Shown here piece after piece: positions 1-64,000 of a stretch of 64,000 nt of DNA. The DNA is taken from the NCBI GenBank assembly GCA_000002435.2, contig CM018793.1. One strand, 5' to 3'. The notes below the pieces were generated by a model, which had not been told where the DNA came from, did not search any database, and saw only the letters and a list, made by a program, of their open reading frames with translations. How positions within the stretch are numbered: the stretch's first letter is position 1; each line of letters begins with the position of its first letter. The position numbers and the translations under genes were made by a program. The DNA is from Giardia intestinalis. Lineage: Eukaryota.

Positions 1-780
1 CAACATGATACCATAGGCTTATCAGACCAGGATTTAACCGCTACGTACCAATCTACTTCCAACGTAGGGAGTCATAGCAACTATCATTTAAATACTGCTA
101 ATGATGATAGCATTCTCTCGGTCATAAGCGAAGCAGCCGACATAGACCAACACATTCGGAACATTTCACGCTTTGGGCCAGTGTCAAACAATGAAGATTC
201 TCTTTCAATTCTCCGTCTAAGTGCAACCAGGCCTGTTATTGGCAACGAGGGCACTTCTGTACTTAAGATGCAGCTGCAGACAGAGCAAGCCAGCGACCTT
301 GAGAACTACGCGCCCCTTGGAAACGATGTGGAAACCGCTGCAGTGCTATTCAAGTATGGTTGCGGTGAAGCAGAGCTAGGTCACAAATATAACGATACTT
401 ACGATCGGCCTGTAATACACAATAGACCAGCTCATACTGCCCAGCACTCTTCTGATTCTACTTCATCTTATGATGACGGATCGTCACGCTCTTCTGGATT
501 TTCTGTGGACCTCCACACCAGCTTGGAGAGGCCAAAACCGGCAGCCACGCACTTAACAGGAAAGACCAATGTGAAGTCTCAGGGTCGTCTCACAGTCAAC
601 TTTGGACATCAGACTAGCAGTGATAGCTCTAGCTACAGCAGTGACGACGGCGAGCTGAGCAGGAAAGACAGTGATGGGAAGAAGAGATATGTTCCTGATA
701 AACAGTGGCTTCTTGAACGTGCAAGGGATGTCTTTCAAAGAAGAAGTAGCAGCGATGACTCTAGCGACTCTGATTATTGA
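1..780 (+). CDS. Ser-rich hypothetical protein, 5'-partial (reading frame open back to window position 1)
   Basis: Frame 1 has no stop from nt 1 to the TGA at 778-780. The listed ORF (181-780) is only the Met-initiated part. The product is Ser/Asp-rich and low-complexity. Confidence 0.5.
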   Translation, partial: QHDTIGLSDQDLTATYQSTSNVGSHSNYHLNTANDDSILSVISEAADIDQHIRNISRFGPVSNNEDSLSILRLSATRPVIGNEGTSVLKMQLQTEQASDLENYAPLGNDVETAAVLFKYGCGEAELGHKYNDTYDRPVIHNRPAHTAQHSSDSTSSYDDGSSRSSGFSVDLHTSLERPKPAATHLTGKTNVKSQGRLTVNFGHQTSSDSSSYSSDDGELSRKDSDGKKRYVPDKQWLLERARDVFQRRSSSDDSSDSDY

Positions 781-919
781 TTTATCCTTGGAACGATGAC
801 CTGACCGAGCTATTCAACATTGAATGGCCCCATGGTAGCATACAGTTGAAATAGTGAGAGCTACTACCGTCCAGCTATTTACTCACGATAGCCGTACTCT
901 AAATAAGTATCAAGTATCA

Positions 920-2191
920 TCAATTATTGCCCTCAGACTCCCTCTTCTGGTCGCTGAACATCCTTATTCGTCGTATGAGCTTTTCGTTTGTCTCTTTGAG
1001 CTTAGCGTTCTCTGCCTGAAGAGTACGATAGCCCTTAATGAGCTCTGTGAGAGCAGTCATGGCCACAGTCCCCACATCGGAGACATCCCCCTCCACGTCT
1101 ATTGCAGTTGCTGTCTTGGATATCGGCGCCTTCTGGTCGGAAGGAACACTAGCCAGTGCCTTTGCTTCATTGATCTGTGCCTCTGTCTTCGTGTCGTTAA
1201 AGTCCCACGACTCCAGGTTAGAGTTAGCTGGTATCGTCGCTGATATAACTACTGGCATGCGCAAGATCTGATTCCCTATGCTGACACGCTCATCATTGTT
1301 ACCGTTAACTGGTGCACCCATTAGCTTCTTGTATTCTATAAGCATATTGTCTATTGTGGTCTTTTTGCCATGCTTTGAGAAGAATTTCGTCTCTAGCAGC
1401 TTTGTCGCCGACGCCCTCTCCCTCGGGTTCTTGACCATACACATATCCACTACCTCCCTAAATTGCTTTGTAAATGTCTTATTCGCAGGAAGCTTAGGCG
1501 GATCTTTCTGATAAATGTTCACGATGACCTCCATGGGAGGCAGATTGCTGTTGGGAGGAACCCCCTGTGCCAGTTCTATGAGGCATACCCCGAACGACCA
1601 TATGTCTGCCTTGCAATCATGGCCCTGCATGGAGATGACCTCGGGGGCCATGTAGAGGGGAGACCCTACCAGTGTGTTCCGCATTTTTCGCTCCACAGAG
1701 TCGTCGCACAAAAACGCAGAAACGCCAAAGTCAGCAAGCTTGGCTGTTCCAGACGAGTTCAGTAGTATGTTAGCGGTCTTAATATCGCGATGGACCTGTC
1801 TATTCTGTTCCATGTAGCTAAGTGCTTGAAGGATATCGTACATGATGCATGAAATTACCCCCTCGTCGAAGCCGTTTGGAGCCAACTTAAGAAGCAAGTC
1901 TTGGATGTTGACCTCGAGGATTGGAGTTACCAACCAAAGGTACTGTTGGTGGACAAAGCTGCAGTAATATCCGACAATGTTCTCGTGGTTTGACTGGGCC
2001 AGCAGCTTGCACTCGGTCTGAAGGGTTTCGAGCCGAACGGTCGTCCGGTCCAGATTGATTGCTTTAAGGGCGCAGAGAGACGTCTGTTTGGTTACTGGGT
2101 CGGTGTATTGGCCTTTGAACACGGTCCCGGCCGCTCCTACGCCTATCACAGAGAGCAGCTGGTAGCAGCTTGCGACACCCTGAAATCTCAT
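920..2191 (-). CDS. STE20-family Ser/Thr protein kinase
   Basis: Gly-loop GVGAAGTV, catalytic HRDIKTANILL, DFG, and the STE20-type activation segment GSPLYMAPEV; 423 aa with a coiled-coil tail. Confidence 0.85.
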   Translation of the reverse strand: MRFQGVASCYQLLSVIGVGAAGTVFKGQYTDPVTKQTSLCALKAINLDRTTVRLETLQTECKLLAQSNHENIVGYYCSFVHQQYLWLVTPILEVNIQDLLLKLAPNGFDEGVISCIMYDILQALSYMEQNRQVHRDIKTANILLNSSGTAKLADFGVSAFLCDDSVERKMRNTLVGSPLYMAPEVISMQGHDCKADIWSFGVCLIELAQGVPPNSNLPPMEVIVNIYQKDPPKLPANKTFTKQFREVVDMCMVKNPRERASATKLLETKFFSKHGKKTTIDNMLIEYKKLMGAPVNGNNDERVSIGNQILRMPVVISATIPANSNLESWDFNDTKTEAQINEAKALASVPSDQKAPISKTATAIDVEGDVSDVGTVAMTALTELIKGYRTLQAENAKLKETNEKLIRRIRMFSDQKRESEGNN

Positions 2192-2382
2192 AGGCAGAAA
2201 ATTTAAACGATTAGGTTTTCAGGCGTTTTAAGGTTTGTGATACGTCACAGTAAATAGAATACGGAAGAGCGCCGAAAACTGAAACGTGGACAACAGAATA
2301 TGGAACTGATGACTTTAGTCTAATTTGCGCACTAAAGTGAAGTTTTAATTATAACTGGCTTACAGTAAACACATAAAATTGC
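2192..2382. promoter_or_regulatory. Divergent AT-rich intergenic/initiator region between the kinase (-) and the 929-aa ORF (+)
   Basis: AT-rich tracts (aaaatttaaac; ttttaattataa; aaaattgcATG) lie immediately upstream of both start codons, as is typical of Giardia initiator regions. Confidence 0.35.
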
Positions 2383-5172
2383 ATGTGTCTGGAGCTAGTG
2401 TCTGAGGAGGAGCTGGTACACGCGCTTGAATTCTGCGGGATCACGCCGGCGAAGAATCCCACGGACCTATCACGTGACAGCGTCGCGCGGCTAGTTAGCA
2501 TTATGAAGACTCCTATTCTTCGCGACACACCAGAGCTGGTGTTTTCCTCGGTTCAGGACCTGCTTGGGATTGCTGGGCTTAGTCATAAGGAGCGCGTACT
2601 GGACACTGCATGTAGCGATCAGGACTCAATCCGCTTTGTTCTCGCTGCCAACTTCTCCGCGGTTGCGCTTTACGCATTTGCGCAGGATACCAAGAAGCAC
2701 GCACACTTTAAGTCTGAAAACGTGATTAACGCACTGGTCTATCTGATAACTAACGGGCAACCATTCGGACAGTTTTATGCTATTCAGACCCTGGTGACTC
2801 TTCTGCGGTCCCCCAGCGCAAGCGACAGAACATACTTCACGCAGATGTGTATGGATTCAGCTCTGCTATCAGCATTAGTAGACTGTACACACAGCCTTGA
2901 CTATGACTGGCAGCTGGATGCCTCTGCAGTTCTCATTGAAGTTCTCTTCAACAATGTAAGTGGCGGCGTCTGTCTCTTTGAAACAACAGATCCCACTGGA
3001 CGAGTCCTCCCTGTGCGCCCACACCCAACGGTGCAGCTGGTCAACGAAGCCCACCAGCGCAAACAGAAGCCTCAGGTGGAGCTCGATCAAGAGGACTCTC
3101 CAGTGCTGCACTTCAACCACAAGACTGCACTCGCCATCCTCATCTACCTTGTGAGAAAACTTCACAACAGTCTCTGGTGCAGCCAGCCCTTTGTTCCAGA
3201 CAATCTGAGCGGTGTCTCTGGCGCCCATGAAGAAAGCTTTGTGCAAGTTACGCGGGCGATCATTGCTGTCCTCCGCTTCCCAAGTATCAGAGAGTGTATG
3301 GACGAGGCTCGCGTGTTGTGCACAATAGCTTCAATCTTTGCAGCGCAAGACAGTGCAACCATCGCGCCTTCGCACGAGTGTTTGTATCTACTGCTGGAGG
3401 TAGTTATTCTGTGCATGACCCCGTTGTCTTCAGACATTATGTCTGTGCGCAACCAAGTGTTTTTAGAAAACGCGGACCTCGGCGCGCTCTTGAGGTTGGA
3501 CTTCTTTTGCATTTTGGCTCGCCTGCTGCTTAACACTGAGCTGCTGTCTCCTGAGATGACGAAGCGCCTATTAATTTGCTTTGCACTAATATCCCGTAAC
3601 TCGACATATAGGATGAATTGTTTAAACTCCCTCACCTCTACTTCGGATGCGGAAGGAGTATCTATCTTTGCGATCCTTTCCCGCCTCTTGGATGACCCTG
3701 TCTATGGCGCTGACGTCACCATAGTCCATCTTCTTCTAACCATACTCTCAGGGTTTTGTACTAATAGGCAGTTTAGGCAAGCGTTCTATTCTAACACAGC
3801 GCTGATAGGACAGGTCGTTAAAGCACTTCGGCAGACCTTGTCTTCAGCAATCGATCTCCTCCCTGTTATCACAGAACCGTCAGCCGCTGAGAAAGAGCGT
3901 GTTCTTTCTTCGCAGTACGTTATGTCCGTGCTAACTGCAGCTATGAACGAAAGCTCGGCAGATGATGATGCCAAGGACGAGAGTAGCAGCCTGATGACGA
4001 GCCTGCGGGCGAGCAGCATGACCGGAAGTCTTGGTGAGAGTCTTCGAGAGAGCTTACTCGGAGCCAGCGAGCTTAAAAGTACCGATGTGCATTTCACAAA
4101 CAATGTCCACATGAAACACTCTCATATCTTCGACACCAAGAGTTCTCGTCGAGCAGCAATTGACTTGGGAAAGAGCATCCACTTTCATGCAGACGGAGAC
4201 TTCAGGGCAAACACTGCTGTGACGCTCAACCTTGCCCCTGTGTCTTCTCACATGAAGGTCTTTTTCGCCGCCTCCGAGCTTATCTCAACTATCTGCGTAG
4301 ATTACGGGATCTTAATAGACTTCACTCAGGTTAACTTCTACAATCCACGGTCGTCCTCAAACAGTGCTCTTGGAGAGTATGCGAAGGTGCTTCTCAATTC
4401 ATTCTTCCCGTACTTCATTGAGCTCTCTGAGTTTCTGCGCAGCCTCGTCACGTTTAGCCCAGCCTTTATATTAGAGCCTATTATGGAGGTTGTACTGGGC
4501 GCGCTCTACGAGATTAGCCAGCTGGATCTTGCCCTCGTTCCCTTTCTTTCTGGTCAGACGGACATTGTGCTTCTGAGAAATAAGTTCCGTCTTTGCACAC
4601 GTAGAAGGATGCCTGTGCTGACACCACTGGAGGTGCGTGCCCTCCGGTGCCTTATTCTTTTTGTAAGGAACTCCCGCATAGTCTCACTTTCTTTGTTTAC
4701 ATGTGCGCTTCTTCGCAAGGCAGATTGTTGCAGCGACACCCTAAGCACTGAAGAAACTACCTTTAATGTATTCTTCGCTGTAAAGCATGCACAGGCATAC
4801 ATGGATCGTCTAAAGTATATTCACTTTGGAGATTCAGCTCACAGTCAAGTGGGGCCTGGACAGGACTGGACGGTTCTCAGAAAGGCCGCAACAGGCCCTA
4901 TCTGCGACATTGCTACAGAGGCAAGTACACTTCTCGCCCTGATGACTGCTGAAACGCCTGATGCTGTCTCTGCTGAAGCGGCAGCTGCTACCCTCAACCT
5001 ATGGAACTGCCTGTTTGTAACTAATCCCAATGAGATGGAGTTTGTCTTCAATAGCATCGCGTACATGTTGAAGGAGTGGCCAAAAGACAGGCGAGGCAGT
5101 CTGCGCAGACAGCTAGGGTGTCACAGTCTGGAGAAGCTTGTAGACGATATTTGGGGAAGGCGTACATCATAG
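2383..5172 (+). CDS. Hypothetical protein, 929 aa (helical, possibly HEAT/ARM-like)
   Basis: A long uninterrupted ORF with an AT-rich initiator; no diagnostic motif recognised. Confidence 0.7.
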   Translation: MCLELVSEEELVHALEFCGITPAKNPTDLSRDSVARLVSIMKTPILRDTPELVFSSVQDLLGIAGLSHKERVLDTACSDQDSIRFVLAANFSAVALYAFAQDTKKHAHFKSENVINALVYLITNGQPFGQFYAIQTLVTLLRSPSASDRTYFTQMCMDSALLSALVDCTHSLDYDWQLDASAVLIEVLFNNVSGGVCLFETTDPTGRVLPVRPHPTVQLVNEAHQRKQKPQVELDQEDSPVLHFNHKTALAILIYLVRKLHNSLWCSQPFVPDNLSGVSGAHEESFVQVTRAIIAVLRFPSIRECMDEARVLCTIASIFAAQDSATIAPSHECLYLLLEVVILCMTPLSSDIMSVRNQVFLENADLGALLRLDFFCILARLLLNTELLSPEMTKRLLICFALISRNSTYRMNCLNSLTSTSDAEGVSIFAILSRLLDDPVYGADVTIVHLLLTILSGFCTNRQFRQAFYSNTALIGQVVKALRQTLSSAIDLLPVITEPSAAEKERVLSSQYVMSVLTAAMNESSADDDAKDESSSLMTSLRASSMTGSLGESLRESLLGASELKSTDVHFTNNVHMKHSHIFDTKSSRRAAIDLGKSIHFHADGDFRANTAVTLNLAPVSSHMKVFFAASELISTICVDYGILIDFTQVNFYNPRSSSNSALGEYAKVLLNSFFPYFIELSEFLRSLVTFSPAFILEPIMEVVLGALYEISQLDLALVPFLSGQTDIVLLRNKFRLCTRRRMPVLTPLEVRALRCLILFVRNSRIVSLSLFTCALLRKADCCSDTLSTEETTFNVFFAVKHAQAYMDRLKYIHFGDSAHSQVGPGQDWTVLRKAATGPICDIATEASTLLALMTAETPDAVSAEAAAATLNLWNCLFVTNPNEMEFVFNSIAYMLKEWPKDRRGSLRRQLGCHSLEKLVDDIWGRRTS

Positions 5173-5325
5173 AACACGCAACCGCAAGGGTGAGATTGTA
5201 AGAATGTAAATAATTGTTTACTATACACACCTCTCGAGCACGGGTAATCCCGTACACCAGCGCTTGGCGTCACCAAGTTTGAGTTGAGCAAACTGTCGGC
5301 AGGTCGATTGATATATCAGCCTGAG

Positions 5326-6108
5326 TTAGTGAAACCCATATATCACATGATCGTTTGCCGGGGTTAGAAAGTCTACATTATCCTTCAGTAAGTGGAAGGT
5401 CCTCAGAGTTACTAGCGCATCGCTACCAGCCTGGTGTTGAAACCCCTGCCATCGAACCCCATAGGACCCAGCCAGACTCTCCAATGATCCTGACCATGAG
5501 CCACAGTGCTTAAGATCGTATAGCTTGCCCGGGAAAAGTATGCGCAACAACTCATCAAAGTCCTTCTTGGAGTAGGGAAGATCGTTGCATGTGACGGCTT
5601 TGGTCAAATACCCAAAGTCAGAAGAGCCGTGGAAGCACACATATGTTAGGCTACGATTATAAATCAGACCGCTTATCTGAATTTCATACGAAAAAGCAAC
5701 GGGGTGGATCCCGTCTCTACTAAGGCGGGGAAAGTCTATGCCATGCTCACGAAGGAGATTCATGGAGTTGGAGGTTGAAAGCGGTGTTGTTTCGTCAAAT
5801 AACATATTGAACTGCCACGTTGAGTGGGGCTTTGGGGTTTCGCCAGCACTGTTGGAGAGGGAAATGCCCAACTGTATAAGCTGGAGAGAGTCTACGTTTA
5901 TCTTATATGCAGCATACGCAGAGGCATGCTTTGAAAGAATCTGACGCTGAGTAAGAAGGGAGAGCTGCACAGTGTTCTCAAAGTACCCGGGAAACTCCGT
6001 GTCAATGGCTACTATGGGGTAGTCTGCAAGCAAAGAAGATATCTCCTGCATTGCCTGAGTGAGATCACTGGCGTAGACATCAAATATCTCACTAGTGTCT
6101 CCGCTCAT
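5326..6108 (-). CDS. CAF1: CCR4-NOT complex CAF1/POP2 deadenylase (DEDD 3'-5' exoribonuclease)
   Basis: Hallmark CAF1 motif VAIDTEFPG near the N-terminus, a C-terminal HQAGSDALVT (DEDDh His/Asp) motif, and a length of 260 aa. Confidence 0.85.
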   Translation of the reverse strand: MSGDTSEIFDVYASDLTQAMQEISSLLADYPIVAIDTEFPGYFENTVQLSLLTQRQILSKHASAYAAYKINVDSLQLIQLGISLSNSAGETPKPHSTWQFNMLFDETTPLSTSNSMNLLREHGIDFPRLSRDGIHPVAFSYEIQISGLIYNRSLTYVCFHGSSDFGYLTKAVTCNDLPYSKKDFDELLRILFPGKLYDLKHCGSWSGSLESLAGSYGVRWQGFQHQAGSDALVTLRTFHLLKDNVDFLTPANDHVIYGFH

Positions 6109-6147
6109 TTTTTACAAAGAGTACACCACACCCCTGTTGGCAGCAAT

Positions 6148-7524
6148 CTACTCCCCCTCTAATTGCAGTCTGTCAGCGTGATAAGTGGTCTTGAAGCAGA
6201 GAGGGCAGGAATCCTCAATGGTGGAAAAGCAGACGGAACATGCACACACATGTCTGCATGGATAGAACACATACGACGATAAGCGCACGTTACAGATGCA
6301 GCATAAGACAGAGGGGTCCATAGGTACACGATCAAAGATAGACTCGAGATTCCGCACAGTACACCTTCCTGTCTTTTGGATCGAGGTCTCGCGCTTAGCT
6401 CGAAATTTGTGGCTAGTGCGCTCTTTTTCTTCATGTTCTCCGAAAAGTTCGTCGTCTCCCATCAACGCAGCAAACAAAATGTCTACAAGTGTGTACAATA
6501 TTCTCTGGAACTCACGGGACTTGTGTAATAGGTGCTCTCGCACTTCGCGTATCACATCCTCTACAGAGACAATGGAGGCTATGTGCACATCATCGCACTT
6601 TTTTGAAACCATCATCAATCTGAGATATATCTGTAAAATGGAATTTCTAAATAAATAGAGGCCCCCAGAGTATCCATAGACGTCCACAATGCCGCGTTCA
6701 TGGATGAGAAGGCGTATGCACGGAGAGGAGGCCGCAAAGATGGCATAATGGAGGGCCGTCCTGCCTGTGTTGTCCTGCATGCCTAGAAATAAGTTGACAT
6801 TAGTATTATGCCCTTCTATGCAAGTCTCACCTATATCCAGCGTAGATGCGTAGCCGGTTAGCAATGCCTCCACACAGTCTGCGTTGCCTCGCTGCGCAGC
6901 GTGCATCAGAGCGTTCATGCCATCACAGTCACGGGCAAGCGGACAGAAAAACCGAAGCCCTCTCACGCAGTCTTTGTGACCTGCTCGGGCAGCATACATG
7001 AGCGCTGTTCTCCCGTGTAGGTCACAGTATGTGGCATAGAGCACCCCGTCCGCTTTAAGGTACTCTCGGAGTAGAGTTGGCATACCGTATTCCGCTAGCC
7101 ACATGCAAAGCGTTTTGGCATCGTCAGTAACAATGTCATATGGATGTGTACCACTGGACACGAGCGCATGCCAGAGCTTTACAGCTAGTTTTTCACAGCC
7201 ATGCCTGATGGCGTAGATAATCGAAGGATAGCCATGCGAATCAGCGAGTAGCCCTTCCGTGGGTACGAGTGCTTCTGCTATACCGAAGTGCCGCTTCTCC
7301 AATGCGTAGAGGAGCGCAAACTTTCCCTCACCAGATCTAATACCAGCCTCGTTGAGCAGTATGGGGTCAAGTATTTCTTCATACAGTAGTGCATTATACA
7401 TCAGCGCAGTAAAGCCGTACTCATCCCTCTGGCCCACTTCGTCCTCAGTCAAATCCTGTAACAGTCCTAGACATCCGCCTCGCACAGCCTGTACCAAAAA
7501 AGTGGATCCTTTGGCTGGTGGCAT
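6148..7524 (-). CDS. Ankyrin-repeat protein with C-terminal C3HC4 RING finger (putative E3 ligase; Protein 21.1-like)
   Basis: Several ankyrin units (GFTALMYNA, GRTALMYAARAGHKDCV, DGMNALMHAAQRGNADCVEALL, TGRTALHYA), then CCICNVRLSSYVFYPCRHVCACSVCF...CPLCF, a C3HC4 RING signature. Confidence 0.8.
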   Translation of the reverse strand: MPPAKGSTFLVQAVRGGCLGLLQDLTEDEVGQRDEYGFTALMYNALLYEEILDPILLNEAGIRSGEGKFALLYALEKRHFGIAEALVPTEGLLADSHGYPSIIYAIRHGCEKLAVKLWHALVSSGTHPYDIVTDDAKTLCMWLAEYGMPTLLREYLKADGVLYATYCDLHGRTALMYAARAGHKDCVRGLRFFCPLARDCDGMNALMHAAQRGNADCVEALLTGYASTLDIGETCIEGHNTNVNLFLGMQDNTGRTALHYAIFAASSPCIRLLIHERGIVDVYGYSGGLYLFRNSILQIYLRLMMVSKKCDDVHIASIVSVEDVIREVREHLLHKSREFQRILYTLVDILFAALMGDDELFGEHEEKERTSHKFRAKRETSIQKTGRCTVRNLESIFDRVPMDPSVLCCICNVRLSSYVFYPCRHVCACSVCFSTIEDSCPLCFKTTYHADRLQLEGE

Positions 7525-8177
7525 AAAGGTGTCGAAAGCTGTGGGTGGTCACGTCTACTCTGAGTAAGAGGGCGTATGCCTTACAAAAGTAAAAAAAGAA
7601 AAGCCTCTGGACCTTAAGATCTGACCTAGGAGTAGACAATGCTGAATTGTAACAGAGTGCTCGGGACTTCTGTTGCATAGCACAGTGACGTGGGCAAGGA
7701 TAAAGATGACCGAGGAACCCGTATAGGCTTATAAAATATCACCTCTACTTCAAAAAGATATACAGGCAATAATCGCAAAAACGGCCACACTACGACCGAT
7801 TGATAAACTATTAATTAAAAAGCAATCGAGCTTACAGGAACTGTAAGCCTTGTATATTGTGCCTTTTGGGCCAGAGAGCACGCTCATGGGAGATGAACTG
7901 TCGGGACCAGCATCTCACTGTCTATATAGCCCTACTTTGGCTACCTTGCTCCTTAACTCCTCTATGCGTGTATGCAGCACTAGTCTTTCTTTGAAGTAGA
8001 TAGAGTTGCCAAAATATAACTCCAATCACGTATGCTTCAGGACGCCATTATAAGCCTTAATGTATTTTCTGGAAAATAATTGATCAGTTGGTTCATGATT
8101 ACGTAGATCTTGGGGGCAACTAGAATGTCCAGATCACATGCTTCAATTAGTGGAGAGAACAGGGCATCGCTTGGTCA

Positions 8178-8825
8178 TTGAAATGGAAATTTATACTGAC
8201 TAAAACTATGTGTTACATCAGATGGGGCTCATTCAGCTGCTGGTACAATGGTCAGGAGTGGCTCATCCACTACCACATTAAGTTCCCAAAATTAAAATCA
8301 ATGACACTTAGAGATAAGCTGAGGAGGGGAACTAGATGGCTTACCAGAAGGATGCGTCTTGTACGCTGCATAGTGCTGCTCTTACTACTTATTGCTGCGG
8401 TTGACAAAAGCCTGGCACTCAAGAACGCCAGCCAGGAGGCCTATAGAATCACCTCTCTTCCAACTCACGAAAGCAGCTTTGTCGTCTTTAAGCCCAGTCT
8501 TACTCGTCAATACAAGCAAAAGGGCCTACTGAAAGCGTGGAATTTTGGTGGGCGACAGGTAGAGGTCATGGCGTCGCGTTCTGAGCCCAGCGTTTACGCA
8601 AACTGGCCCACTGCAAGCTCCTTTGCAGACTGGGTTTCCAGTGCAGAGCACGAGAGCCTAAAGATAGTGTGTGACCCGTCCTGCGACGTTCCAAGCCAAT
8701 ATTATCTCCTTAGCCCGTATCAGAGTAATATTGGTAATTTAGCTATGAGCATTAGACGTGCTGATAGGATGTCCCAACTCCTTGCGATTTTCCTTGTGAT
8801 TGATATGCTGGGATGGCTTCTGTAG
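8178..8825 (+). CDS. Hypothetical protein (215 aa) with an internal hydrophobic segment; weak call
   Basis: Only an ORF following a roughly 600-bp AT-rich non-coding stretch, with a hydrophobic stretch LVRCIVLLLLLIAAV. No homology recognised. Confidence 0.3.
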   Translation: MKWKFILTKTMCYIRWGSFSCWYNGQEWLIHYHIKFPKLKSMTLRDKLRRGTRWLTRRMRLVRCIVLLLLLIAAVDKSLALKNASQEAYRITSLPTHESSFVVFKPSLTRQYKQKGLLKAWNFGGRQVEVMASRSEPSVYANWPTASSFADWVSSAEHESLKIVCDPSCDVPSQYYLLSPYQSNIGNLAMSIRRADRMSQLLAIFLVIDMLGWLL

Positions 8826-8934
8826 TTTGGTTTGCGGCCACCCACCCAGCACATGAAAAGACTAAGCGACGGATCAAAAGTAAAGGAGCTTGTGTGCAAA
8901 TTCACAGTTACGCATTTGTCAGTTGGGCACCATA

Positions 8935-9831
8935 CTAGTCGAGGTTGTCGGGGTCGTCATCGTCGCCTTCGGCCTCCTGGTTAACCTCCTGGCTTAGCGC
9001 GGCACTGTCTCCTCTCTGAGCATTTAGGGCATCGAGTTCCTCCTTTGGAAGAACAGACGATGCGAAGCCAGTGATGAGGTGCTGCATGGCAACCACAATG
9101 GCCATGGGGTCTCCAGGGTTGAAACTGTGCTCGGGTATTCCCGGTAGGGTCATTGCGCAGATGTTGTAGAACTTAAAGAACACATCATTAATCACACCCC
9201 AAATCGTCTGCCACTCTTTGATAACGCCCTCCTGCGATTTGATGATTTTCTCCATCTCTGCCTTGAGTGCAGGGTCATTGTCAGACCCGCTGGAAGAAGC
9301 AGCTCCAGTCTTGGTAAGAGTGTCGATCATGCTTGCTTGTTTTGCAAGTTCGTGGCTAAGCTTTTGAAGCGCAGAGGCCTTTTCATCCAGTTGAACTGAT
9401 CGCTTTGCCAACTCTGCCTCAGCCTCTTTTAAGCGATCTTCACGAAGCTTAAGTTGCGCCAGTGCATGTTCTGAAGAAGGATCCGCAGTGTCCTTGTGCG
9501 CTGGTAACTTAGATTCAATGCTTTCCAGACGGTCGAGGATATTGGAGACTATTGTTTGATCTAAAGTTTGCGACTGCATCGTGCGGGGACCAAAGTGTCT
9601 GGCTTGGTGGCTGCGCTGGCCACGTGCAGACCCAACCCTTATGATAGCATTTGATGGCGGCACTTGGTTTCCTGCGATATAATGGCCAACAGAAGGCGCT
9701 GAATATCCGACCATTTGCTCATCATATTCTCCATCGTCCTCCACGTATGGCGGAGGATACATAGAGCGCAGATGATGCGGGCTATAGTACGGATAAGGGG
9801 GAGGATAGTATGGGTACATTTTTAAAAGCAA
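8935..9831 (-). CDS. Pro/Tyr-rich (2x PPPY) coiled-coil protein with acidic C-terminus, hypothetical
   Basis: N-terminus MYPYYPPPYPYYSP...MYPPPYVEDDGEY, a central coiled coil (LKLREDRLKEAEAELAKRSVQLDEKASALQKL), a C-terminus EAEGDDDDPDNLD, and an AT-rich initiator upstream. Confidence 0.6.
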   Translation of the reverse strand: MLLKMYPYYPPPYPYYSPHHLRSMYPPPYVEDDGEYDEQMVGYSAPSVGHYIAGNQVPPSNAIIRVGSARGQRSHQARHFGPRTMQSQTLDQTIVSNILDRLESIESKLPAHKDTADPSSEHALAQLKLREDRLKEAEAELAKRSVQLDEKASALQKLSHELAKQASMIDTLTKTGAASSSGSDNDPALKAEMEKIIKSQEGVIKEWQTIWGVINDVFFKFYNICAMTLPGIPEHSFNPGDPMAIVVAMQHLITGFASSVLPKEELDALNAQRGDSAALSQEVNQEAEGDDDDPDNLD

Positions 9832-9957
9832 ATGATTTTTCTCACCTTACCGACAAACAAGATTTACACCTGAGCTGTACAAAAAGATGCATCGTCGTCA
9901 GAGATCATTAGACATAACTAAACAAATTATAGCGGCGTAAATGAATCCACGTACGAT

Positions 9958-10558
9958 TTACTGAACGCGATTGAGAAGCCATCGCAATTGAACAACGCTA
10001 GGCAGCGTTTTCGATCTGCAAACATACATACCCTCCCTTAGCGGTGCGCAAACAGGGGCGCCCGCGCATGCCCTGGACCGGGGCGGGGCGCAAAGGCAGG
10101 CCGCGCGAAGTCTGGCCCTGGCCGACCCGGAGCCGACGTCGTGACCCGCGCATGACGGGGCTTCTTGTGCCCACACCGCTCCTCTGGTGCGAGCTTTGCC
10201 CTTCTGTGAATGGGGGCGGGCTGGCCCGTTGCAGGCTACTTCTCTCATCGACCCCCGTGAGCCCGCCCATCTCCAAATCTCGTGGGCGCGCGTCAGTATT
10301 GTGCGTCCATTGTCTTATCCTGGTAAGGATTCTCCCATCTGCAGGTCCTCGCAGTCACTAGTGGCACGCCATTTTCGCGGTCTAGACCAACCTGACCCTT
10401 CGGAGCCAAGTGCGCTCTTGATTCGGGGACTCTTTAGTTGCCTGGGTCGACGAACAAGGGCGACGTCAAGAGAGTCACAGCGCAGCATCTACTCAGCCCC
10501 AATAATGAAACTTTGGAACACGGCTATCTCTGCTCCTGGGCCGGATGCACTGTTCTAA
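9958..10558. other. GC-rich non-coding island (not T-depleted), adjacent to the 5' end of the ankyrin pseudogene
   Basis: A strongly GC-rich run (cggggcggggcgcaaaggcaggccgcgcg...) with short overlapping ORFs in every frame and no coherent coding frame. Confidence 0.4.
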
Positions 10559-11784
10559 GCAGTTGCTAATAATGATACTGATGCTGTTTTTTCGTTAAGG
10601 AAAGCACACGCTAAACGCCGTAATGATAAGGGGTACACAGCACTTATGCTTGCGCTCCGCAAAAGCTACTACGACATTGCAATGATCCTGGCACGGCATG
10701 AACACGGAGTCCAGGATTCTCTCCAGAAGACCGCTCTTATGTACTGCATTGACCGCCAGTCACTGCGTCTCATTGATGTCCTCGGACCTTATGAGAAGGG
10801 TCTTGCCGACTTCAAAGGAAAGACTGCCCTCTATCATGCATATGAGAACAAGAACCTAAATGTTATGGAAAGGCTCTGTAAGTACGAAGCTGACCTACCA
10901 ATACCTATTCTCGAGGGATCTGTAACAGGTAGAACTCTCTTGATGTTGGCTGCGCGGGAAGGAGACTGTGCGTGATTAAAGATTCTGATACCGTACCAGG
11001 CCGGAAGACGCGATAGTATGAGCTGGTGCGCTTCACGCTACGCCATAGAGATGGGTCGAGTTGCGTGCTTGAAGCTGCTTATCACACATGAAAAGTGCCT
11101 GCTGGGGGAAGATGGTTTTACGTAGCTGATGATAGCCGTAGCAATGCGCTCTGCAGAGCCACTGGTGCAATACAAGGATAGCATCCGCCGGCGTACAAAC
11201 GATGGACGCACAGCCCTGATGATCGCTGTGTATAGCAATAACATCCCAGCAATCAAGCACTTGATCGCCAGTGAGAAGGGGATGCGGAGACCGGACGATC
11301 GAACTGCGCTCATGATTGCTGCGGAGAAGGATAGTGCAGAGGCATGCCGGCTCCTGGCGCCTCATGAGTCGGGGATACGCATATCCAGCAATATACACCT
11401 GAGCAACAAGCAAGAGATCGGAAAGCCAGTAGCACTGATGCTGGCAATCGTCGCGAAAAGCGTACGATGCCTGAAGTGGCTGGGCGAGTATGAAAAAAAG
11501 ATGACAGAGATCAAGCAGCAGATGACGTCTCTCATGATTGCAGCGCAGGTGGGGCACGTCGAGGCAGTTCAAGTTTTACGAAGTGCCGAGGCGGGCGAGC
11601 AGGACTCTTAGGCTGGACAGCGCTAATGCACGCTGCGGCGTGGGATCATCCAAACATAGTCAAGTATCTCGTCCCCTACGAGCTGGGCTTGGTTGATGAG
11701 AATGACCAATCGGCTCTCGATCTTGCGGTGAAGTACGGACAACTGTCGTGCATAAGGATCCTAGCTCCAGCTTGTGCCCCATAG
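10559..11784 (+). pseudogene. Ankyrin-repeat (Protein 21.1-type) pseudogene: no start codon, two in-frame stops and one frameshift
   Basis: A continuous ankyrin-repeat translation (…GYTALMLALRK…, …DGRTALMIAV…, …DRTALMIAAEKD…) is interrupted by an in-frame TGA at 10973-75 and a TAG near 11123. A 1-nt frameshift near 11609 (D-S-L-G-W-TALMHAA continues in the +1 frame) runs to the stop at 11782-84. There is no ATG between the upstream stop (10556-58) and the first ankyrin unit. Confidence 0.6.
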
Positions 11785-12185
11785 TTCGGAGAGGCAGCAC
11801 TACAGAAGCTAGCCGCAGGCTCTACGGCGCCGGCGGCTCTCCGACCTGAAATCCAATCTGAGATATGTCGCTATCTTGGCCTTGGTAGAGTTAAGTAGGC
11901 CACCCTTCATTTAGTACGGGGCTGTTATTAGTTAACGCCGAAGCAGAGATCCGCGCATGGAGACATCAGCTATGCTTCATATGCTCTCCGTCGACCACAT
12001 TATGCACGCGCTTGTAAGTAGGCCGGTACGTTTCAGGGTTGTGCTTTTATTTTGACAAACTTATTGACTGGAAGAATGTAAGACTCGGCTACGTTTTGGG
12101 TAAACAACAAGTACAACCACTTTAGTGGTGGCTCCCTGGAGACCACGCGTAGTAACCAACGATAGATTACAGGGAAATTATCACG

Positions 12186-14084
12186 TTGCTACTTGCTGAA
12201 AATTGCAATAAAATGTTGATGTCTATGTCAGTCGTGCTTCTTCTGGTGCGGTCTTCTACATCTGCCAGTTGTGATGTTGACTACTGCACCGAGTGCGTCC
12301 CAGACTACCCCGATAACTGCATGATATGCCAGGATGACTATAAGCTAGACGTGGAAACGGGCAAGTGCGTTCCATGCCCAAAGGGTACATGGGGTCCCAG
12401 GTGTTCCACACGCAAGTGCTGGCTTACCACACGTGTCAATTGTCTAGAATGTAGTAGCACAGACCGGTGCTGGACTTGTGAAGACGGGTACTATGTGACG
12501 TGGTATGGGGGCTGTGGTGCGTGTGCAGAAGGCACCGGAGGCTATGAGTGTCAGGACCTCATCTGTAATGGGGTTGCACTAACGAATTGTAAGACTTGTG
12601 ATACTGCAACAGAGGGGACCTGTGCAGTTTGCAAGGATTCTTACAAGCTGATTCCAGAGACCAATAAGTGCGAAGCGTGCCCCGATGGCCGAATCGGACC
12701 AGAGTGCATTTCGATGAGGTGTCTGGCCACAACCAGAGACTATTGCCTCGAGTGTCTTTCTGGGACGAATCGTTGCAGCCGGTGTTACGACGACTTTCAT
12801 CCTAATGAGCTTGGAAAGTGTGTTCAATGTCAAGGGAATACCGGTGGCTACAATTGCGAGAAGACTAAATGCAATGGAAAGATATCCGAGAATTGTGCGA
12901 CTTGCTACTCAGCTGAAGATGCAATCTTGGAGCCAGGGGCATGCAAAGTTTGCAAAGATGGGTACTACAAGGAGTCTAGTAACTCCATTACTTGTACACC
13001 GTGTCCAGACAATAGATTGAGTGATGGGATTACATGCAATGCGGTGTTGTGTTCTGGGACCCGCTACGATAACTGCCATACGTGTACAGAAGGCGAACCA
13101 ACGTGCCAGCTCTGCATTGATGGTTATGGTCCCAATGAGACGGGCTCTTGCACGCCGTGCCCTGATGGCAAAGGCGGGCCAAACTGTGTGGGGACAAAGT
13201 GCACAGCTGATCAACTGGCCCTTGTTGACGACTGTAGATTCTGTGGAGATGATGGAGCGTGCGTTCAGTGTGCTGCAGGCTTTATGCTCGATAATAAGGA
13301 GTGCGTTCCTGTCAATGGATGCCAGAGCCCCAACTGCAGAAGCTGCACCGTCACAGAGAGAACAGAGACTTGCAAGCGTTGCCAAAAGGGATATTATGTT
13401 GTTGGGGGCAGGTGTGCACGTTGTGTCGGGAACTGCCTCGACTGTAAGAGCGCAAGCATCTGTGTTGCGTGCGAGGACGGTTATACGTTGACGGTCGACG
13501 TTTGCGTATTGAATTCCCCAGACGTAGACGTGGACTCCTGCAGCATCTCAAACTGCCTGGTGTGCCTGGCCAACAACCGAGACGTTTGTGCCACGTGTTC
13601 TAGCGGCTATCTATGGAATGCAAATGAAAAGGCCTGTGTTGTAGCTTGCCCAGATACTAACTGTATTGATTGCAATCAATCCACTGGTGAGTGCAGCGCC
13701 TGTGGCGTTGGATATGGAATGCAGGGGGCTCTCTGCTATCCTTGTACAATTAGTGATTGCTCTAGTTGCAGCTTTCGCACAGATTCTACATCAGGAGAGA
13801 GCACCGAAGTATGCGTACGGTGCTCTTCTGGAGAACTGACCACTGATGGGCAATGTAAGGAGATTGTGCGAATGAGTAAGAAGACGATTTTCGCTTCATC
13901 CGTTGGGATCGTTGTCCTAGTTCTCCTAGTGTGTATTGGTGTTGGACTCTTCTTCGTTTTTCGACGTAAGCCAGCTCAACAACTCGATGTTACTTCAGAA
14001 ACTCGTCTTATGAACTCTCAGAAAAATATGGAACCGACCTCTGTTGACACCAACCCCGAATGTGTGGAGTATGAAACTGACTAG
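12186..14084 (+). CDS. High-cysteine membrane protein (HCMP, VSP-like CxxC/EGF-like repeats, type I TM)
   Basis: Signal peptide MSMSVVLLLVRSSTSAS; dozens of CxxC motifs; a single C-terminal TM segment (IVVLVLLVCIGVGLFFVF) plus a cytoplasmic tail that does not end in CRGKA; AGTAAAT poly(A) signal about 50 nt 3' of the stop. Confidence 0.85.
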   Translation: MLLAENCNKMLMSMSVVLLLVRSSTSASCDVDYCTECVPDYPDNCMICQDDYKLDVETGKCVPCPKGTWGPRCSTRKCWLTTRVNCLECSSTDRCWTCEDGYYVTWYGGCGACAEGTGGYECQDLICNGVALTNCKTCDTATEGTCAVCKDSYKLIPETNKCEACPDGRIGPECISMRCLATTRDYCLECLSGTNRCSRCYDDFHPNELGKCVQCQGNTGGYNCEKTKCNGKISENCATCYSAEDAILEPGACKVCKDGYYKESSNSITCTPCPDNRLSDGITCNAVLCSGTRYDNCHTCTEGEPTCQLCIDGYGPNETGSCTPCPDGKGGPNCVGTKCTADQLALVDDCRFCGDDGACVQCAAGFMLDNKECVPVNGCQSPNCRSCTVTERTETCKRCQKGYYVVGGRCARCVGNCLDCKSASICVACEDGYTLTVDVCVLNSPDVDVDSCSISNCLVCLANNRDVCATCSSGYLWNANEKACVVACPDTNCIDCNQSTGECSACGVGYGMQGALCYPCTISDCSSCSFRTDSTSGESTEVCVRCSSGELTTDGQCKEIVRMSKKTIFASSVGIVVLVLLVCIGVGLFFVFRRKPAQQLDVTSETRLMNSQKNMEPTSVDTNPECVEYETD

Positions 14085-14278
14085 TTATTTATCATAGCAT
14101 AATCTGCATTGATAATCTCGCAGTATGTGCTAGTAAATGTTTTCTTGAATCAAGAAGATGCAGCGCCATTCTAGGTAGGTGTGTCTCTTGCTCGTTCATC
14201 AACGGGGATCCAAATCTAGAGTCTGAAATTTGAAAATCAGATGTCGTCCACTCCTGGTAGAAGAGCCTTGTGCTTTCT

Positions 14279-14448
14279 CCAAGGCAATAGAGGGCCTGAA
14301 ACTGGTGATGGATGCGCCGATCACTCGCCGCACTAGGCCAACGCTGGCCAGGATCATCGCCCGCTAGTCGAGATGGACCCACACGTGACCTATGTGAATC
14401 CCTCGGCAAGAGATGGGAGCCCTGGAGTGCTTGGCTGACAGAGGCGGA
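14279..14448 (+). repeat. Dispersed repeat, copy 1 (core 31-mer ggacccacacgtgacctatgtgaatccctcg)
   Basis: Aligns with 55155-55291: ccaaggcaa…gtgatgg…atcactcgccg…gaga(t/c)ggacccacacgtgacctatgtgaatccctcg…tgcttggctgacagaggcgga. Copy 1 carries an extra roughly 33-nt insertion. Confidence 0.65.
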
Positions 14449-15120
14449 TTGATCCTGACCGTACCGAAGAGTGGTGGTCTGGGCCACCTGCCTGGGGTCT
14501 GCTGCAGCAGCTGGCAGTGCCTGACACCCTCGAGTAGACGGGCGCCGGTTGTAGAGAGAGACGACCTCGATGAACTGGTCCTGATCGCTTCTGATGCTTC
14601 GGATGACACCCTTCAGAGAGGTGGCCCTGGACCGACGCCTCGACAGACCGAATCATTCCCCCAGGTGTGCTGTGCAGTGCAGATGGACCAGCCCACACGT
14701 CACTGAGCCAAACACGCTGCACAAGGTGAGCGTCGACACGGTCTCGTGCTGGGTGACGGAGCACCTGCAAGAGCGCACCGCAATCCATGAATAGGAGGGC
14801 CATACTTCTCCCCCGACACAACGCATGGGAGCTGTCCACTGGCATCCACGAACGCGTACTATGACTCCAAGATAGAGGTGCATGGGGAGCGCACCCTTGA
14901 TAATGGAACAGATAGTGCCCTCCACGAGGAGACGAAGAGGCACCCCGAGGAACGGGGTGGACACCCGGGGTCGTGGGGCGCGATCTTCGTCACGGAAGAC
15001 CAGAGCCCTGGATTCTGTGGGGGCCAGATCGCAGTGACCGACGCAAGGCCCGAGACAGCAGGTGCCCACTCAAGCGTCAGACAGTAGTTGGCCAAGGGAA
15101 GGGAGGAATCCTCAAAAAGC
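14449..15120. other. GC-rich, T-depleted (plus-strand) non-coding island 3' of HCMP-1
   Basis: No coherent ORF and overlapping short ORFs on both strands. The plus strand is rich in A/C/G and visibly poor in T. Confidence 0.4.
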
Positions 15121-15175
15121 ACCGCGAAGAACAGTAGCAGCTCCCGGAGGGATGAACATAAAGTTCTTCTTTTCT

Positions 15176-17791
15176 TTAGGATTGGATGGCATCCGAATTT
15201 CGGATTTTGGACTTTGCCCAAGAGTAAGTGAGAAGCCCATCTGCCCAGAGCAATGGTGGTTTGCAGGGATATTTACTCAGACAACAACTAGCAAGTTGAC
15301 TTTGGTAAAAAAGAGTATGTCTTCTGTTATTTTCTGCTGCCAACATGAGAGCAGTCTCACCATCATCATTCTTCTTGTCTTTATCAGAAAGGTTCTTCTT
15401 AACTCTTTCAGTATCGCCGGCGAAGGAAGCGCACATGACTGGGGTCTAGGATGAGGCCCCGTGTTTGTGGAGAAGCAGAGCTATGCTTGTGTGCTTGTTC
15501 TTAAGATCATGCATGAACACCGTGTTTCCAGCCTTGTCCTTCATTCCATTATGAGCTGGTATAAGCAGCTCTACTAGCTTTGCGCCCCCCTAATAACAGC
15601 CCGCATAAGTGCTGTCATACCATCATCATCTGTTGGGTCCTCATAAGATATAAGCATCTCAGCAACTTCTAGATGTCCATTTTTAAGAGAATAGTACAGA
15701 GCATTGTGATTTTTCCTATCCTTCAGTTCCTTCTGGCTTGGTATCAGCAGTCTCACAGAGTTTATGTCACCTTTCATAGCCACTTTCATAAGTGAAGTAA
15801 CACCATTGTCATCTAGCATTTTTGTTAGAAAGACCATCTGTATGAAAGGAGCATCAAAATTCTCATTGTTGCAAACTGTGTCCCAAATTTTCCTATAGAA
15901 TTCAGCAGAATCAGCAAGGGTGAGGAACAAGCGTTCACTCGAAGCAAGTTGATTGATGACTTCGGCAACAAGTGTCTGTATGTCTCTGCGGATACCTTCT
16001 ATTTGTTGTTTGTAAAGGTCCGATTCATCCTGGTTACCATTCTTGTCCTCACAGGACGTGTCCCGAATGAACCAGAAGCTGAAGTCGATGTAACGACGGA
16101 AGCTATTACGCAATTTGGAAGGGACTGAGTTCTCATATATTCCTTTGATATCATTGTTAAGTGCTTCCTTCATGTGATCTTCTCCCTTTCCATTACACCG
16201 ATGGATATCGATGAACAGCCTAAGTTTGTGATATATATTTTGACGTCGTTGCGGGGCTGGAAGTAGACTGAGAAGATCGATTTGAGGAGATTGGCGCAGA
16301 ATCCTTCTACACGACTAACATCTGTCTGCAAAATATGAACAATAAGAATGTCGGCAATGGCAGATGCGAAAGCGCCTATACAGCGTTCAATATTCTGATC
16401 ATTTTCTGTGGCACGCTCTTTGCTCTCGGACCCCTTACAATAGAGTAGTAGTATGGTCGGATAGGATCCTGCACCTGGGATGAATCCCGCTGTAAGCCCC
16501 TTGGTCGTCTTTTGTCAGTCGTCATCTTCATCCAACGCCTTGAGGCATGTTCCAAAGAGGTCGTTGAAGAGGGTTGACCTGCTATATGACTGGTCAAGAA
16601 TAACGACACGCGCATAATGAAGGGAGTCAGAGCTGGGATGCTCCGCGCAAGAGCCATATACTTCTTGCTGTATGCGCCCCCGTCTGTAACAAAAGGAGCC
16701 TCTATTCTTCAATGAATAGGGTCGATACCACTGTCTTCCTCAGTAAGGTGTTCTTCAGCAGCTTCAACACTTGTACCACTGAAAGGATATACAAGCGGGG
16801 GCTTAGACATGTTCATGGACGTAGAAGAAGTTAAAGAAACCGTAACATTTGTCGGAGTGGAGCGTTCTGCAAGATGTTCGGATTCCTTATGTTGATCCTC
16901 CGCTTTAATTGCAGGGCTATTGAGTGTTTGGAAAAAGCCAATGATCTTTCTGGTCGTGGGCTGCTCTGCCGGGTCCAGGATAATATCTTCTCGATGACAG
17001 TTCTTACAAATTCATCTGTGATGGCGCCCAAATCAGGCCTCCACTCATTGTCAAAGACTGCTTTCGCATCCTCTGGCTCCCAAAGTGTGAGAAGCTCGGC
17101 AAGCTCATACATGACGACTCCGGAGGCTCAGATATCCGAAGCGGTGCTCGTCTCGTATGAAGGTCTCGGGGGCTATGTATGCCGACGTTCCTGCAAAGGT
17201 GCCTCCACTATGCAGAGAGTCCTTGCAGAGCCCAAAGTCTGCGAGCACGATGCGCTAGCCGTCCCTATTCATCAGAGTTGGCGGGCCCGAGGTCCCCGTA
17301 GACGAGGCTGTAAGATAAGCTCCCGTCTTCGGCCACCTTGCGAGGGTTGTGGAGGTAGGCGAGGGCGTCAGCCATCTGCTCTAGGAGAGGGAACATCAGC
17401 CCCTTGGGACTGGGTTTACGAGCTGCCCTGTAGGCAGTGATAAATTTCTGGAGATCCCCGTGGTGGCGGTCCATGATGACAAAGATGGGTCGTTGCTCCT
17501 GATCACCTGGTGATACTTGATGACGCCGGGCTGGGAGAGTCTCGTAACAGTTTTCAGTTCGCACTCTGTGAGCTTCTTCTCACTACGCTTGATCATCCTC
17601 TCCTTCACAGAAAGGCCTGGACACCCATCGATGGCGCGAACGGCACCGAAGCCCCCTTTACCTAGCAGCTCGCCTTCGCGCTGATACAGCCCTTCGGGAC
17701 TGAACATGGGGATGCTATCGAGGCCACTGCCAGCGCTCTCTGCAGCACGAGTGGGACTTTCACTGACCATGTCATGCGCAATTAGATTCAC
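15176..17791 (-). pseudogene. Decayed NEK-like kinase + coiled-coil + ankyrin-repeat gene, fragmented by multiple frameshifts
   Basis: Collinear minus-strand ORF fragments in different frames: an N-lobe (LGKGGFGAV…VIKYHQVI; 17396-17791), a middle part (VIMDRHHGDLQKFITAYR; 17265-17564), a C-lobe (16831-17112), coiled-coil and ankyrin units (NGVTSLMKVAMKGDINSVRLLIP; 15574-16173) and more ankyrin (DGETALMLAAENN; 15176-15436). The architecture and motifs parallel the 51781-53335 gene. Confidence 0.55.
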
Positions 17792-18489
17792 GCTTTCTAT
17801 TACGCCAAACTAACAATTACTGTACTGGGTCCAATTTTCGCAGAATCTGTGGGTAGATAACAATCATGGATTCGGTGAGCCTCAGCCTTGCTACCTCCTG
17901 GTCGAACGCTTTTCCTCGCGCATCATTACCCAATCCCAATCAGCACAGAAGCCTCTGAAGTCGTGGGATTGCAACCAAAGCGCCCTTAGTGAGACAGATC
18001 TTACGAATTGACCCCTTCTGTCCATCAATCTGAGTGCACGGAGCCATCTTGTGCCAGTGTGAGCTCCTGTGCAGCAAAATAGGTACTGTGCTGCTGGAGC
18101 CTCGCCTCACGCGGTCCAGAAGTCTCACGAGTAAATTCTCGCTCAATTCCTGGCCAATCCGGAGACGAGGGCTGGTTGTAGACAACATACTAGAGGGTCC
18201 CCTCTATTAGTGTATCTAAAACCTGGCACCTTCCCCGGTCGCTCTGTGGGTGTGTGCTCAGACTATGTGTGGGCGTCGCTCAGCCTTGGATTCAGCTTAC
18301 TCACCAGCACATGTAGTCTATGAGTAGTGCCTCGCTTCATGGTCTTTCTTCATGGTGGATGATAGATATGGGTTGCTACTATCTTTTTAACAATGCTTTC
18401 ACTTGTCTCGACGACAGCAGCTATTAGGTCTCTGGCTCGCTATAAGGGGCATCGTTATTTGTTCTCGGTCGCTGCTTCCCCTGTGAGTA

Positions 18490-18700
18490 AGCAGATCTTC
18501 TCTCGCCACCTCTCCAGCTCCACTGGCTGGGCCCCTCGATGTCCGTCTGGCTGTGGTTCTGGGTCAGCGCTCTACAGTCGCGGTCACCTGGATCTCATGG
18601 CGGGCCGGCTGGTGGGTGAGGCAGGGTTGGTGGGGCGGTGAGGCCGGAGGGGCTCCTGGTGGGGACCGGGTGGGGCGGTGTTCGTATGTGCCCTGGATCC
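18490..18700 (+). repeat. Left arm of an imperfect inverted repeat of about 210 bp
   Basis: Nts 18490-18700 align to the reverse complement of 20281-20500 at about 85-90% identity. One example is a 52/53 match in gggccggctggtgggtgaggc(a/g)gggttggtggggcggtgaggccggagggg; another is cactggctgggcccctcg(a/g)tgtccgtc(t/c)ggctgtg. Left has a 12-nt insertion. Confidence 0.7.
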
Positions 18701-20280
18701 GGTGGACTGGGGTGATCATAGCTGTGGTGACTGGGGGCTATCCATCTGTGACTCACCCCTCTGTGGGCTCGTGGTCTGTGAGTGCCTCCACCCAGACAAC
18801 GCCTCAGGAGCCGTGCACACCGGGACAGAGAGGATGACCAAGGGAGTCAGGCAGCCCTACCATGAGGGTGCACAGCAGCCAGCCTGAGCTGTAGGGTCTG
18901 CTCGAGCGATGTAGTGGCAGACGACTCCCTCTGACAGCAGCCCTGGTGACTGCACTGGTCTGCTCTCGAGACTGAGTGACAGTGCACACAGATGGACCTG
19001 AGTGCAGGAGGACCATCCACACACGGACAGACTGTGTGGACCCAGAGAGGACTGGAGTCTGCTCGGGACACGCTGACTGTGCCCCGTACGAGAGCCCCAG
19101 GCAACCACCCGAGCACCCGAGAGGCAGTGACAGACACGGGCACCAGAGATCCCCGGCCAGACACATTACTGTGCTCATCCACAGGGGCATCAGAGGGCCA
19201 GGTGAAGTCACCCTCACAACCAAGGGCCTGATAGGAAGCCAGAGGACTCAAACACTACAGCACAGCAGGCCCAAGGGAGGCACACTCCAGGCAGGTGAGC
19301 AGTGGCAGAGCCCTGACAGCTGCCAGCCCCCCATGACACCCAGGCAGGCACGACTCGCCGAAGACTCCGCTGGCCTCCATCGATGACCCAGGGGGCAGCA
19401 GCCAGAGGAGTGAGGAGGCCTTCGGATGACACAAGAGGCCCGGCTGTCCAGCAGGCGATGGAGCACAGGTGGTCTCTGAGTACCACCCAGGCACAGGACT
19501 GACCATCAGAGTGATGCCCGATCACAGAGACGACCACGAGCACCCTCCACTGCACTCTGAGGGGCTGTCAATCATCCCACTGCCTCTCATAGCAGACCTC
19601 CTTGGGGGCAGTGCAGTGGGTGACCCGGCTCGTGCAGGAGGGTGCACACCCCTCAGTATAGGGTGCCCCGGCTCTCCCCGAGGGGCCATCAGAGCCACGA
19701 GGATGGGTCAAGGTCCTGATAGATCACATCGGGAGCTCCCGAGGGCACAGCAGGTGATGTTGGGTGACCCTCAGCGTACTCCTCTCTGATGGTAGAGCAT
19801 CCTGAGACCAAGGAGGACTCACCCCTGCCTATGAACAACACACAGCGCTCCACAACAAGGATCTACCAGGAGCAGCACAGCTGGCCACGGGGACAGTGCA
19901 GCCACCAGTGCCCCACCGTGCCAGTCTTCTGGGCCATCACACTAGAGGCATGACAGAACCCCATCCCATCCACAGGGTTGTCCATACCCCTGCTGGCCCG
20001 AGGTGAACTACCGTCGAGGCACTGGACAGGGCATGCCAGGAGGCTCAGCAGACCCGCACAGAGCATCAAGATGGGCTGCGATGGTCTGCCTCACCCCTCA
20101 CGCACCAGCCAGACAGAGCAGCAGTACTACTTGAGACATGCAGGGGCCAAGGGAGGCACTCAGTCAAGGGACACGACACGATCGTCGGTGCCTCTGTCTC
20201 GGGAGTGCAACGAAGGCTGGAGATCAGACACAACCACCTTGGCAAACAGAGTGGGGATCACCCACCACCTCAATGGTCCA

Positions 20281-20500
20281 CCGGACCCAGGGGCACATAG
20301 AGACACCGCCCCCGGTCCCCTCCGGCCTCACCGCCCCACCAACCCCGCCTCACCCACCAGCCGGCCCACTGTGAGACCTAGGTGACTGGACTGTGGGAGC
20401 GTTGCCCGGGACACAGCCGGACGGACACCGAGGGGCCCAGCCAGTGAGAGAGCCTGGTGGCAGCCCCCGACAGACGGGGCATCTAAAAAAGACAGCGACC
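20281..20500 (-). repeat. Right arm of the inverted repeat (reverse complement of 18490-18700)
   Basis: Same alignment as the left arm. The peptide TGWAPRCPSGC is encoded on opposite strands at both arms (ORFs 18393-18641 + and 20350-20592 -), confirming the inverted symmetry. Confidence 0.7.
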
Positions 20501-20798
20501 CGAGCTTCACCCACCAGGACGGCAGACCAAGGAGAGGCGCCACGGGTAGAGCAGAGAGTCTGCGAAAAGGCCAGGGCCCTGGACGCGCACACTCAAATCG
20601 AGTACATGCCCGCGAAGTGGCAGAGGGGCGCACCAAGCTCTGGATGCGCTAATAGAGAGGAATCCCTAGCATGTTATCCACAACCAGCCCTCGTCTCCAG
20701 ACGGCCAGGACATGGGTGAGGCTTACCCGTGGGACGTCTGGACGCACCAGCAGCCGGGGCCTAGTAGCATAATCTACATAATCCATATACAGCAACGC

Positions 20799-20817
20799 GT
20801 TTACTACCTAAGTACAT
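20799..20817 (-). promoter_or_regulatory. VSP extended polyadenylation signal (ACTTAGGTAGTAAAC on the coding strand)
   Basis: The reverse complement of 20799-20817 is tgtACTTAGGTAGTAAAC, directly after the TAG stop. It contains the AGTRAAY motif, and the same block follows the mini-VSP. Confidence 0.6.
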
Positions 20818-22728
20818 CTACGCCTTGCCCCTGCAGATGAACCACCAGCAGAGGAAGCCGACGAGGCCGCCGACAACAACGATGACAGCGACGGAGATCC
20901 CCGCTATGGCGCCTGTGCTAAGGCCGCTCTTGTTCGTGTTCCCGCCGTTGTTATCGTTACCACCATCGTTAGTGACATCTGTCTTGACGTAGCAGGTGAC
21001 AGGACCGCCATTGCCACCAGTTGGAGGGGCACAGCTTACGCAATTTGGGACACCAACAATATGGCTACCATCATTGGGATCATTGGTGTCGCACTTCACA
21101 CATTTTGCTCCGGCAAGATAGTATCCCGGAAGGCACGTTTTGCATGCCTCCTTGTTTGCTACCTCACATGTTTTACAACCAGATGCACATGCTGGACAAG
21201 ATCCAGTGCTAGCTTCTGGTTGTTGTCCATTAGCACAATTCGTACATTTTCCATTCTGAGCATTGCTACATAGGTTGCTGCCTGGGTATGCAGCCGACTG
21301 ATAGCATCCGCCAGATTGCAAGAAGTATGTGGTTGTACACGCTTTGCATGTTCCATCATTGTTATCATTTGGCATGCATCCAGTTACTGCCCTTGTCGTT
21401 GTCGACACACAGACGCCGTCCACCGGGGCGAACCCTGCCTTGCACCTGCTGCAGTACTTCGAGCCCCCAACGACGGCCGTGCACTGGCCAGCCTCGCAGT
21501 TCTCTGCGTACCTTCCCGTGCACTCTGGGATGCATGTGCCGGTGGCTCCAGTATTGCTTTTGCTCAATACAAGCCCAGGATAACAAGCTGTACAGGAGGC
21601 TTCACTATCACCATCACATTCTGCACAAGAATTATGGCAATTAGTACATATCCCGCTGACATCACGAGTTCCTGCAGGACAGCCCTCCATACACATGTTC
21701 TTTAAGGGGCTTAGGCTTTTACCTCCAGTACACTCTTCACACATATTCTCTTCATTACACTTTATACAATCCTGTATATCACATAGTACACACTTCGTTC
21801 CGTCGGCGTTGGGTTGATTAGTACCTGCTATACAAGCAGAGCACGTGATGAGAATTGTACCTTCAGGATTATCCTTCAAAGCACACGTTTTGCAGTCTGC
21901 TATCCCTTCTGAGCATTTCTTACACATTTTTCCATTAGTAGGATCGTCAGCATCATCAGTGAAGTGGGAGTTATCATTACATCCACTTTTATCAACACAT
22001 GTATTAGAGTCCTCGGTTTCGCCCTTTTTTAGATATGGCTTGTTAGCGGTTGCCTTGCACTTCGTGCATTTTCCTGCTCCTGCATCGCATTTAGCACAGT
22101 TATTGTCCTGGCATGCTGTGCATGCTGCCCCATTGCTGTCAACAAAGAACCCCTCAAGACATGACTCACATACGGCAACCTTGTCTTGGCGAGCAGCACC
22201 AGCACTGGCTGGCGGCTGACACGTAGCACAGTTCAGAATTCCTTTATACGTATTTCCACCATCCACAACTCCAGTTGCATCATTGCATGCAATACAAGAG
22301 TCCTTATTGTTAGCTGCACTTGGGTTTTTAAAATAGCCAACTACGCAACCCTCACAAACGCCAGGAGTTTTTGATGACACACGACCAGCAGCTGCGGCAT
22401 CGGCGCAAATAAGGCGTCCAACGTCCCCGCCAATTGCATAGCATCCGTTCTTATGGAGGAAGTAAGCCCCGTCGCATTGCCCACATGTCTTTTCTGTTGT
22501 TATTTCAGCTCCAGCATCAGTCTTACATCCAGCAGTTGTGACAGTAGCATCCCCCTTTGGTGTGCATACTCCGTTGATAGGAACGTCTCCTTCAGCTTTG
22601 CATTCTGTACAGATCTCAGTATCACTTGTACTTATTTTTACACACTGCGTACATTTAGCAATTTGGGCATCCGATTGACAAGCTGCCGTAAGAGCGCTCA
22701 GCACGAAGTAGAAAGCTACCAATAACAT
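20818..22728 (-). CDS. Variant-specific surface protein (VSP), 636 aa
   Basis: Signal peptide MLLVAFYFVLSALTAAC, many CxxC motifs, and the invariant C-terminus …GLVGFLCWWFICRGKA*, which is the VSP TM segment plus CRGKA tail. Confidence 0.9.
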   Translation of the reverse strand: MLLVAFYFVLSALTAACQSDAQIAKCTQCVKISTSDTEICTECKAEGDVPINGVCTPKGDATVTTAGCKTDAGAEITTEKTCGQCDGAYFLHKNGCYAIGGDVGRLICADAAAAGRVSSKTPGVCEGCVVGYFKNPSAANNKDSCIACNDATGVVDGGNTYKGILNCATCQPPASAGAARQDKVAVCESCLEGFFVDSNGAACTACQDNNCAKCDAGAGKCTKCKATANKPYLKKGETEDSNTCVDKSGCNDNSHFTDDADDPTNGKMCKKCSEGIADCKTCALKDNPEGTILITCSACIAGTNQPNADGTKCVLCDIQDCIKCNEENMCEECTGGKSLSPLKNMCMEGCPAGTRDVSGICTNCHNSCAECDGDSEASCTACYPGLVLSKSNTGATGTCIPECTGRYAENCEAGQCTAVVGGSKYCSRCKAGFAPVDGVCVSTTTRAVTGCMPNDNNDGTCKACTTTYFLQSGGCYQSAAYPGSNLCSNAQNGKCTNCANGQQPEASTGSCPACASGCKTCEVANKEACKTCLPGYYLAGAKCVKCDTNDPNDGSHIVGVPNCVSCAPPTGGNGGPVTCYVKTDVTNDGGNDNNGGNTNKSGLSTGAIAGISVAVIVVVGGLVGFLCWWFICRGKA

Positions 22729-25700
22729 TGAAGCCCTTCTTAGCTTATTATATGGACAAGAATAAGATATCCAAAGCTAAAGCACTCTACCTGATCATAC
22801 TATATCAGATAATCTCAAGAGTCCATCTCCTATGATACCTTTGTTTGAGAGATGCAAATTAGTGGGTAGTAAATGTGTCTATTGTATAAGCCATCCCTAG
22901 GGACCCTTTGGGCCTGGGCAAGCGGCCTCCAAGGAAATTCATCCTCGTGCAGCACGCAGGGAGGCAGAAACTCAAAAATAATCTGCTGGACCGCCTCACA
23001 CACCTGCTTCTCCCCTGCCCTTCAGACAATGAAAGGACGCCCTGAGTGTCCCCGCTGTGCCACAGATTTGCTGCTGGCTCCTCTCCTAACGCCCTTGTGT
23101 CCCCGAGGTGTTGGCCCCTGCGCCTTCCCTGCGCGGATCGGGTCCCTGCGAACCCCCATTCACCGGCACTCTCTTCTCAGTCCTTGCAGCATTCTCCTTC
23201 ATCAGATTATGTTTGCGGCTTCTGACTGTTGTAGGAGAGCTGGACTCAAAGACGAGCTCCCGTGAGATTCTAGCAGAAGGTTACGGTGGTCGCTAAGGTC
23301 CATGGAAGATGTGAATCGGTGTAGATTAGCCCGTGAGACGCTTTGGTTTGTTGAGCGTGGACGGCGCTATTCTTCGCTTTTTGTAATGGATATTTTAAGA
23401 TACCTCACCGCACGACAAAGACTCAATTGGAGCTCAGGAAACGCAGGCCAACACTTCTACATTTGGACAAGGAGGAAGCACTGCCCAAACCGCGTTGTCT
23501 CCTAAGCTAAGAAACCAGGACTCCCATTACCCCTTTTGGATCATCCTGGTGCTGTCCATTGTAGCAGTAGTAGAACCACGATTGCTTGCAGTGCCTGAAT
23601 CTGTTGGTATGAACGACAAAGAGTTTCTTGTGGTGGGCTACTTCGGCAGAAAAAACTTAGGCCTGTCGTGTCGCTCCGCCAGCTATTAATCAGACCCGTA
23701 ATCAGCGTCCCTGTGGTCTCAGGTAAGGTACTAGGGTAGTCGGATCTCTATCTGCTGTCAGGAAGTCGAGCAGCGTCTGATTGTCACCGTTAGTCCAACT
23801 TATGGTTGGCCCTAGGTAAACAGATCGATTGATACAAGCATCTTATCTCTGGACTCACGAACCATACCATACGAGGAATTGCACCACTACAGCCCAACAT
23901 ACTTCTCTGATGCGTAATGCGAAAAGCAGACCTCATTGCATAGCTGTAGGAGTCTGATAATACCCGACTGGGGCATTATATTTTATGTGGTCTCCAGGGT
24001 AGTTTCACTAAAGGCCGGAGCACCGCTATACATAGACTGGTATGAAAGGTGGGATCCAGCAGCATACACCTTGAGTTGGGAGTTCCATAAGCATGCGTCT
24101 CTGATACAACTCGCCAAGAATCTTGTAGGAAGCTGGCCTAGGTCAGTGACTGGAAGATCTTCAATGGGCAGACGACTATTTTGGTCTACCAGTCGCTTAT
24201 CCCCCTTGTCGTGAAGGATATCTGCTAATGTCTAGTGCTGCGGACTGGGTAGCCCTTGTTCATCTGTAAGACTCGACTGGTGTACGTTGTAGACGACTGA
24301 CGAGACTGATATCATCCTCCATCAGGTGGCTCTGGGTGAGTAGGCGAATTCTGTAGTTGATCAGTTATTTTAAGAAAGGCTGCACTTATGAAGCCATAAC
24401 TACAACTTGCATTCGACAGACAAAGGTGCCCTTGGGCTGTGGTACTCCATACAGGTTCCTCGGGATGTGTGGTACCTCAGCGTAGTCTCCAAGAGGGTAG
24501 CCCTGCCTAGTTGAGCCTCGCAGACCCAAGCACAGTACAGTACCTTTTCAAGTTTATAGAGTCAAGCGCATCTCAGACAACGAGGACAGAAGGAGACCCA
24601 GAGGCGCTAGCTGGGCTGCTCCGATCCCTGCTGTCCGGGGAATCAGCAGGGCCGCAGGATGACAGGGCCCCATTTCGTGCCCCAGGAGGCCGTGCCTTGG
24701 TGGAGGTACGCGCCACGGTCACTGTTAGCTACCCGCTAACGAGGTACTGCTGTGCTTGAAGACCTCCCGGAATGACCTTTCTCGGTTTGCTGGCCATGAG
24801 CTGGGTCATCGCGCCAGCTGATTGGATGAGAAACAATAATAGTATTATCCAGACAATGAGCCGAGAAGGCTGATGCTGACTACGTATCTCTCACACTGAG
24901 CATACCCATTATGCAGCGTAAGGGATTTGACGTCCTAGGTGACTAGGTGAATCTAAAGTGCTCGTCAGTAACGATATGCATGCAGGCTCCAGACAGGGCT
25001 CTGAGAAAATGTTAAAGAGCACAAGACCTGCTGGACTATATAGGGCACACAATGAATGCCTACGCGGTAAACAGATTGACCCTTTTCCTTGGTAGACAGA
25101 ACTCTGGTCTGCAGTAGTCACCTACATGATGCGTGCCTTTGCAGGACCGATGAAGGCACCCGCTGATCTGGAAAGGTCATCAGCAGTGGCCACACAAGAT
25201 AGACAAGCAGAGGACGGGAGCGGACTCATCCTCATGGGGATGAGCAATCTAAACTACACAACGCGTGCGCCAATCTTTGGCCGAAACAGAGATGCACTGT
25301 AGGACATCACGCAATCCAAGAGACACTTTGGCGATTCATCTGTTGTGGGAGGACGCAAGTGAGACATTTGTGGACAGCAACCACGCCGACTGGTACCGGC
25401 CTGTACAGTATGCCTCTACAATAGATCTTCGCCTGTATACGAAGGGAAGGTGAATACCCTCGGCTCCAAACGAAGCAACTCTTGATAGATATTACGCTGC
25501 CGTAAATGCATAAAATCAAAAACTAGCATCTAGTTCGTCTGCAGACCCTACGACTTCTCTAGGTTTAGAAGTCAGAGAGACACTATAGGTGTCCCTGCTG
25601 TAATCTGGACCGGTAGCTAGTCTCTCTAGCACCGGTCTTACCCCACTGATCTGTTGATTACCCTTACATTCTCCATGCGAACCGGCTCTCCAGGAGCCGC

Positions 25701-28700
25701 CATGCACGGATAGTCTTCCAAGCACCTAGCAGACATTCTTCCTCCTTGAAGCGTGTCACCGAGGACTAGGCATCATGAGGTGAGCGCAGCCAGAGGCAAA
25801 TCTCCTTGTATTCTTGCTTACTACTAATAGCAAGTATGCAAGCGAGTACACAGGCTCTTGACGAGTGCATTGTGATTTAGGCCAGTCATCACACTAGGGT
25901 TATGACACTTGATGCACAGATTTCTATTTTTAGCTTTGTATGCATATCTATGTTTCACCTTGAAAGACGGTGAAGTGCTCTGCGGGGCCTTTTTGGATAT
26001 ACAGCTGTCACTATAGCTGATGGGGGAGTAGGTGCGAAGACCTTATTCTTAAACAAAAGCATCTCTAGTATAACCGAGCGCTGTCTTCCATCAAAGTAGA
26101 CACCTTAGATGGAATGACATCTACTCTATTTACCATGGCATTGTGCGGGCCTGTATACGCTACTAGAGAAGGATCCTGCAATATCTGCTTAATTTGTCAG
26201 GCGTATACGTCTCTTGTTGTAGCGAACGCAGTGGTAGAGACAATCATCGCCGGAAGGTAATAGGACGTGCTAGCTCAGTGTAACTTTGTACAGGTAGAAG
26301 CTACAGTACGCAACCAAGAGCATAACGCGCCAGCTGTTCATGCTACTCTCCTCCCTTGTATTGCTGTGCTTACGAGTACCTGTACTGCACTGTGTGTCAG
26401 ACTGTGGCACAGAGTATCCCCAGGCTACTCATTCAGTGGATTAAAGCTAGAACGACTGATCCTATGGACAGATGGGCATCCCAAGAAGACGGCAGCCGTT
26501 ATTGTTGTTCCGGATTTTTTAGTACTCAAGCACCAACCCTATGGGGGCACCCTACTTTCCAAGTCTCTGCGCCCATATCGAGGCGTGTTGTCTGGATGGC
26601 CTAGTCATGGCCACAAGGATGATGCAAAATGGTGGTCGTTCGCAGGCCCGGCCCCAATTCGCCCCTAGCCCTAAGTCACACTCAACTGGTGCAAGATGCT
26701 CTTCTTCACCGTAGGTATGCCTTTCGCTAGATCGACAAGCTGCTTGTAACAGGCCTGCCTTGCTGACCAGCTCTGCTGGCACTTGGTTCCCCTCTGATCA
26801 CTTAAGGGCGTAGCCCCAGGCTGGGTCCACGAGACAGCGCATGCTGATGGCAGAAGACAACACAGCTCTTCTCAAATATCTCGACCTGTCAACTAGTGCG
26901 GTCCCAAAGCGCACTGTGGGTCTTGGTAGACACGCAAGTACGAATCCGGACACTTTGAGATGCTAAGATTACTCAGCAAGGACAACACAATTCACCCTGC
27001 TTCATCTGAGAGGTCAAAGCCCCAGCTATTCGGAAGCCCAGCATCAATATTCATCTGGCTTATATACTCGGGTGCGCCTTGTTGGAAACCACATTGAAGA
27101 CTCCAATTCAGCGGTTACCTGGACTCACCATCCATTACAGTCGTGCCACCATCAGGGTTAAGTTTCCTACCTCACCTGTGGTCTGTTACAAAGGCATAAT
27201 TCGCGACCGGATGCAAAGGGCTTGATCTTTTCGGTACACTATGGCTACCGGTGTACTTTACTGGCTCACTGACTCTGCCAGCATCTTCAGAGACAGAGAC
27301 GCGCCACCATCACAGATCACACAGCCCTCTGCACATCCTGGAAGGGCTCTTGTGTTGTGCAACGTCAGATCCTGCCTGTCTGATACAGAACACATGGTAC
27401 TGGACGGCTAGAGAGGGAACGATGGGCGCTTGCATCCCACACCGAACCAGTCTGACTGCACTTGGACCGTAGCTCTTTGATCTCGCTGCCATAGACAGCG
27501 AAGGACACATCCTTCTGGAGATGGGATCTCTCGAGGGTTGGCTCATGGTTCAGTCTGAGCCCAGAACTCTAGGTATGGAGTGCACCACGCAATGATGAGG
27601 ACAGTAGTAGCAGGGACACTGTTTGGACCAGGTGGCCTTCTCACATTCCTCATTGCACGTGCCTGCATCCGATGCGGTCCACTCCTTCGATATGTAACAG
27701 TTGTGGCCCGGATGGCTAGAGTCTGGACCCACAAGCTATTGCGCCTGTTGTAGCGGCAAAGAAGACGAGTCACTTGCTTGTAGGCTTTGTCTACCTTCAG
27801 CCCTATCCAGATCTGCCGTTGTGCTAACACTACTGGTACCACGCGGCCTGTGTGATGGTCATGTCCCCTTCCTGCCATTCCTGATACCAAGTCCGATAGG
27901 AGCATCCAACAGAATATCCCTGGCGTTGTGCAGTCTTCATATGATGATCGCGTTAGACTCACTGCGCACCCACCGTTGCAGTGGTTGAACTGCTGGGCTC
28001 GGGAACTGCTGGATACTTTAATACTGATAGACGATGCCAGAACAAGCAAAGATAAAAGGCCTCAAAACCCCCTGCCCGTGAATGGACTCGTTATGTGCAA
28101 CGTGCCTACCCCTATCGTGTCATGTAAGACAGTAGGATTTTGCTGGTACAGTGCATTGATACAGTGATGATGCAGAGAAGGCAGCTCTGACTTACATAGC
28201 GATAGAAAGCCTGGTGATATAGATAGCGACATTATGTGATGGCGGACCCTAGCCGATAGGCCATGGGGATACAGAGCCCTTGCAACAAAGCTGTTCTTCA
28301 CATGAAATAGTAGAGTAGCATGATGCACCACAGGAGAGAGTCCCGCTTCCTCGTTCTGTCTGTTACATTATGGCCCAAGCATCGAACTTGCTGATAGCTC
28401 CTTATTCATTCCCCTATGAAGCCCTGGACACCCATTTAATCATACTACCTAGCCCTGCATAAAGATAAAACCCCACACTTAGCACTAATGATTGAATACC
28501 TCATTCTGCCATAACGTTTCCGGTGCACTGATTCCAATCTCGAGTAGCTAAGTGGATGGATGCATCCTTGTCAGGGGTAGTGTAGGCATGAAAGACTAGA
28601 CCCCAACGACAGGTTTGCACTTTAGCTTCTCTTGTTTACTCCTTGGTGGCGTCTTATATCTCCACTCAGGCGTGTGTTCTGAGATCGCTATAAGGCATAC

Positions 28701-29760
28701 AATGGGATCTTGCAGGACTAAAAGCACCGATGCCATCTACCTCCAGAATCTGGTAATATGGGTGTCCATGTCGCAGTTCTGGCAAACAACACTTTGTTCC
28801 TATACCATCCGCTCTGACCATGTGCTTCCCTTCTCCGAGCCATTCTCGACGACAATATTCATATTGACACGGAGAGCTGTTCTGTCATGCAAAGTGACTT
28901 GCTTCGAGCCGGTTGTATGGCAGTCCAGTTGTTCCTCATCCCCTCACAGTTTTCTCTGCAGCGGTCCCCTAATGATAGCGCTGTACGGCTCGAATCTCTG
29001 ACAAGATGCCTTACTAATACGCCGCTCTTCTGTATGCGTTCGGCGCCCAGCTGGCCCACGCTGTCTCCGTGGCTTAGTTGGATGCCTCCATGCACAGGGA
29101 TTCGTCAGGCAGAAGTGGATGCGCCGTATAATGGATCGTGTTGGTGCATATAATCGGAAGTGCACGCCTCTTGTTCGTATGCTGCTGAGGGCGCTGGCTG
29201 CAATGCGTGTCGAGAACAGAGTGCTTTGGATCGGATTACCCTGTGCCTTTTGTGCTCTAGGGGCTAGGATCTTATTCCCCCAATACTAGTGCCGGACTCC
29301 AGTTGGATTATAGGAAAGGGGCTCTGTCCAGCTCTGGCCCTCTTAGTACGGAGGTGCTAAGGATGCCTCTAGGATCCTCTCTGCTGCGGTTCTGTGTGCG
29401 CATACACCGGTCTGCAGTGGTAAAACGGCCTCTATCCTAGTTTTGGCCTCTCGCTATGTCGAGTACAGAGAACTTGGGACGCCCCTGAGTTTCGCTCCTG
29501 CAACAGAATGAGACAAGGGCACGGGGCTCTAGGCTTTGCCAGATACTTGTCTGGATGAAGAAGCGAGCGCTGATGTCAGAGGCTTTTGGTTGGCTGGTGT
29601 GTTTGTGGCATGCTCGGCGTAAACTGGTGTCGGCCTGTTCTTCTCGGAGCCTCGGTAAAGTCGGTCGGCTATGAAGGGAAGGAGCTTATGACAGTCTGTC
29701 CAGTGTAACCGACAACATCTTTGCTTAGGATAGATTTACCATCTAGTTCATCAGAGTGTG
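22729..29760. other. ORF-poor non-coding tract of about 7 kb between the VSP 5' end and the cathepsin-B 3' end
   Basis: The largest ORFs on either strand are 133-168 aa and scattered across all frames. Composition is near-average, and no tRNA-like or rRNA-like motifs were recognised. Confidence 0.5.
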
Positions 29761-32175
29761 TCAATGAGTGTCATCCAATACCGTGAAAGTCGGCGTTACC
29801 GTGCACTCCATTTTCTGAGAGCATAGTTTTAGGTAGTATTGTTTGTCTCGGAGCTCCTGCATCCTCTCAGCACAGCTATCTAGATAGATCGTGTTGAGTC
29901 CTGCCACTCCCTCGACTCCGTCAAGTGCACAAACCTCCTTTCCCGCCTGCATTAGCGTGACCGAGAACCTTCTGCGAGGCAAGGGAAACACAAACCCGTG
30001 TCTATGGATAGTGAAGCTCAGAGGATCCCGCATAGTAATGGCGTCTGGAACGTCTCTGACCAGGTATCTGCTCGCCTTGACTTCAAAGTCATCCGAAGTG
30101 TTCGTGAACATGGGACTGTTGGAGCGCATGCGGACGAAGTAGTTAGGGCCAGAGGGGACAGAGGCCGGAAGAGTGTCGGCATAGAGCCCCGTGTTAGGGG
30201 CAGAGCGGGTGAACGTGTGGCGCAGGTAGCTTTTCGATCCGACCTTTTCGTACAAAAGGATCGTCATCTCAGTACCGGCTGTTAGGTTACTGGTCCATCG
30301 GATTGTAACTGCACCGCCGGGGACCCAGACACTCTGCGTAGACGGCTCCGTAATAAGCAGGGGCACGTCGCCAATAGGCTCAGGTTCGGGCTCAGGTTCG
30401 GGATCTGGGTTGGGCTGTGGTTCCGGGTCGGGCACGGGATCCTTCTTATCAGACGGGGCCGGGAGATTATCTGCAGGGTAGCTGTACGACGTGACATGCA
30501 GCGGTCCCACATCGGCGTACGCGAAGGGGGACGTCTCTGAGCGCAATCGGAGGTACGCAGCTGAGCAGTTGCCATAGGAAGACGGCAGGCGGACCTCGAT
30601 GCTTCCCGAGGGAGGCAGGCCAGCAGCGATGACATCCAGCAGTCGCTCTCCGCAATACGCCTGGAGAAGCAGCTTTGCGCCCGTCCCCGTTGAGGTATAC
30701 GAAATCTGCAGGCCCTCGGCCAACGCAGTCACCTGTGCGCCGGCGACCGGCTTAGATATCGTGATGACTGCTTCATCATTGTGCTTCTTCTCTATTGTGA
30801 GCACTGTGCTTGCGGATAGGACGGGAACGGTGTCGGACGTGGTTAGGGTCAGCGCATGCTTGCCAGCGCTCATGCTCGACGGGGCCATGCAGGATTGCGC
30901 CCCCTTACTGAGCTCCACCAGCACAGACGCGCCGTCCATCAACTTGCAGGGCACCTGGAGCGGTGCAGCGAACCGGAGTGCGACGCTCTCTCCCTCTTGT
31001 CCCTGATAGCTAGCCTTGTCGAATGCCAGCGTGAAGTAGGACGCCAACGAGAAGCGCGCAGACGTTGCGTCTCCAGTGCTGGTTGTCAGGTAGTATTGCC
31101 CTGCAGACGTGTCTCGAGGTATGGTGACGCGGGCGGTGCCACTAGAGGTCGTCAGCTTAACGAGCGACGTCACCGCTCCTGCTCCTGACTTCAGCTGGAG
31201 CTCTGCAGGGGTCGCTACCTTCTCGTACGGTATTGCAACCTCGTATCCGGCAATGTACGTTTTGGCCGTCTCTACAGTGATTGTGCCGTTTCGGGGCTCT
31301 GGCTTAGGAGTCGTGTCTATAGGCAGCGCTGAACCGGGCCACGTCTCGATCTTGAGCTCGTTGGACCCGCGCTTGATCTTGAAGTAGCCTTGGTCGCCCC
31401 AATTGGTGCCGTACGTGTTCGCACAGTCCCAGTAGGGCACGCCGTTCTCCTCGCCCCACCCGACTATCATCACGGCGTGGCCTCCCCCCAGCTTCGTATT
31501 GGGGCCGGAGCTGTAGATGCCCTTCTTGTCCTTGGAGGGGAAGTCGTTGGCCAGGTACATGGAGACCGCAATGGGCCCGTTCTGGTATATGTCGCGCATC
31601 ATCGCGTCCACGCCGCTGAGCCTGTAGGGCGCCTTGTTCTTAATGGTGCGGTCCTTGGGGCGCTTATCCTTGCAGACGGTCTTGCACGTCTCCGTGGGGT
31701 AGGGATACGTCCGGTTCCAGTAGTCCTCGCAGGTGTCGTACACCATGCCCGTCGTCTCTCCGAACTTCAGCGACGCAAGGGGATTGCCGCCGCGGCACCC
31801 GTTGTTCTGGATGTTCAGATACTTGGTGTGGTCGCACGTGACGAGGTCCTCGAGGCTCACAAGCCTGCTGTCGTTGAGCTGGAGGCACCGCCGGGCAGTG
31901 ACCATCTCCACCGCCGCCGCCGCGTAGCAGCAGCCGCACGAGCCCTGGTCTATGATCTGGATGCACCGGTGGCCCCGGTAGGTGAAGTTGGTAGGGAGCG
32001 CTGCGCGGGTCAGATCTGCGTTGTCGGGTCCATCGGGAAGCTCGTTGTACTCGTCCTCGGAAGGGAAGATCGTGCCGCCCTCGGGGTCCATCTGGTCGTC
32101 ACCCTCCCGCAAGGGGGAAGGCTCTCTGCCAAGTGTGCCATATAGCAATAGTAAGAATGGTAGAAGTACCGTCAT
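29761..32175 (-). CDS. Cathepsin B-like papain-family cysteine protease with a roughly 500-aa Ser/Thr/Ala-rich C-terminal extension
   Basis: Signal peptide MTVLLPFLLLLYGTLG; catalytic Cys block QGSCGCCYAAA; His block GGHAVMIVGWGEENGVPYW; Asn/Trp block NTYGTNWGDQGYFKIKRG; then a (PE)n/PNPDPEPEPEPEP linker (nt about 30350-30440) and a long low-complexity tail. The gene is very GC-rich. Confidence 0.85.
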   Translation of the reverse strand: MTVLLPFLLLLYGTLGREPSPLREGDDQMDPEGGTIFPSEDEYNELPDGPDNADLTRAALPTNFTYRGHRCIQIIDQGSCGCCYAAAAVEMVTARRCLQLNDSRLVSLEDLVTCDHTKYLNIQNNGCRGGNPLASLKFGETTGMVYDTCEDYWNRTYPYPTETCKTVCKDKRPKDRTIKNKAPYRLSGVDAMMRDIYQNGPIAVSMYLANDFPSKDKKGIYSSGPNTKLGGGHAVMIVGWGEENGVPYWDCANTYGTNWGDQGYFKIKRGSNELKIETWPGSALPIDTTPKPEPRNGTITVETAKTYIAGYEVAIPYEKVATPAELQLKSGAGAVTSLVKLTTSSGTARVTIPRDTSAGQYYLTTSTGDATSARFSLASYFTLAFDKASYQGQEGESVALRFAAPLQVPCKLMDGASVLVELSKGAQSCMAPSSMSAGKHALTLTTSDTVPVLSASTVLTIEKKHNDEAVITISKPVAGAQVTALAEGLQISYTSTGTGAKLLLQAYCGERLLDVIAAGLPPSGSIEVRLPSSYGNCSAAYLRLRSETSPFAYADVGPLHVTSYSYPADNLPAPSDKKDPVPDPEPQPNPDPEPEPEPEPIGDVPLLITEPSTQSVWVPGGAVTIRWTSNLTAGTEMTILLYEKVGSKSYLRHTFTRSAPNTGLYADTLPASVPSGPNYFVRMRSNSPMFTNTSDDFEVKASRYLVRDVPDAITMRDPLSFTIHRHGFVFPLPRRRFSVTLMQAGKEVCALDGVEGVAGLNTIYLDSCAERMQELRDKQYYLKLCSQKMECTVTPTFTVLDDTH

Positions 32176-32281
32176 TTTATTTCCGTGGCCGTTCCCGGAG
32201 CAGTGGCGCAGGGAGACCTGCAGGGAATCCCGCAGGGAAAGCCGTGGAATAAAAAATTGAGGAGGCTATTTACATTGCATT

Positions 32282-33721
32282 TTACTCTTCTGCAGAGTAC
32301 TTGGACATCCATCCTTCGTGGAAAACCTTCCATCTGGCGAGCAGATCGGTCATTACCTCTTCAGAAGGAAGAATAGTCATACGGAGATGGTAGGTTCCGG
32401 GCTTTTGGCCAAACATGCCACCGTCAAGCGTGAAGACTCCTACGCTATCTAGCAGATCCTGGCAGTACAATTGGTCTGGCTCTTTGCCCGCCAACCTCGC
32501 TGCTTCAATAGCGGCTGGCGGTGCATGGATTCTGGGGAAAACGTACATTGCCCCAGAAGGCTTACAGCAACTCAGCCCCCTCCAACTGTTCATCTCATGG
32601 GATACCATTCTCGCCTTGCGTTGAAGGCTAGTATAGAGAGCGTCGCATTCTCGCTTGAATTTCCAATAAGACGGCTCTCCGGGTCTCGGAGGGTTAACGA
32701 TGACATCCATAGCCATCATTCCATCCGTATTAGTTGACCCCAGTGAAATTATGTCCATTATCTGCTCCATAAATTTTGGATTCAAGTTCTCCGCTTGCCA
32801 ATAGCCGCCGCGCCGTCCACACTCACCAAAGATGGACTTTGAGGCCGAGTGGATGGAGATCAGCTCAAGGCCTTGACACTCACCCTCGGCGTTAAGCGCG
32901 TAGAGAAGCTTTCTGGCGGAGAGGAAAGGAAATTCCTCTGGCTCATAGATATTCGTTTGGTACACCTCGTCAGACATGACCATCATGTCGTTCTTGTATG
33001 CGAAACGGAGAGCGTTCTTTATATCGCTCTCTGTCAGCGTCGAGCCCGTTGGATTGTTCGGATTTATGAGGACAAGACAGCGGGGAGTCAGTCCTTCATC
33101 CTTGCATTGTTGGAGTGCAGCATCCAGAGCCTCCTGTGTAAGAGCCCACTCATTGGATTCGTCCAGGTCATAGCTGACCTCCTTTCCCCCATAGTAAACG
33201 ATCGTGGAGGCGTAAAGGGGGAATCCGGGGCGTGGGCAGAGGATGGCGTCGGTTTCGTTGCGAATTATTGGGCGGAGAAGAGTCATAATTGCCTCAGTGG
33301 CTCCGTTAGCCATGCAGACAGTGGCTGGATTGCACGGAATCTCGTCGCGATCAGAAATATACGCGGCCACGTCATCAACAACGGCAGGAATCCCCGCTGT
33401 CGCCTGGTACGACCCAGAGCTTTTCCCGGAGCACGAATTGAGAATGTGTTTGACACGTAACTCGACGTCTGTGGGCAATACATACTTCCCTATAAGATCT
33501 GGGCAGGCAAATCCGGCTACCATTTGACGAAGGTATGTGACAGGCTTCTGCCCAACACCCTGCGGGTTGCCCAGATTACACTTAATGATGGAGCTAAAGG
33601 GCGCCTGTTTCTGGGCGATTTTCTGCTCGACGCTTGAGAGATCTAGGTTCACCATGGAGAACTTGACATCGAAGAGGCCTTTGTAGCAGGTTTCAGGAGT
33701 CAAAACGGGCTGGTAAGGCAT
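32282..33721 (-). CDS. Alanine aminotransferase (PLP-dependent class I aminotransferase)
   Basis: Motifs LINPNNPTGS and SASKSIFGECGRRGGY (PLP-lysine region, compare SKGYMGECGxRGGY of ALT); length 479 aa; homology runs across the whole protein. Confidence 0.85.
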   Translation of the reverse strand: MPYQPVLTPETCYKGLFDVKFSMVNLDLSSVEQKIAQKQAPFSSIIKCNLGNPQGVGQKPVTYLRQMVAGFACPDLIGKYVLPTDVELRVKHILNSCSGKSSGSYQATAGIPAVVDDVAAYISDRDEIPCNPATVCMANGATEAIMTLLRPIIRNETDAILCPRPGFPLYASTIVYYGGKEVSYDLDESNEWALTQEALDAALQQCKDEGLTPRCLVLINPNNPTGSTLTESDIKNALRFAYKNDMMVMSDEVYQTNIYEPEEFPFLSARKLLYALNAEGECQGLELISIHSASKSIFGECGRRGGYWQAENLNPKFMEQIMDIISLGSTNTDGMMAMDVIVNPPRPGEPSYWKFKRECDALYTSLQRKARMVSHEMNSWRGLSCCKPSGAMYVFPRIHAPPAAIEAARLAGKEPDQLYCQDLLDSVGVFTLDGGMFGQKPGTYHLRMTILPSEEVMTDLLARWKVFHEGWMSKYSAEE

Positions 33722-33887
33722 TTCTCGAGATGACGATTCTTGATCAATTTGATTTTATTCTTTCATTTTATAACGGAAGAATAAGTCTGACCATGCTATT
33801 GCCGTGATGCCACATCGTCAACTTTTGCGAAAATCTCCAGGAGACGCTCTGTAAGCCCTTGGAGGCGAAAAATTCTTTAATTACAAA

Positions 33888-34469
33888 ATGCCTCTAGAGA
33901 TATCTGGTCGCTTTGCCCCTGTTCGGCCTCCTCCCTATTATACATTGGTGAATGAGGACACTCCTCCCCCAGCTCTCCCGGATGACCCTGGGATCATACG
34001 CCTGATTCCAGAGGATCTCAGATCCGTTGAGCTCCTTCGGGCAAATGATTCTACTTTGATATCGCTCCGTACTGATCCGGAACTGCTCAGAGACGAATTT
34101 CTGGATGTTGTGGATGCCTATCTTGCGGAAATGGTCTTAGCGTTTGATAGCTTATATATGCTGGGGGACATTAGCAACAAACGAAACACTCAGATTTCAC
34201 AGCTCAAAGCGCGCCTCTTGGCTCGCAGGGACGACCTTTGTGCAATGATAGACAAGCTCAGGATACTCCAGGCGATAACGAACACCGAACAGGCACTGAC
34301 CGGCATAATTGAGCAGAAGAGACAGACCATCCATTTACTGCGGGAGCAGAGGCGAAGGATACTAGAGGAAATGCCGGAAAGGTCCTTTGAAGATAAGGAG
34401 CTCCCATCACGATTTTGCCCAAATGAAGGGCAGTTCATTTCGAGTAAGCATCCTTCACCATCCCCCTGA
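33888..34469 (+). CDS. Hypothetical coiled-coil protein, 193 aa
   Basis: ORF with AT-rich sequence upstream (aattacaaaATG); no recognisable domain. Confidence 0.45.
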   Translation: MPLEISGRFAPVRPPPYYTLVNEDTPPPALPDDPGIIRLIPEDLRSVELLRANDSTLISLRTDPELLRDEFLDVVDAYLAEMVLAFDSLYMLGDISNKRNTQISQLKARLLARRDDLCAMIDKLRILQAITNTEQALTGIIEQKRQTIHLLREQRRRILEEMPERSFEDKELPSRFCPNEGQFISSKHPSPSP

Positions 34470-34866
34470 CTTCTGCTGCCGTTATCTTCGAAAATGGAGA
34501 GCAAAAGACCAGTACTGCAAACCCTTCAAACCGAACCATCACGAGACCGAGATGACTTCCCTCACTCACGAGTTGCAGCATATCCGTTTGAACACTTACG
34601 CTAAAGAGCCGAACGCTGGTCCAATCCTTGCTAAAATTTCTGCGAGTGTCTTCTGGAAGGTGTGATAGCGGGAGCAATATGCTGAGCTGGGTAGTCTCGG
34701 GGTCGTTTGAAGAATATGCATTGTGATATTGCAAGGCCACGTCATAGATACCTAGTAAGCTGGACCTGCTAAAGTATCCTCTGTTGTACTCGTCTATTAT
34801 GTTCTTTGCTGACGTAACCACTGCAGCATAGAAGACGCTGGGGGTCTTAGTAAACATGCGGTCCAT
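34435..34866 (-). CDS. Hypothetical protein, 143 aa (possibly a frameshifted C-terminal continuation of the upstream HhH gene)
   Basis: The ORF overlaps the stop of the 34847-35494 ORF by 20 nt in a different frame; no motif recognised. Confidence 0.3.
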   Translation of the reverse strand: MDRMFTKTPSVFYAAVVTSAKNIIDEYNRGYFSRSSLLGIYDVALQYHNAYSSNDPETTQLSILLPLSHLPEDTRRNFSKDWTSVRLFSVSVQTDMLQLVSEGSHLGLVMVRFEGFAVLVFCSPFSKITAAEVRGMVKDAYSK

Positions 34867-35494
34867 TTTTTGTTGTTACAGAGGATGGGGGCTCGTCGAC
34901 GGCAAAAAGAGTCCGCAGCCTAGAAATTTGTGCGGCTGGGAGAAGACTTGAGAGCTGTGCTGTGTTTTCACTGTGAAGTGCGTCAATAAATCTTCGCAGA
35001 GTAGAGTATTCTCGATGAAGTAACTCTGCTCTCTTTCTCCCTATTCCAGGAATTGCACGAAAAGCCAGCAGCTGCACCGGATACTGAACCTTTTGCCTCA
35101 ACGGTCTTGACGAGCGTATCATCTGATAAAGCTGAGTGCAAAACCTGTGTAGTAATTGTGGCAATTCCTGAATTGTTGTATATACTAGCACCACTTTGGC
35201 TGCTTCTATCTGGACCTGTGTCAAGGGGTCAGTATCCCTAGTGAGTAGAACAATAAATGCATCTCTCTGCTCTATGGGGTCACCTCTTCCTGCCACAAAG
35301 GCGTCTATTGGTGCTCCCTGTAGTGCACACCGCGGGATAATAGAAATGCAGCCCTCAGTTAAATTGCCGTAATCATGGTCAAGAAAGTATTGCTTTACTA
35401 ATTCTAGAGGTATATCGGACAGAAAGGAGGAGTGCATAGAAATTCGTGCGTCAATAAGCATCGATAGACCGGCGCACTTTTTTGTACACAGCAA
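34847..35494 (-). CDS. Helix-hairpin-helix protein, possibly an ERCC1/EME1/XPF-family (ERCC4-like) non-catalytic subunit
   Basis: C-terminal HhH motif AIPGIGRKRAELLHREYSTLRRFIDA (compare the LPGIGxKxAxxLL family). The rest was not confidently assigned. Confidence 0.5.
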   Translation of the reverse strand: MLCTKKCAGLSMLIDARISMHSSFLSDIPLELVKQYFLDHDYGNLTEGCISIIPRCALQGAPIDAFVAGRGDPIEQRDAFIVLLTRDTDPLTQVQIEAAKVVLVYTTIQELPQLLHRFCTQLYQMIRSSRPLRQKVQYPVQLLAFRAIPGIGRKRAELLHREYSTLRRFIDALHSENTAQLSSLLPAAQISRLRTLFAVDEPPSSVTTKNGPHVY

Positions 35495-35522
35495 TCAATC
35501 CATGAGTCAGCTCCTCTTCCAA

Positions 35523-38264
35523 TTAAACACACACCTTGAACTCAACGGCCTGCTTTATAGAGTGAGGTATTATATACTTGACACGGACCCACAGATTGAT
35601 GCCGTTTGCTTTTCCCCTCGGGCTCATAGGATTGAGTGCCTCCAAGTGTGACTCGCCCCTGTTGTGTGGACGAATAGGAATGGGTGTCGTGAGCTCAGCA
35701 GTGTCGCTCTCACTAAGCTGTGAGGTAGAGTGGGACTTGCTTCCTTCTTTCTCCGTGCCAGAAACGATTTCTAGCAACTGAGTAATGGGTGGCTTCAATG
35801 GTCCGGTAACATCTCCACTGGGGTCTTCCATGCAAACCTTACACGTCTTTGGTACGGAGTACTGGATGCGTGCTGTCAATAGATTGGACACTGCATACAA
35901 CGAGAGCTGCAACTTCACAGGCCCTGTGTCCGGACTGTGTACATCATCATTAGTACTGAGCCTAGAGGACCTAGACTCTACTGCTTCATCTGAACCCTTA
36001 ACAATCTTCATTATGTATACTTTTAGATCATCATTAACAAAGACGGGTGAAATAGAAGCTGAATCTTCCCTTTGGGAGCTCCGCTGCGCTGCTTGTCCTG
36101 CATGATCAAGTGTCACTATGCGCTCAAGGGTCGGTTCTGCTCCTAGCGCGCTCAGTGTGATGTCTGTATTGGGGTTTTGTTCAACAGAAGACTTGGATGG
36201 TTGGACACTGTGTGGTATGTGCATGAACAGAGAAGGATTGGTGTAGCGTTTTGTGCTCTTGATGTTGGGTGGAGTGAGGGTTAAGTTTGGCACTGAAGCC
36301 AATGTATAGCGGAGAGATGGGTGTAGGAGGATGTGCTTTAATTGTAAGATTGTCATTAGAATGAGTGGAGAGACTGTTCGCTTAATAGAATCATAGTACT
36401 CCATCACTTGCTTCCTCGCTGACTCACTTAGTTCTGCCAAGAATGCCAGTGATCGCGCAGCTGTCAGCTTGAGGGTAGTTGCTTCATCAGTGTCTGGCAT
36501 ACAGAAGATGTACTGACATAGCTTGAAACTAAAGTCAAAGTCGATGTCAGACAGGATGCTATTTTGGCTAGCAGTATTTGTACCAACATTTTCTAATTGT
36601 AGAATGTACGAGATTGATAATAAATAAGTATCCACTAGAGCAGTAATTTTCCCGTTATGAACACTCTCGAGCATCGCTTCCTTGTGTGCTGCAAATGCAT
36701 CGATGAAGTGTTTCTTGTCTGCTACTGTGGCATCTGATCGCGAGATTGTAGCAATAATAGCCTGTGCCAGAGCATTGTTACACCCCTCTGTAATGAGAAG
36801 AATTAGTCTAAGCAGGTAGTCAAATCCATCGCACGGAGAAAGAACGGAAAGAAGGACAATGTCTCTTATAGAGTTAGCAAAATCAATCCTATTGATCTTG
36901 ATAACCGGGTCCTTCTCAATGTACTTAAAAAGATCAGCAATATAACCTCTAATATCCTTCTTGTGGACAAGCAGCAGAAGTAAGTCCAGCGCCCGCTTAC
37001 GTACGGCCGGATTCTGTCGCTTGAGCAGTTGGGAGAACTTTTTAAACTTCGTATCTGAGTCTAGCCCAGCCGTTTGCTTTTTGTGTAGGACAAAGTTTTT
37101 CAATGACTCTAGAGCTGTACAGGATATGAGATCTGAGTAGTCAGTCACCGCTTCCAATAACAGTCGCATGAAGCTCATGACTAGGTTTGGCAATGCCTCC
37201 TCCTCGGGTATTGTTTCGGATAAGTGAGCCGTTTTCTCGAAGAAAAATGAATCTGGGATTTCAGAGAAAAGCGTAAAGACTTGGGCGCAGATGCTCAGGC
37301 CGATGTTGCGGCTTACTGTGGTTGATGAGCACTTCTCTAGTATGCTACTGAACACGGATAAAAAGTATCTCCTTAAGGACGGTAGCGTGTCAAGGAAGAT
37401 TGTACAATTGTAGCTGAATGCAGCTCTAATGGCGCGCCCCAGGAAGCGCAGGATTGCCTGCTGGAGAAGAGGATCACAAAACCCACCAACATTGTGGTCT
37501 GGAAAAGTCGTCACCGCACAGAGCTTGTTGAGAACCTTCAGAAGATGGTAGATTTTGTGCGCTAGCTTATGAATTAGTTCCTCATTTGCGCTCAGAATAA
37601 TTATGCCCAACTCACAACCGGCCAATACCACGGAGTGGGCCTTGTCAGAGAGGGATGCAGAACAGACATCTACGAATCGTGGTGAGAGATCTGGACAGGC
37701 CTGTAGGATGGCGCAGGCGGCCATGATTGCTTTCTTACGTAGGTAAATACTAGACCCGCCGGAAATGAGCTCATAGACACGAGTGCTAAAGACGGGCGCT
37801 GCCTCCTTGGAGCATATGGTGCATATAGTAGTCAGAGCAAGCGACACCTTGTAGTGCGTGCTCACGTTGTCCTCCACAAGATCTTTGGCCAGGGCGTTGG
37901 TTGTCAGGCTGAAGAGCTGGGTGGCTTCTGCATAGCTGAGTGTCAATGCCAGATAAGCTATGCGCTTTTCCGCATGCATCTTGGCGACGCTACATAGTGT
38001 GCACATGTGTACATATCCCCAGGAAACGTTAAAACCCCATAAGTACGCACACGTCATCTTGGCGACCAACTGAGCGAGTTCATCTGTCCTTGGCTTCTTT
38101 AGCTCCGCCCTGACATTTGCTAGCTCTACCTCTATAACTTCGCGCATCTGGGTAGACGTTCGCGACGTGCGAACTCTGCGAATGAAGTTGCTAAGCTCCA
38201 TAATAAAGATATCAAATGTTTTTGTGGACAGTTGCGCTACTAGCAGTTCTGTCAGTGTCTCCAA
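35523..38264 (-). CDS. Adaptor-protein complex large subunit (gamma/alpha-adaptin-like)
   Basis: The N-terminal adaptin trunk pattern is present. It includes IRRVRTSRTSTQMREVIEVELANVRAELKK, KRIAYLALTL (compare RIGYLG), YLRKKAIMAA (compare YLRKKAAL) and VGGFCDPLLQQAILRFLGRA (compare SGISDPFLQVRILRLL). Length is 913 aa with a helical solenoid throughout. Confidence 0.8.
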   Translation of the reverse strand: METLTELLVAQLSTKTFDIFIMELSNFIRRVRTSRTSTQMREVIEVELANVRAELKKPRTDELAQLVAKMTCAYLWGFNVSWGYVHMCTLCSVAKMHAEKRIAYLALTLSYAEATQLFSLTTNALAKDLVEDNVSTHYKVSLALTTICTICSKEAAPVFSTRVYELISGGSSIYLRKKAIMAACAILQACPDLSPRFVDVCSASLSDKAHSVVLAGCELGIIILSANEELIHKLAHKIYHLLKVLNKLCAVTTFPDHNVGGFCDPLLQQAILRFLGRAIRAAFSYNCTIFLDTLPSLRRYFLSVFSSILEKCSSTTVSRNIGLSICAQVFTLFSEIPDSFFFEKTAHLSETIPEEEALPNLVMSFMRLLLEAVTDYSDLISCTALESLKNFVLHKKQTAGLDSDTKFKKFSQLLKRQNPAVRKRALDLLLLLVHKKDIRGYIADLFKYIEKDPVIKINRIDFANSIRDIVLLSVLSPCDGFDYLLRLILLITEGCNNALAQAIIATISRSDATVADKKHFIDAFAAHKEAMLESVHNGKITALVDTYLLSISYILQLENVGTNTASQNSILSDIDFDFSFKLCQYIFCMPDTDEATTLKLTAARSLAFLAELSESARKQVMEYYDSIKRTVSPLILMTILQLKHILLHPSLRYTLASVPNLTLTPPNIKSTKRYTNPSLFMHIPHSVQPSKSSVEQNPNTDITLSALGAEPTLERIVTLDHAGQAAQRSSQREDSASISPVFVNDDLKVYIMKIVKGSDEAVESRSSRLSTNDDVHSPDTGPVKLQLSLYAVSNLLTARIQYSVPKTCKVCMEDPSGDVTGPLKPPITQLLEIVSGTEKEGSKSHSTSQLSESDTAELTTPIPIRPHNRGESHLEALNPMSPRGKANGINLWVRVKYIIPHSIKQAVEFKVCV

Positions 38265-39520
38265 CAGGCCTTCTCAGACCAGGAAAGAAGGTACCCAGTT
38301 CAATTCTTGATAAATCAATACTTTCTCCTCCGTCTTACCAATTGCCTCTGCCCATGCATAAGGTTGAGACCGCAGAGATGACTGTTTCTGTAGACCACGG
38401 TGGTGTGCATACCTTTCTCCCTTCAGACTCTTTTCCTCCAATGATCCATAGCGCACTGGTCATTGTTGTGTATGGAAGTGAGGTGTTTCAGAATATTATT
38501 TTCACGCACCTGGCCCATCTGAAAAGCTGTCCATCGCACTATGCAAGTAGAATTCCAATAATCACAGTAGTTCCGGACAAGCTTGAAGATATCACAAGTT
38601 TACAGCTGGAACAGGCCCTCGCTCATCGTACTCGCATTATCGTAGTCTCCGTTTATGAGCCAGACTCGCCCTATATCTCATTCCACGATTCGACCAGCTC
38701 TCAGATCCTTCTGAACCCCCTACTATTCCCTGAACTTTCAAGCCATCCAAACAGTGAGCTCTACAACTACGTTCATTCGCACATTGCACATGGGACGTAC
38801 TTCACCCAGAGGCCGCTAGCTCCTCCACCAAAAGTTGTCATGTCTAAACGGCATGCAATCATAGAGCACATAAGCATCATGTTGTCTACGCCCAACCAGT
38901 CTGTACCTAAATTCATACACTATCTAAGCTCGCTTGTGGCGCTCCAGGACCACCAGTCAGAGCATGGCCATAGACACTACGTGGCGCTGTGTCCTCGAAC
39001 ACGCATAGAACATCAAAAGCGAATTGCACTGTTCTTTCCGTTTAACCTCTGGGTATTGGCTGGGGCTGGCATAGCATATAGCCACTACCAAAGCCGCTAC
39101 TGGAATCAAAGGCTCTATCTTAGCACTTTATTTCTTCTTGCTAGTGCGCCATTGGGTCCTGTGCTATTTTCTAGAGCATTAGCCATATATGCATCCATTA
39201 ATCTAAAGACACACAAGTTCCCTAGATGTGTAGCCCACAACCACCTATATCTAATCAGCCTTGGAGCCATTGTCCTATCCATTCAAGTAGATATAGCGAC
39301 TAGGTTAAGTGTTTGTCTTCCCCTAGTCATTTTGCTTAATATGATATGCGAGACTATACAATTTCTTCTCCAGCAAAAGCATGGAGAAAGAAATCATCAT
39401 GGCAGAGCCGGTAAAATATCATTTATGCATTCATTGCCTTGCTCTGCTGGAATTTTACAGTTGGTTAAAGACCACATATCTCCGAGTTTCCTCTGCAAGA
39501 AGCTGTGCACCGGGCCATAA
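38216..39520 (+). CDS. Hypothetical membrane protein (signal-peptide-like N-terminus; several C-terminal TM segments)
   Basis: ORF beginning MFLWTVALLAVLSVSPTG with hydrophobic segments near the C-terminus. The first 48 nt overlap the adaptin start codon region on the opposite strand, so the true start may be the downstream Met at about 38354. Confidence 0.5.
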   Translation: MFLWTVALLAVLSVSPTGLLRPGKKVPSSILDKSILSPPSYQLPLPMHKVETAEMTVSVDHGGVHTFLPSDSFPPMIHSALVIVVYGSEVFQNIIFTHLAHLKSCPSHYASRIPIITVVPDKLEDITSLQLEQALAHRTRIIVVSVYEPDSPYISFHDSTSSQILLNPLLFPELSSHPNSELYNYVHSHIAHGTYFTQRPLAPPPKVVMSKRHAIIEHISIMLSTPNQSVPKFIHYLSSLVALQDHQSEHGHRHYVALCPRTRIEHQKRIALFFPFNLWVLAGAGIAYSHYQSRYWNQRLYLSTLFLLASAPLGPVLFSRALAIYASINLKTHKFPRCVAHNHLYLISLGAIVLSIQVDIATRLSVCLPLVILLNMICETIQFLLQQKHGERNHHGRAGKISFMHSLPCSAGILQLVKDHISPSFLCKKLCTGP

Positions 39521-39619
39521 AGCAGCCGTGACCGAGCAGAGAGGAGAGGTAATACTCTGGCGACAATTGGTGACTCATAAAAATTAACCACATTCATAAA
39601 AACACGCGTAACAATTTCC

Positions 39620-42600
39620 ATGTCCGCTTTGGAGCGCGGCCTGCATTCTCGGCACTTGAGGGACGGGGCCTCCAGGAACCGCGATAATAGCATTTTTTAT
39701 GATACAATGAGTTGCGTTGAACGACCTCAACGCATTCGGAACCACCCTCATAAAAAGCAATCAAAACAGAGCCACGGCGCGCGGGCTCAGACGTCCTATT
39801 CATTTTATCAGGATGATCGTCGGCCAAACAGATATGCCCATCAACGGACATCTTATACTATCCATTCCGATTCAGATGACTCTTATATATATTCTGAGCT
39901 GGATGACCGGACTGACAACGAAAACTACGACGCACCGCACCCAGATCGTACGATGCATTATAACAAGGACTTTAAGGCCTTCTGCACAGAGATAGCACAG
40001 TACGTCGTTGAGGCCTGTACACGATCTGCCATCCAAAGCAGTAGCATGTATGTTGACACGGCATCGTCGATTCTATCTGCTAGCCCGGACGATGGGATGG
40101 ATGATCGAGCCCCTGCTTCATCAAAGGGTCATGCCAGCTCTCGTCGCGCTCTTCTCCACGGTGAGTTTGCGCGAAATAGTAGGCTGACCAAAAGTCAAGA
40201 TAAGCTCCAGTCTATCAATGAGATTTTTTCTGGTTCTCATCGGGGAGCTCATTACAGTAAAGGCAAGGACAATACTCATCACAATGGCCGTTACACTTAT
40301 CAACAGAATCCTCTTGCTGCGCCTACAGCTAAGCGGGGCATGGCTCAGTTGGAGTCTTCTCCACTAAGAACACAACACGGTGCTGCCAGGAGCCCTAATG
40401 CAAAGGCCTTAGGAGACGACAGCATCAACAGTCCACGGGCACTCCAAACTAGAATTTCTAAGAGATCTAGGCCCGATAAACAAGGATCAGAAGCAGCTAT
40501 TCGTCGGCTTGTTGTTGAGCCTTTTCCGGCAGAGCCGCCAGACAGTCAGCGTGCCATGCCTCATCACGCCTCACAAAAAGTCAGAAGAACCCAGCCCACG
40601 AGTGCGCATCTAGAGTCTCAGACAGTAGTATTCAGTGCAGAAGACAATCATCTGCATTCAGTCGATAGCTCTGCGAGTGACAACAACGATTCATTTGTAT
40701 CCGATTCAAATACAGATTCATCAACATATTCTAATAGGGAGGATGGGATAAATTATGTTCCCATGAAGAAACTGTCATCAAATATGAAAGAAGACAATAA
40801 TGTCACATCAGTTGCGGTTGCTGCAGCCAACGCCTTCTCATGCATATCTGAAGGGCGAGAAAGGAAGGCATCTAAGAAGCAATCTTTAGTAGACGCCCGA
40901 GCGATTTCTTCTCATCTGCCATCAGATGACGATATAAAGGCTGCAGCCTCTCAAAAGAACGGTATTAAAGAAGCCTTTGTTCATGATAGTCTGGTCCCCT
41001 GTGCCTCTGCTGATCAACAACTTGCTGCAATTGGGGGGAGTTCGTTGTATACCGAGCTCAAATCAGTTAATTTTAACAAACAGGCTATATCAGTGAGGCT
41101 TGTGGAAATCACCAATGATTTTCGGCGTTACAAGAGTGAGATTGCAAAGCAGTTTGCTGAATTGCAAGAGATTGTGGCCTCGATGTCTACTCAGATCAAA
41201 ATGTTAGAGTGCACGATAAACGGTCTTCAGATAGGCGTACATGCCCAGCCATCGTTTGCGCGTGGTAGCGGAATCTTTTGGCATGATTCACTGATCCACA
41301 AAGATCACTCCGCCGCCGCTGGACGCTCATCCGGAACGGGGGCCAACAGCGTTATGCAGTATCCAAAGATAATCAGTACCCCTCTAATAGATCCTGCCAG
41401 AAGCTCTTGCAGCTCTACTCAGATGGTCTCTCGGTCCCCAGAGCCTATAGACGTTATGAGGTCAGAACACAAGCCGCCCATGGTGCCCTCATTTCATGCA
41501 GGGGCTACAGACGTGATGGGAAGATGCGACTTACGGAACTATGTGCTATCCACGGACGGGCAATCAGAATCAGTGCACGACTCTGTTAGCTCTCAGACAG
41601 AACCAAATTCCCTTTCTATTGTCCAGATGGGTGATGAGAAGATATCAGCTCTAACAGCCAGCCAGATTAGTAAAGAAAAGAAACGGAAACACCATACGTC
41701 GTCAAAATGCGAGCCTAGGGACAGCATTGGTGTAACTATATCGCCTCTATCTGCCGCAGCAGAGGTCTTAGACAGAAAAAGTGGGCTAAGTGATATGGCT
41801 GCTCCATCGGCACGGAAGCACACACGCTCGTCCATACAGGACTTCATAAAAGAGGCTTCTTCTACACGTGAGAAAAGCCCAAGCAGAAATCCTTCTCTTT
41901 GCCAGAACAGCACGGCATCCTATGTAGAAGATATGGACATACACAATGAGGATCCTGCTGTAATTGGTCCTGAGGCCCCAGTCTCAGGAATTTCCACGGA
42001 CGATCCTGAACGGACCGGGGACACTAAGTCCACCTCACGCCGATCTCATAGAACAGGAGGTATAGAATTTAGCGATAGGGGAGATACTCAAGATCAGACA
42101 GGCTACGCGTCAACCTATGAGGCAAGTGACATACATAAATCAGGTAAGTCTAAACCCCGTGAGCGAAGGCAGCGGAAGTCCAAGAGTCACTCTAATTCTA
42201 CTAAAGATTACCAAGGGAATGAGGAAGCATCTTACTCACAGTCTATATTGTCTGAGCAACTTGTCTCTATGAATATTTTAGGAGCCAATATGGTGCAACC
42301 AGAGCTTGAGGTCCCACTGAACCAGAGCGATACTCCAATTCACCCGTACCTACTGAGCCATCCAGATAGTGCCGAGCACGCTGCTACTCTGGATCCTTCC
42401 AACTATGGTCTTATCGAAAAGTTGTTTGTATCTGATCTGTCTCGCAGTCCCAGTATCTTCAATGATGACACTGAATTTATGATTGTTGAAACAATTGAAA
42501 TAGTGCAGTCAATCTATATTCTTCCTGGGCTCAGAAATAATAAGCTTACTACCTGGTCTACCGCGTGCAGAACGCTAGGGAACCTGATGATCAACACTGA

Positions 42601-43330
42601 TGGGCCTTTCTGGAGAGCGACGTATCAATGTGCACGGTACCTTCTTGCGCTGTATGTTGCATATGGTTCTGCTGTTCTCGAAGCAGGATTAAGTGAGATA
42701 TACCAGAGGTTTTACACTGCTCTCAAAACGATGACAGGGGTTGGTAACGAGGAGATTCAGGCAGACTGTCTGTTAGTGGCCTCTGTCCTTGATCTTATAT
42801 GTGGAGTCACGCAGCTCCGTCAGGAAGGCGACCTGACGCGTCTTGTCAGCTCAATTGCAACAGTGGCTCCCTCTCTCAGTCAGGTAGGCTTTGCAGCGCA
42901 CGTGTTTCCCCTTCCTGTCTGCCTATTAGTTGTGATGGAGGAACTAATCTCAGAAGAGCAGTTCCAGCTGGTCAACACGTGGATTAGGTCCAATCAGGAA
43001 CCGCAAGATGATGAGCAGAAGCGAATAGCAGAATTTGCCGTGTACTTCTCCACCTATTTCTATTCGATGATGTCATACGTGACAGATTTTTACGTCACGA
43101 TTACCGGACATAGTAAGAAGCCTGATGAGCCTCTTGCCCTTGGCAATCCTGTATCAGCAGGAATGCTCTGCAATCTTGCAAGCTTGTATCGCGCAGGAGT
43201 ACTGCTTCAAGAAAACCTATCACCACCAGAGGGCAGCTTTGAAGCTAATTCTCTTAAGCTGGGTCTAAAACAATTGATTAGCTTGGTACCTGAGATTGAT
43301 GAGATAATCACCAGAACAGAAAAGAGGTAA
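39620..43330 (+). CDS. Large hypothetical protein (1236 aa): disordered Ser-rich N-terminal two-thirds plus a conserved C-terminal domain shared with the next gene
   Basis: Long ORF with an AT-rich initiator. Its C-terminal roughly 300 aa align with the C-terminus of the 43570-47985 ORF. Confidence 0.7.
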   Translation: MSALERGLHSRHLRDGASRNRDNSIFYDTMSCVERPQRIRNHPHKKQSKQSHGARAQTSYSFYQDDRRPNRYAHQRTSYTIHSDSDDSYIYSELDDRTDNENYDAPHPDRTMHYNKDFKAFCTEIAQYVVEACTRSAIQSSSMYVDTASSILSASPDDGMDDRAPASSKGHASSRRALLHGEFARNSRLTKSQDKLQSINEIFSGSHRGAHYSKGKDNTHHNGRYTYQQNPLAAPTAKRGMAQLESSPLRTQHGAARSPNAKALGDDSINSPRALQTRISKRSRPDKQGSEAAIRRLVVEPFPAEPPDSQRAMPHHASQKVRRTQPTSAHLESQTVVFSAEDNHLHSVDSSASDNNDSFVSDSNTDSSTYSNREDGINYVPMKKLSSNMKEDNNVTSVAVAAANAFSCISEGRERKASKKQSLVDARAISSHLPSDDDIKAAASQKNGIKEAFVHDSLVPCASADQQLAAIGGSSLYTELKSVNFNKQAISVRLVEITNDFRRYKSEIAKQFAELQEIVASMSTQIKMLECTINGLQIGVHAQPSFARGSGIFWHDSLIHKDHSAAAGRSSGTGANSVMQYPKIISTPLIDPARSSCSSTQMVSRSPEPIDVMRSEHKPPMVPSFHAGATDVMGRCDLRNYVLSTDGQSESVHDSVSSQTEPNSLSIVQMGDEKISALTASQISKEKKRKHHTSSKCEPRDSIGVTISPLSAAAEVLDRKSGLSDMAAPSARKHTRSSIQDFIKEASSTREKSPSRNPSLCQNSTASYVEDMDIHNEDPAVIGPEAPVSGISTDDPERTGDTKSTSRRSHRTGGIEFSDRGDTQDQTGYASTYEASDIHKSGKSKPRERRQRKSKSHSNSTKDYQGNEEASYSQSILSEQLVSMNILGANMVQPELEVPLNQSDTPIHPYLLSHPDSAEHAATLDPSNYGLIEKLFVSDLSRSPSIFNDDTEFMIVETIEIVQSIYILPGLRNNKLTTWSTACRTLGNLMINTDGPFWRATYQCARYLLALYVAYGSAVLEAGLSEIYQRFYTALKTMTGVGNEEIQADCLLVASVLDLICGVTQLRQEGDLTRLVSSIATVAPSLSQVGFAAHVFPLPVCLLVVMEELISEEQFQLVNTWIRSNQEPQDDEQKRIAEFAVYFSTYFYSMMSYVTDFYVTITGHSKKPDEPLALGNPVSAGMLCNLASLYRAGVLLQENLSPPEGSFEANSLKLGLKQLISLVPEIDEIITRTEKR

Positions 43331-43569
43331 ATATTGTTAGAGCTGAGCGTATCTATGCTATATTTTCTTGCAGATGTGTTAGCAGGCGTGTGTAGCTAGT
43401 AAATTACTCATTAACGAAACAGATGTCTCAATTCGCTGATAGAATAATCTAGTGGGCGATAAAATGAATGATGTAGGTGTAGTAGCAGCTACAATCCTAA
43501 TCTTCGGGAACTTACCAAAACTGCAGCGCAAAGCCAAAATTAAAATCTGTGTCAGGATTTCTTTGAGAA

Positions 43570-46500
43570 ATGCCCCCGCTTGTTTCCCAGTTTGGCCGAC
43601 AAAGAGCGAACATGAATGCAGGAGGCGTGCTTACCACGTACCGGAACGACTATGATCCTCGAGCACAGAGTAAAACGAAGCGGCTAACTGGCACAACCGG
43701 AGCGACATATCAGACGCGACTTGGGACGCGGGTACAGAATCTGCAGCCAGTTAGATCAAAACAGCAAGCCACACGCAGGCCAGTTGTCCCTCAACGGAAT
43801 ACTATTGCCTCAAACATCTTCCAGCTCGCAAATGCTCTCCAAGCGGCCAAAGGAACAGTTGGAACTCCTCGTCGTGAAGCAAAAAGTGTAGGAGATAGGC
43901 CTGCCTATCAAGTACCGAAGTCTATTGACAGACGAGCGGCTGCCCGCCGTCAAGAACCGTCAGATTCATACAGTGATTACTATAGTTACTATAGCGACTC
44001 ATATCCTTCGGATTACTTCGATGACCTTATCACTAGTCGATCAGTGTCTCAGCATGGGGCAAGTGGAAGCAAGGATACTAGTTTTGCTATGTTGGATGAC
44101 TTAATCGAACTAATCAAAGAAACCTCGATTAGCAGCCAGCACTCTCGTGATAGTAGAGACAACCCAAGTACAAGGTCAAGGGCTAAGGAGAAAAAGCCTT
44201 CATCTGTTTCTGCGTTCAAACGGCCTGCTAGAGCATCTCAGCCTAATTCACGATCTACTTCCAAATCAGATCCAAAATCACACAAAAAGACGTTTTCTCT
44301 TGCCGAAAGTCAACAGGAGGGTAGCGAACACGAGTTCGACAGTGTTATACACCAATCTCTTTCAACCTCGCAAAATAGTATTAACACCGAGATAGTTATT
44401 CCAAACACTAAGGTAAGTAGAGGGTCGATGAATTTCATAGAGCATAACAGAATGATGGCAGTACATCCATACAATGCCGCAAACAGTAGTAAGAAAGACT
44501 CTGCTCTCAGCTCTGGACAAGAGAAGCGCAGCTCTTACATGGAGAATGGGCTGGCCGGATCTACAACCGGATTTATCAACGAGTCACGTAGGCACCAACA
44601 ACTTAAACGGAAACAGGTCCAAGATACCCATTCTAATGAGGATAAATCGAACAAAAGGCATCACAGTACCGGAACACCTGACCTGTCTATAATCACTGGA
44701 TCGGCAGGCTCATTGGCTGCCCCACTGATATCCTCTGCCATTGCGACGTCTGGAGGCGCAGATCTATCTGTTGGTGTAGGATCTCACGCTATGACGTCTT
44801 CTTCAGCCCCTTTAATGCTAGAAAATAAGGATTTGCAAGCCAACTATTCTGAAACTCAAGGCCGCAACGGCCTCACTGATAAGCCTGCCCGGAGATATAT
44901 GTTGCTGAAGGATTCTGAGAGGTACAGGCTCACTGTGCAGCAGCAACAGCAAATGATACAACCTAACGCCCAACAGCCAGTGCTCTCACACTCTGCGTTA
45001 CTAGCATCTGGAGGACCTGCCGGGGAGTCTGGCGAAAAGGCTAATGCTAGCAACTCCGGGTTATCTATACGCGCAACCCCCAATAGCTCTGCGGTGGTGG
45101 TACCTCACCAGCTTCCAGGAGAGACGCCATTACCAAAGTATATAACGACCGCCAATGATGCATTCAATTTGTTCAGAGAAAAGTACCGCAATCTTAAGCA
45201 AGAAAAGAAAACGCTTGAAAAGGAGCTAACTGAACTGAGAGCTACTTTGGAAGCAGAAAGATCTGAGCTTATTGCTGCAAGACAGCAAATTAGGCATCTA
45301 GAAAGCACAAAGGCAGAGATGAGAAACGAGTTTCGGGCCATTTTAGACGAGAAGGAAAAGATCATCTATCAGCTCAACACTACAGTTGACCAAGCCCACA
45401 GAATAGCCATCGATAGGTCCCTCCTTGACAGATCGTCAGCGGATGGAGGGGACATTAAGTTATCAGCCCAGCCACCAGTTGATACAGAGGCGATCTATCG
45501 TGAAGCTTACGAACAAGCAAAAATAGAGCTCTTACGAGAGCTTAGGCAAGATCTGTCTGTGGAGCTAGAGCAACGGAGAACAAAGCATCGTGGCAAGGAC
45601 GGGGACATAGAATTGGCGCTTTCAAATTTGGTAACAAATAAGCAATACAGCGAGAACACTGTAGCAAGAACTAAGGAACCCGCCAAGCCCATTGTGTCCC
45701 GGATTTCCAATGAGTCGTCCGACATAGACTACCTAAAGAAGGGAAAGAAGCCTACTCTTGCCACGAGAAGTGGGTGTACCCAGGAACGGAATAGCTTTGA
45801 TAGTGAGAAGAAGGATGAGGCCGATAAGAGCTCCGAAGAGGTATTGCCAAGCAGGTCGCCACTTATCACCATCCCAGTTTCTACCCCAATCACTTCTAAG
45901 TCGACTGGCTCCACAACAAAAGCTGTGAAGGAGCTCACTGCCCAGGCCCTTATTGTATCAGAACGAGATCAGAGCGCACAATCTGGAGAGTCATCACCTA
46001 TGACTTTGTCCCCGGATATATACAAGGATCCTCTCCGTGGCATTTCCTTGCACTCTAAGCCACTGCCACCACCTGATGGCAATACCTTTGCTGAACTGCA
46101 AGAAGATGTCCATGAGCTTCCTGAGGTTGATAATAAAATTAACTCTGTAGACGGATCCAATGCAATCACTACTGTTGTTGCATTACAAAAGGAAACAGTC
46201 TTCACTGAGGCCAATGCTGTATGTGCTTTAGAGAATCTTCAAGTTAAGGAGTTTGCACATATTCCAGACACCACTGTTAGCGAAGAACCTCACGCAGAGG
46301 AGAAGCTACACGCACATCTCGAAGAGCCAGTTCTTCCTGAAGAAAAAGAAACTTATTTAGCAACTTCGGTTCCGCGTCTATCTTCAGAAAAATCATTGAA
46401 TAATCATTTACTAGATAAAGAGATACACAACGTAAAGAATACAAGAGAGGACAAGCTGGAGGGACAATTGAATTCGACATCAGAGCCACAGCTGGACTCA

Positions 46501-47985
46501 GAGGTTTGCAGTAAAGCTGACCATGCGCTCGATGAGAAACAGGTTGATGATGCTCCTCAGATGCAAACGCAGACACACGTAAGGCCGTTAGAACATGAGG
46601 CGTTTGCTCCTACTGACCATATAAACCAACAAGACACAGCAGTGTGCGAAAACGGACCCTCGGAGGTGAATATCGAAGAGCTTACTGATCTTATGCCAGC
46701 AATAACCCTGCCAAGCAATGACAGAGCCAGATTACTCAGCACAGAGAAGCCAGAGATAAAAGAACAAGAAAGCAACGAAGCCAAAAGAGAGGAGCAAAAC
46801 GAGCTACCCCAACACACGAATGTGGAGAGTCATATGGATATAGAGACAAAATCAGCAGGTGTTACTGAAAGCATCAATGTACTGGATGCATCGACGCTCA
46901 TGTCAGGAGTTGTCCCTGATATTTCGGAAATACTTGCTGATCATACAATCCAGAATCTAAGCATGCTCCCAACGCCGTCTGGGGTCTCGTTCATGCCACG
47001 AACAGAGGAGCACACAGGCTCAGAGGTTGCACTTCGGGACGATGGATCTGCTTATATGGAGTTGACTGCAGCTATTGATAACATCATTGACGACTCATAC
47101 TATGGAAACTTCATTGTAATATTTATGAATATGTCTGAGTACCCTGAAGGTGGGGAGACACTTTGCCAATTGGGAGTTAACATGGCCAACTGCATTTATG
47201 CAAATGCTAGTATAGAGCTCAATGCAATCAGTCAATTCGAGCCATTGTCAAAAGAACTACTAGAACTGGTGCATGATCAGCACAGTGTCTTGTGGTCAAT
47301 GTCCTACTACACAGCAAAGGTGTTACTAGCATACTTCTGTGCATTTGGAACAGACACCCTAGAGCTTATTACTGCAATAGCACCAGACTTTGCCGTCGTG
47401 CTCACCGAAGTCTCTCCAGATATGGGCGAAGGTTTTGCAAACGAGTGTCATGTTCTTGGGGCTCTTCTCAGTCTAATTGCAAGCTTAGGGGTCCTTTGCA
47501 CAGAGGGCGACTTGGCCAGTTTTGTACAGGCGTCTCAGACGTTACTAAATCTAATGAAGATAGACGACTGTCCTATCTATCTATACCCTATTCCTGTGAC
47601 CATAGTGATTTGCATTGAGGTGCTACTGACCAATGGATACTTCTTGCCATTGGAGGCAGATGACGACACTAAGGATGAGGCATCTATTTTGCAAGAGAAC
47701 GTCACAGAAGTCGTTGCTACGACCCTGGTGAAGTTATGCAAGAAATACCTAAACCAAGTGCAAGCGGGCGACAGTGACGAATTCCTCCCAGAGCAGCATG
47801 AACTATGCAACATAGCTTGCCTCATGCAATCAACGATTCTTTTGCAGCGCGAGGTTAGATTAAAACCGGAATTGTTAGAAAATGTGCAGGCTGTATTCGA
47901 AGGTGTCGCACAGTCAACTCGGGCACTTGCTAGTGTTCCAGGCTTGTCTCAATACTACGAGGTAGTTAGCTCCAGCAAATCATAA
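43570..47985 (+). CDS. Large hypothetical coiled-coil protein (1471 aa), tandem paralog of the upstream gene through a shared C-terminal domain
   Basis: Disordered N-terminal part with a coiled coil (KQEKKTLEKELTELRATLEAERSELIAARQQIRHLES). The C-terminal domain is homologous to that of 39620-43330 (…EGDL…, hydrophobic helices). Confidence 0.7.
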   Translation: MPPLVSQFGRQRANMNAGGVLTTYRNDYDPRAQSKTKRLTGTTGATYQTRLGTRVQNLQPVRSKQQATRRPVVPQRNTIASNIFQLANALQAAKGTVGTPRREAKSVGDRPAYQVPKSIDRRAAARRQEPSDSYSDYYSYYSDSYPSDYFDDLITSRSVSQHGASGSKDTSFAMLDDLIELIKETSISSQHSRDSRDNPSTRSRAKEKKPSSVSAFKRPARASQPNSRSTSKSDPKSHKKTFSLAESQQEGSEHEFDSVIHQSLSTSQNSINTEIVIPNTKVSRGSMNFIEHNRMMAVHPYNAANSSKKDSALSSGQEKRSSYMENGLAGSTTGFINESRRHQQLKRKQVQDTHSNEDKSNKRHHSTGTPDLSIITGSAGSLAAPLISSAIATSGGADLSVGVGSHAMTSSSAPLMLENKDLQANYSETQGRNGLTDKPARRYMLLKDSERYRLTVQQQQQMIQPNAQQPVLSHSALLASGGPAGESGEKANASNSGLSIRATPNSSAVVVPHQLPGETPLPKYITTANDAFNLFREKYRNLKQEKKTLEKELTELRATLEAERSELIAARQQIRHLESTKAEMRNEFRAILDEKEKIIYQLNTTVDQAHRIAIDRSLLDRSSADGGDIKLSAQPPVDTEAIYREAYEQAKIELLRELRQDLSVELEQRRTKHRGKDGDIELALSNLVTNKQYSENTVARTKEPAKPIVSRISNESSDIDYLKKGKKPTLATRSGCTQERNSFDSEKKDEADKSSEEVLPSRSPLITIPVSTPITSKSTGSTTKAVKELTAQALIVSERDQSAQSGESSPMTLSPDIYKDPLRGISLHSKPLPPPDGNTFAELQEDVHELPEVDNKINSVDGSNAITTVVALQKETVFTEANAVCALENLQVKEFAHIPDTTVSEEPHAEEKLHAHLEEPVLPEEKETYLATSVPRLSSEKSLNNHLLDKEIHNVKNTREDKLEGQLNSTSEPQLDSEVCSKADHALDEKQVDDAPQMQTQTHVRPLEHEAFAPTDHINQQDTAVCENGPSEVNIEELTDLMPAITLPSNDRARLLSTEKPEIKEQESNEAKREEQNELPQHTNVESHMDIETKSAGVTESINVLDASTLMSGVVPDISEILADHTIQNLSMLPTPSGVSFMPRTEEHTGSEVALRDDGSAYMELTAAIDNIIDDSYYGNFIVIFMNMSEYPEGGETLCQLGVNMANCIYANASIELNAISQFEPLSKELLELVHDQHSVLWSMSYYTAKVLLAYFCAFGTDTLELITAIAPDFAVVLTEVSPDMGEGFANECHVLGALLSLIASLGVLCTEGDLASFVQASQTLLNLMKIDDCPIYLYPIPVTIVICIEVLLTNGYFLPLEADDDTKDEASILQENVTEVVATTLVKLCKKYLNQVQAGDSDEFLPEQHELCNIACLMQSTILLQREVRLKPELLENVQAVFEGVAQSTRALASVPGLSQYYEVVSSSKS

Positions 47986-48006
47986 TCACTATGTGAACCG
48001 TGAGTG

Positions 48007-50247
48007 CTAGTCAGCAGAGGCCTCTACTTGAAAGAAATTCATATGTACTACGGGTGTCTCATAGCTCTGCGTATTTTCAGAGCTGTGGTACATCTCTACT
48101 GACGCAGATTGTAATTCGTTAGACATATGGACTTCACTTTTGTTCACAACGCTACCCTCCTTTTCGTGCCCTACACTGTGTGAATTCTCGTCGCTTAGTT
48201 GATCATTCGGTGTTGCATGTGCTTCGCAGATATGCAAATTGGTGTTGAGTCGTATTTGAGCTGCTGACTGATGCTCATGGCGAAGAAGTGCTTGAGTTAC
48301 TGGTCTCTTTGAGGTATTGCTTGTCGATGATGATACATATCCAACTGAAAAGTGTTCAGAATCCATCTTGCTTGAGGGCTCTAATGTGTTAGTCCGCGTG
48401 GCAGAGCAACTTGATTCAGTAGGATGTTCATGTAACAGGCTCTTTTCCGAGTTGGCTACACTACTGTCTGTATATTTGTTTCCCGTGCTGTGGTTACTAT
48501 CGGGCCTATTTCGCTTCTGCACTTTTGGCTGTCCTCTTGTTCTCTTCTCCTTGGTAACCACTTGAGGCTTTGATTTTCTGTTCCCCTTAGCTGAAGATCT
48601 CTGGTTCTTGGTGCTTAGTGGACGCATTTGTTTCTTGGCTGATTCTACCTTTGAGATGGTCAGATCTGTCATCGTGTCTGCGCGAGAAAACAAAGTAAAT
48701 CGCTTAGTCTGCAAGATCAAGCCTACAATAGCGAGAAGAAACGCCGTTGCTTCTCCAAAGCCAAAGGCCAGGACATAGATACCTCCTGCGCCCTGCAGAT
48801 ACATTATTGCAATGAAAGAGGCAAGCACAGTCACTGATTTTCCAAAGGCCATAGTTAAAGCCCCTGCTCCATAGTTAGATCCCTGCATAGCACCCAAAAC
48901 GACGGCATAAAGGCCAGATGGAAGATGAAACAACGCAGATAGCTTCAGGTACCTGGTTATCTCAACATAGAACTCTTCAGAATTCAAAGTAGAGTACTCC
49001 GGATCTATTGCATTTGCTTGTGGAAGAAGTATAACTTTACGGAGAGTGGGTTTAGCGGCAAAGAAGATAGCTATGCATATCAGAGCATTCAGTAGTGTAG
49101 CATATAGGGCACCCCATAGAGTGATTGAGCGAGCTCTGTTATATCTACGTGCATAATATGCGATTTGAACAAGATAGGACACTACTACTTCAAAGCTAGC
49201 TGCACTAAAGGTTGTAGCAGTCGATGCACGTAAAAACAGAGACAATGCTGCTTTTCCATTAACCATTCCCTCATAGTCTGTATAGTAGGTGCCATATGCT
49301 CTGTATATTAGTAAGATGGTGACGCTTTGAAGAGTAAGATTAATCATTGATGGGAGGGACCTCAATAAAAGCGTGCCAAGAATCTTGACATTGATTGGAA
49401 CCAAATGCCTAACTTTTAAACGAAGATTATTGTTGTACACGATCCCATATAGATTGACCCTCATCAGGAGCAGGCTTATCCATACCGTCACAACGACGCC
49501 ACTAAGACAGTATGCGAGGAGAGGGTAAAGCAAAAGCCTGGATGGGTCAGCTGGTTGAGTGTGTGCATACAGGAATAGATTGAAAAGGCCTAGAAGAACG
49601 ATTGAAAGCGAAAACAGAACGAGGTTTTTGACTGTCATAAGAAAGTGCCTTCCTTGAATCATCATAATTGGATCTACTGCGTGAGTGAAGAGAGAAAGAA
49701 GGGGGACAAGAACTGCACTTAGGAGCATGGCAGACGATCCTAACTGACGATGAATAAGAGGACCTCCACCATCTAGTAGTGAAGATAGCTGTGGAGCCAG
49801 AGGAGAAAAGAGTGATATAAGAATGGCCAGGATGCTACATAAGAAAAGTGTGTGTGTATAGTAAATGCTGGAGTCTGTGTATCTCCGGTGGACTATTGCG
49901 TGCTTGATAAAGTGCGAGGAGATGTATGAGATGACGGTCGGAATGCCCCGGTAAAGGGGAAACCCGAACAGGAAAATGGCCGATTCCACATAGAATTGCT
50001 CTCGGCCATAGAGATGAAGAATCATTACAGTATCGATAGTGTGCCAAACACACACAAGAATGCCACAAATATGCATGCTCAGGCCGAGCCCCCACAGAGC
50101 CTGGTGGACATTTCGATTCAACCCGTGGTCTGTAATCTCGTAAACAACATCGTTGCATGTCTGTGCATCATTAGCCTCCTCTGCAGTACTCTTGATGGAG
50201 CTCTGCTCGTGAAGGTAAGCGATGGCAGAGGCATCGTTTTCAGACAT
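48007..50247 (-). CDS. Polytopic membrane protein with about 12 TM segments (possible MATE/MOP-superfamily transporter) and a hydrophilic Ser-rich C-terminal tail
   Basis: About 12 hydrophobic segments in the first roughly 520 aa, then a roughly 220-aa hydrophilic tail. Family assignment is tentative, from topology and length only. Confidence 0.7.
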   Translation of the reverse strand: MSENDASAIAYLHEQSSIKSTAEEANDAQTCNDVVYEITDHGLNRNVHQALWGLGLSMHICGILVCVWHTIDTVMILHLYGREQFYVESAIFLFGFPLYRGIPTVISYISSHFIKHAIVHRRYTDSSIYYTHTLFLCSILAILISLFSPLAPQLSSLLDGGGPLIHRQLGSSAMLLSAVLVPLLSLFTHAVDPIMMIQGRHFLMTVKNLVLFSLSIVLLGLFNLFLYAHTQPADPSRLLLYPLLAYCLSGVVVTVWISLLLMRVNLYGIVYNNNLRLKVRHLVPINVKILGTLLLRSLPSMINLTLQSVTILLIYRAYGTYYTDYEGMVNGKAALSLFLRASTATTFSAASFEVVVSYLVQIAYYARRYNRARSITLWGALYATLLNALICIAIFFAAKPTLRKVILLPQANAIDPEYSTLNSEEFYVEITRYLKLSALFHLPSGLYAVVLGAMQGSNYGAGALTMAFGKSVTVLASFIAIMYLQGAGGIYVLAFGFGEATAFLLAIVGLILQTKRFTLFSRADTMTDLTISKVESAKKQMRPLSTKNQRSSAKGNRKSKPQVVTKEKRTRGQPKVQKRNRPDSNHSTGNKYTDSSVANSEKSLLHEHPTESSCSATRTNTLEPSSKMDSEHFSVGYVSSSTSNTSKRPVTQALLRHEHQSAAQIRLNTNLHICEAHATPNDQLSDENSHSVGHEKEGSVVNKSEVHMSNELQSASVEMYHSSENTQSYETPVVHMNFFQVEASAD

Positions 50248-50322
50248 TCGCTAAAAAATTCAAAAGCACACACAGACGGACTTTCGCTGTAACCTAAATA
50301 GGGTCACTTGCTGCTATATCAT

Positions 50323-50547
50323 TTACATCATGCTTGCGCCGCTAAGAAGACGGAAGACAGGGTAGCTTACAGTTTTGATTGCAAAGCCCGTTACACCGAT
50401 GGCAATGATTCCCATGCCTGTGGAAACAATGAGCTTTTTCACCTCCTCTGAAGTAGGCTTATCGCATCCATTCCAGAAACGACGCATGCTCGCGATTTCT
50501 CCCTTAACTTTTGCCACCGGGCCTTGGTTGGTGTTCTTTCCAGACAT
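50323..50547 (-). CDS. SEC61G: Sec61 gamma subunit (Sss1/SecE) of the protein translocon
   Basis: The 74-aa protein has CDKPTSEEVKKLIVSTGMGIIAIGVTGFAIKTVSYPV, matching the conserved KPDRKEF…A…GF…G…GF…K…IP core of Sec61-gamma, with a single C-terminal TM. Confidence 0.65.
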   Translation of the reverse strand: MSGKNTNQGPVAKVKGEIASMRRFWNGCDKPTSEEVKKLIVSTGMGIIAIGVTGFAIKTVSYPVFRLLSGASMM

Positions 50548-50749
50548 TTTCTCTTTCCAGTTTTCTTTTAATTAAATTCACTTGTTCCATTTCAGCGAAA
50601 CGTCCTTGCCAGTTCCCGACGAGGTAGAGCACCGCGTGCGGCTGACTACGGTCTAGGAACAGCACTCTGTTGCTCTCGCTAGGAGGTACGTTAGCATATT
50701 GGAAGCAGCCCTGGGCGGTGTCTTTAAGACACAGTGTGGCACGTGGACG

Positions 50750-50765
50750 CATTTACTACCTAAGT
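50750..50765 (-). promoter_or_regulatory. VSP extended poly(A) signal (ACTTAGGTAGTAAAT) after the mini-VSP
   Basis: The reverse complement of 50751-50765 is ACTTAGGTAGTAAAT, directly 3' of the TAG stop. Confidence 0.55.
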
Positions 50766-51194
50766 CTACGCCTTCCCGCGGCAGAGGAACCACCAGCAGA
50801 GGAAGCCCACAAGCCCTCCTATAACGATGACAGCAGCCACAACAATGCCTGCAATAGCGCCAGTAGAAAGGCCGTTACTCTTGTTGGTGCCAGAAGACAC
50901 GCACGCGGTCTTCCCATCGTTCAGGCTGAATCCCTGGTCGCACACACACACCTTCTGGTCGTTGGCCGCGGAGTTCAGCGGGCAGCCCACGGCGCAGCTT
51001 CTTTTATCGAGTTGCACGTTCTGGCCAGAGACCTTGCAGTCCAGGCACGTCTGGTCGGGTTCTGCCCCGGCGCACGTCTTGCACCCTGCCGTGTCCAACC
51101 CTGATGCGCAGTTTGTGTTGGAAGCCACGCACGCGGTCTTCCCGCTGTCCTTTGCCAGCACGGTTGCACAAACTAGGAGAAATCCTACCAACAT
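50766..51194 (-). CDS. Miniature VSP (142 aa): signal peptide, a few CxxC motifs, canonical TM plus CRGKA tail
   Basis: Ends …STGAIAGIVVAAVIVIGGLVGFLCWWFLCRGKA*. The likely start is the Met at 51192-51194 (MLVGFLLVCATVLA signal peptide); the longer 209-aa ORF merely adds a non-VSP-like N-terminal extension. Confidence 0.75.
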   Translation of the reverse strand: MLVGFLLVCATVLAKDSGKTACVASNTNCASGLDTAGCKTCAGAEPDQTCLDCKVSGQNVQLDKRSCAVGCPLNSAANDQKVCVCDQGFSLNDGKTACVSSGTNKSNGLSTGAIAGIVVAAVIVIGGLVGFLCWWFLCRGKA

Positions 51195-51982
51195 TAGCCG
51201 GAGTTCATGTGCCACTGCTCTTCTGTCAGGCTGATGTGTTGCCGCGAGCAGTGAGAGACAGCCGCTCTTACTCTCTTGATCAGTTGGACTGGAGAAAGAC
51301 GAGATAGGAGCATGCCCACCGGAGGCCAGTTGATAGCACGGTTCCCCCTGACTTCGATAGGAACAGGATGAGTGAGGGCCAGACTCAGATCGCACCTCTC
51401 TTGTGGAGTGATTGATTGGGGTGCACTCCTGTACATTGCTGTCGCTGTATCACTGGGCCCACCTGCAGGTGCGCTCAGAGATCCCACGGGTAAGCCGCGC
51501 CCACTTCCTGGTCGTCCGAAGACTATGGCTGGTTGTGGATAACATACTAAGAGCTCCTCTCCATCGATGCATCCAGAGCCCTGTGTGGTCCCAGTCGGCG
51601 TGCTCTGTCTGGGGCGCTCCGTGTCGGCCTCCAGGATCTGGCCTGCTCAGGGCCATACGAGCCGCTAGTATGCCCTCCTTGGCCTGCCATCGACAGCTCG
51701 CACTAGGCGCCTTGCTCGGGCAGTAACCAAGGTCACACCAAAGGGTGGCTCCGGATTGCAGTTAAAATCAGCGGCGGCTGTTGACTCCACTCCTTGTCCC
51801 AGCCACCGCAGAGGGTGCCCTGGGAGATGCTAGTAACAGTGCAGTTAGCAGCTTTGCAGGGCCGATGGGCGCTGGTGGCGTTCCCGTGTTCAGCCCCAAA
51901 AAGTTGCATAGACGCCTAGGTAACATGCTCAGCAGGCACCCTCAGTGTTATCTACTCTCTCAGGGGATGCCCCTACCTTGCT

Positions 51983-53335
51983 GTGGAGGAGATTCAGCTC
52001 GATGGTTTGGATCAGCACGGTGTGGATGCTATTAAGCGTAGGCTGACCGCTCTTCTAGGCACCCTTCACCCAGACGTTCTCAAATACCACCAGGTGCTTA
52101 CAGACGGCAACGCGATCCTTGTTGTCACAGACCGCTGCTGTGGAGACCTCCGGCAGTTCATCACCGACTACAGGGACATTCACGAACCTATTCTCAGCAA
52201 GCTGGTCCTCTCCCTTCTGGGGCAGCTGGCTGGCGCCCTTGCCCACCTCCACGGGCTCAGCAGAGGTGCCCACAGCGGCTTGCCCTCTAGCGTTGTCCTC
52301 GAGCCCGACAACATCATGTTCGCTGGGGACAGGCGACGTGTCGTCCTTGGAGACTTCGGGTTCTGCAAGGGCATATTGAGTGGAGCTGCGAAGGCCGGCG
52401 ACCCCGCGTACATGGCCCCCGAGACACTCCTCTGCGGTGACATGACCCAAGCATCCGACGTCTGGAGCCTCGGGGCCATCGCATACGAGCTCGCCACCCT
52501 GAGGAAGCCGGACTTCCTAGAAGGTAAAGACCCAAAAGACGTCTTCGTTGACGGATGGAGGCCAGACCTGAGCGGTGTCGCAGACGACCTCGCAAGGAGC
52601 GTCCTTGAAGGAATGCTCGTCCTCGATCCTGCCGAGAGGCCGACAGCCAGAAGGCTTGTCCGTCTACTTCTGAGGCTTGACATCTCTGCTGATGAACAGG
52701 AGGCCCAAGACACAAGGCTAAAGGAGGCGCGCGCAGCCTTTGCAGACGCCTTGAATAGAGCCAACAACGAAACAGTAGCTCTTAGGAAGGACCCTCCTGA
52801 TCGAGCTACAAGAATGGACATCATCAGGGAGCAGTGTGCTATTGCCGCCAAGCTATTCAGGGAAATACAGGAGATTAAGGCAGAGATGGGCGAAACAGAC
52901 GAGCCAGACGAAAGGGAGGATTCAGAAGAGCCAGAGAAGAAGCACCTAATAGAGGAGGACGACTCCACCGACCTCATGAGGGCAGTCGATAGAAACGACG
53001 TGGAGGCCGTGAAGGCCCTCATACCACTCCAGGGGGGCACGAAGATGAAGGGATGCGCACTTGTAGGTGACTGGAAAATATACGAGGGAACTGCCCTGAT
53101 GAGAGCGGCGGTATATGGATACACAGAGATCGTGGGGCTGCTCGTGGAGAAAGAGAAGGGACTGAAAGATAGCAACGGATGGACGGCCCTCATGTGGGCT
53201 GTGAAGAACGATCACACAGATTGTGTCAGGCTCCTCATGAGAGAGAAGGACTTGAAGGGTTATAATGGAGGGACTGCCCTTGAAATGGCTAAGTTATGGA
53301 GAAACCATGAGATAGTCGCCCTCCTCTCAGAGTAA
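51983..53335 (+). CDS. NEK-like pseudokinase (lacks Gly-loop and HRD) + coiled coil + C-terminal ankyrin repeats
   Basis: Kinase C-lobe motifs are degenerate (LEPDNIMF instead of HRDLKPxN; DFGF; PAYMAPE), followed by ankyrin units (GTALMRAAVYGYTEIVGLL; NGWTALMWAVKNDHTDCVRLL). The beginning of the N-lobe (VFSPKKLHRRLGN…) is encoded in another frame at 51781-51982, so the N-lobe is frameshifted. Confidence 0.7.
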   Translation: MEEIQLDGLDQHGVDAIKRRLTALLGTLHPDVLKYHQVLTDGNAILVVTDRCCGDLRQFITDYRDIHEPILSKLVLSLLGQLAGALAHLHGLSRGAHSGLPSSVVLEPDNIMFAGDRRRVVLGDFGFCKGILSGAAKAGDPAYMAPETLLCGDMTQASDVWSLGAIAYELATLRKPDFLEGKDPKDVFVDGWRPDLSGVADDLARSVLEGMLVLDPAERPTARRLVRLLLRLDISADEQEAQDTRLKEARAAFADALNRANNETVALRKDPPDRATRMDIIREQCAIAAKLFREIQEIKAEMGETDEPDEREDSEEPEKKHLIEEDDSTDLMRAVDRNDVEAVKALIPLQGGTKMKGCALVGDWKIYEGTALMRAAVYGYTEIVGLLVEKEKGLKDSNGWTALMWAVKNDHTDCVRLLMREKDLKGYNGGTALEMAKLWRNHEIVALLSE

Positions 53336-53586
53336 ACGCCTTAAAGCCAATGGATTGAAGCGCCAGTGCCACATTTTACTGACCACCGAGAGACGGAAAA
53401 GTGCCGCCGCTCCCCTATAAAGCAGTCTAAGTAGCGCACCACAAGAACTAACCATATAGAGCGAACGTATCTCCACGGCTTGCCTGCTTCTGAGGACGCT
53501 TGGTGGCTCGTGGGAGCTGCTCAGACAACCTTATTTTTGCTTTGATGCATTGAGCAAGATGAGGGTGTAATAGTAGTTGACAACAA

Positions 53587-55154
53587 ATGAAGGCAGGTCT
53601 CTCGTTCGTTCACCGCCCGGCATCTGAGACAAGAACTCGAGCTCGGGGGTCGCCCACCTCTAGAGAAGAACCTTGTGCTTCCTCCCTAGGGGGCCGTTGT
53701 TGCCCTGGGGTGCGTTCCTCTGGCCAACCTGGGCCAGCTGCTCCCCCGTATCCGATGGGCACCCGCTACCCCAGGGCCACGCAGCTCACCTTCCGCCTCA
53801 TCGAAGCTGGTCTGCCACCTGCCGGCCGAGCAATTCGTACCCCGTACAAGTCCTCCCCGCGGCAAGTGGACCCCGCCCGTTCGCCGCCCCAAGCCCAGAG
53901 TCCGGTATTCGGGTCAGAACGTCGGCCGAGTCCGGGGGAGAAGAGCCAGGCCGTGCACGCCAGCTCCGGCATCAACCGGAACGCCCTCCAGACCAGCCGA
54001 GGAACTAAGGCGCAATCTCTGCCGCCCAGTAGCACGACCGAGGCCGCGGTGTTGGGCGGACGACAGCACCAGAGCGCCCAGCTCGTCCAGGGCACTGCGA
54101 AGCGCCGCCCCTCGCAGGGGACACGCTCCGACGCCAGGAGAACGAGGGCCGCGGGCACTCATGAGCGCGCTTCCGGTGCTCCAGGTCCGGCCCGGGCCTC
54201 AGGAGCCCACTGAGACGGGGCGGTGGCACCGGGTGAACGTTGAACTAGTAGGAGCGGAAGAGCACGTGCCCGTCCTGCAGGAAAACCCTCCGCGATGAGG
54301 CCGTCCAGACGTATGCAGCACAGACACCGGATGTAGGGCGCTGCTGAGTGGAGTAATAGGAATAGAGAAGGACACCCCCCTCAGCACCCGTCGTGCGAAC
54401 GTGCTCAGGGGAGGGTACCTAACACCCCGCAGAGCCCCAGGTGAGAGCCGAGGAGACGTGCCTCGCTCACACAGCGGGGAAGCGGAGGAGCGGCATTCAC
54501 CACCCCACTGCCCGGCCTGCAGCCTCTGCCTCGCCTCGAGGGGGAGCTGCACCCTGACAGCGCCACCGACGACCAGCACCTTGCTATCCAGAGGGCCGGA
54601 TCAGGACGGCCTGGCCCCTGAGAGACAAGAGCCCCCTCAGCCATCGGAGAGCACGGACGGCCAGTCCACGGGGCTCGAAGTCTCCGGGCCTGCGCTGGCG
54701 AGTCCATCCGGGTGCAGGCCTTCAACGAGATCCTCGGCGCGATCCATAGGATGGGATGCGTGCTCTGTACGGTTCCGCCTGGCCCTTCCCCAAGAATGGG
54801 ACAGGACAAGCACGATCAACGGACGATCATGATTCGCTCCACAACACAGTTCCAAGGAGCTGCGTCGAGGCCTTCCTCCGGCTGCGACACGCTGCACTCC
54901 TGGACTCGGTCCCTCGGGGCCCTGCGCATGCCCCCATACTGCGTGGTACAGAACCTGCTCACCAGGAACTGAGGAGATACCTCGCTCACTGCCTTGCCGA
55001 CGACACATCCATCTTCCATAGTAGCAACAGTGATGCGACGGGGATAGCCACAGAGGCGACAGGCCTAGGAAATGCTATGGCTCGACGATCAGCACTGGGT
55101 GTAGGAGTACGGAGGGACAGGAGGCCTCTCTCCTGGCCGGGCTCGAAGGAGCCC
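53587..55154. other. GC-rich, T-depleted (plus-strand) non-coding island 3' of HCMP-2
   Basis: 1.5 kb with overlapping ORFs of 60-210 aa in all six frames and no coherent coding frame. The plus strand is strongly depleted in T. Confidence 0.4.
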
Positions 55155-55291
55155 CCAAGGCAACGGAGAGCCAAAGCTAGTGATGGCACTAATCACTCGC
55201 CGTGCTGGTTGAGACGGACCCACACGTGACCTATGTGAATCCCTCGACGAGCAAGTTGGGGCCCCTGGGGTGCTTGGCTGACAGAGGCGGA
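55155..55291 (+). repeat. Dispersed repeat, copy 2 (same family as 14279-14448)
   Basis: Shares the exact 31-mer ggacccacacgtgacctatgtgaatccctcg and the flanking blocks ccaaggcaa…atcactcgccg… and …tgcttggctgacagaggcgga with copy 1. Confidence 0.65.
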
Positions 55292-55594
55292 CGAGTCCTG
55301 GCTGCCCACAACCAGCCGGCGGAAGGGGAGGTCCTAGAAGGCCCTGCGAGAAGCACAGCAGCTCCCAAGAGGATAGGGCAAACCTTCTTCTTCTCCCACG
55401 GGGATCTAGGACATCCGGCTCTCGGGTCTCGGACGGTGAGCGGGAGGTCCACTCAGAGCGATGGCTCGCATGGAGAGATTTACTTAGATAGCAGCCTTAG
55501 TGATACTCAGTTAGCCATTTAAAATATCAAACAAAATACCACATGGTGAAAGCTAATAAAGGACACAGCTGTAGTTTCTAGCGCAGTTACTATT

Positions 55595-58069
55595 TTAATG
55601 GGTGCTTGCAACGATAGACTGCTTGTAGAGCAGTGGAACTCCGGCCTTCTTTCGGAAAACGAAAAACCAAACCAGCACAGCCGCCACACCGCCGACGACG
55701 AGGACCACGCCGATGGCGATGCCAGAGATAGCACTAGACGAGAGGGCGGACTTTTTAGAGGTGTTATCGTACTCCAGACATATGGGCTTGACTGCGCCCT
55801 CTGGAACCACGCAGAGGCTGCACTTGGAGATCGCCTTGTGACACGCCTTGCACGTGCTCTCGGAGAAGTAGTACCCGGCCAGGCAGTCGAAGCATGCCTC
55901 CCCATGAGGACAGGTGGCGCAGCCCTTGGAGCACGCCTTGCACGCCCCCTTCTCCAGGTAGAACCCGCTGTTGCAGGCGCTACAGGCTCCACCGCTACAC
56001 ATTGCACAGTTCGTCGGGCATGTAAGGAGCGTTCCGTTGTACGTTATCCCGTACCCGGCCACGGTGCTGTCACACCAGCCGTCGCTCGCCTTCGTGCAGA
56101 CAGTCTTCCCGGGGAGGAGCGTGGAGGTGTAGCACCCCCCGTTGAGCCTGAAGGAGTTCGAGCTGCAAACAACACACCTACCGGCGGCGACATTCGCGCA
56201 CGCGATGCCAGCCGCCCGCGAGCTGGAGGAGGTGCACGCCCCGTTGTTGGGGTACTCCGTGCTCTTGACGCAGCGCGAGCAGTAGCTGGTCCCGCCCACC
56301 GTGAGCCCGCACTCTGCACAGCTGCTGTCCTGCACGCACTGCGGGACGCACGATCCCTTGGCACCGTCGCTGTACTGCAGCCGCCTCTTGGCAGGGCAGG
56401 AGGTGCAGTCGCCGGATGCCGGTCCGCTGCACGTGGCGCACTCAGAGCTGCACGGCTTGCATCCTCCCGAGCCCTCGACGTAGAGCCCGTCCCTGCATGC
56501 CTTGCACTTGGATTCCGACTCGCAGACTGCGCAGTTGCCGAGCGTGCACGCCACGCACCTCGAGACGCCGCCCACGGTGGCCTTGTAGTACCCGGCGGAG
56601 CCCAGGCAGTCCTTCACGCACAGACCGTGGGGGTCGAGGCTGTTGCCATCGGTACACTTTGTGCACACGTCTCTGTCCTCGCACGTGTCGCAGTTGGGGT
56701 CCTTGCACTTGGTCGCCACGCACTGACTATCGGAGAGTGTGTAGCCATACTTGCACTTCTTACAGCTCGATTCATCACACTCAGCGCAGTTCTCCACCGC
56801 GCACCCGACACACTTCCCGTCCTTCAGATAGGACTCGTCATCGCATGCGCAGCTGTGGACCGAGGATGAGGACTCCTGCACGCCCTTCTGCCCCTTGGGA
56901 CAGCTGGCCAGGCAGCTCCTCTTATCCAGGCTCAGGTAGAGGTCGCGGCACTCCAGACACTGAAGACTACTGTCCTTCATCTCACACCTTTGACATCCCT
57001 CTATTCCCCCGTTGGCTGAGTCCCCGCAGCGCCAGCATCCGTTGTTCTTGGTGAACACCTCTTTGGTTGAGCTGTTACATGCGGTACAAACGTTTTCTTT
57101 CACTGCTTGACAAATCTGAGATTCTATTTGATCCGAAACATCTTTAAATAAGTAGCATCCACCATAAAACAAGAAATATTGCCTGTTGCCCTCATTCTTA
57201 CAAGATGTACACCTTCCCGATTCAGGATCCTTTACGCAAATGTCTTCAAACCCAGTTATTGATAGACAGAGGCCATTCAGAGGAATCTCTGATGGGTTGG
57301 TGCAGCGAGAGCATAGGGATTGCCCAGACATCTCCATGATATTCTCCGGTAGACAGATGCTGTTGCTTATTGGAGTATCTCTGGCATAACAAGCATAAAA
57401 GCTCCAAATGTGTGTTTCGGGACAGTATCCACAAAGACCATTGCTTGCACCTTCAGTGATGTGCTTACATCGATAATCATACGAGCATGTATTTTTGTGG
57501 TCTGAACATTGGTAGCAATTTGGGACCACTTCTTGCTTTATCCTTGAAGAGTTACAAACTAGACACCCATATATCCCACTATATCCACCAAAGCCCACAG
57601 TGTCTCCGCATGAGATGCATCGCTCGGGAGTGCTAGTGCTGGGATTGGTGAAGGCTACAGATGGCTGCGTTTCGTTTGTTTTTGCACATTCTACACAGAT
57701 CCCCTTTTCTGCTCGTTCACAAATGAACTTTGTCCAGTCTTGAGATAAATTATAGCACCCACCATAAAAAACAAAGTGGTCATCGCCGCACTTAGTGCAC
57801 CATCCGCCTGTTTGAGATTTAGCACAGCCAGACCGAGTAGCCTTGGAATCTCCAGCCAGAACACACTTGCCATCAATCGGTACGTATCCAGACTCGCATT
57901 CTGTACAAAGAAATCGCGAGGTTACACCCAATATGCAACTATTTGGAAGGCAATTTGGTATTTTACCTTCGCAGAAGTATCCAAACCCATTGCGATATAT
58001 AGGTGCCTCCTCAGAGAAGAACTCTGCCAGAAGACAAACCAATAGCAGAACTGATAAAGATCGTGACAT
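55595..58069 (-). CDS. High-cysteine membrane protein (HCMP), 824 aa
   Basis: Signal peptide MSRSLSVLLLVCLLAEF, more than 90 Cys in CxxC/CxC arrays, one C-terminal TM (IGVVLVVGGVAAVLVWFFVF) and a short tail without CRGKA. The GC-rich coding strand produces long spurious antisense ORFs. Confidence 0.85.
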   Translation of the reverse strand: MSRSLSVLLLVCLLAEFFSEEAPIYRNGFGYFCEGKIPNCLPNSCILGVTSRFLCTECESGYVPIDGKCVLAGDSKATRSGCAKSQTGGWCTKCGDDHFVFYGGCYNLSQDWTKFICERAEKGICVECAKTNETQPSVAFTNPSTSTPERCISCGDTVGFGGYSGIYGCLVCNSSRIKQEVVPNCYQCSDHKNTCSYDYRCKHITEGASNGLCGYCPETHIWSFYACYARDTPISNSICLPENIMEMSGQSLCSRCTNPSEIPLNGLCLSITGFEDICVKDPESGRCTSCKNEGNRQYFLFYGGCYLFKDVSDQIESQICQAVKENVCTACNSSTKEVFTKNNGCWRCGDSANGGIEGCQRCEMKDSSLQCLECRDLYLSLDKRSCLASCPKGQKGVQESSSSVHSCACDDESYLKDGKCVGCAVENCAECDESSCKKCKYGYTLSDSQCVATKCKDPNCDTCEDRDVCTKCTDGNSLDPHGLCVKDCLGSAGYYKATVGGVSRCVACTLGNCAVCESESKCKACRDGLYVEGSGGCKPCSSECATCSGPASGDCTSCPAKRRLQYSDGAKGSCVPQCVQDSSCAECGLTVGGTSYCSRCVKSTEYPNNGACTSSSSRAAGIACANVAAGRCVVCSSNSFRLNGGCYTSTLLPGKTVCTKASDGWCDSTVAGYGITYNGTLLTCPTNCAMCSGGACSACNSGFYLEKGACKACSKGCATCPHGEACFDCLAGYYFSESTCKACHKAISKCSLCVVPEGAVKPICLEYDNTSKKSALSSSAISGIAIGVVLVVGGVAAVLVWFFVFRKKAGVPLLYKQSIVASTH

Positions 58070-59296
58070 GCCGAGTGTTATTCTTTATCAAATACCTATA
58101 GAATTTACATGCAATGAAGTAAGCAGGCTGTTGGGAAACCAGTTTCAGGAACAAGGTTATTGAATCAGCCTCCCTCACGATCCCCGGAAGAAGAGCATGG
58201 GCGCGTTGTTTGTAGAAAAACTCACTCTACTTACACGAATTGCCTGGTTACACGACAGCCTAGGCAGTCTGTGTCTAGGCGCCACAACAAAAGACGTCAT
58301 TCTATTCTGCTTGTATTCATTGTTAAAGAGACTACTTACGCTACAGCATCGACATGTTGATGCCCTACCGCTCCCGCAAGGTCTACGGTGCAGAGGGTTC
58401 CTCAGTGGAGACGCACTGGACGAACGCGTCTAGCACATAATGTATCTCACCAAGGGCTCTTCAGCTTCATGAACACCATTTCGGGTCGTGAGTGGGCACC
58501 TGTGGGCAAGCTCTTAGGGAGTTGCATGGCTTCAAGTAGTTGTCCATTCTATGACCTGGACAAGTCACGCGCCAAGGGCCAGCACTAACACCTCTGATAA
58601 GTAGGGTGCTATGAGGATAGCACTCCAAGGTCCGCTGGATGTCTGGGAGCACCAGCTCGCCAGAAGGCATCATTTGCCAGCACAGGCTATCCAGGTCTTC
58701 TTTCCTGGAAGGGATCGTGGCCACGGGGCTGTGTCTTTCTGCCCACCGGTGCCTCATTGTCCACAAGGCCCTCAATGCTTGAAGCATCGAGCCCAGAAGA
58801 TGTCCAGTCAGCAGAGTGCTGGCCTCCGCAATGACCGTTCGAGACTCATCAGTGCAGATCCAGTGTCGGGAGGATCTTCACTCCTTCCAGAGGCACGGCA
58901 CATCCAGCGAATCGTCGTCTGAGGCCTTCCCTGCACCCACTCAACAGTCTCTGTAGAGGGGCCTGACACGTGACCCTCTGCAGGCTGTGCTGAGTGAGGG
59001 TGCTGCTATTGCGTGATGGCATGGTCCTCCTCTCTTTTACCTGTAGGTGAGGCAGCCGATCACTACCAGCCTTTTATACCCGCTGACGTGCACGGCACAG
59101 CAAGAAGATTGACTGCATGGCTACCGTACCTGCCTGTGAACCGGGCGTAGGCAGAGCAGGGTGTCGTGGTCCGGTGGTGCCCAGAAGCTATGCAGAGGCA
59201 ATGGGCCTTTGATAGAGATGGCCTCAGGTGGAGGCTCGGCCGCACAGATGGAAACAACTACCAATAGAATCCACCAATGACGCGTTTACTCCTAAG

Positions 59297-59700
59297 TCAC
59301 GCCTTCCCTCTGCAAATGAACTCTACAAGACCACTTGCAACAACGATCACAGCCACAGAAATACCTGTAATAGTACCAGTAGAAGCACGCTTCTGTTAAC
59401 ACTAAAAGACACGCACTTGTTATCATCATCTAGAACAAATCGTCGTTACACTCTGTACACGTATTGCCGAGACTCCGTCACACGTGTTAGTCTCAGAGTT
59501 TGGCGTTCCCTGAGGGCACGTGGCGTAGCAGTCGCCTCTGTAGAGGTAGGTGTTCCCCTGGCACACCCCGTCGATTGGGACGTGCGTGGCAGCGCACTTT
59601 GTGTAAAGCTCTTTAATGATACTATAATGTTTAATATCTAAGCAAATATCTTCAGCTGTACAATTTCCATAGCCAGGACATTCTTTTGAAGCTACTAAGA
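59297..59700 (-). pseudogene. VSP relic: Cys-rich fragment + in-frame stops + degenerate TM/CRGKA tail (CWWF deleted)
   Basis: The reverse complement of 59297-59393 encodes …STGTITGISVAVIVVASGLVEFICRGKA*. Upstream there are in-frame TAA/TGA stops, then a Cys-rich fragment …KCAATHVPIDGVCQGNTYLYRGDCYATCPQGT… with no start Met. A degenerate 3' block ACTTAGGAGTAAAC follows. Confidence 0.65.
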
Positions 59701-60701
59701 CTAACTCACAACGTATTGAAACGATTGAGTAAACATTTTTCCTACTGGTTCTTAAGTACTTATCGTAAAAAAGCCTCGCTAACTTGAGTTCTAGATCACA
59801 ACAATTGATAAGTGAAGAAGCTCTTATAAATCATAGCACAATCCTAAAGTCCGATATTTAGGATTGCTTCGCACACACCACCTTACTACAATCACAAGTA
59901 ACAACAAAAGCTGAGAGAACTGATACGTCAGTACCATCCGATAATGTAGCTGGCAATAAATTACTTTAGTGTAACTATAATAAAATGCCTTTGATAAGAT
60001 TGTTTAACAAAAGGTAGCCATAATGAATATATAAATGCTAGATTCATGAACCTCCTGACGTTGAGCATTAGGCAGTGTAATGCTACCAAAGTATGTAGGC
60101 AAATAAAAAGCATAGTAAACTCTATAAGTGGTATTGACTTTTCTTTTAAGATGGTTCATGTGGACCCAGTGGCAGAGGCAGCTGCGATAGCATGAGTAGC
60201 TATACTTTGGCTAACAATTACATATGGTGATGATACGTGAATCAGCACCGTTGCACTGTCAATTCTAAAAGATCTGTCCGATAGACGCTGTATCATAGTA
60301 AGCAAAAGATTGCCATGACGGACAGTAAGTAAACAGCTATAAAATAGATGATTGAGGTCCAGAATACTGAGCTGTATAGACAAAATTCATGGGGAATGTC
60401 TGCAGAATCTTTACAGAGCAACTGCACGGTACAAACGAATACGCATATCTGAGAGCTGTCTCTACAGTAGGAGTGAAAGTGTTATAAAGATCCTTCTTGT
60501 GATGGTAGCGACAGTGTAAGCATAGATACTACTTCAGAGTGTCTGGTGACGATTAAGGAAGATCGAGTAGGAGGATCCGATGCAGGGAATTGATCTGCAT
60601 TCTCTACTCATTAGAACCTGCTCTACTAGGGCATACAGCCAGACTCCATGGCTACTGAGAGAAGACGATCCTCAAGAACATAACGATTTCTTTTTGTTTA
60701 A

Positions 60702-62762
60702 ATGGATATCGAGGGTCTGAAGCAGATGTTTAGGGTCTGGGGTCTGTTTGAAGAGCAAATAGAGGCAATTCTGATGGCGCAGCGAACCGAAACTGACGTA
60801 CTGACAGCATGCTATGCTGTCTGTCACTCGATTTTTACCACCACATCTCAAGACCTTTTGGCGCAGCCATTCGAAAAGACTGTACTAAAGAATTCTGCCT
60901 TGTTGTCCACAGTGGGGACTAGTATGCGGCTCTTCACAATCGCATCAAAGGACATGTATGGCTTCACCACTAAAGCCATGCCTCAGAGCCTTATTTCTAG
61001 ATTGTCTCCAGAGAAGTACCTCCCATGCGAACTAGGCACAGGCACTAGTACGATCTCCTCCCATCCCCTTTCCGTTGATGACCTTTCCATCTTTTCAATC
61101 GTGGACGGAAAAGTATCAGCGCTTGACCTATCGCATGGAAACCGTGTTTCCCTCTCATTTGAATTTGCTTGCCTTGGAGAGATATATGCAGACGTAGAGC
61201 ATATTGATTTTAGTTTTAATCCCCGTCTTACGGCAGAGAAGATCTCACAGTTTTTATCCATACATGTATTTAAGCGTCTTAAATCCGTGAGAATGATAGG
61301 AACAGATCATAACTTTCGATCTAACGAAGAAGCTCTGGACACAATGCGTCATTGGGACGGTTGTTCAAGACTTGAACAAGTTATCATATTCGATCCTGTT
61401 TTGGGAAGAAAGTATCTCACGCTAACTTTTTCAGACTTGAAAGATACCATTAAAGGATGTGTAGAGAAAGAGACAGAGCCGCTTGTTGTGGACACTGTTG
61501 TGTTTTTGGCCTCAGATATCTCTGCTTTTGAATTGCTATGTTTGGAAACGCCTCAGTTTCTTGCCAATCTTAAACACATATATATTGAGCTCCCTGAGGA
61601 TTATGCATTTGAGAGACTATTTCACATCAAGCCTCAGATAAAGACAATAAATGGAGTTCCCATCTTTAATCACATTGTTTCAGAATTAGCGCTGACGACT
61701 CACGATTCTGCAATAAGGGCCCAGATGATACAGTTGGTAATTGACAAGTTCTATGAGACTTGTAGGCCCATTGCTGTAGATTATGAAGGGGACTGTTATA
61801 GCAAGTCAGGTAGCTATATTTTTGACCCTAACAAAGATTACTTTGCATGCTCACTGTTTCCAAGTCCCCTCACCAACCCCAAGCTGGACTACCACACCTC
61901 CGAAGATTTCTTACATGCACCACTTAATTCCTCTGCATTAATCACCCTCTCTCAATCCTCAAACATTGCCTTCATTTGGGGTAGGCAGCAGCCATTAGAG
62001 ACGTCTCCTAGATATCGCATCACACTTCTTCAATCAAACACTGTGGACAGCAGCGACAACAATTTGGTGCTTGCGCTTAAATCTGGCTTTCCACTCTGCA
62101 GAACAACTTCGTGCCCCAGTGAAACTTTGAAATTGTCTGTGCATGCAGATGCAGATGCAACCAACTGGAGCATCCTTCCTGCTTTCCGTGTCGCCCTCCT
62201 CTCTTCCATTATTGCTAATCTTCCATACACTCCATATGTCTTCGAGTCCACCTGCACGGGAATAGCCATGTGCGCTTATTGGATAAATAACATGCGCAAG
62301 AGATTTGAGAATAGCACATTTGTAGGATATCTTCCATCTATCAACAGCGTAGTTTATGGTGTGCCGCCTATTCTTTGTTACCTCTTGATGCGCTCTGTCA
62401 AGGACGTCATCTTATTAGTTCTCCCTACTACCACCACTACAGGACATGAAGTGTATCTCTACGATTGCGTCACAGAGGTCCATATTGTCGATGAGGTCGT
62501 TACCGGATTTAGTATTAAAGATCTGCGAAGGAGAAGCTTCCAGTACCATAATGTAGTAGTCAACCCCTCCACAGCATTGCCTACTAGTGCAGATAATCCC
62601 CCGTTTAACCTAATGACCGTTATTGAGCAGTCTTTAGAGCTTATCGATCTAAGAGGATTTGCCGAGAAGAAGAGCATCCTTAAGATCAAGACATATATAG
62701 TTCCCACACTTGATCGAGACAGTAACTGTAGCTACTACAGCGTACTCTCTGACATTTTGTAG
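60702..62762 (+). CDS. Hypothetical protein, 686 aa
   Basis: Long ORF after a roughly 1-kb AT-rich non-coding stretch; no diagnostic motif recognised. Confidence 0.65.
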   Translation: MDIEGLKQMFRVWGLFEEQIEAILMAQRTETDVLTACYAVCHSIFTTTSQDLLAQPFEKTVLKNSALLSTVGTSMRLFTIASKDMYGFTTKAMPQSLISRLSPEKYLPCELGTGTSTISSHPLSVDDLSIFSIVDGKVSALDLSHGNRVSLSFEFACLGEIYADVEHIDFSFNPRLTAEKISQFLSIHVFKRLKSVRMIGTDHNFRSNEEALDTMRHWDGCSRLEQVIIFDPVLGRKYLTLTFSDLKDTIKGCVEKETEPLVVDTVVFLASDISAFELLCLETPQFLANLKHIYIELPEDYAFERLFHIKPQIKTINGVPIFNHIVSELALTTHDSAIRAQMIQLVIDKFYETCRPIAVDYEGDCYSKSGSYIFDPNKDYFACSLFPSPLTNPKLDYHTSEDFLHAPLNSSALITLSQSSNIAFIWGRQQPLETSPRYRITLLQSNTVDSSDNNLVLALKSGFPLCRTTSCPSETLKLSVHADADATNWSILPAFRVALLSSIIANLPYTPYVFESTCTGIAMCAYWINNMRKRFENSTFVGYLPSINSVVYGVPPILCYLLMRSVKDVILLVLPTTTTTGHEVYLYDCVTEVHIVDEVVTGFSIKDLRRRSFQYHNVVVNPSTALPTSADNPPFNLMTVIEQSLELIDLRGFAEKKSILKIKTYIVPTLDRDSNCSYYSVLSDIL

Positions 62763-62780
62763 ACCCCTTGTTGAAAAATA

Positions 62781-63818
62781 ATGAAGATTTCCTTGCTCTG
62801 TTCTGGTGCAACGAAGGAGTTTGAGTTTCCAACTAACACAGGAAGTTCTAAACTCCACCTAGATCTTTGTCAAAAGATGGGCCTGAAGGCCTCCAGAACG
62901 CGTTTCTTTTGTATACCCAAAGGATCGTCTAGCGATGCCGCAACTGATGAATCTCAGAAAACTGGGCGAGCTACACGTCAACGAAAGGTATACATTGATC
63001 CTGAGAGCACCACAAAGCTTCTTTCAGATTATCTTGAGGAAGAACCCACAGAATCAACAATTCTTCAACTTGGCGTCAAGGACATTGGACCCCAGTTCAG
63101 CTACCGAGGCGTGTTTTTGCTGGAGTACATTGGTCCCCTGGTCATATGGGTTGTCGTGGCCATGAACACGAAGATGAAGACCTCCTTTACAAATCTGGCT
63201 ACTGTGATGTGGGTTTTTCATTATGTGAAGAGGCTCTTTGAGACACTTTTTGTGCACACCTTTTCGAATAAGACAATGCCGCTGCGCAATCTGATAAGAA
63301 ATTGTGTCTACTATTGGGGGTTTGCGTCTGCAATATCATGGACAATCTTGCAGAGCAACGTTCGAATAAATATGAGTATCAGGGAGAAAGTTGGGGAATG
63401 GGAAGATCTTTTGCGTGTTTTTCAAGACACCAAAGATTATACTCACATTCTTCAACTTAGTAAGTCCATTTCCAACCATCTTCTTTATGAGGTTAGTATC
63501 ATGCCTGCAGCGCTCTTTTTCGTCTCAGAGCTTTGTAATCTGTACTGCCACCTCAAGCTGCGATATTTACGACCCCCTGGCTCTCGCGAACACTTTCTGC
63601 CCCGTGGACTCCTTTTTGACAGGATAACATGTCCAAATTATACCACAGAGATCCTCTCATGGATGTCCTTCGCCATGTTTACCCGTTCCTGGGTGTGTGC
63701 TGTCTTCAATGTTTGTGGGGCCGTCCAGATGTATATCTGGGCTCGTCAAAAGCGTGCGCGACTTGCGACTCAGTTCCCCGAGGTGAAGAAAAGGTTCTGC
63801 ATTTTCCCCTTCCTCTAG
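62781..63818 (+). CDS. TECR: Trans-2,3-enoyl-CoA reductase (TECR/TSC13; steroid 5-alpha-reductase family) with N-terminal ubiquitin-like domain
   Basis: HYVKRLFETLFVHTFSNKTMPLRNLIRNCVYYWGF corresponds almost residue-for-residue to the conserved TECR block [35 protein letters not shown]. The C-terminal motif LFDRITCPNYTTEILSWMSFAMFT is present, along with TM helices. Confidence 0.85.
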   Translation: MKISLLCSGATKEFEFPTNTGSSKLHLDLCQKMGLKASRTRFFCIPKGSSSDAATDESQKTGRATRQRKVYIDPESTTKLLSDYLEEEPTESTILQLGVKDIGPQFSYRGVFLLEYIGPLVIWVVVAMNTKMKTSFTNLATVMWVFHYVKRLFETLFVHTFSNKTMPLRNLIRNCVYYWGFASAISWTILQSNVRINMSIREKVGEWEDLLRVFQDTKDYTHILQLSKSISNHLLYEVSIMPAALFFVSELCNLYCHLKLRYLRPPGSREHFLPRGLLFDRITCPNYTTEILSWMSFAMFTRSWVCAVFNVCGAVQMYIWARQKRARLATQFPEVKKRFCIFPFL

Positions 63819-64000
63819 TTTTTTCTTGGCTGATGTTCCCTGCAACTTCCCTGCGCTGGCACAAATGTAAATATTCGTGTCCCCATTAACCAAAAAAGAA
63901 ATGATCCGCTTTCTTCTAATCCAGAACAAGCTCGGACGCACCCGGCTTGCCAAGTACTTTGTTCACTACGATGCAGATCAGCGTCACCAGCTTGAAAAGG

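What the first reader, a model, noticed from the sequence alone, without database searches (positions are those of the whole stretch)
53587..55154. Three GC-rich, strand-asymmetric (T-depleted) non-coding islands, each immediately 3' of a cysteine-rich surface-protein gene
Island A (14449-15120) follows HCMP-1. Island B (18490-20500, the IR element) follows the VSP. Island C (53587-55154) follows HCMP-2. All three are GC-rich with the plus strand conspicuously poor in T, and all have 60-200-aa ORFs in every frame but no coherent protein. Their shared composition and consistent position next to VSP/HCMP genes suggest one sequence family. Possibilities include a decayed retroelement (Giardia has a known dead non-LTR family), or regions involved in the antisense or small-RNA-based silencing reported for VSP genes. 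The strand skew is consistent with transcription-coupled or RNA-derived origin.
Basis: partly seen in the sequence, partly recalled or inferred. Interest (0 to 1): 0.7.

Follow-up and report, generated by a model that had tools for sequence, protein, structure and literature searches.

The report
Dead retrotransposon relics beside Giardia VSP genes
The three GC-rich, T-poor "islands" are decayed copies of a dead Giardia non-LTR retrotransposon (GilD type), a family already reported to lie in gene-poor regions next to variant surface protein genes, so the finding is real but ordinary.

Summary
In this Giardia intestinalis (assemblage-A-like) window, the only stretches with T below 14.5% lie in islands B and C. 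All three islands are 59-69% GC, have no intact gene, and sit next to a VSP or HCMP gene.

They are not VSP debris, rRNA or any Rfam RNA. Less decayed copies from assemblage E (P15) and A2 (DH) contigs bridge them to a non-LTR retrotransposon with C2H2 zinc fingers and a reverse transcriptase (Pfam RVT_1, E=2.6e-18).

- **Island C** (about 54060-55500, + strand) is an internally deleted copy holding zinc-finger and RT remnants split over three frames.
- **Island A** (14266-15329, + strand) is a 5'-truncated copy of the C-terminal part. It ends at the same 3' terminus as C.
- **Island B** core (about 19064-20002) is homologous at DNA level only to a second, related RT-bearing element in DH. It lies between inverted arms.

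The T-poor strand is the element's sense strand. Its composition (A .22, C .32, G .30, T .15) matches the better-preserved copies, so the skew is inherited.

This fits published descriptions of GilD: dead, riddled with deletions, and next to VSP genes. High-GC islands around VSP genes are also published. Novelty is low. A role in silencing was not tested.

The parts
14266..15329 (+). Island A: a 5'-truncated relic of the GilD-type element. It covers the C-terminal ORF part, with a CCHC-like and a PD...DSK endonuclease-like remnant, plus the 3' terminus.
   Evidence: tblastn with P0030 aa 162-464 hits 14272-15003 at E=9e-16. HMM hits at 14266-14358, 14729-14779 and 14827-14961 fall in frames 0/1/0. 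nhmmer aligns 14280-15319 to P15 L013 10126-11424 at E=9e-86. The 3' terminus alignment is.
14353..14457 (+). The ~105-nt segment shared with island C (55192-55300). It is the only part of the element present in both copies.
   Evidence: 84-90% identity. The 31-mer GGACCCACACGTGACCTATGTGAATCCCTCG occurs twice, against 0 expected.
18088..18707 (.). Island B, left inverted-repeat arm (A-poor polarity). It lies next to a decayed NEK kinase pseudogene (16910-17985, -).
   Evidence: The inverted repeat pairs 18114-18707 with 20276-20743 at 66-91%. It is homologous to DH L014 8751-9367 and 11964-12292.
18708..20275 (+). Island B core: a heavily decayed relic of a second, related RT-bearing element.
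   Evidence: nhmmer aligns 19064-20002 to DH L014 9501-10833, which includes the 5' half of the RT ORF P0056. Scores are 49-66 at E of 1e-15 to 1e-20. The best of 100 dinucleotide shuffles scored -5.2, and other GC-rich islands scored at most 5.2. Protein-level signal is not significant. Composition is A .24, C .315, G .30, T .145.
20276..20770 (.). Island B, right inverted-repeat arm. It ends ~50 nt from the VSP stop codon.
   Evidence: It is also similar to 51455-51691, upstream of the NEK kinase.
53336..53600 (+). 3' flank of the NEK kinase. It is conserved with P15 and forms the left boundary of island C.
   Evidence: nhmmer aligns 53356-53761 to P15 L013 15813-15379 at E=1.8e-45. blastn gives 71% identity.
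53600..53780 (-). Antisense fragment of the 3' part of an older element copy. The same junction with the kinase flank exists in P15.
   Evidence: One search aligns 53356-53761 to L013 15813-15379, running into P15 copy 3, and 53619-53784 to L011 1088-1280. AT skew here is about 0 or negative.
53780..53913 (-). Inverted copy of the element's 3'-terminal ~130 nt, lying 5' of the main body. The same arrangement is seen 5' of two P15 copies.
   Evidence: The matching P15 segments are L011 5217-5350, L013 7072-7196 and L013 11292-11425.
54060..55500 (+). Island C main body: a sense-oriented, internally deleted element. Zinc-finger region at 54258-54597; RT core at 54852-55073, with the YADD box decayed to LADD; 3' terminus at ~55500.
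   Evidence: tblastn hits with P0031, P0033, P0030, P0032 and P0035. HMM hits reach E of 4e-11 and 4e-13 and fall in three frames. nhmmer blocks against L013 8205-11451 imply deletions of ~105, 340, 213 and 790 nt. The 3' end alignment is.
12186..14084 (+). HCMP-1, the flanking cysteine-rich membrane protein gene (context).
   Evidence: Weak Pfam VSP hit and tblastn.
20818..22728 (-). VSP gene ending in CRGKA (context).
   Evidence: Pfam VSP E=1.5e-79. Translation.
51983..53335 (+). NEK kinase with ankyrin repeats (context). The N-terminus is interrupted by an in-frame stop.
   Evidence: Pfam Pkinase and Ank hits. 64-71% aa identity to the DH and P15 kinases. Stop codon seen.
55595..58069 (-). 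HCMP-2, a VSP-like high-cysteine membrane protein (context).
   Evidence: Pfam VSP E=4.5e-73. 94% aa identity to WB XP_001704991.1.

Best explanation
The islands are inert relics of non-LTR (LINE-like) retrotransposons of the dead Giardia family known as GilD, or close relatives of it.

The parent element encodes one long ORF: N-terminal C2H2 zinc fingers, a reverse transcriptase, and a C-terminal CCHC plus restriction-like endonuclease region. It presumably inserted by target-primed reverse transcription. That step is inferred from the class.

The anatomy is shown directly:
- Copy A is 5'-truncated.
- Copy C runs to the same 3' terminus but has lost about 1.4 kb in four internal deletions.
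- Copy B belongs to a second lineage and is decayed beyond protein recognition.
- All three carry many frameshifts and stop codons.

Their GC-rich, T-poor + strand is simply the sense-strand composition of the element, retained after death. The copies persist in the gene-poor VSP/HCMP/NEK clusters, where insertions and rearrangements are tolerated. They account for the high-GC islands seen around VSP genes. The sequence indicates no present function.
For: 1. The P15 copy L011 1-5730 (-) hits Pfam RVT_1 at E=2.6e-18 (66.9 bits against a cutoff of 29.6) and zf-C2H2_16 at E=7.9e-07, 29.4 bits against a cutoff of 27.
2. L011 and L013 align in one collinear block with island C and then island A.
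3. tblastn and HMM hits place ORF positions 470-959 on 54258-55073 and positions 995-1283 on 14266-14961. All are on the + strand and switch frames.
4. A and C share the same 3' terminus with the P15 copies.
5. Sense-strand composition of the P15 and DH copies is A .22-.23, C .32-.335, G .30-.31, T .145-.154. Islands B and C show A .22-.24, C .31, G .30-.31, T .145-.156.
6. The B core against the DH element L014 scores 49-66 in nhmmer. The maximum of 100 dinucleotide shuffles was -5.2.
7. The family is 69-92% identical to P15 "Reverse transcriptase" proteins, but only 28-30% identical to the ~1100-aa "Reverse transcriptase/endonuclease" group. I take that group to be GilM/GilT.
8. [quoted passage not shown] VSP regions are high-GC islands (PMC2723961). 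VSP flanks are long, gene-poor and hold non-LTR relics (bioRxiv 10.1101/2022.03.07.483299).
Against: - No GilD reference sequence was available, so the name rests on elimination and on matching published properties.
- Six-frame translations of islands B and C themselves give no Pfam hit. RT homology of C appears only with family-specific queries.
- For B there is no significant protein-level signal. Its assignment rests on one long, weak DNA alignment with high compositional bias.
- About 150 nt of C (53913-54060) and the arms of B match no RT-coding part.
- The inverted terminal pieces are not typical of non-LTR elements.
Confidence: 0.9

Rival explanations
1. The islands are decayed VSP/HCMP (or NEK/ankyrin) coding sequence, that is, plain pseudogene debris of the neighbouring gene families.
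For: The clusters do contain such debris nearby. There are VSP C-terminal fragments at 50769-51197 and 59300-59383. There is a NEK pseudogene at 16910-17985 and ankyrin remnants at 10538-11763.
Against: tblastx of the islands against the window and tblastn of the three Cys-rich proteins give no hit inside A, B or C. No Pfam VSP hit was found in any frame. Positive RT and zinc-finger homology was found instead. VSP coding strands are not T-poor relative to A.
Confidence: 0.02
2. The relics have been co-opted as regulatory loci. Their sense strands in B and C converge on the VSP and HCMP-2 genes. They could yield antisense transcripts or small RNAs that feed VSP silencing, or nucleate repressive chromatin.
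For: - The sense strands of B and C point toward the 3' ends of the VSP and HCMP-2 (parts list).
- Abundant antisense VSP transcripts are reported.
- Small RNAs from Giardia retrotransposons are reported (PMC10999387).
- An authors' suggestion that high-GC islands may matter for VSP regulation appears in PMC2723961.
Against: - Orientation is not consistent: A is in tandem with HCMP-1, and the P15 copies are head-to-head with HCMPs.
- Sequence conservation is no better than the flanking genes. Islands show 60-76% identity with many indels not divisible by three, against 70-80% for the HCMP and kinase genes.
- There is no Rfam match.
- No expression data were available here.
Confidence: 0.07
3. 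The islands are compositional features produced in place. GC-biased gene conversion or recombination in VSP clusters, or transcription-coupled mutation, would create the GC richness and skew, without any mobile-element origin.
For: VSP regions as a whole are GC-richer than the genome. The 53913-54060 piece and the B arms have no RT homology.
Against: Homology to RT-bearing copies covers most of A and C and the core of B. Near-intact P15 copies already have the same composition. Polarity flips exactly where pieces are inverted, as inheritance predicts and a local mutational process does not.
Confidence: 0.02

Closest known systems
GilD, the dead non-LTR retrotransposon family of Giardia lamblia (Arkhipova and Morrison 2001, as described in PMC2861651)
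   Same: It is a non-LTR RT element in Giardia. All copies here are dead, with frameshifts, stop codons and large internal deletions. It sits in gene-poor regions next to VSP genes. It is distinct from the two telomeric families.
   Different: Identity with the deposited GilD sequences could not be checked. Island B belongs to a second lineage: P0056 is 48% aa identical to P0030 in the RT core, and 33-35% to P0031 and P0032. Assemblage E copies still hold ORFs of 494-720 aa.
GilM and GilT, the telomeric non-LTR retrotransposons of Giardia
   Same: Same host and the same general ORF layout (RT plus endonuclease). The sense strand is also A>T: an unassigned RT ORF in P15, L013 3154-4422, has A .28 and T .19.
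   Different: Only 28-30% aa identity to the island family. They are intact ~1100-aa ORFs in head-to-tail subtelomeric arrays. The islands are chromosome-internal, solitary and dead.
Restriction-like-endonuclease non-LTR clades (CRE / R2 / NeSL)
   Same: N-terminal C2H2 zinc fingers, a central RT, and a C-terminal CCHC-like motif followed by a PD...D-x-K-like stretch, read in the P15 conceptual ORF and in island A. GilM and GilT were placed in the CRE clade (PMC10088271).
   Different: The endonuclease domain was not confirmed by any profile. No target-site specificity or target-site duplications were established. An inverted copy of the 3' terminus at the 5' side is not a feature of these clades.
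RUF6 GC-rich non-coding elements among Plasmodium falciparum var genes
   Same: They are GC-rich non-coding islands interspersed with a variant surface antigen gene family (PMC8957917).
   Different: RUF6 is a conserved, transcribed ncRNA family with shown effects on var expression. The Giardia islands are decaying retrotransposon copies with no sign of constraint and no expression evidence here.

Membership tests
Non-LTR (LINE-like) retrotransposon | Reverse transcriptase domain of the non-LTR type | tested here: met
   The P15 copy that aligns collinearly with islands C and A hits Pfam RVT_1 at E=2.6e-18. The island C RT core at 54852-55073 hits the family HMM at E=3.6e-13 and gives tblastn hits with P0030, P0032 and P0035. 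The nearest annotated relatives are Giardia RT/endonuclease proteins, and distant hits are insect LINE RTs.
Non-LTR (LINE-like) retrotransposon | Copies share a common 3' end and are variably 5'-truncated | tested here: met
   A starts at element position ~10126 of L013. A, C and the P15 L011 and L013 (copies 2 and 4) copies end at the same ...CCTYGGTG terminus, followed by a short A-rich stretch.
Non-LTR (LINE-like) retrotransposon | No long terminal repeats; target-site duplications or a poly(A) tail | tested here: inconclusive
   No direct LTRs were found. Only short A-rich runs follow the 3' end. Target-site duplications were not identifiable in such old copies. Inverted terminal pieces are present (130 nt for the A/C lineage, 350-600 nt for B), which is atypical.
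GilD (dead Giardia family) | All copies dead: frameshifts, substitutions, multiple internal deletions | tested here: met
   There are 8-19 stops per sense frame, and HMM hits switch frames. C has internal deletions of ~105, 340, 213 and 790 nt relative to the P15 copy.
GilD (dead Giardia family) | Located in gene-poor regions next to VSP genes, not at telomeres | tested here: met
   A, B and C abut HCMP-1, a VSP and HCMP-2 inside a 64-kb chromosome-internal window. The property is stated in PMC2861651.
GilD (dead Giardia family) | Sequence identity to the deposited GilD reference or consensus | not testable with these tools
   No Giardia nucleotide collection or Repbase is searchable here, and the original paper (PMC64710) is not held.
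GilD (dead Giardia family) | Distinct from GilM and GilT | tested here: met
   28-30% aa identity to the ~1100-aa Giardia "Reverse transcriptase/endonuclease" group, against 69-92% to its own family. Equating that group with GilM/GilT is my inference. One member lies on a 4.0-Mb WB contig, and GilM is reported on WB chromosome 5.
VSP/HCMP pseudogene | Detectable similarity to Cys-rich CXXC proteins in some frame | tested here: not met
   There are no tblastx, tblastn or Pfam VSP hits inside the islands.
Known structured RNA (rRNA fragment, snoRNA, etc.) | Match to an Rfam covariance model | tested here: not met
   No match at gathering thresholds or at E<=1 over the whole window.

The most novel reading that the evidence does not exclude
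GilD-type elements may be more than passive debris. Three independent copies (window C and two in P15) carry an inverted ~130-nt copy of their own 3' terminus at the 5' side. The B-type element sits between 350-600-nt inverted arms in both this window and isolate DH.

This could reflect an unusual integration or hairpin-forming structure. Convergent read-through from such copies could supply the antisense RNA reported for VSP and HCMP genes. Separately, the much better preserved ORFs in assemblage E might mean the "dead" family was active there recently.
Probability: 0.1. Interest if true: 0.5.

Novelty: already known. Interest (0 to 1): 0.15.

Why it matters
It gives a concrete explanation for a published but loosely described feature, the high-GC, gene-poor islands around Giardia VSP genes. 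At least here they are the carcasses of GC-rich, strand-biased retrotransposons.

This matters mainly for annotation. The many ORFs in these regions should not be called as genes. It also matters for studies of how VSP/HCMP/NEK clusters rearrange, because dispersed homologous relics are obvious substrates for ectopic recombination.

It opens no new question by itself. Only a demonstrated role in antisense or small-RNA control of VSP expression would raise its importance.

Tried and rejected
- **Rfam over the whole window**, at gathering thresholds and at E<=1, found nothing. I was testing a suspected rDNA-fragment origin, because Giardia rDNA is very GC-rich (my own recollection).
- **Pfam on all six frames** of islands C and B found nothing.
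- **Direct comparison among the islands** (blastn, relaxed blastn, tblastx) showed only the 105-nt A/C overlap and B's inverted repeat. On its own this would have wrongly suggested unrelated islands.
- **tblastn of the VSP and HCMPs** gave no hits in the islands.
- **Protein database search with the nine longest island C ORFs** gave no hit.
- **Exact-sequence look-ups** failed for HCMP-2, the 208-aa island ORF, P0001 and P0002, which are not on record.
- **Logan short-read contigs** carrying the neighbouring 746-aa gene all stop at about window position 50790 and never reach island C.
- **A metagenome scan** for the shared 31-mer found nothing.
- **HMMs run on whole-frame translations** with X for stops gave meaningless scores. 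I redid this on stop-to-stop segments.
- **Protein-level tests of island B** against P0056 were no better than a reversed-sequence control. B therefore rests on DNA homology only.
- **The original GilD paper** (PMC64710) is not held.

Full report
**Context.** The window is from Giardia intestinalis. Pfam finds VSP domains in 20818-22728 (-) and 55595-58069 (-), and a weaker one in 12186-14084 (+). The 824-aa HCMP is 94% identical to a WB (assemblage A) "High cysteine membrane protein VSP-like". Two housekeeping proteins of the window occur with identical sequence in more than 130 blocks of public sequencing-run (Logan) assemblies.

The genes next to the islands are:
- HCMP-1, 12186-14084 (+).
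- A VSP ending in CRGKA, 20818-22728 (-).
- A NEK kinase with ankyrin repeats, 51983-53335 (+).
- HCMP-2, 55595-58069 (-).

**The observation.** It is real. Against a window average of about 25% for each base, the three islands have GC of .61.63 and .655 and T of .161.148 and .145. Every 600-nt window with T below 14.5% lies in 18801-20900 or 53601-54900 (finer profiles). No intact gene is present. Each sense frame has 8-19 stops. The nine longest ORFs of island C have no relative among 5.8 billion proteins. No Pfam family hits any frame of B or C. ORFs of 60-200 aa in all frames are what ~65% GC produces on its own.

Two refinements apply. The skew is reversed in the left part of B (18450-18850: A .13, T .23) and is near zero in the first ~300 nt of C. 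Island C lies between two convergent genes, so it is as much 3' of the NEK kinase as of HCMP-2.

**What the islands are not.**
- Rfam gives no hit at gathering score or at E<=1, so they are not rRNA fragments or a described ncRNA.
- tblastx against the whole window and tblastn with the three Cys-rich proteins find VSP fragments elsewhere (50769-51197, 59300-59383) but nothing inside the islands.
- Direct comparison of the islands shows only a ~105-nt segment shared by A (14353-14457) and C (55192-55300) at 84-90% identity, plus an imperfect inverted repeat inside B (18114-18707 against 20276-20743).

**The bridge from other Giardia genomes.** I fetched contigs around HCMP paralogues. In the assemblage E isolate P15, two paralogues are preceded by gene-free, GC-rich blocks with the mirror-image skew (L002 1-2700; L011 1-5730).

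L011 aligns in one collinear block first with island C and then with island A. The blocks are:
- Window 54166-54614.
- Window 54715-54850.
- Window 54855-55201.
- Window 55204-55330.
- Window 14281-15208 (island A).

The shared 105-nt segment is the overlap between the C and A portions. A second P15 contig (L013) carries four copies. One is a continuous sense copy, 8409-11259, which aligns with C and then A.

Translating the L011 block shows clear RT motifs. Pfam confirms RVT_1 at E=2.6e-18 (66.9 bits against a cutoff of 29.6) and zf-C2H2_16 at E=7.9e-07, 29.4 bits against a cutoff of 27.

A database search with the conceptual P15 ORF finds three groups:
- A close family, 69-92% identical, including "Reverse transcriptase [Giardia lamblia P15]".
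- A large group of ~1100-aa Giardia "Reverse transcriptase/endonuclease" proteins at only 28-30% identity.
- Distant LINE RTs of insects.

**Mapping back to the window.**
- *Protein level, island C.* tblastn with the family places P0031 and P0033 (zinc-finger region) on 54215-54705. It places P0030, P0032 and P0035 (RT core) on 54834-55115.
- *Protein level, island A.* P0030 aa 162-464 falls on 14272-15003 at E=9e-16. All hits are on the + strand.
- *Family HMM.* It gives ordered hits at profile positions 470-959 in C and 995-1283 in A, switching frames.
- *DNA level, island C.* nhmmer against the P15 sense copy shows C as blocks 54075-54168, 54167-54614, 54653-54852, 54853-55311 and 55321-55535. 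These blocks imply internal deletions of about 105, 340, 213 and 790 nt.
- *DNA level, island A.* A is a single block, 14280-15319, that starts in mid-element. It is therefore a 5'-truncated copy.
- *3' end.* Aligning the 3' ends of seven copies shows that A, C and three of the P15 copies share one terminus (...CCTYGGTG, then a short A-rich run). It lies at ~15329 in A and ~55500 in C.

The RT box reads "LADD" in island C where the P15 copy has "YADD". Island A retains a "PD...DSK" stretch where restriction-like endonucleases have their catalytic motif. Both are read directly from the translations and were not tested with a profile.

**The left end of island C is composite**.
- 53356-53761 is collinear with the P15 kinase's 3' flank and runs into an antisense, truncated older copy. 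The same junction exists in P15, so it predates the split between assemblages A and E.
- 53780-53913 is an inverted copy of the element's last ~130 nt. The same inverted piece lies just 5' of two P15 copies (L011 5217-5350, L013 7072-7196).

This explains why the T depletion starts only near 53900.

**Island B.** Neither RT profile hits it. A targeted protein comparison is no better than a reversed control. A contig of the assemblage A2 isolate DH (L014) nevertheless has the same architecture: NEK kinase (-), arm, core, inverted arm. There the core is an RT ORF (P0056, Pfam RVT_1), which is 48% identical to P0030 in the RT region.

nhmmer aligns L014 9501-10833, which includes the 5' half of that ORF, with window 19064-20002 on the + strand. 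Scores are 49-66. The best of 100 dinucleotide shuffles of the B core scored -5.2, and the other GC-rich islands scored at most 5.2. The three best weak protein matches are collinear with this alignment.

I therefore read B as a more deeply decayed relic of a second, related lineage, with lower confidence (about 0.75) than for A and C (about 0.97). The arms also resemble the sequence upstream of the NEK kinase at 51455-51691. Whether they belong to the element or to a duplicated kinase flank is unresolved.

**Why the strand is T-poor.** The sense strands of the better-preserved P15 and DH copies have A .22-.23, C .32-.335, G .30-.31, T .145-.154. Island C has A .22, C .31, G .31, T .156, and the B core has A .24, C .315, G .30, T .145. 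Polarity flips exactly where a piece is inverted. The skew is therefore inherited from the element, not created by transcription or mutation at these loci.

**Comparison with what is known.** Three published points line up with these results.
- Gladyshev and Arkhipova (PMC2861651) summarise the original description. [quoted passage not shown]
- Franzen et al. (PMC2723961) reported that VSP regions are high-GC islands.
- A 2022 preprint (10.1101/2022.03.07.483299) reports long, gene-poor VSP intergenic regions containing non-LTR relics.

The islands match GilD in every property I could test: a non-LTR RT, dead, internally deleted, next to VSP/HCMP genes, and distinct from the intact telomeric families. 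The one defining test I could not run is direct comparison with the deposited GilD sequence.

**Mechanism.**
- *Shown.* The ORF homology, its order and strand, the truncation, the deletions, the shared 3' end and the shared composition.
- *Inferred from the class.* Insertion by target-primed reverse transcription, followed by neutral decay in a region tolerant of insertions.
- *Not supported by anything in the sequence.* A present function. Orientation relative to the neighbouring Cys-rich gene is inconsistent: convergent for B and C, tandem for A, head-to-head in P15. Identity between assemblages is 60-76% with many indels not divisible by three, which is no higher than the flanking genes at 70-80%.

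**Verdict.** The phenomenon is already in the literature, so interest is low. The only loose ends are the inverted terminal pieces and the much better preservation of the family in assemblage E.

Noticed in passing
window 53780-53913; L011 5217-5350; L013 7072-7196: An inverted copy of the element's 3'-terminal ~130 nt lies just 5' of three separate copies, one in this window and two in P15. Terminal inverted pieces are not expected for non-LTR elements. Whether they belong to the element or to a duplicated ancestral locus is open.
   Followed up: partly
window 18088-18707 and 20276-20770; 51455-51691; L014 8751-9367 and 11962-12292: The arms of island B recur upstream of NEK kinase genes in this window and in isolate DH. 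They flank an RT ORF in DH in the same arm-core-inverted-arm layout. Their nature (element termini or kinase 5' flank) is unexplained.
   Followed up: partly
window 16910-17985 (-): A decayed NEK kinase pseudogene lies immediately left of island B. It shows 27-44% aa identity to the P15 and DH kinases in several frames.
   Followed up: partly
window 51740-52060 (+): The NEK kinase next to island C has an in-frame TAG at ~51917, upstream of the ORF start at 51983. Homology to the DH kinase runs from 51779. The gene is N-terminally truncated or a pseudogene.
   Followed up: partly
window 50769-51197 (-) and 59300-59383 (-): These are VSP C-terminal fragments (transmembrane region and CRGKA tail). 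All public short-read contigs that carry the neighbouring 746-aa gene end at about window position 50790, at or near the first fragment.
   Followed up: partly
window 10538-11763 (+) and 15320-15849 (-): Ankyrin-repeat remnants (28-47% aa identity to the repeat part of the P15 and DH NEK kinases) lie in the GC-rich stretch upstream of HCMP-1 and just after island A.
   Followed up: no
L002 21-2158; L013 7883-9856; proteins P0030-P0033: Assemblage E (P15) copies of the same family keep ORFs of 494-720 aa, and one 525-aa uninterrupted stretch. They are far less decayed than the assemblage-A-like copies in the window, so the family may have died later, or not completely, in assemblage E.
   Followed up: no
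L011 9000-11100: A second GC-rich (0.58-0.68), T-poor, gene-free island lies downstream of the P15 HCMP paralogue. It matches neither RT profile nor anything in the window, so not every such island is yet explained.
   Followed up: no
window 29761-32175 (-): An 804-aa ORF combines a papain-family cysteine protease domain with a Kre9/KNH-like domain. It lies in another GC-rich stretch (about 0.60) that is genuinely coding.
   Followed up: no

Follow-up and report, generated by a model that had tools for sequence, protein, structure and literature searches.

Two published accounts, both citing Arkhipova and Morrison (2001), describe three families of non-LTR retrotransposons in Giardia WB, of which two are telomeric (GilM and GilT) and one is dead (PMC3091692, PMC10999387). 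Deletions through microhomology are a feature of the dead family, GilD (PMC2861651), and the WB genome paper of 2020 annotates pseudo-reverse transcriptases (pseudo-RTs) and mentions RT remnants located between pairs of VSP genes (PMC7000408). In the paper on P15, RT, VSP and HCMP genes are described as forming GC-rich islands (PMC3091692). Here, we analysed 64,000 nt of Giardia intestinalis DNA (contig CM018793.1 of assembly GCA_000002435.2; hereafter the window), in which two copies of a short dispersed repeat are located beside HCMP genes. We conclude, with a probability of about 0.9, that both copies represent relics of a dead non-LTR (LINE-like) retrotransposon of the zinc-finger/RT/restriction-like-endonuclease type, most probably GilD, a label assigned by match to published descriptions rather than to a deposited GilD sequence. 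The basis of this conclusion is homology to RT proteins, a modular architecture, deletion junctions shared between copies and decay as non-coding DNA; the original spread by retrotransposition and the family name are inferred.

The repeat pair and its further copies

The two copies are located at 14,275–14,457 (copy 1) and 55,155–55,300 (copy 2), and are homologous with 86% identity over 100 nt (blastn, E ~1e-24). A repeat search of the whole window resolves the match into two direct-repeat pairs, namely 14,363–14,410/55,204–55,251 (90%) and 14,411–14,457/55,254–55,300 (83%), the latter with a 2-nt offset from the former, and alignment with MAFFT extends the homology leftwards to 14,275 and 55,155, across indels of 2 and 3 nt and a 29–31-nt segment that is present in copy 1 and absent from copy 2. 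The copies share an exact 31-mer, GGACCCACACGTGACCTATGTGAATCCCTCG, at 14,375–14,405 in copy 1 and at 55,216–55,246 (+) in copy 2, where it resides inside an imperfect 41-nt hairpin and reads MDPHVTYVNPS in the ancestral frame. With 0–3 mismatches, the 31-mer is found in 10 distinct copies, the overall column identity of which is ~77%. The first-pass annotation had placed both copies on the plus strand, with an exact 31-mer in common, next to a plus-strand HCMP-1 and a minus-strand HCMP-2; repeat search and blastn bear this out, with HCMP-1 at 12,186–14,084 (+) and HCMP-2 at 55,595–58,069 (−). An exact scan of JGI metagenome contigs with the 31-mer gave no match, and a full-text literature search with pieces of the sequence returned only unrelated mouse primers.

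Both copies are located within regions of 57–66% G+C, such that the match could in principle reflect chance similarity between GC-rich, low-complexity sequences. This explanation is refuted by the blastn E-value of ~1e-24 and by the alignment in register of ten homologous copies, in agreement with the first-pass annotation, which had considered chance similarity unlikely in view of the exact 31-mer; moreover, the 31-mer is not found in locus L001, and shuffled sequence is expected to yield 0.00 matches.

With respect to the neighbouring genes, HCMP-2 gives a strong match to the Pfam VSP family, and the match of HCMP-1 falls below the Pfam cut-off. HCMP-2 (824 aa) has no exact protein record and is only 94% identical to the old WB entry XP_001704991.1 (812 aa), in contrast to eight other proteins of the window, the identity of which to WB entries (KAE8304634-658) shows that the window is from WB. 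The difference may reflect a revision of the gene model or of the sequence in the newer assembly; alternatively, XP_001704991.1 may be a paralogue. Immediately upstream of copy 2 lies a gene for a NEK-type kinase with ankyrin repeats (51,983–53,335, +), the longest ORF of which starts with GTG, the true start probably being a downstream ATG. Two probable VSP pseudogenes are also present in the window, a C-terminal fragment with the canonical CRGKA tail (50,766–51,395, −) and a 33-aa C-terminal remnant (59,300–59,383, −).

Further copies were sought by comparing the translated open frame that runs across copy 2 (55,092–55,496, −) with the protein collection. The search retrieved 11 short, spurious 'hypothetical proteins', among them entries of DH, WB and ENA, and the DNA of these ORFs yielded eight further distinct copies, each with the 31-mer at 0–3 mismatches. 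Several of these copies are located at contig ends and many lie beside VSP fragments. The GC-rich relic sequence of the window itself gives rise to three such long, spurious ORFs (54,756–55,229, +; 55,092–55,496, −; 14,092–14,487, −), with homologues P0024–P0034. Deposited 'hypothetical proteins' of this kind are found in the annotations of DH (DHA2_154431, 151561, 151683, 151796 and 154234) and old WB (GL50803_120021), as well as among metagenome gene calls.

The homology of the window to these loci reaches well beyond the repeat, extending over 0.6–1.6 kb at each island. The island downstream of copy 1 (14,353–15,163) has 80–85% identity to L009 and L008, and the island upstream of copy 2 (53,786–55,305) has 80% identity to L007 over 1,634 nt and 85–88% to L008. 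At three DH loci (L008, L010 and L011), both islands are contiguous on either side of the repeat, in the order Y-C-X(-T), where C is the repeat, Y and X are the sequences 5' and 3' of it and T is a terminal module. At the protein level, the two islands of the window have no similarity to each other outside the repeat, because they hold different parts of the element. The repeat is the part that is still kept by two differently deleted copies of one element, and has no function of its own.

The first-pass annotation had argued against a conserved 3'-UTR element belonging to the HCMP genes. Indeed, its orientation is unlinked to that of the HCMP genes, and the other copies have unrelated neighbours, including a WD40/IFT-like gene, an RNase PH gene with ribosomal protein genes, and VSP fragments. 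The further claim that the repeat, ~137 nt in length, is an independent unit fails, however, since islands and repeat together constitute one degenerate non-LTR retrotransposon. A remark that the GC-rich island is on the far side of the repeat at HCMP-1 and on the gene-proximal side at HCMP-2 fits the element, where GC-rich sequence follows the repeat 3' on the plus strand in both cases (14,457–15,301, X and T, in copy 1; 55,305–55,496, T, in copy 2); viewed from HCMP-1 this sequence is beyond the repeat, and at the other locus it lies between the repeat and HCMP-2. Two features had escaped notice, namely the large island 5' of copy 2 (53.6–55.15 kb), which is part of the same element, and a more diverged terminal module common to both copies (15,104–15,301 and 55,323–55,496).

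Architecture, decay and protein homology of the element

Copy 1 spans about 14,164–15,301 and has the order T_inv-C-X-T, where T_inv is an inverted terminal module, whereas copy 2 spans about 53,590–55,496 and has the order T_inv-Y(zinc finger...RT)-C-T. In copy 1, T_inv (14,164–14,288, −; nhmmer E 2.5e-12) is located beside the 3' end of HCMP-1 and abuts module C (14,263–14,457, +), an arrangement also found in L009 and L005. Module C of copy 1 keeps the ancestral 29–31 nt (about 14,331–14,360) that are gone from copy 2. It is followed by module X (14,457–15,100, +), a degenerate 3' part of the ORF with 78–84% identity to L008, L009, L010 and L011, and then by the 3'-terminal module T (15,104–15,301, +; nhmmer E 4e-26), which is included in the alignment of 14 T modules. 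In copy 2, two partial copies of T_inv are located at the 5' end of the element (53,590–53,699, E 5.5e-7; 53,799–53,944, E 1.7e-7; both −, nhmmer). Module Y (53,786–55,150, +), which forms the upstream GC-rich island and is recognised by its identity to L007 and L008, is a degenerate 5' part of the ORF that contains an N-terminal C2H2 zinc-finger remnant (54,215–54,625, +; tblastn with P0127 and P0126) and a remnant of the RT domain with its YxDD box (54,849–55,127, +; tblastn with P0132 and P0129). The noted repeat is module C (55,150–55,305, +), defined by an alignment of 8–10 copies and carrying the 29–31-nt internal deletion relative to copy 1; it is joined straight to the 3'-terminal T (55,305–55,496, +; nhmmer E 1.6e-34), which ends in ATTTACTTAGATAG. 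A consensus of the whole element was uninformative, with deleted copies outvoting module X.

All copies end in the shared terminal module T of ~200 nt, of which 14 instances were aligned, and copies with examinable ends carry T at one end and inverted T at the other. A T profile built without sequence from the window matches it at 55,323–55,496 (+) and 15,104–15,301 (+), and in inverted orientation at 14,288–14,164, 53,944–53,799 and 53,699–53,590. Inverted T is carried by the two copies of the window as well as by L001, L002, L005, L007, L009, L010 and L011. In L011, a complete copy of 1.65 kb, the inverted termini are located at 530–653 and 2,057–2,178 (77% over 125 nt), and in the intact P15 copy, L001, inverted T lies upstream of the ORF. 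The end of T reads ...CATGGAGAGATTTACTYAGATAGCAG..., followed in some copies by CTCAGTGAAAC-AGAGTAAAT, and these motifs resemble the poly(A) signals of Giardia (AGTRAAY). No poly(A) tail is visible at the 3' end, only the AGTRAAY-like signals within T. Target-site duplications were sought at the ends of copy 1, copy 2 and L011, where no shared k-mer exceeds chance; as the ends of old copies are fuzzy, this negative result weighs little.

The copies are decaying as non-coding DNA. Codon periodicity is absent from the substitutions between them, the lengths of indels are not divisible by three and the reading frame shifts between copy 1 and copy 2. Conserved coding between the two was considered and rejected, given the indels of 2, 3 and 29 nt and the changes of frame. 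The large internal deletions differ from copy to copy; the C-T junction, at which module X (~640 nt) is deleted, is nevertheless identical in copy 2, L002, L005 and L006. Undeleted copies have a TGACC microhomology at both breakpoints of this deletion. For the 29–31-nt deletion within C, the MAFFT alignment suggests TCGCC repeats at both ends. The stretch that adjoins copy 2 on its right ('Z', ~190 nt) corresponds to the last ~190 nt of the element, its terminal module T.

The coding capacity of the ancestor is revealed by a homologue of module Y from P15. This sequence, L001 (ACVC01000227, 3–1,673, −), remains open for 557 codons and continues past the contig end, a length for which we estimate a chance probability of roughly 5e-7 from base composition. 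The intact ORF encodes four C2H2 fingers (Pfam zf-C2H2 families), and has 92% identity to the P15 'Reverse transcriptase' P0126 (zf-C2H2 and RVT_1 by Pfam) and 89% to P0129, annotated as 'Reverse transcriptase/endonuclease, putative'. Proteins of this group match copy 2 by tblastn. The zinc-finger remnant at 54,215–54,625 aligns with residues 455–599 of P0127 (35%, E 1.7e-10) and with residues 214–325 of P0126 (E 4e-12), and a piece preceding the RT maps to 54,511–54,759. The RT remnant at 54,849–55,127 aligns with P0132 (55% over 93 aa, E 5e-22) and with residues 258–346 of P0129 (48%, E 3e-12). Within the RT box, CLADDTSIFHSSNSDATGIATEAT of the window corresponds to IAYADDILIFHSDNSDATGIVTEAT of P0129, such that LADD aligns with the intact YADD. 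No Pfam domain was detected in the island ORFs of the window, RVT_1 being missed in the ORF at 54,756–55,229, and scanning the 2.4-kb L008 element with Pfam in six frames likewise gave no domain and no VSP match. The miss of the RT by Pfam is a false negative, the homology being visible only against Giardia's own RT proteins.

Relatives that reach past the RT domain were gathered by an exhaustive HMMER search with P0129. One of these, P0150, aligns through residues 79–106 with 14,272–14,355 in module C of copy 1 (57%; E 1.5e-4 and 2.7e-6 in two tblastn searches) and, once a single frameshift is corrected, the translation of this module matches residues 81–148 in a database of 12 sequences (43% over 68 aa, E 5e-9). 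By alignment, module C is therefore assigned to the ORF segment just C-terminal of the RT palm, which by position is predicted to be the thumb region. The translated 31-mer, MDPHVTYVNPS, aligns with MDSPPDEYESF of P0150, and the 29–31 nt kept by copy 1 and L005 only are ancestral ORF sequence (TRPTLARIIA versus AKLTLARICV). Of the endonuclease, only the last motif is detectable: a profile of the C-termini of Giardia RT/endonucleases gives weak matches to module X at one and the same position in several copies, including L011 (E 4e-4) and L008 (E 0.017), where the motif YY.SKIE.HGERALPVILGTDG of X compares with ...LP(I/V)VVG.DG. Copy 1 has a homologous but disrupted form of this endonuclease-end motif at 14,841–14,960 (YYDSKIEVHGERTLDNGTD), which is not significant in the window copy itself, and X at about this position is possibly, on weak similarity, a remnant of the C-terminal end of an endonuclease domain.

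On the basis of these comparisons, we suggest that the ancestral element would have read, on the plus strand, from an inverted terminal module through an ORF to a short 3' UTR ending in the ~200-nt terminal module with its poly(A)-signal-like motifs. The ORF would have encoded C2H2 zinc fingers, RT, a post-RT segment and an endonuclease. Separate internal deletions, some of them between 5-nt direct repeats, then shortened each copy. From copy 1, all sequence that once separated the inverted terminus from the post-RT segment is gone, the zinc-finger and RT regions included, whereas copy 2 keeps remnants of both regions. Copy 2 has lost about 640 nt of the endonuclease region, 29–31 nt inside the segment that follows the RT, and several hundred nt from the stretch linking the zinc fingers to the RT.

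Alternative origins and other features of the window

The conservation of the 31-mer (0–3 mismatches in 10 copies, compared with ~77% column identity) and its position in a hairpin that is 97% paired across all ten copies raise the question of whether it is a selected RNA or DNA element, such as a small-RNA precursor or a protein-binding site, and small RNAs reported from the telomeric retrotransposons of Giardia (PMC10999387) would be in line with such a role. We nevertheless consider this very improbable. The hairpin has no covariation, with the observed values reached by 276 of 500 shuffles, and folding energies equal those of shuffled sequences for both copies and both strands (z −0.3 to −1.2). 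Rfam gave no match, either in a gathering search of the whole window or in an E-value search of 54,000–55,700. At 0.94, the 31-mer lies at about the 99th percentile, yet five other 31-column stretches, within RT and X, reach 0.93–0.94, and the segment aligns as protein-coding sequence to the intact relative P0150. There is no case for a function of the 31-mer apart from the element. Alternatively, the relics beside VSP and HCMP genes may not be inert, in that the hairpin, or double-stranded RNA that the inverted T modules could form when transcribed, feeds the Dicer/Argonaute pathway of Giardia, or in that the relics serve as recombination substrates that reshuffle surface-antigen neighbourhoods; we regard this as very unlikely.

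A transposable-element origin could also be combined with a different mode of spread, whereby the two loci of the window arose by segmental duplication and recombination within the variable, VSP/HCMP-rich regions rather than by independent retrotransposition, and the shared segment is a tract of recombination or gene conversion. Around C, left and right flank types occur in all four combinations, L011 and L009 have about 570 nt in common beyond the terminal module, several copies are located at contig ends and beside VSP/HCMP genes, and about 6.9% of the WB genome has been described as duplicated (PMC7000408). Against this, identity between the two copies of the window is only about 86%, and beyond the element their flanking sequences are not related. 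The flank 'types' are accounted for by internal deletions of one element, and within assemblage A, members of the deleted subfamily are found in at least two gene contexts that are unrelated. As an account of the two loci, this reading is unlikely; the mosaic copies and the ~570 nt shared by L011 and L009 do show that part of the spread took place through segmental duplication or recombination and not through retrotransposition. The inverted terminal modules of ~125–200 nt that bound copies with examinable ends, and the retention of both ends while internal deletions differ, would also be expected of a DNA transposon, cut-and-paste or foldback, with non-autonomous deleted copies bounded by terminal inverted repeats. 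The only coding capacity, however, is zinc finger and RT, with weak traces of an endonuclease; no transposase and no target-site duplications were found, and L001 suggests that the inverted module belongs to the 5' region of the intact retrotransposon itself. A survey of WB in 2001 reportedly found no transposase-related sequences. We consider the DNA-transposon reading very unlikely, and retain the interpretation of both copies as relics of a non-LTR retrotransposon.

Two further candidates were discarded. Comparison of the VSP/HCMP genes of the window with six elements (tblastn and blastn) gave nothing beyond chance and argues against a VSP/HCMP pseudogene, and a tRNA-derived SINE, considered on account of a tRNA-like 27-mer beside the L008 copy, was dropped as this feature is peculiar to that locus with its tRNA-Ile array. 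A tRNA scan of the window found no tRNA genes. At L008 (DH AHGT01000015), 11,670–12,154 comprises a tRNA-Ile(GAU) gene that follows a tandem array of four incomplete copies of the gene's 5' two-thirds, with a period of 72–103 nt; on the other side of the relic and in the same orientation lies the 27-nt piece resembling a tRNA 5' half (9,127–9,153), which may be a target or recombination footprint.

Two other regions of the window are conspicuous. About 7 kb at 22,800–29,760, with roughly 50% G+C, have no ORF of at least 170 aa on either strand. A dead retrotransposon was considered for this region (22.8–29.8 kb) and rejected, as a six-frame Pfam scan was negative and no RT matches were obtained by tblastn. 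Part of it (24,055–26,032) has 71–75% identity to 10,816–12,704 of the DH locus L009, directly beside the relic copy of L009. The second region (17,400–20,800) is a GC-rich (57–62%), strongly A>T-skewed island next to a VSP gene (20,818–22,728, −) and contains inverted repeats at 18,158–18,652 and 20,317–20,701 that are 70–94% complementary. L007 matches 20,947–20,486 through its positions 97–566 (77%). No similarity to RT, the T module or VSP was found within this island, and the retrotransposon family does not explain it.

Comparison with described elements

The repeat is real but ordinary. Its significance reaches little beyond annotation: two GC-rich, ORF-free islands of WB are explained as relics of a known dead retrotransposon, as are the related spurious 'hypothetical proteins' called in DH, WB and metagenomes. 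A practical warning is that the RT remnant was missed by Pfam and revealed only through intact relatives from assemblage E. Genome-wide masking of such relics could draw on the T profile and on the map of modules (inverted T, zinc finger, RT, post-RT segment, endonuclease end and T).

The domain order of the element, with N-terminal C2H2 fingers, RT and a putative C-terminal restriction-like endonuclease, is that of R2/CRE-type elements. The latter are site-specific, a property of which the relics show no sign, and R2 is not characterised by terminal inverted repeats, which are unusual among LINEs more generally. GilM and GilT, which are telomeric and potentially active, share the general layout of N-terminal zinc finger, RT and C-terminal restriction-like endonuclease, and the C-terminal motif LP(I/V)VVG.DG of P0136 and P0137, which we take to be GilM/GilT-like, resembles the remnant in module X. 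These two proteins have only about 37% identity to the P15 RT, however, and tblastn gave no match between them and the window at E<0.01. GilM and GilT, moreover, form subtelomeric tandem arrays, whereas no telomeric TAGGG repeats are found in the window.

GilD, by contrast, is published as 'dead', ridden with deletions and located near VSP genes, and the relics are likewise chromosome-internal and beside VSP-family genes. VSP/HCMP neighbours (HCMP-1, HCMP-2 and VSP fragments) are seen in the window and at L002, L007, L008 and L009. In WB and DH, every copy seen is degenerate, bearing frameshifts, stops and internal deletions at microhomologies, and the ORF holds an RT; in this comparison, which is by description only, nothing tested contradicts membership in GilD. 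Burke et al. (2002) reportedly described a 'Genie 2' of Giardia with inverted repeats of up to ~172 bp in all copies, and this is presumably the same family as GilD of Arkhipova and Morrison (2001). The copies studied here also have inverted repeats wherever their ends can be examined.

Intact relatives come from P15 (assemblage E). Several near-identical proteins (P0126–P0129) are present there, and the lineage, dead in WB, may have been recently active in assemblage E. The P15 genes P0126 and P0129 and the L001 ORF belong to the same lineage as the relics, with 70–78% nucleotide identity to module Y and 35–55% amino acid identity between the P15 RT genes and the window remnants. They share with the relics the succession of zinc finger and RT and the inverted terminal module upstream of the ORF, but differ in having open frames of at least 557–657 aa, whereas the WB copies are dead and heavily deleted.
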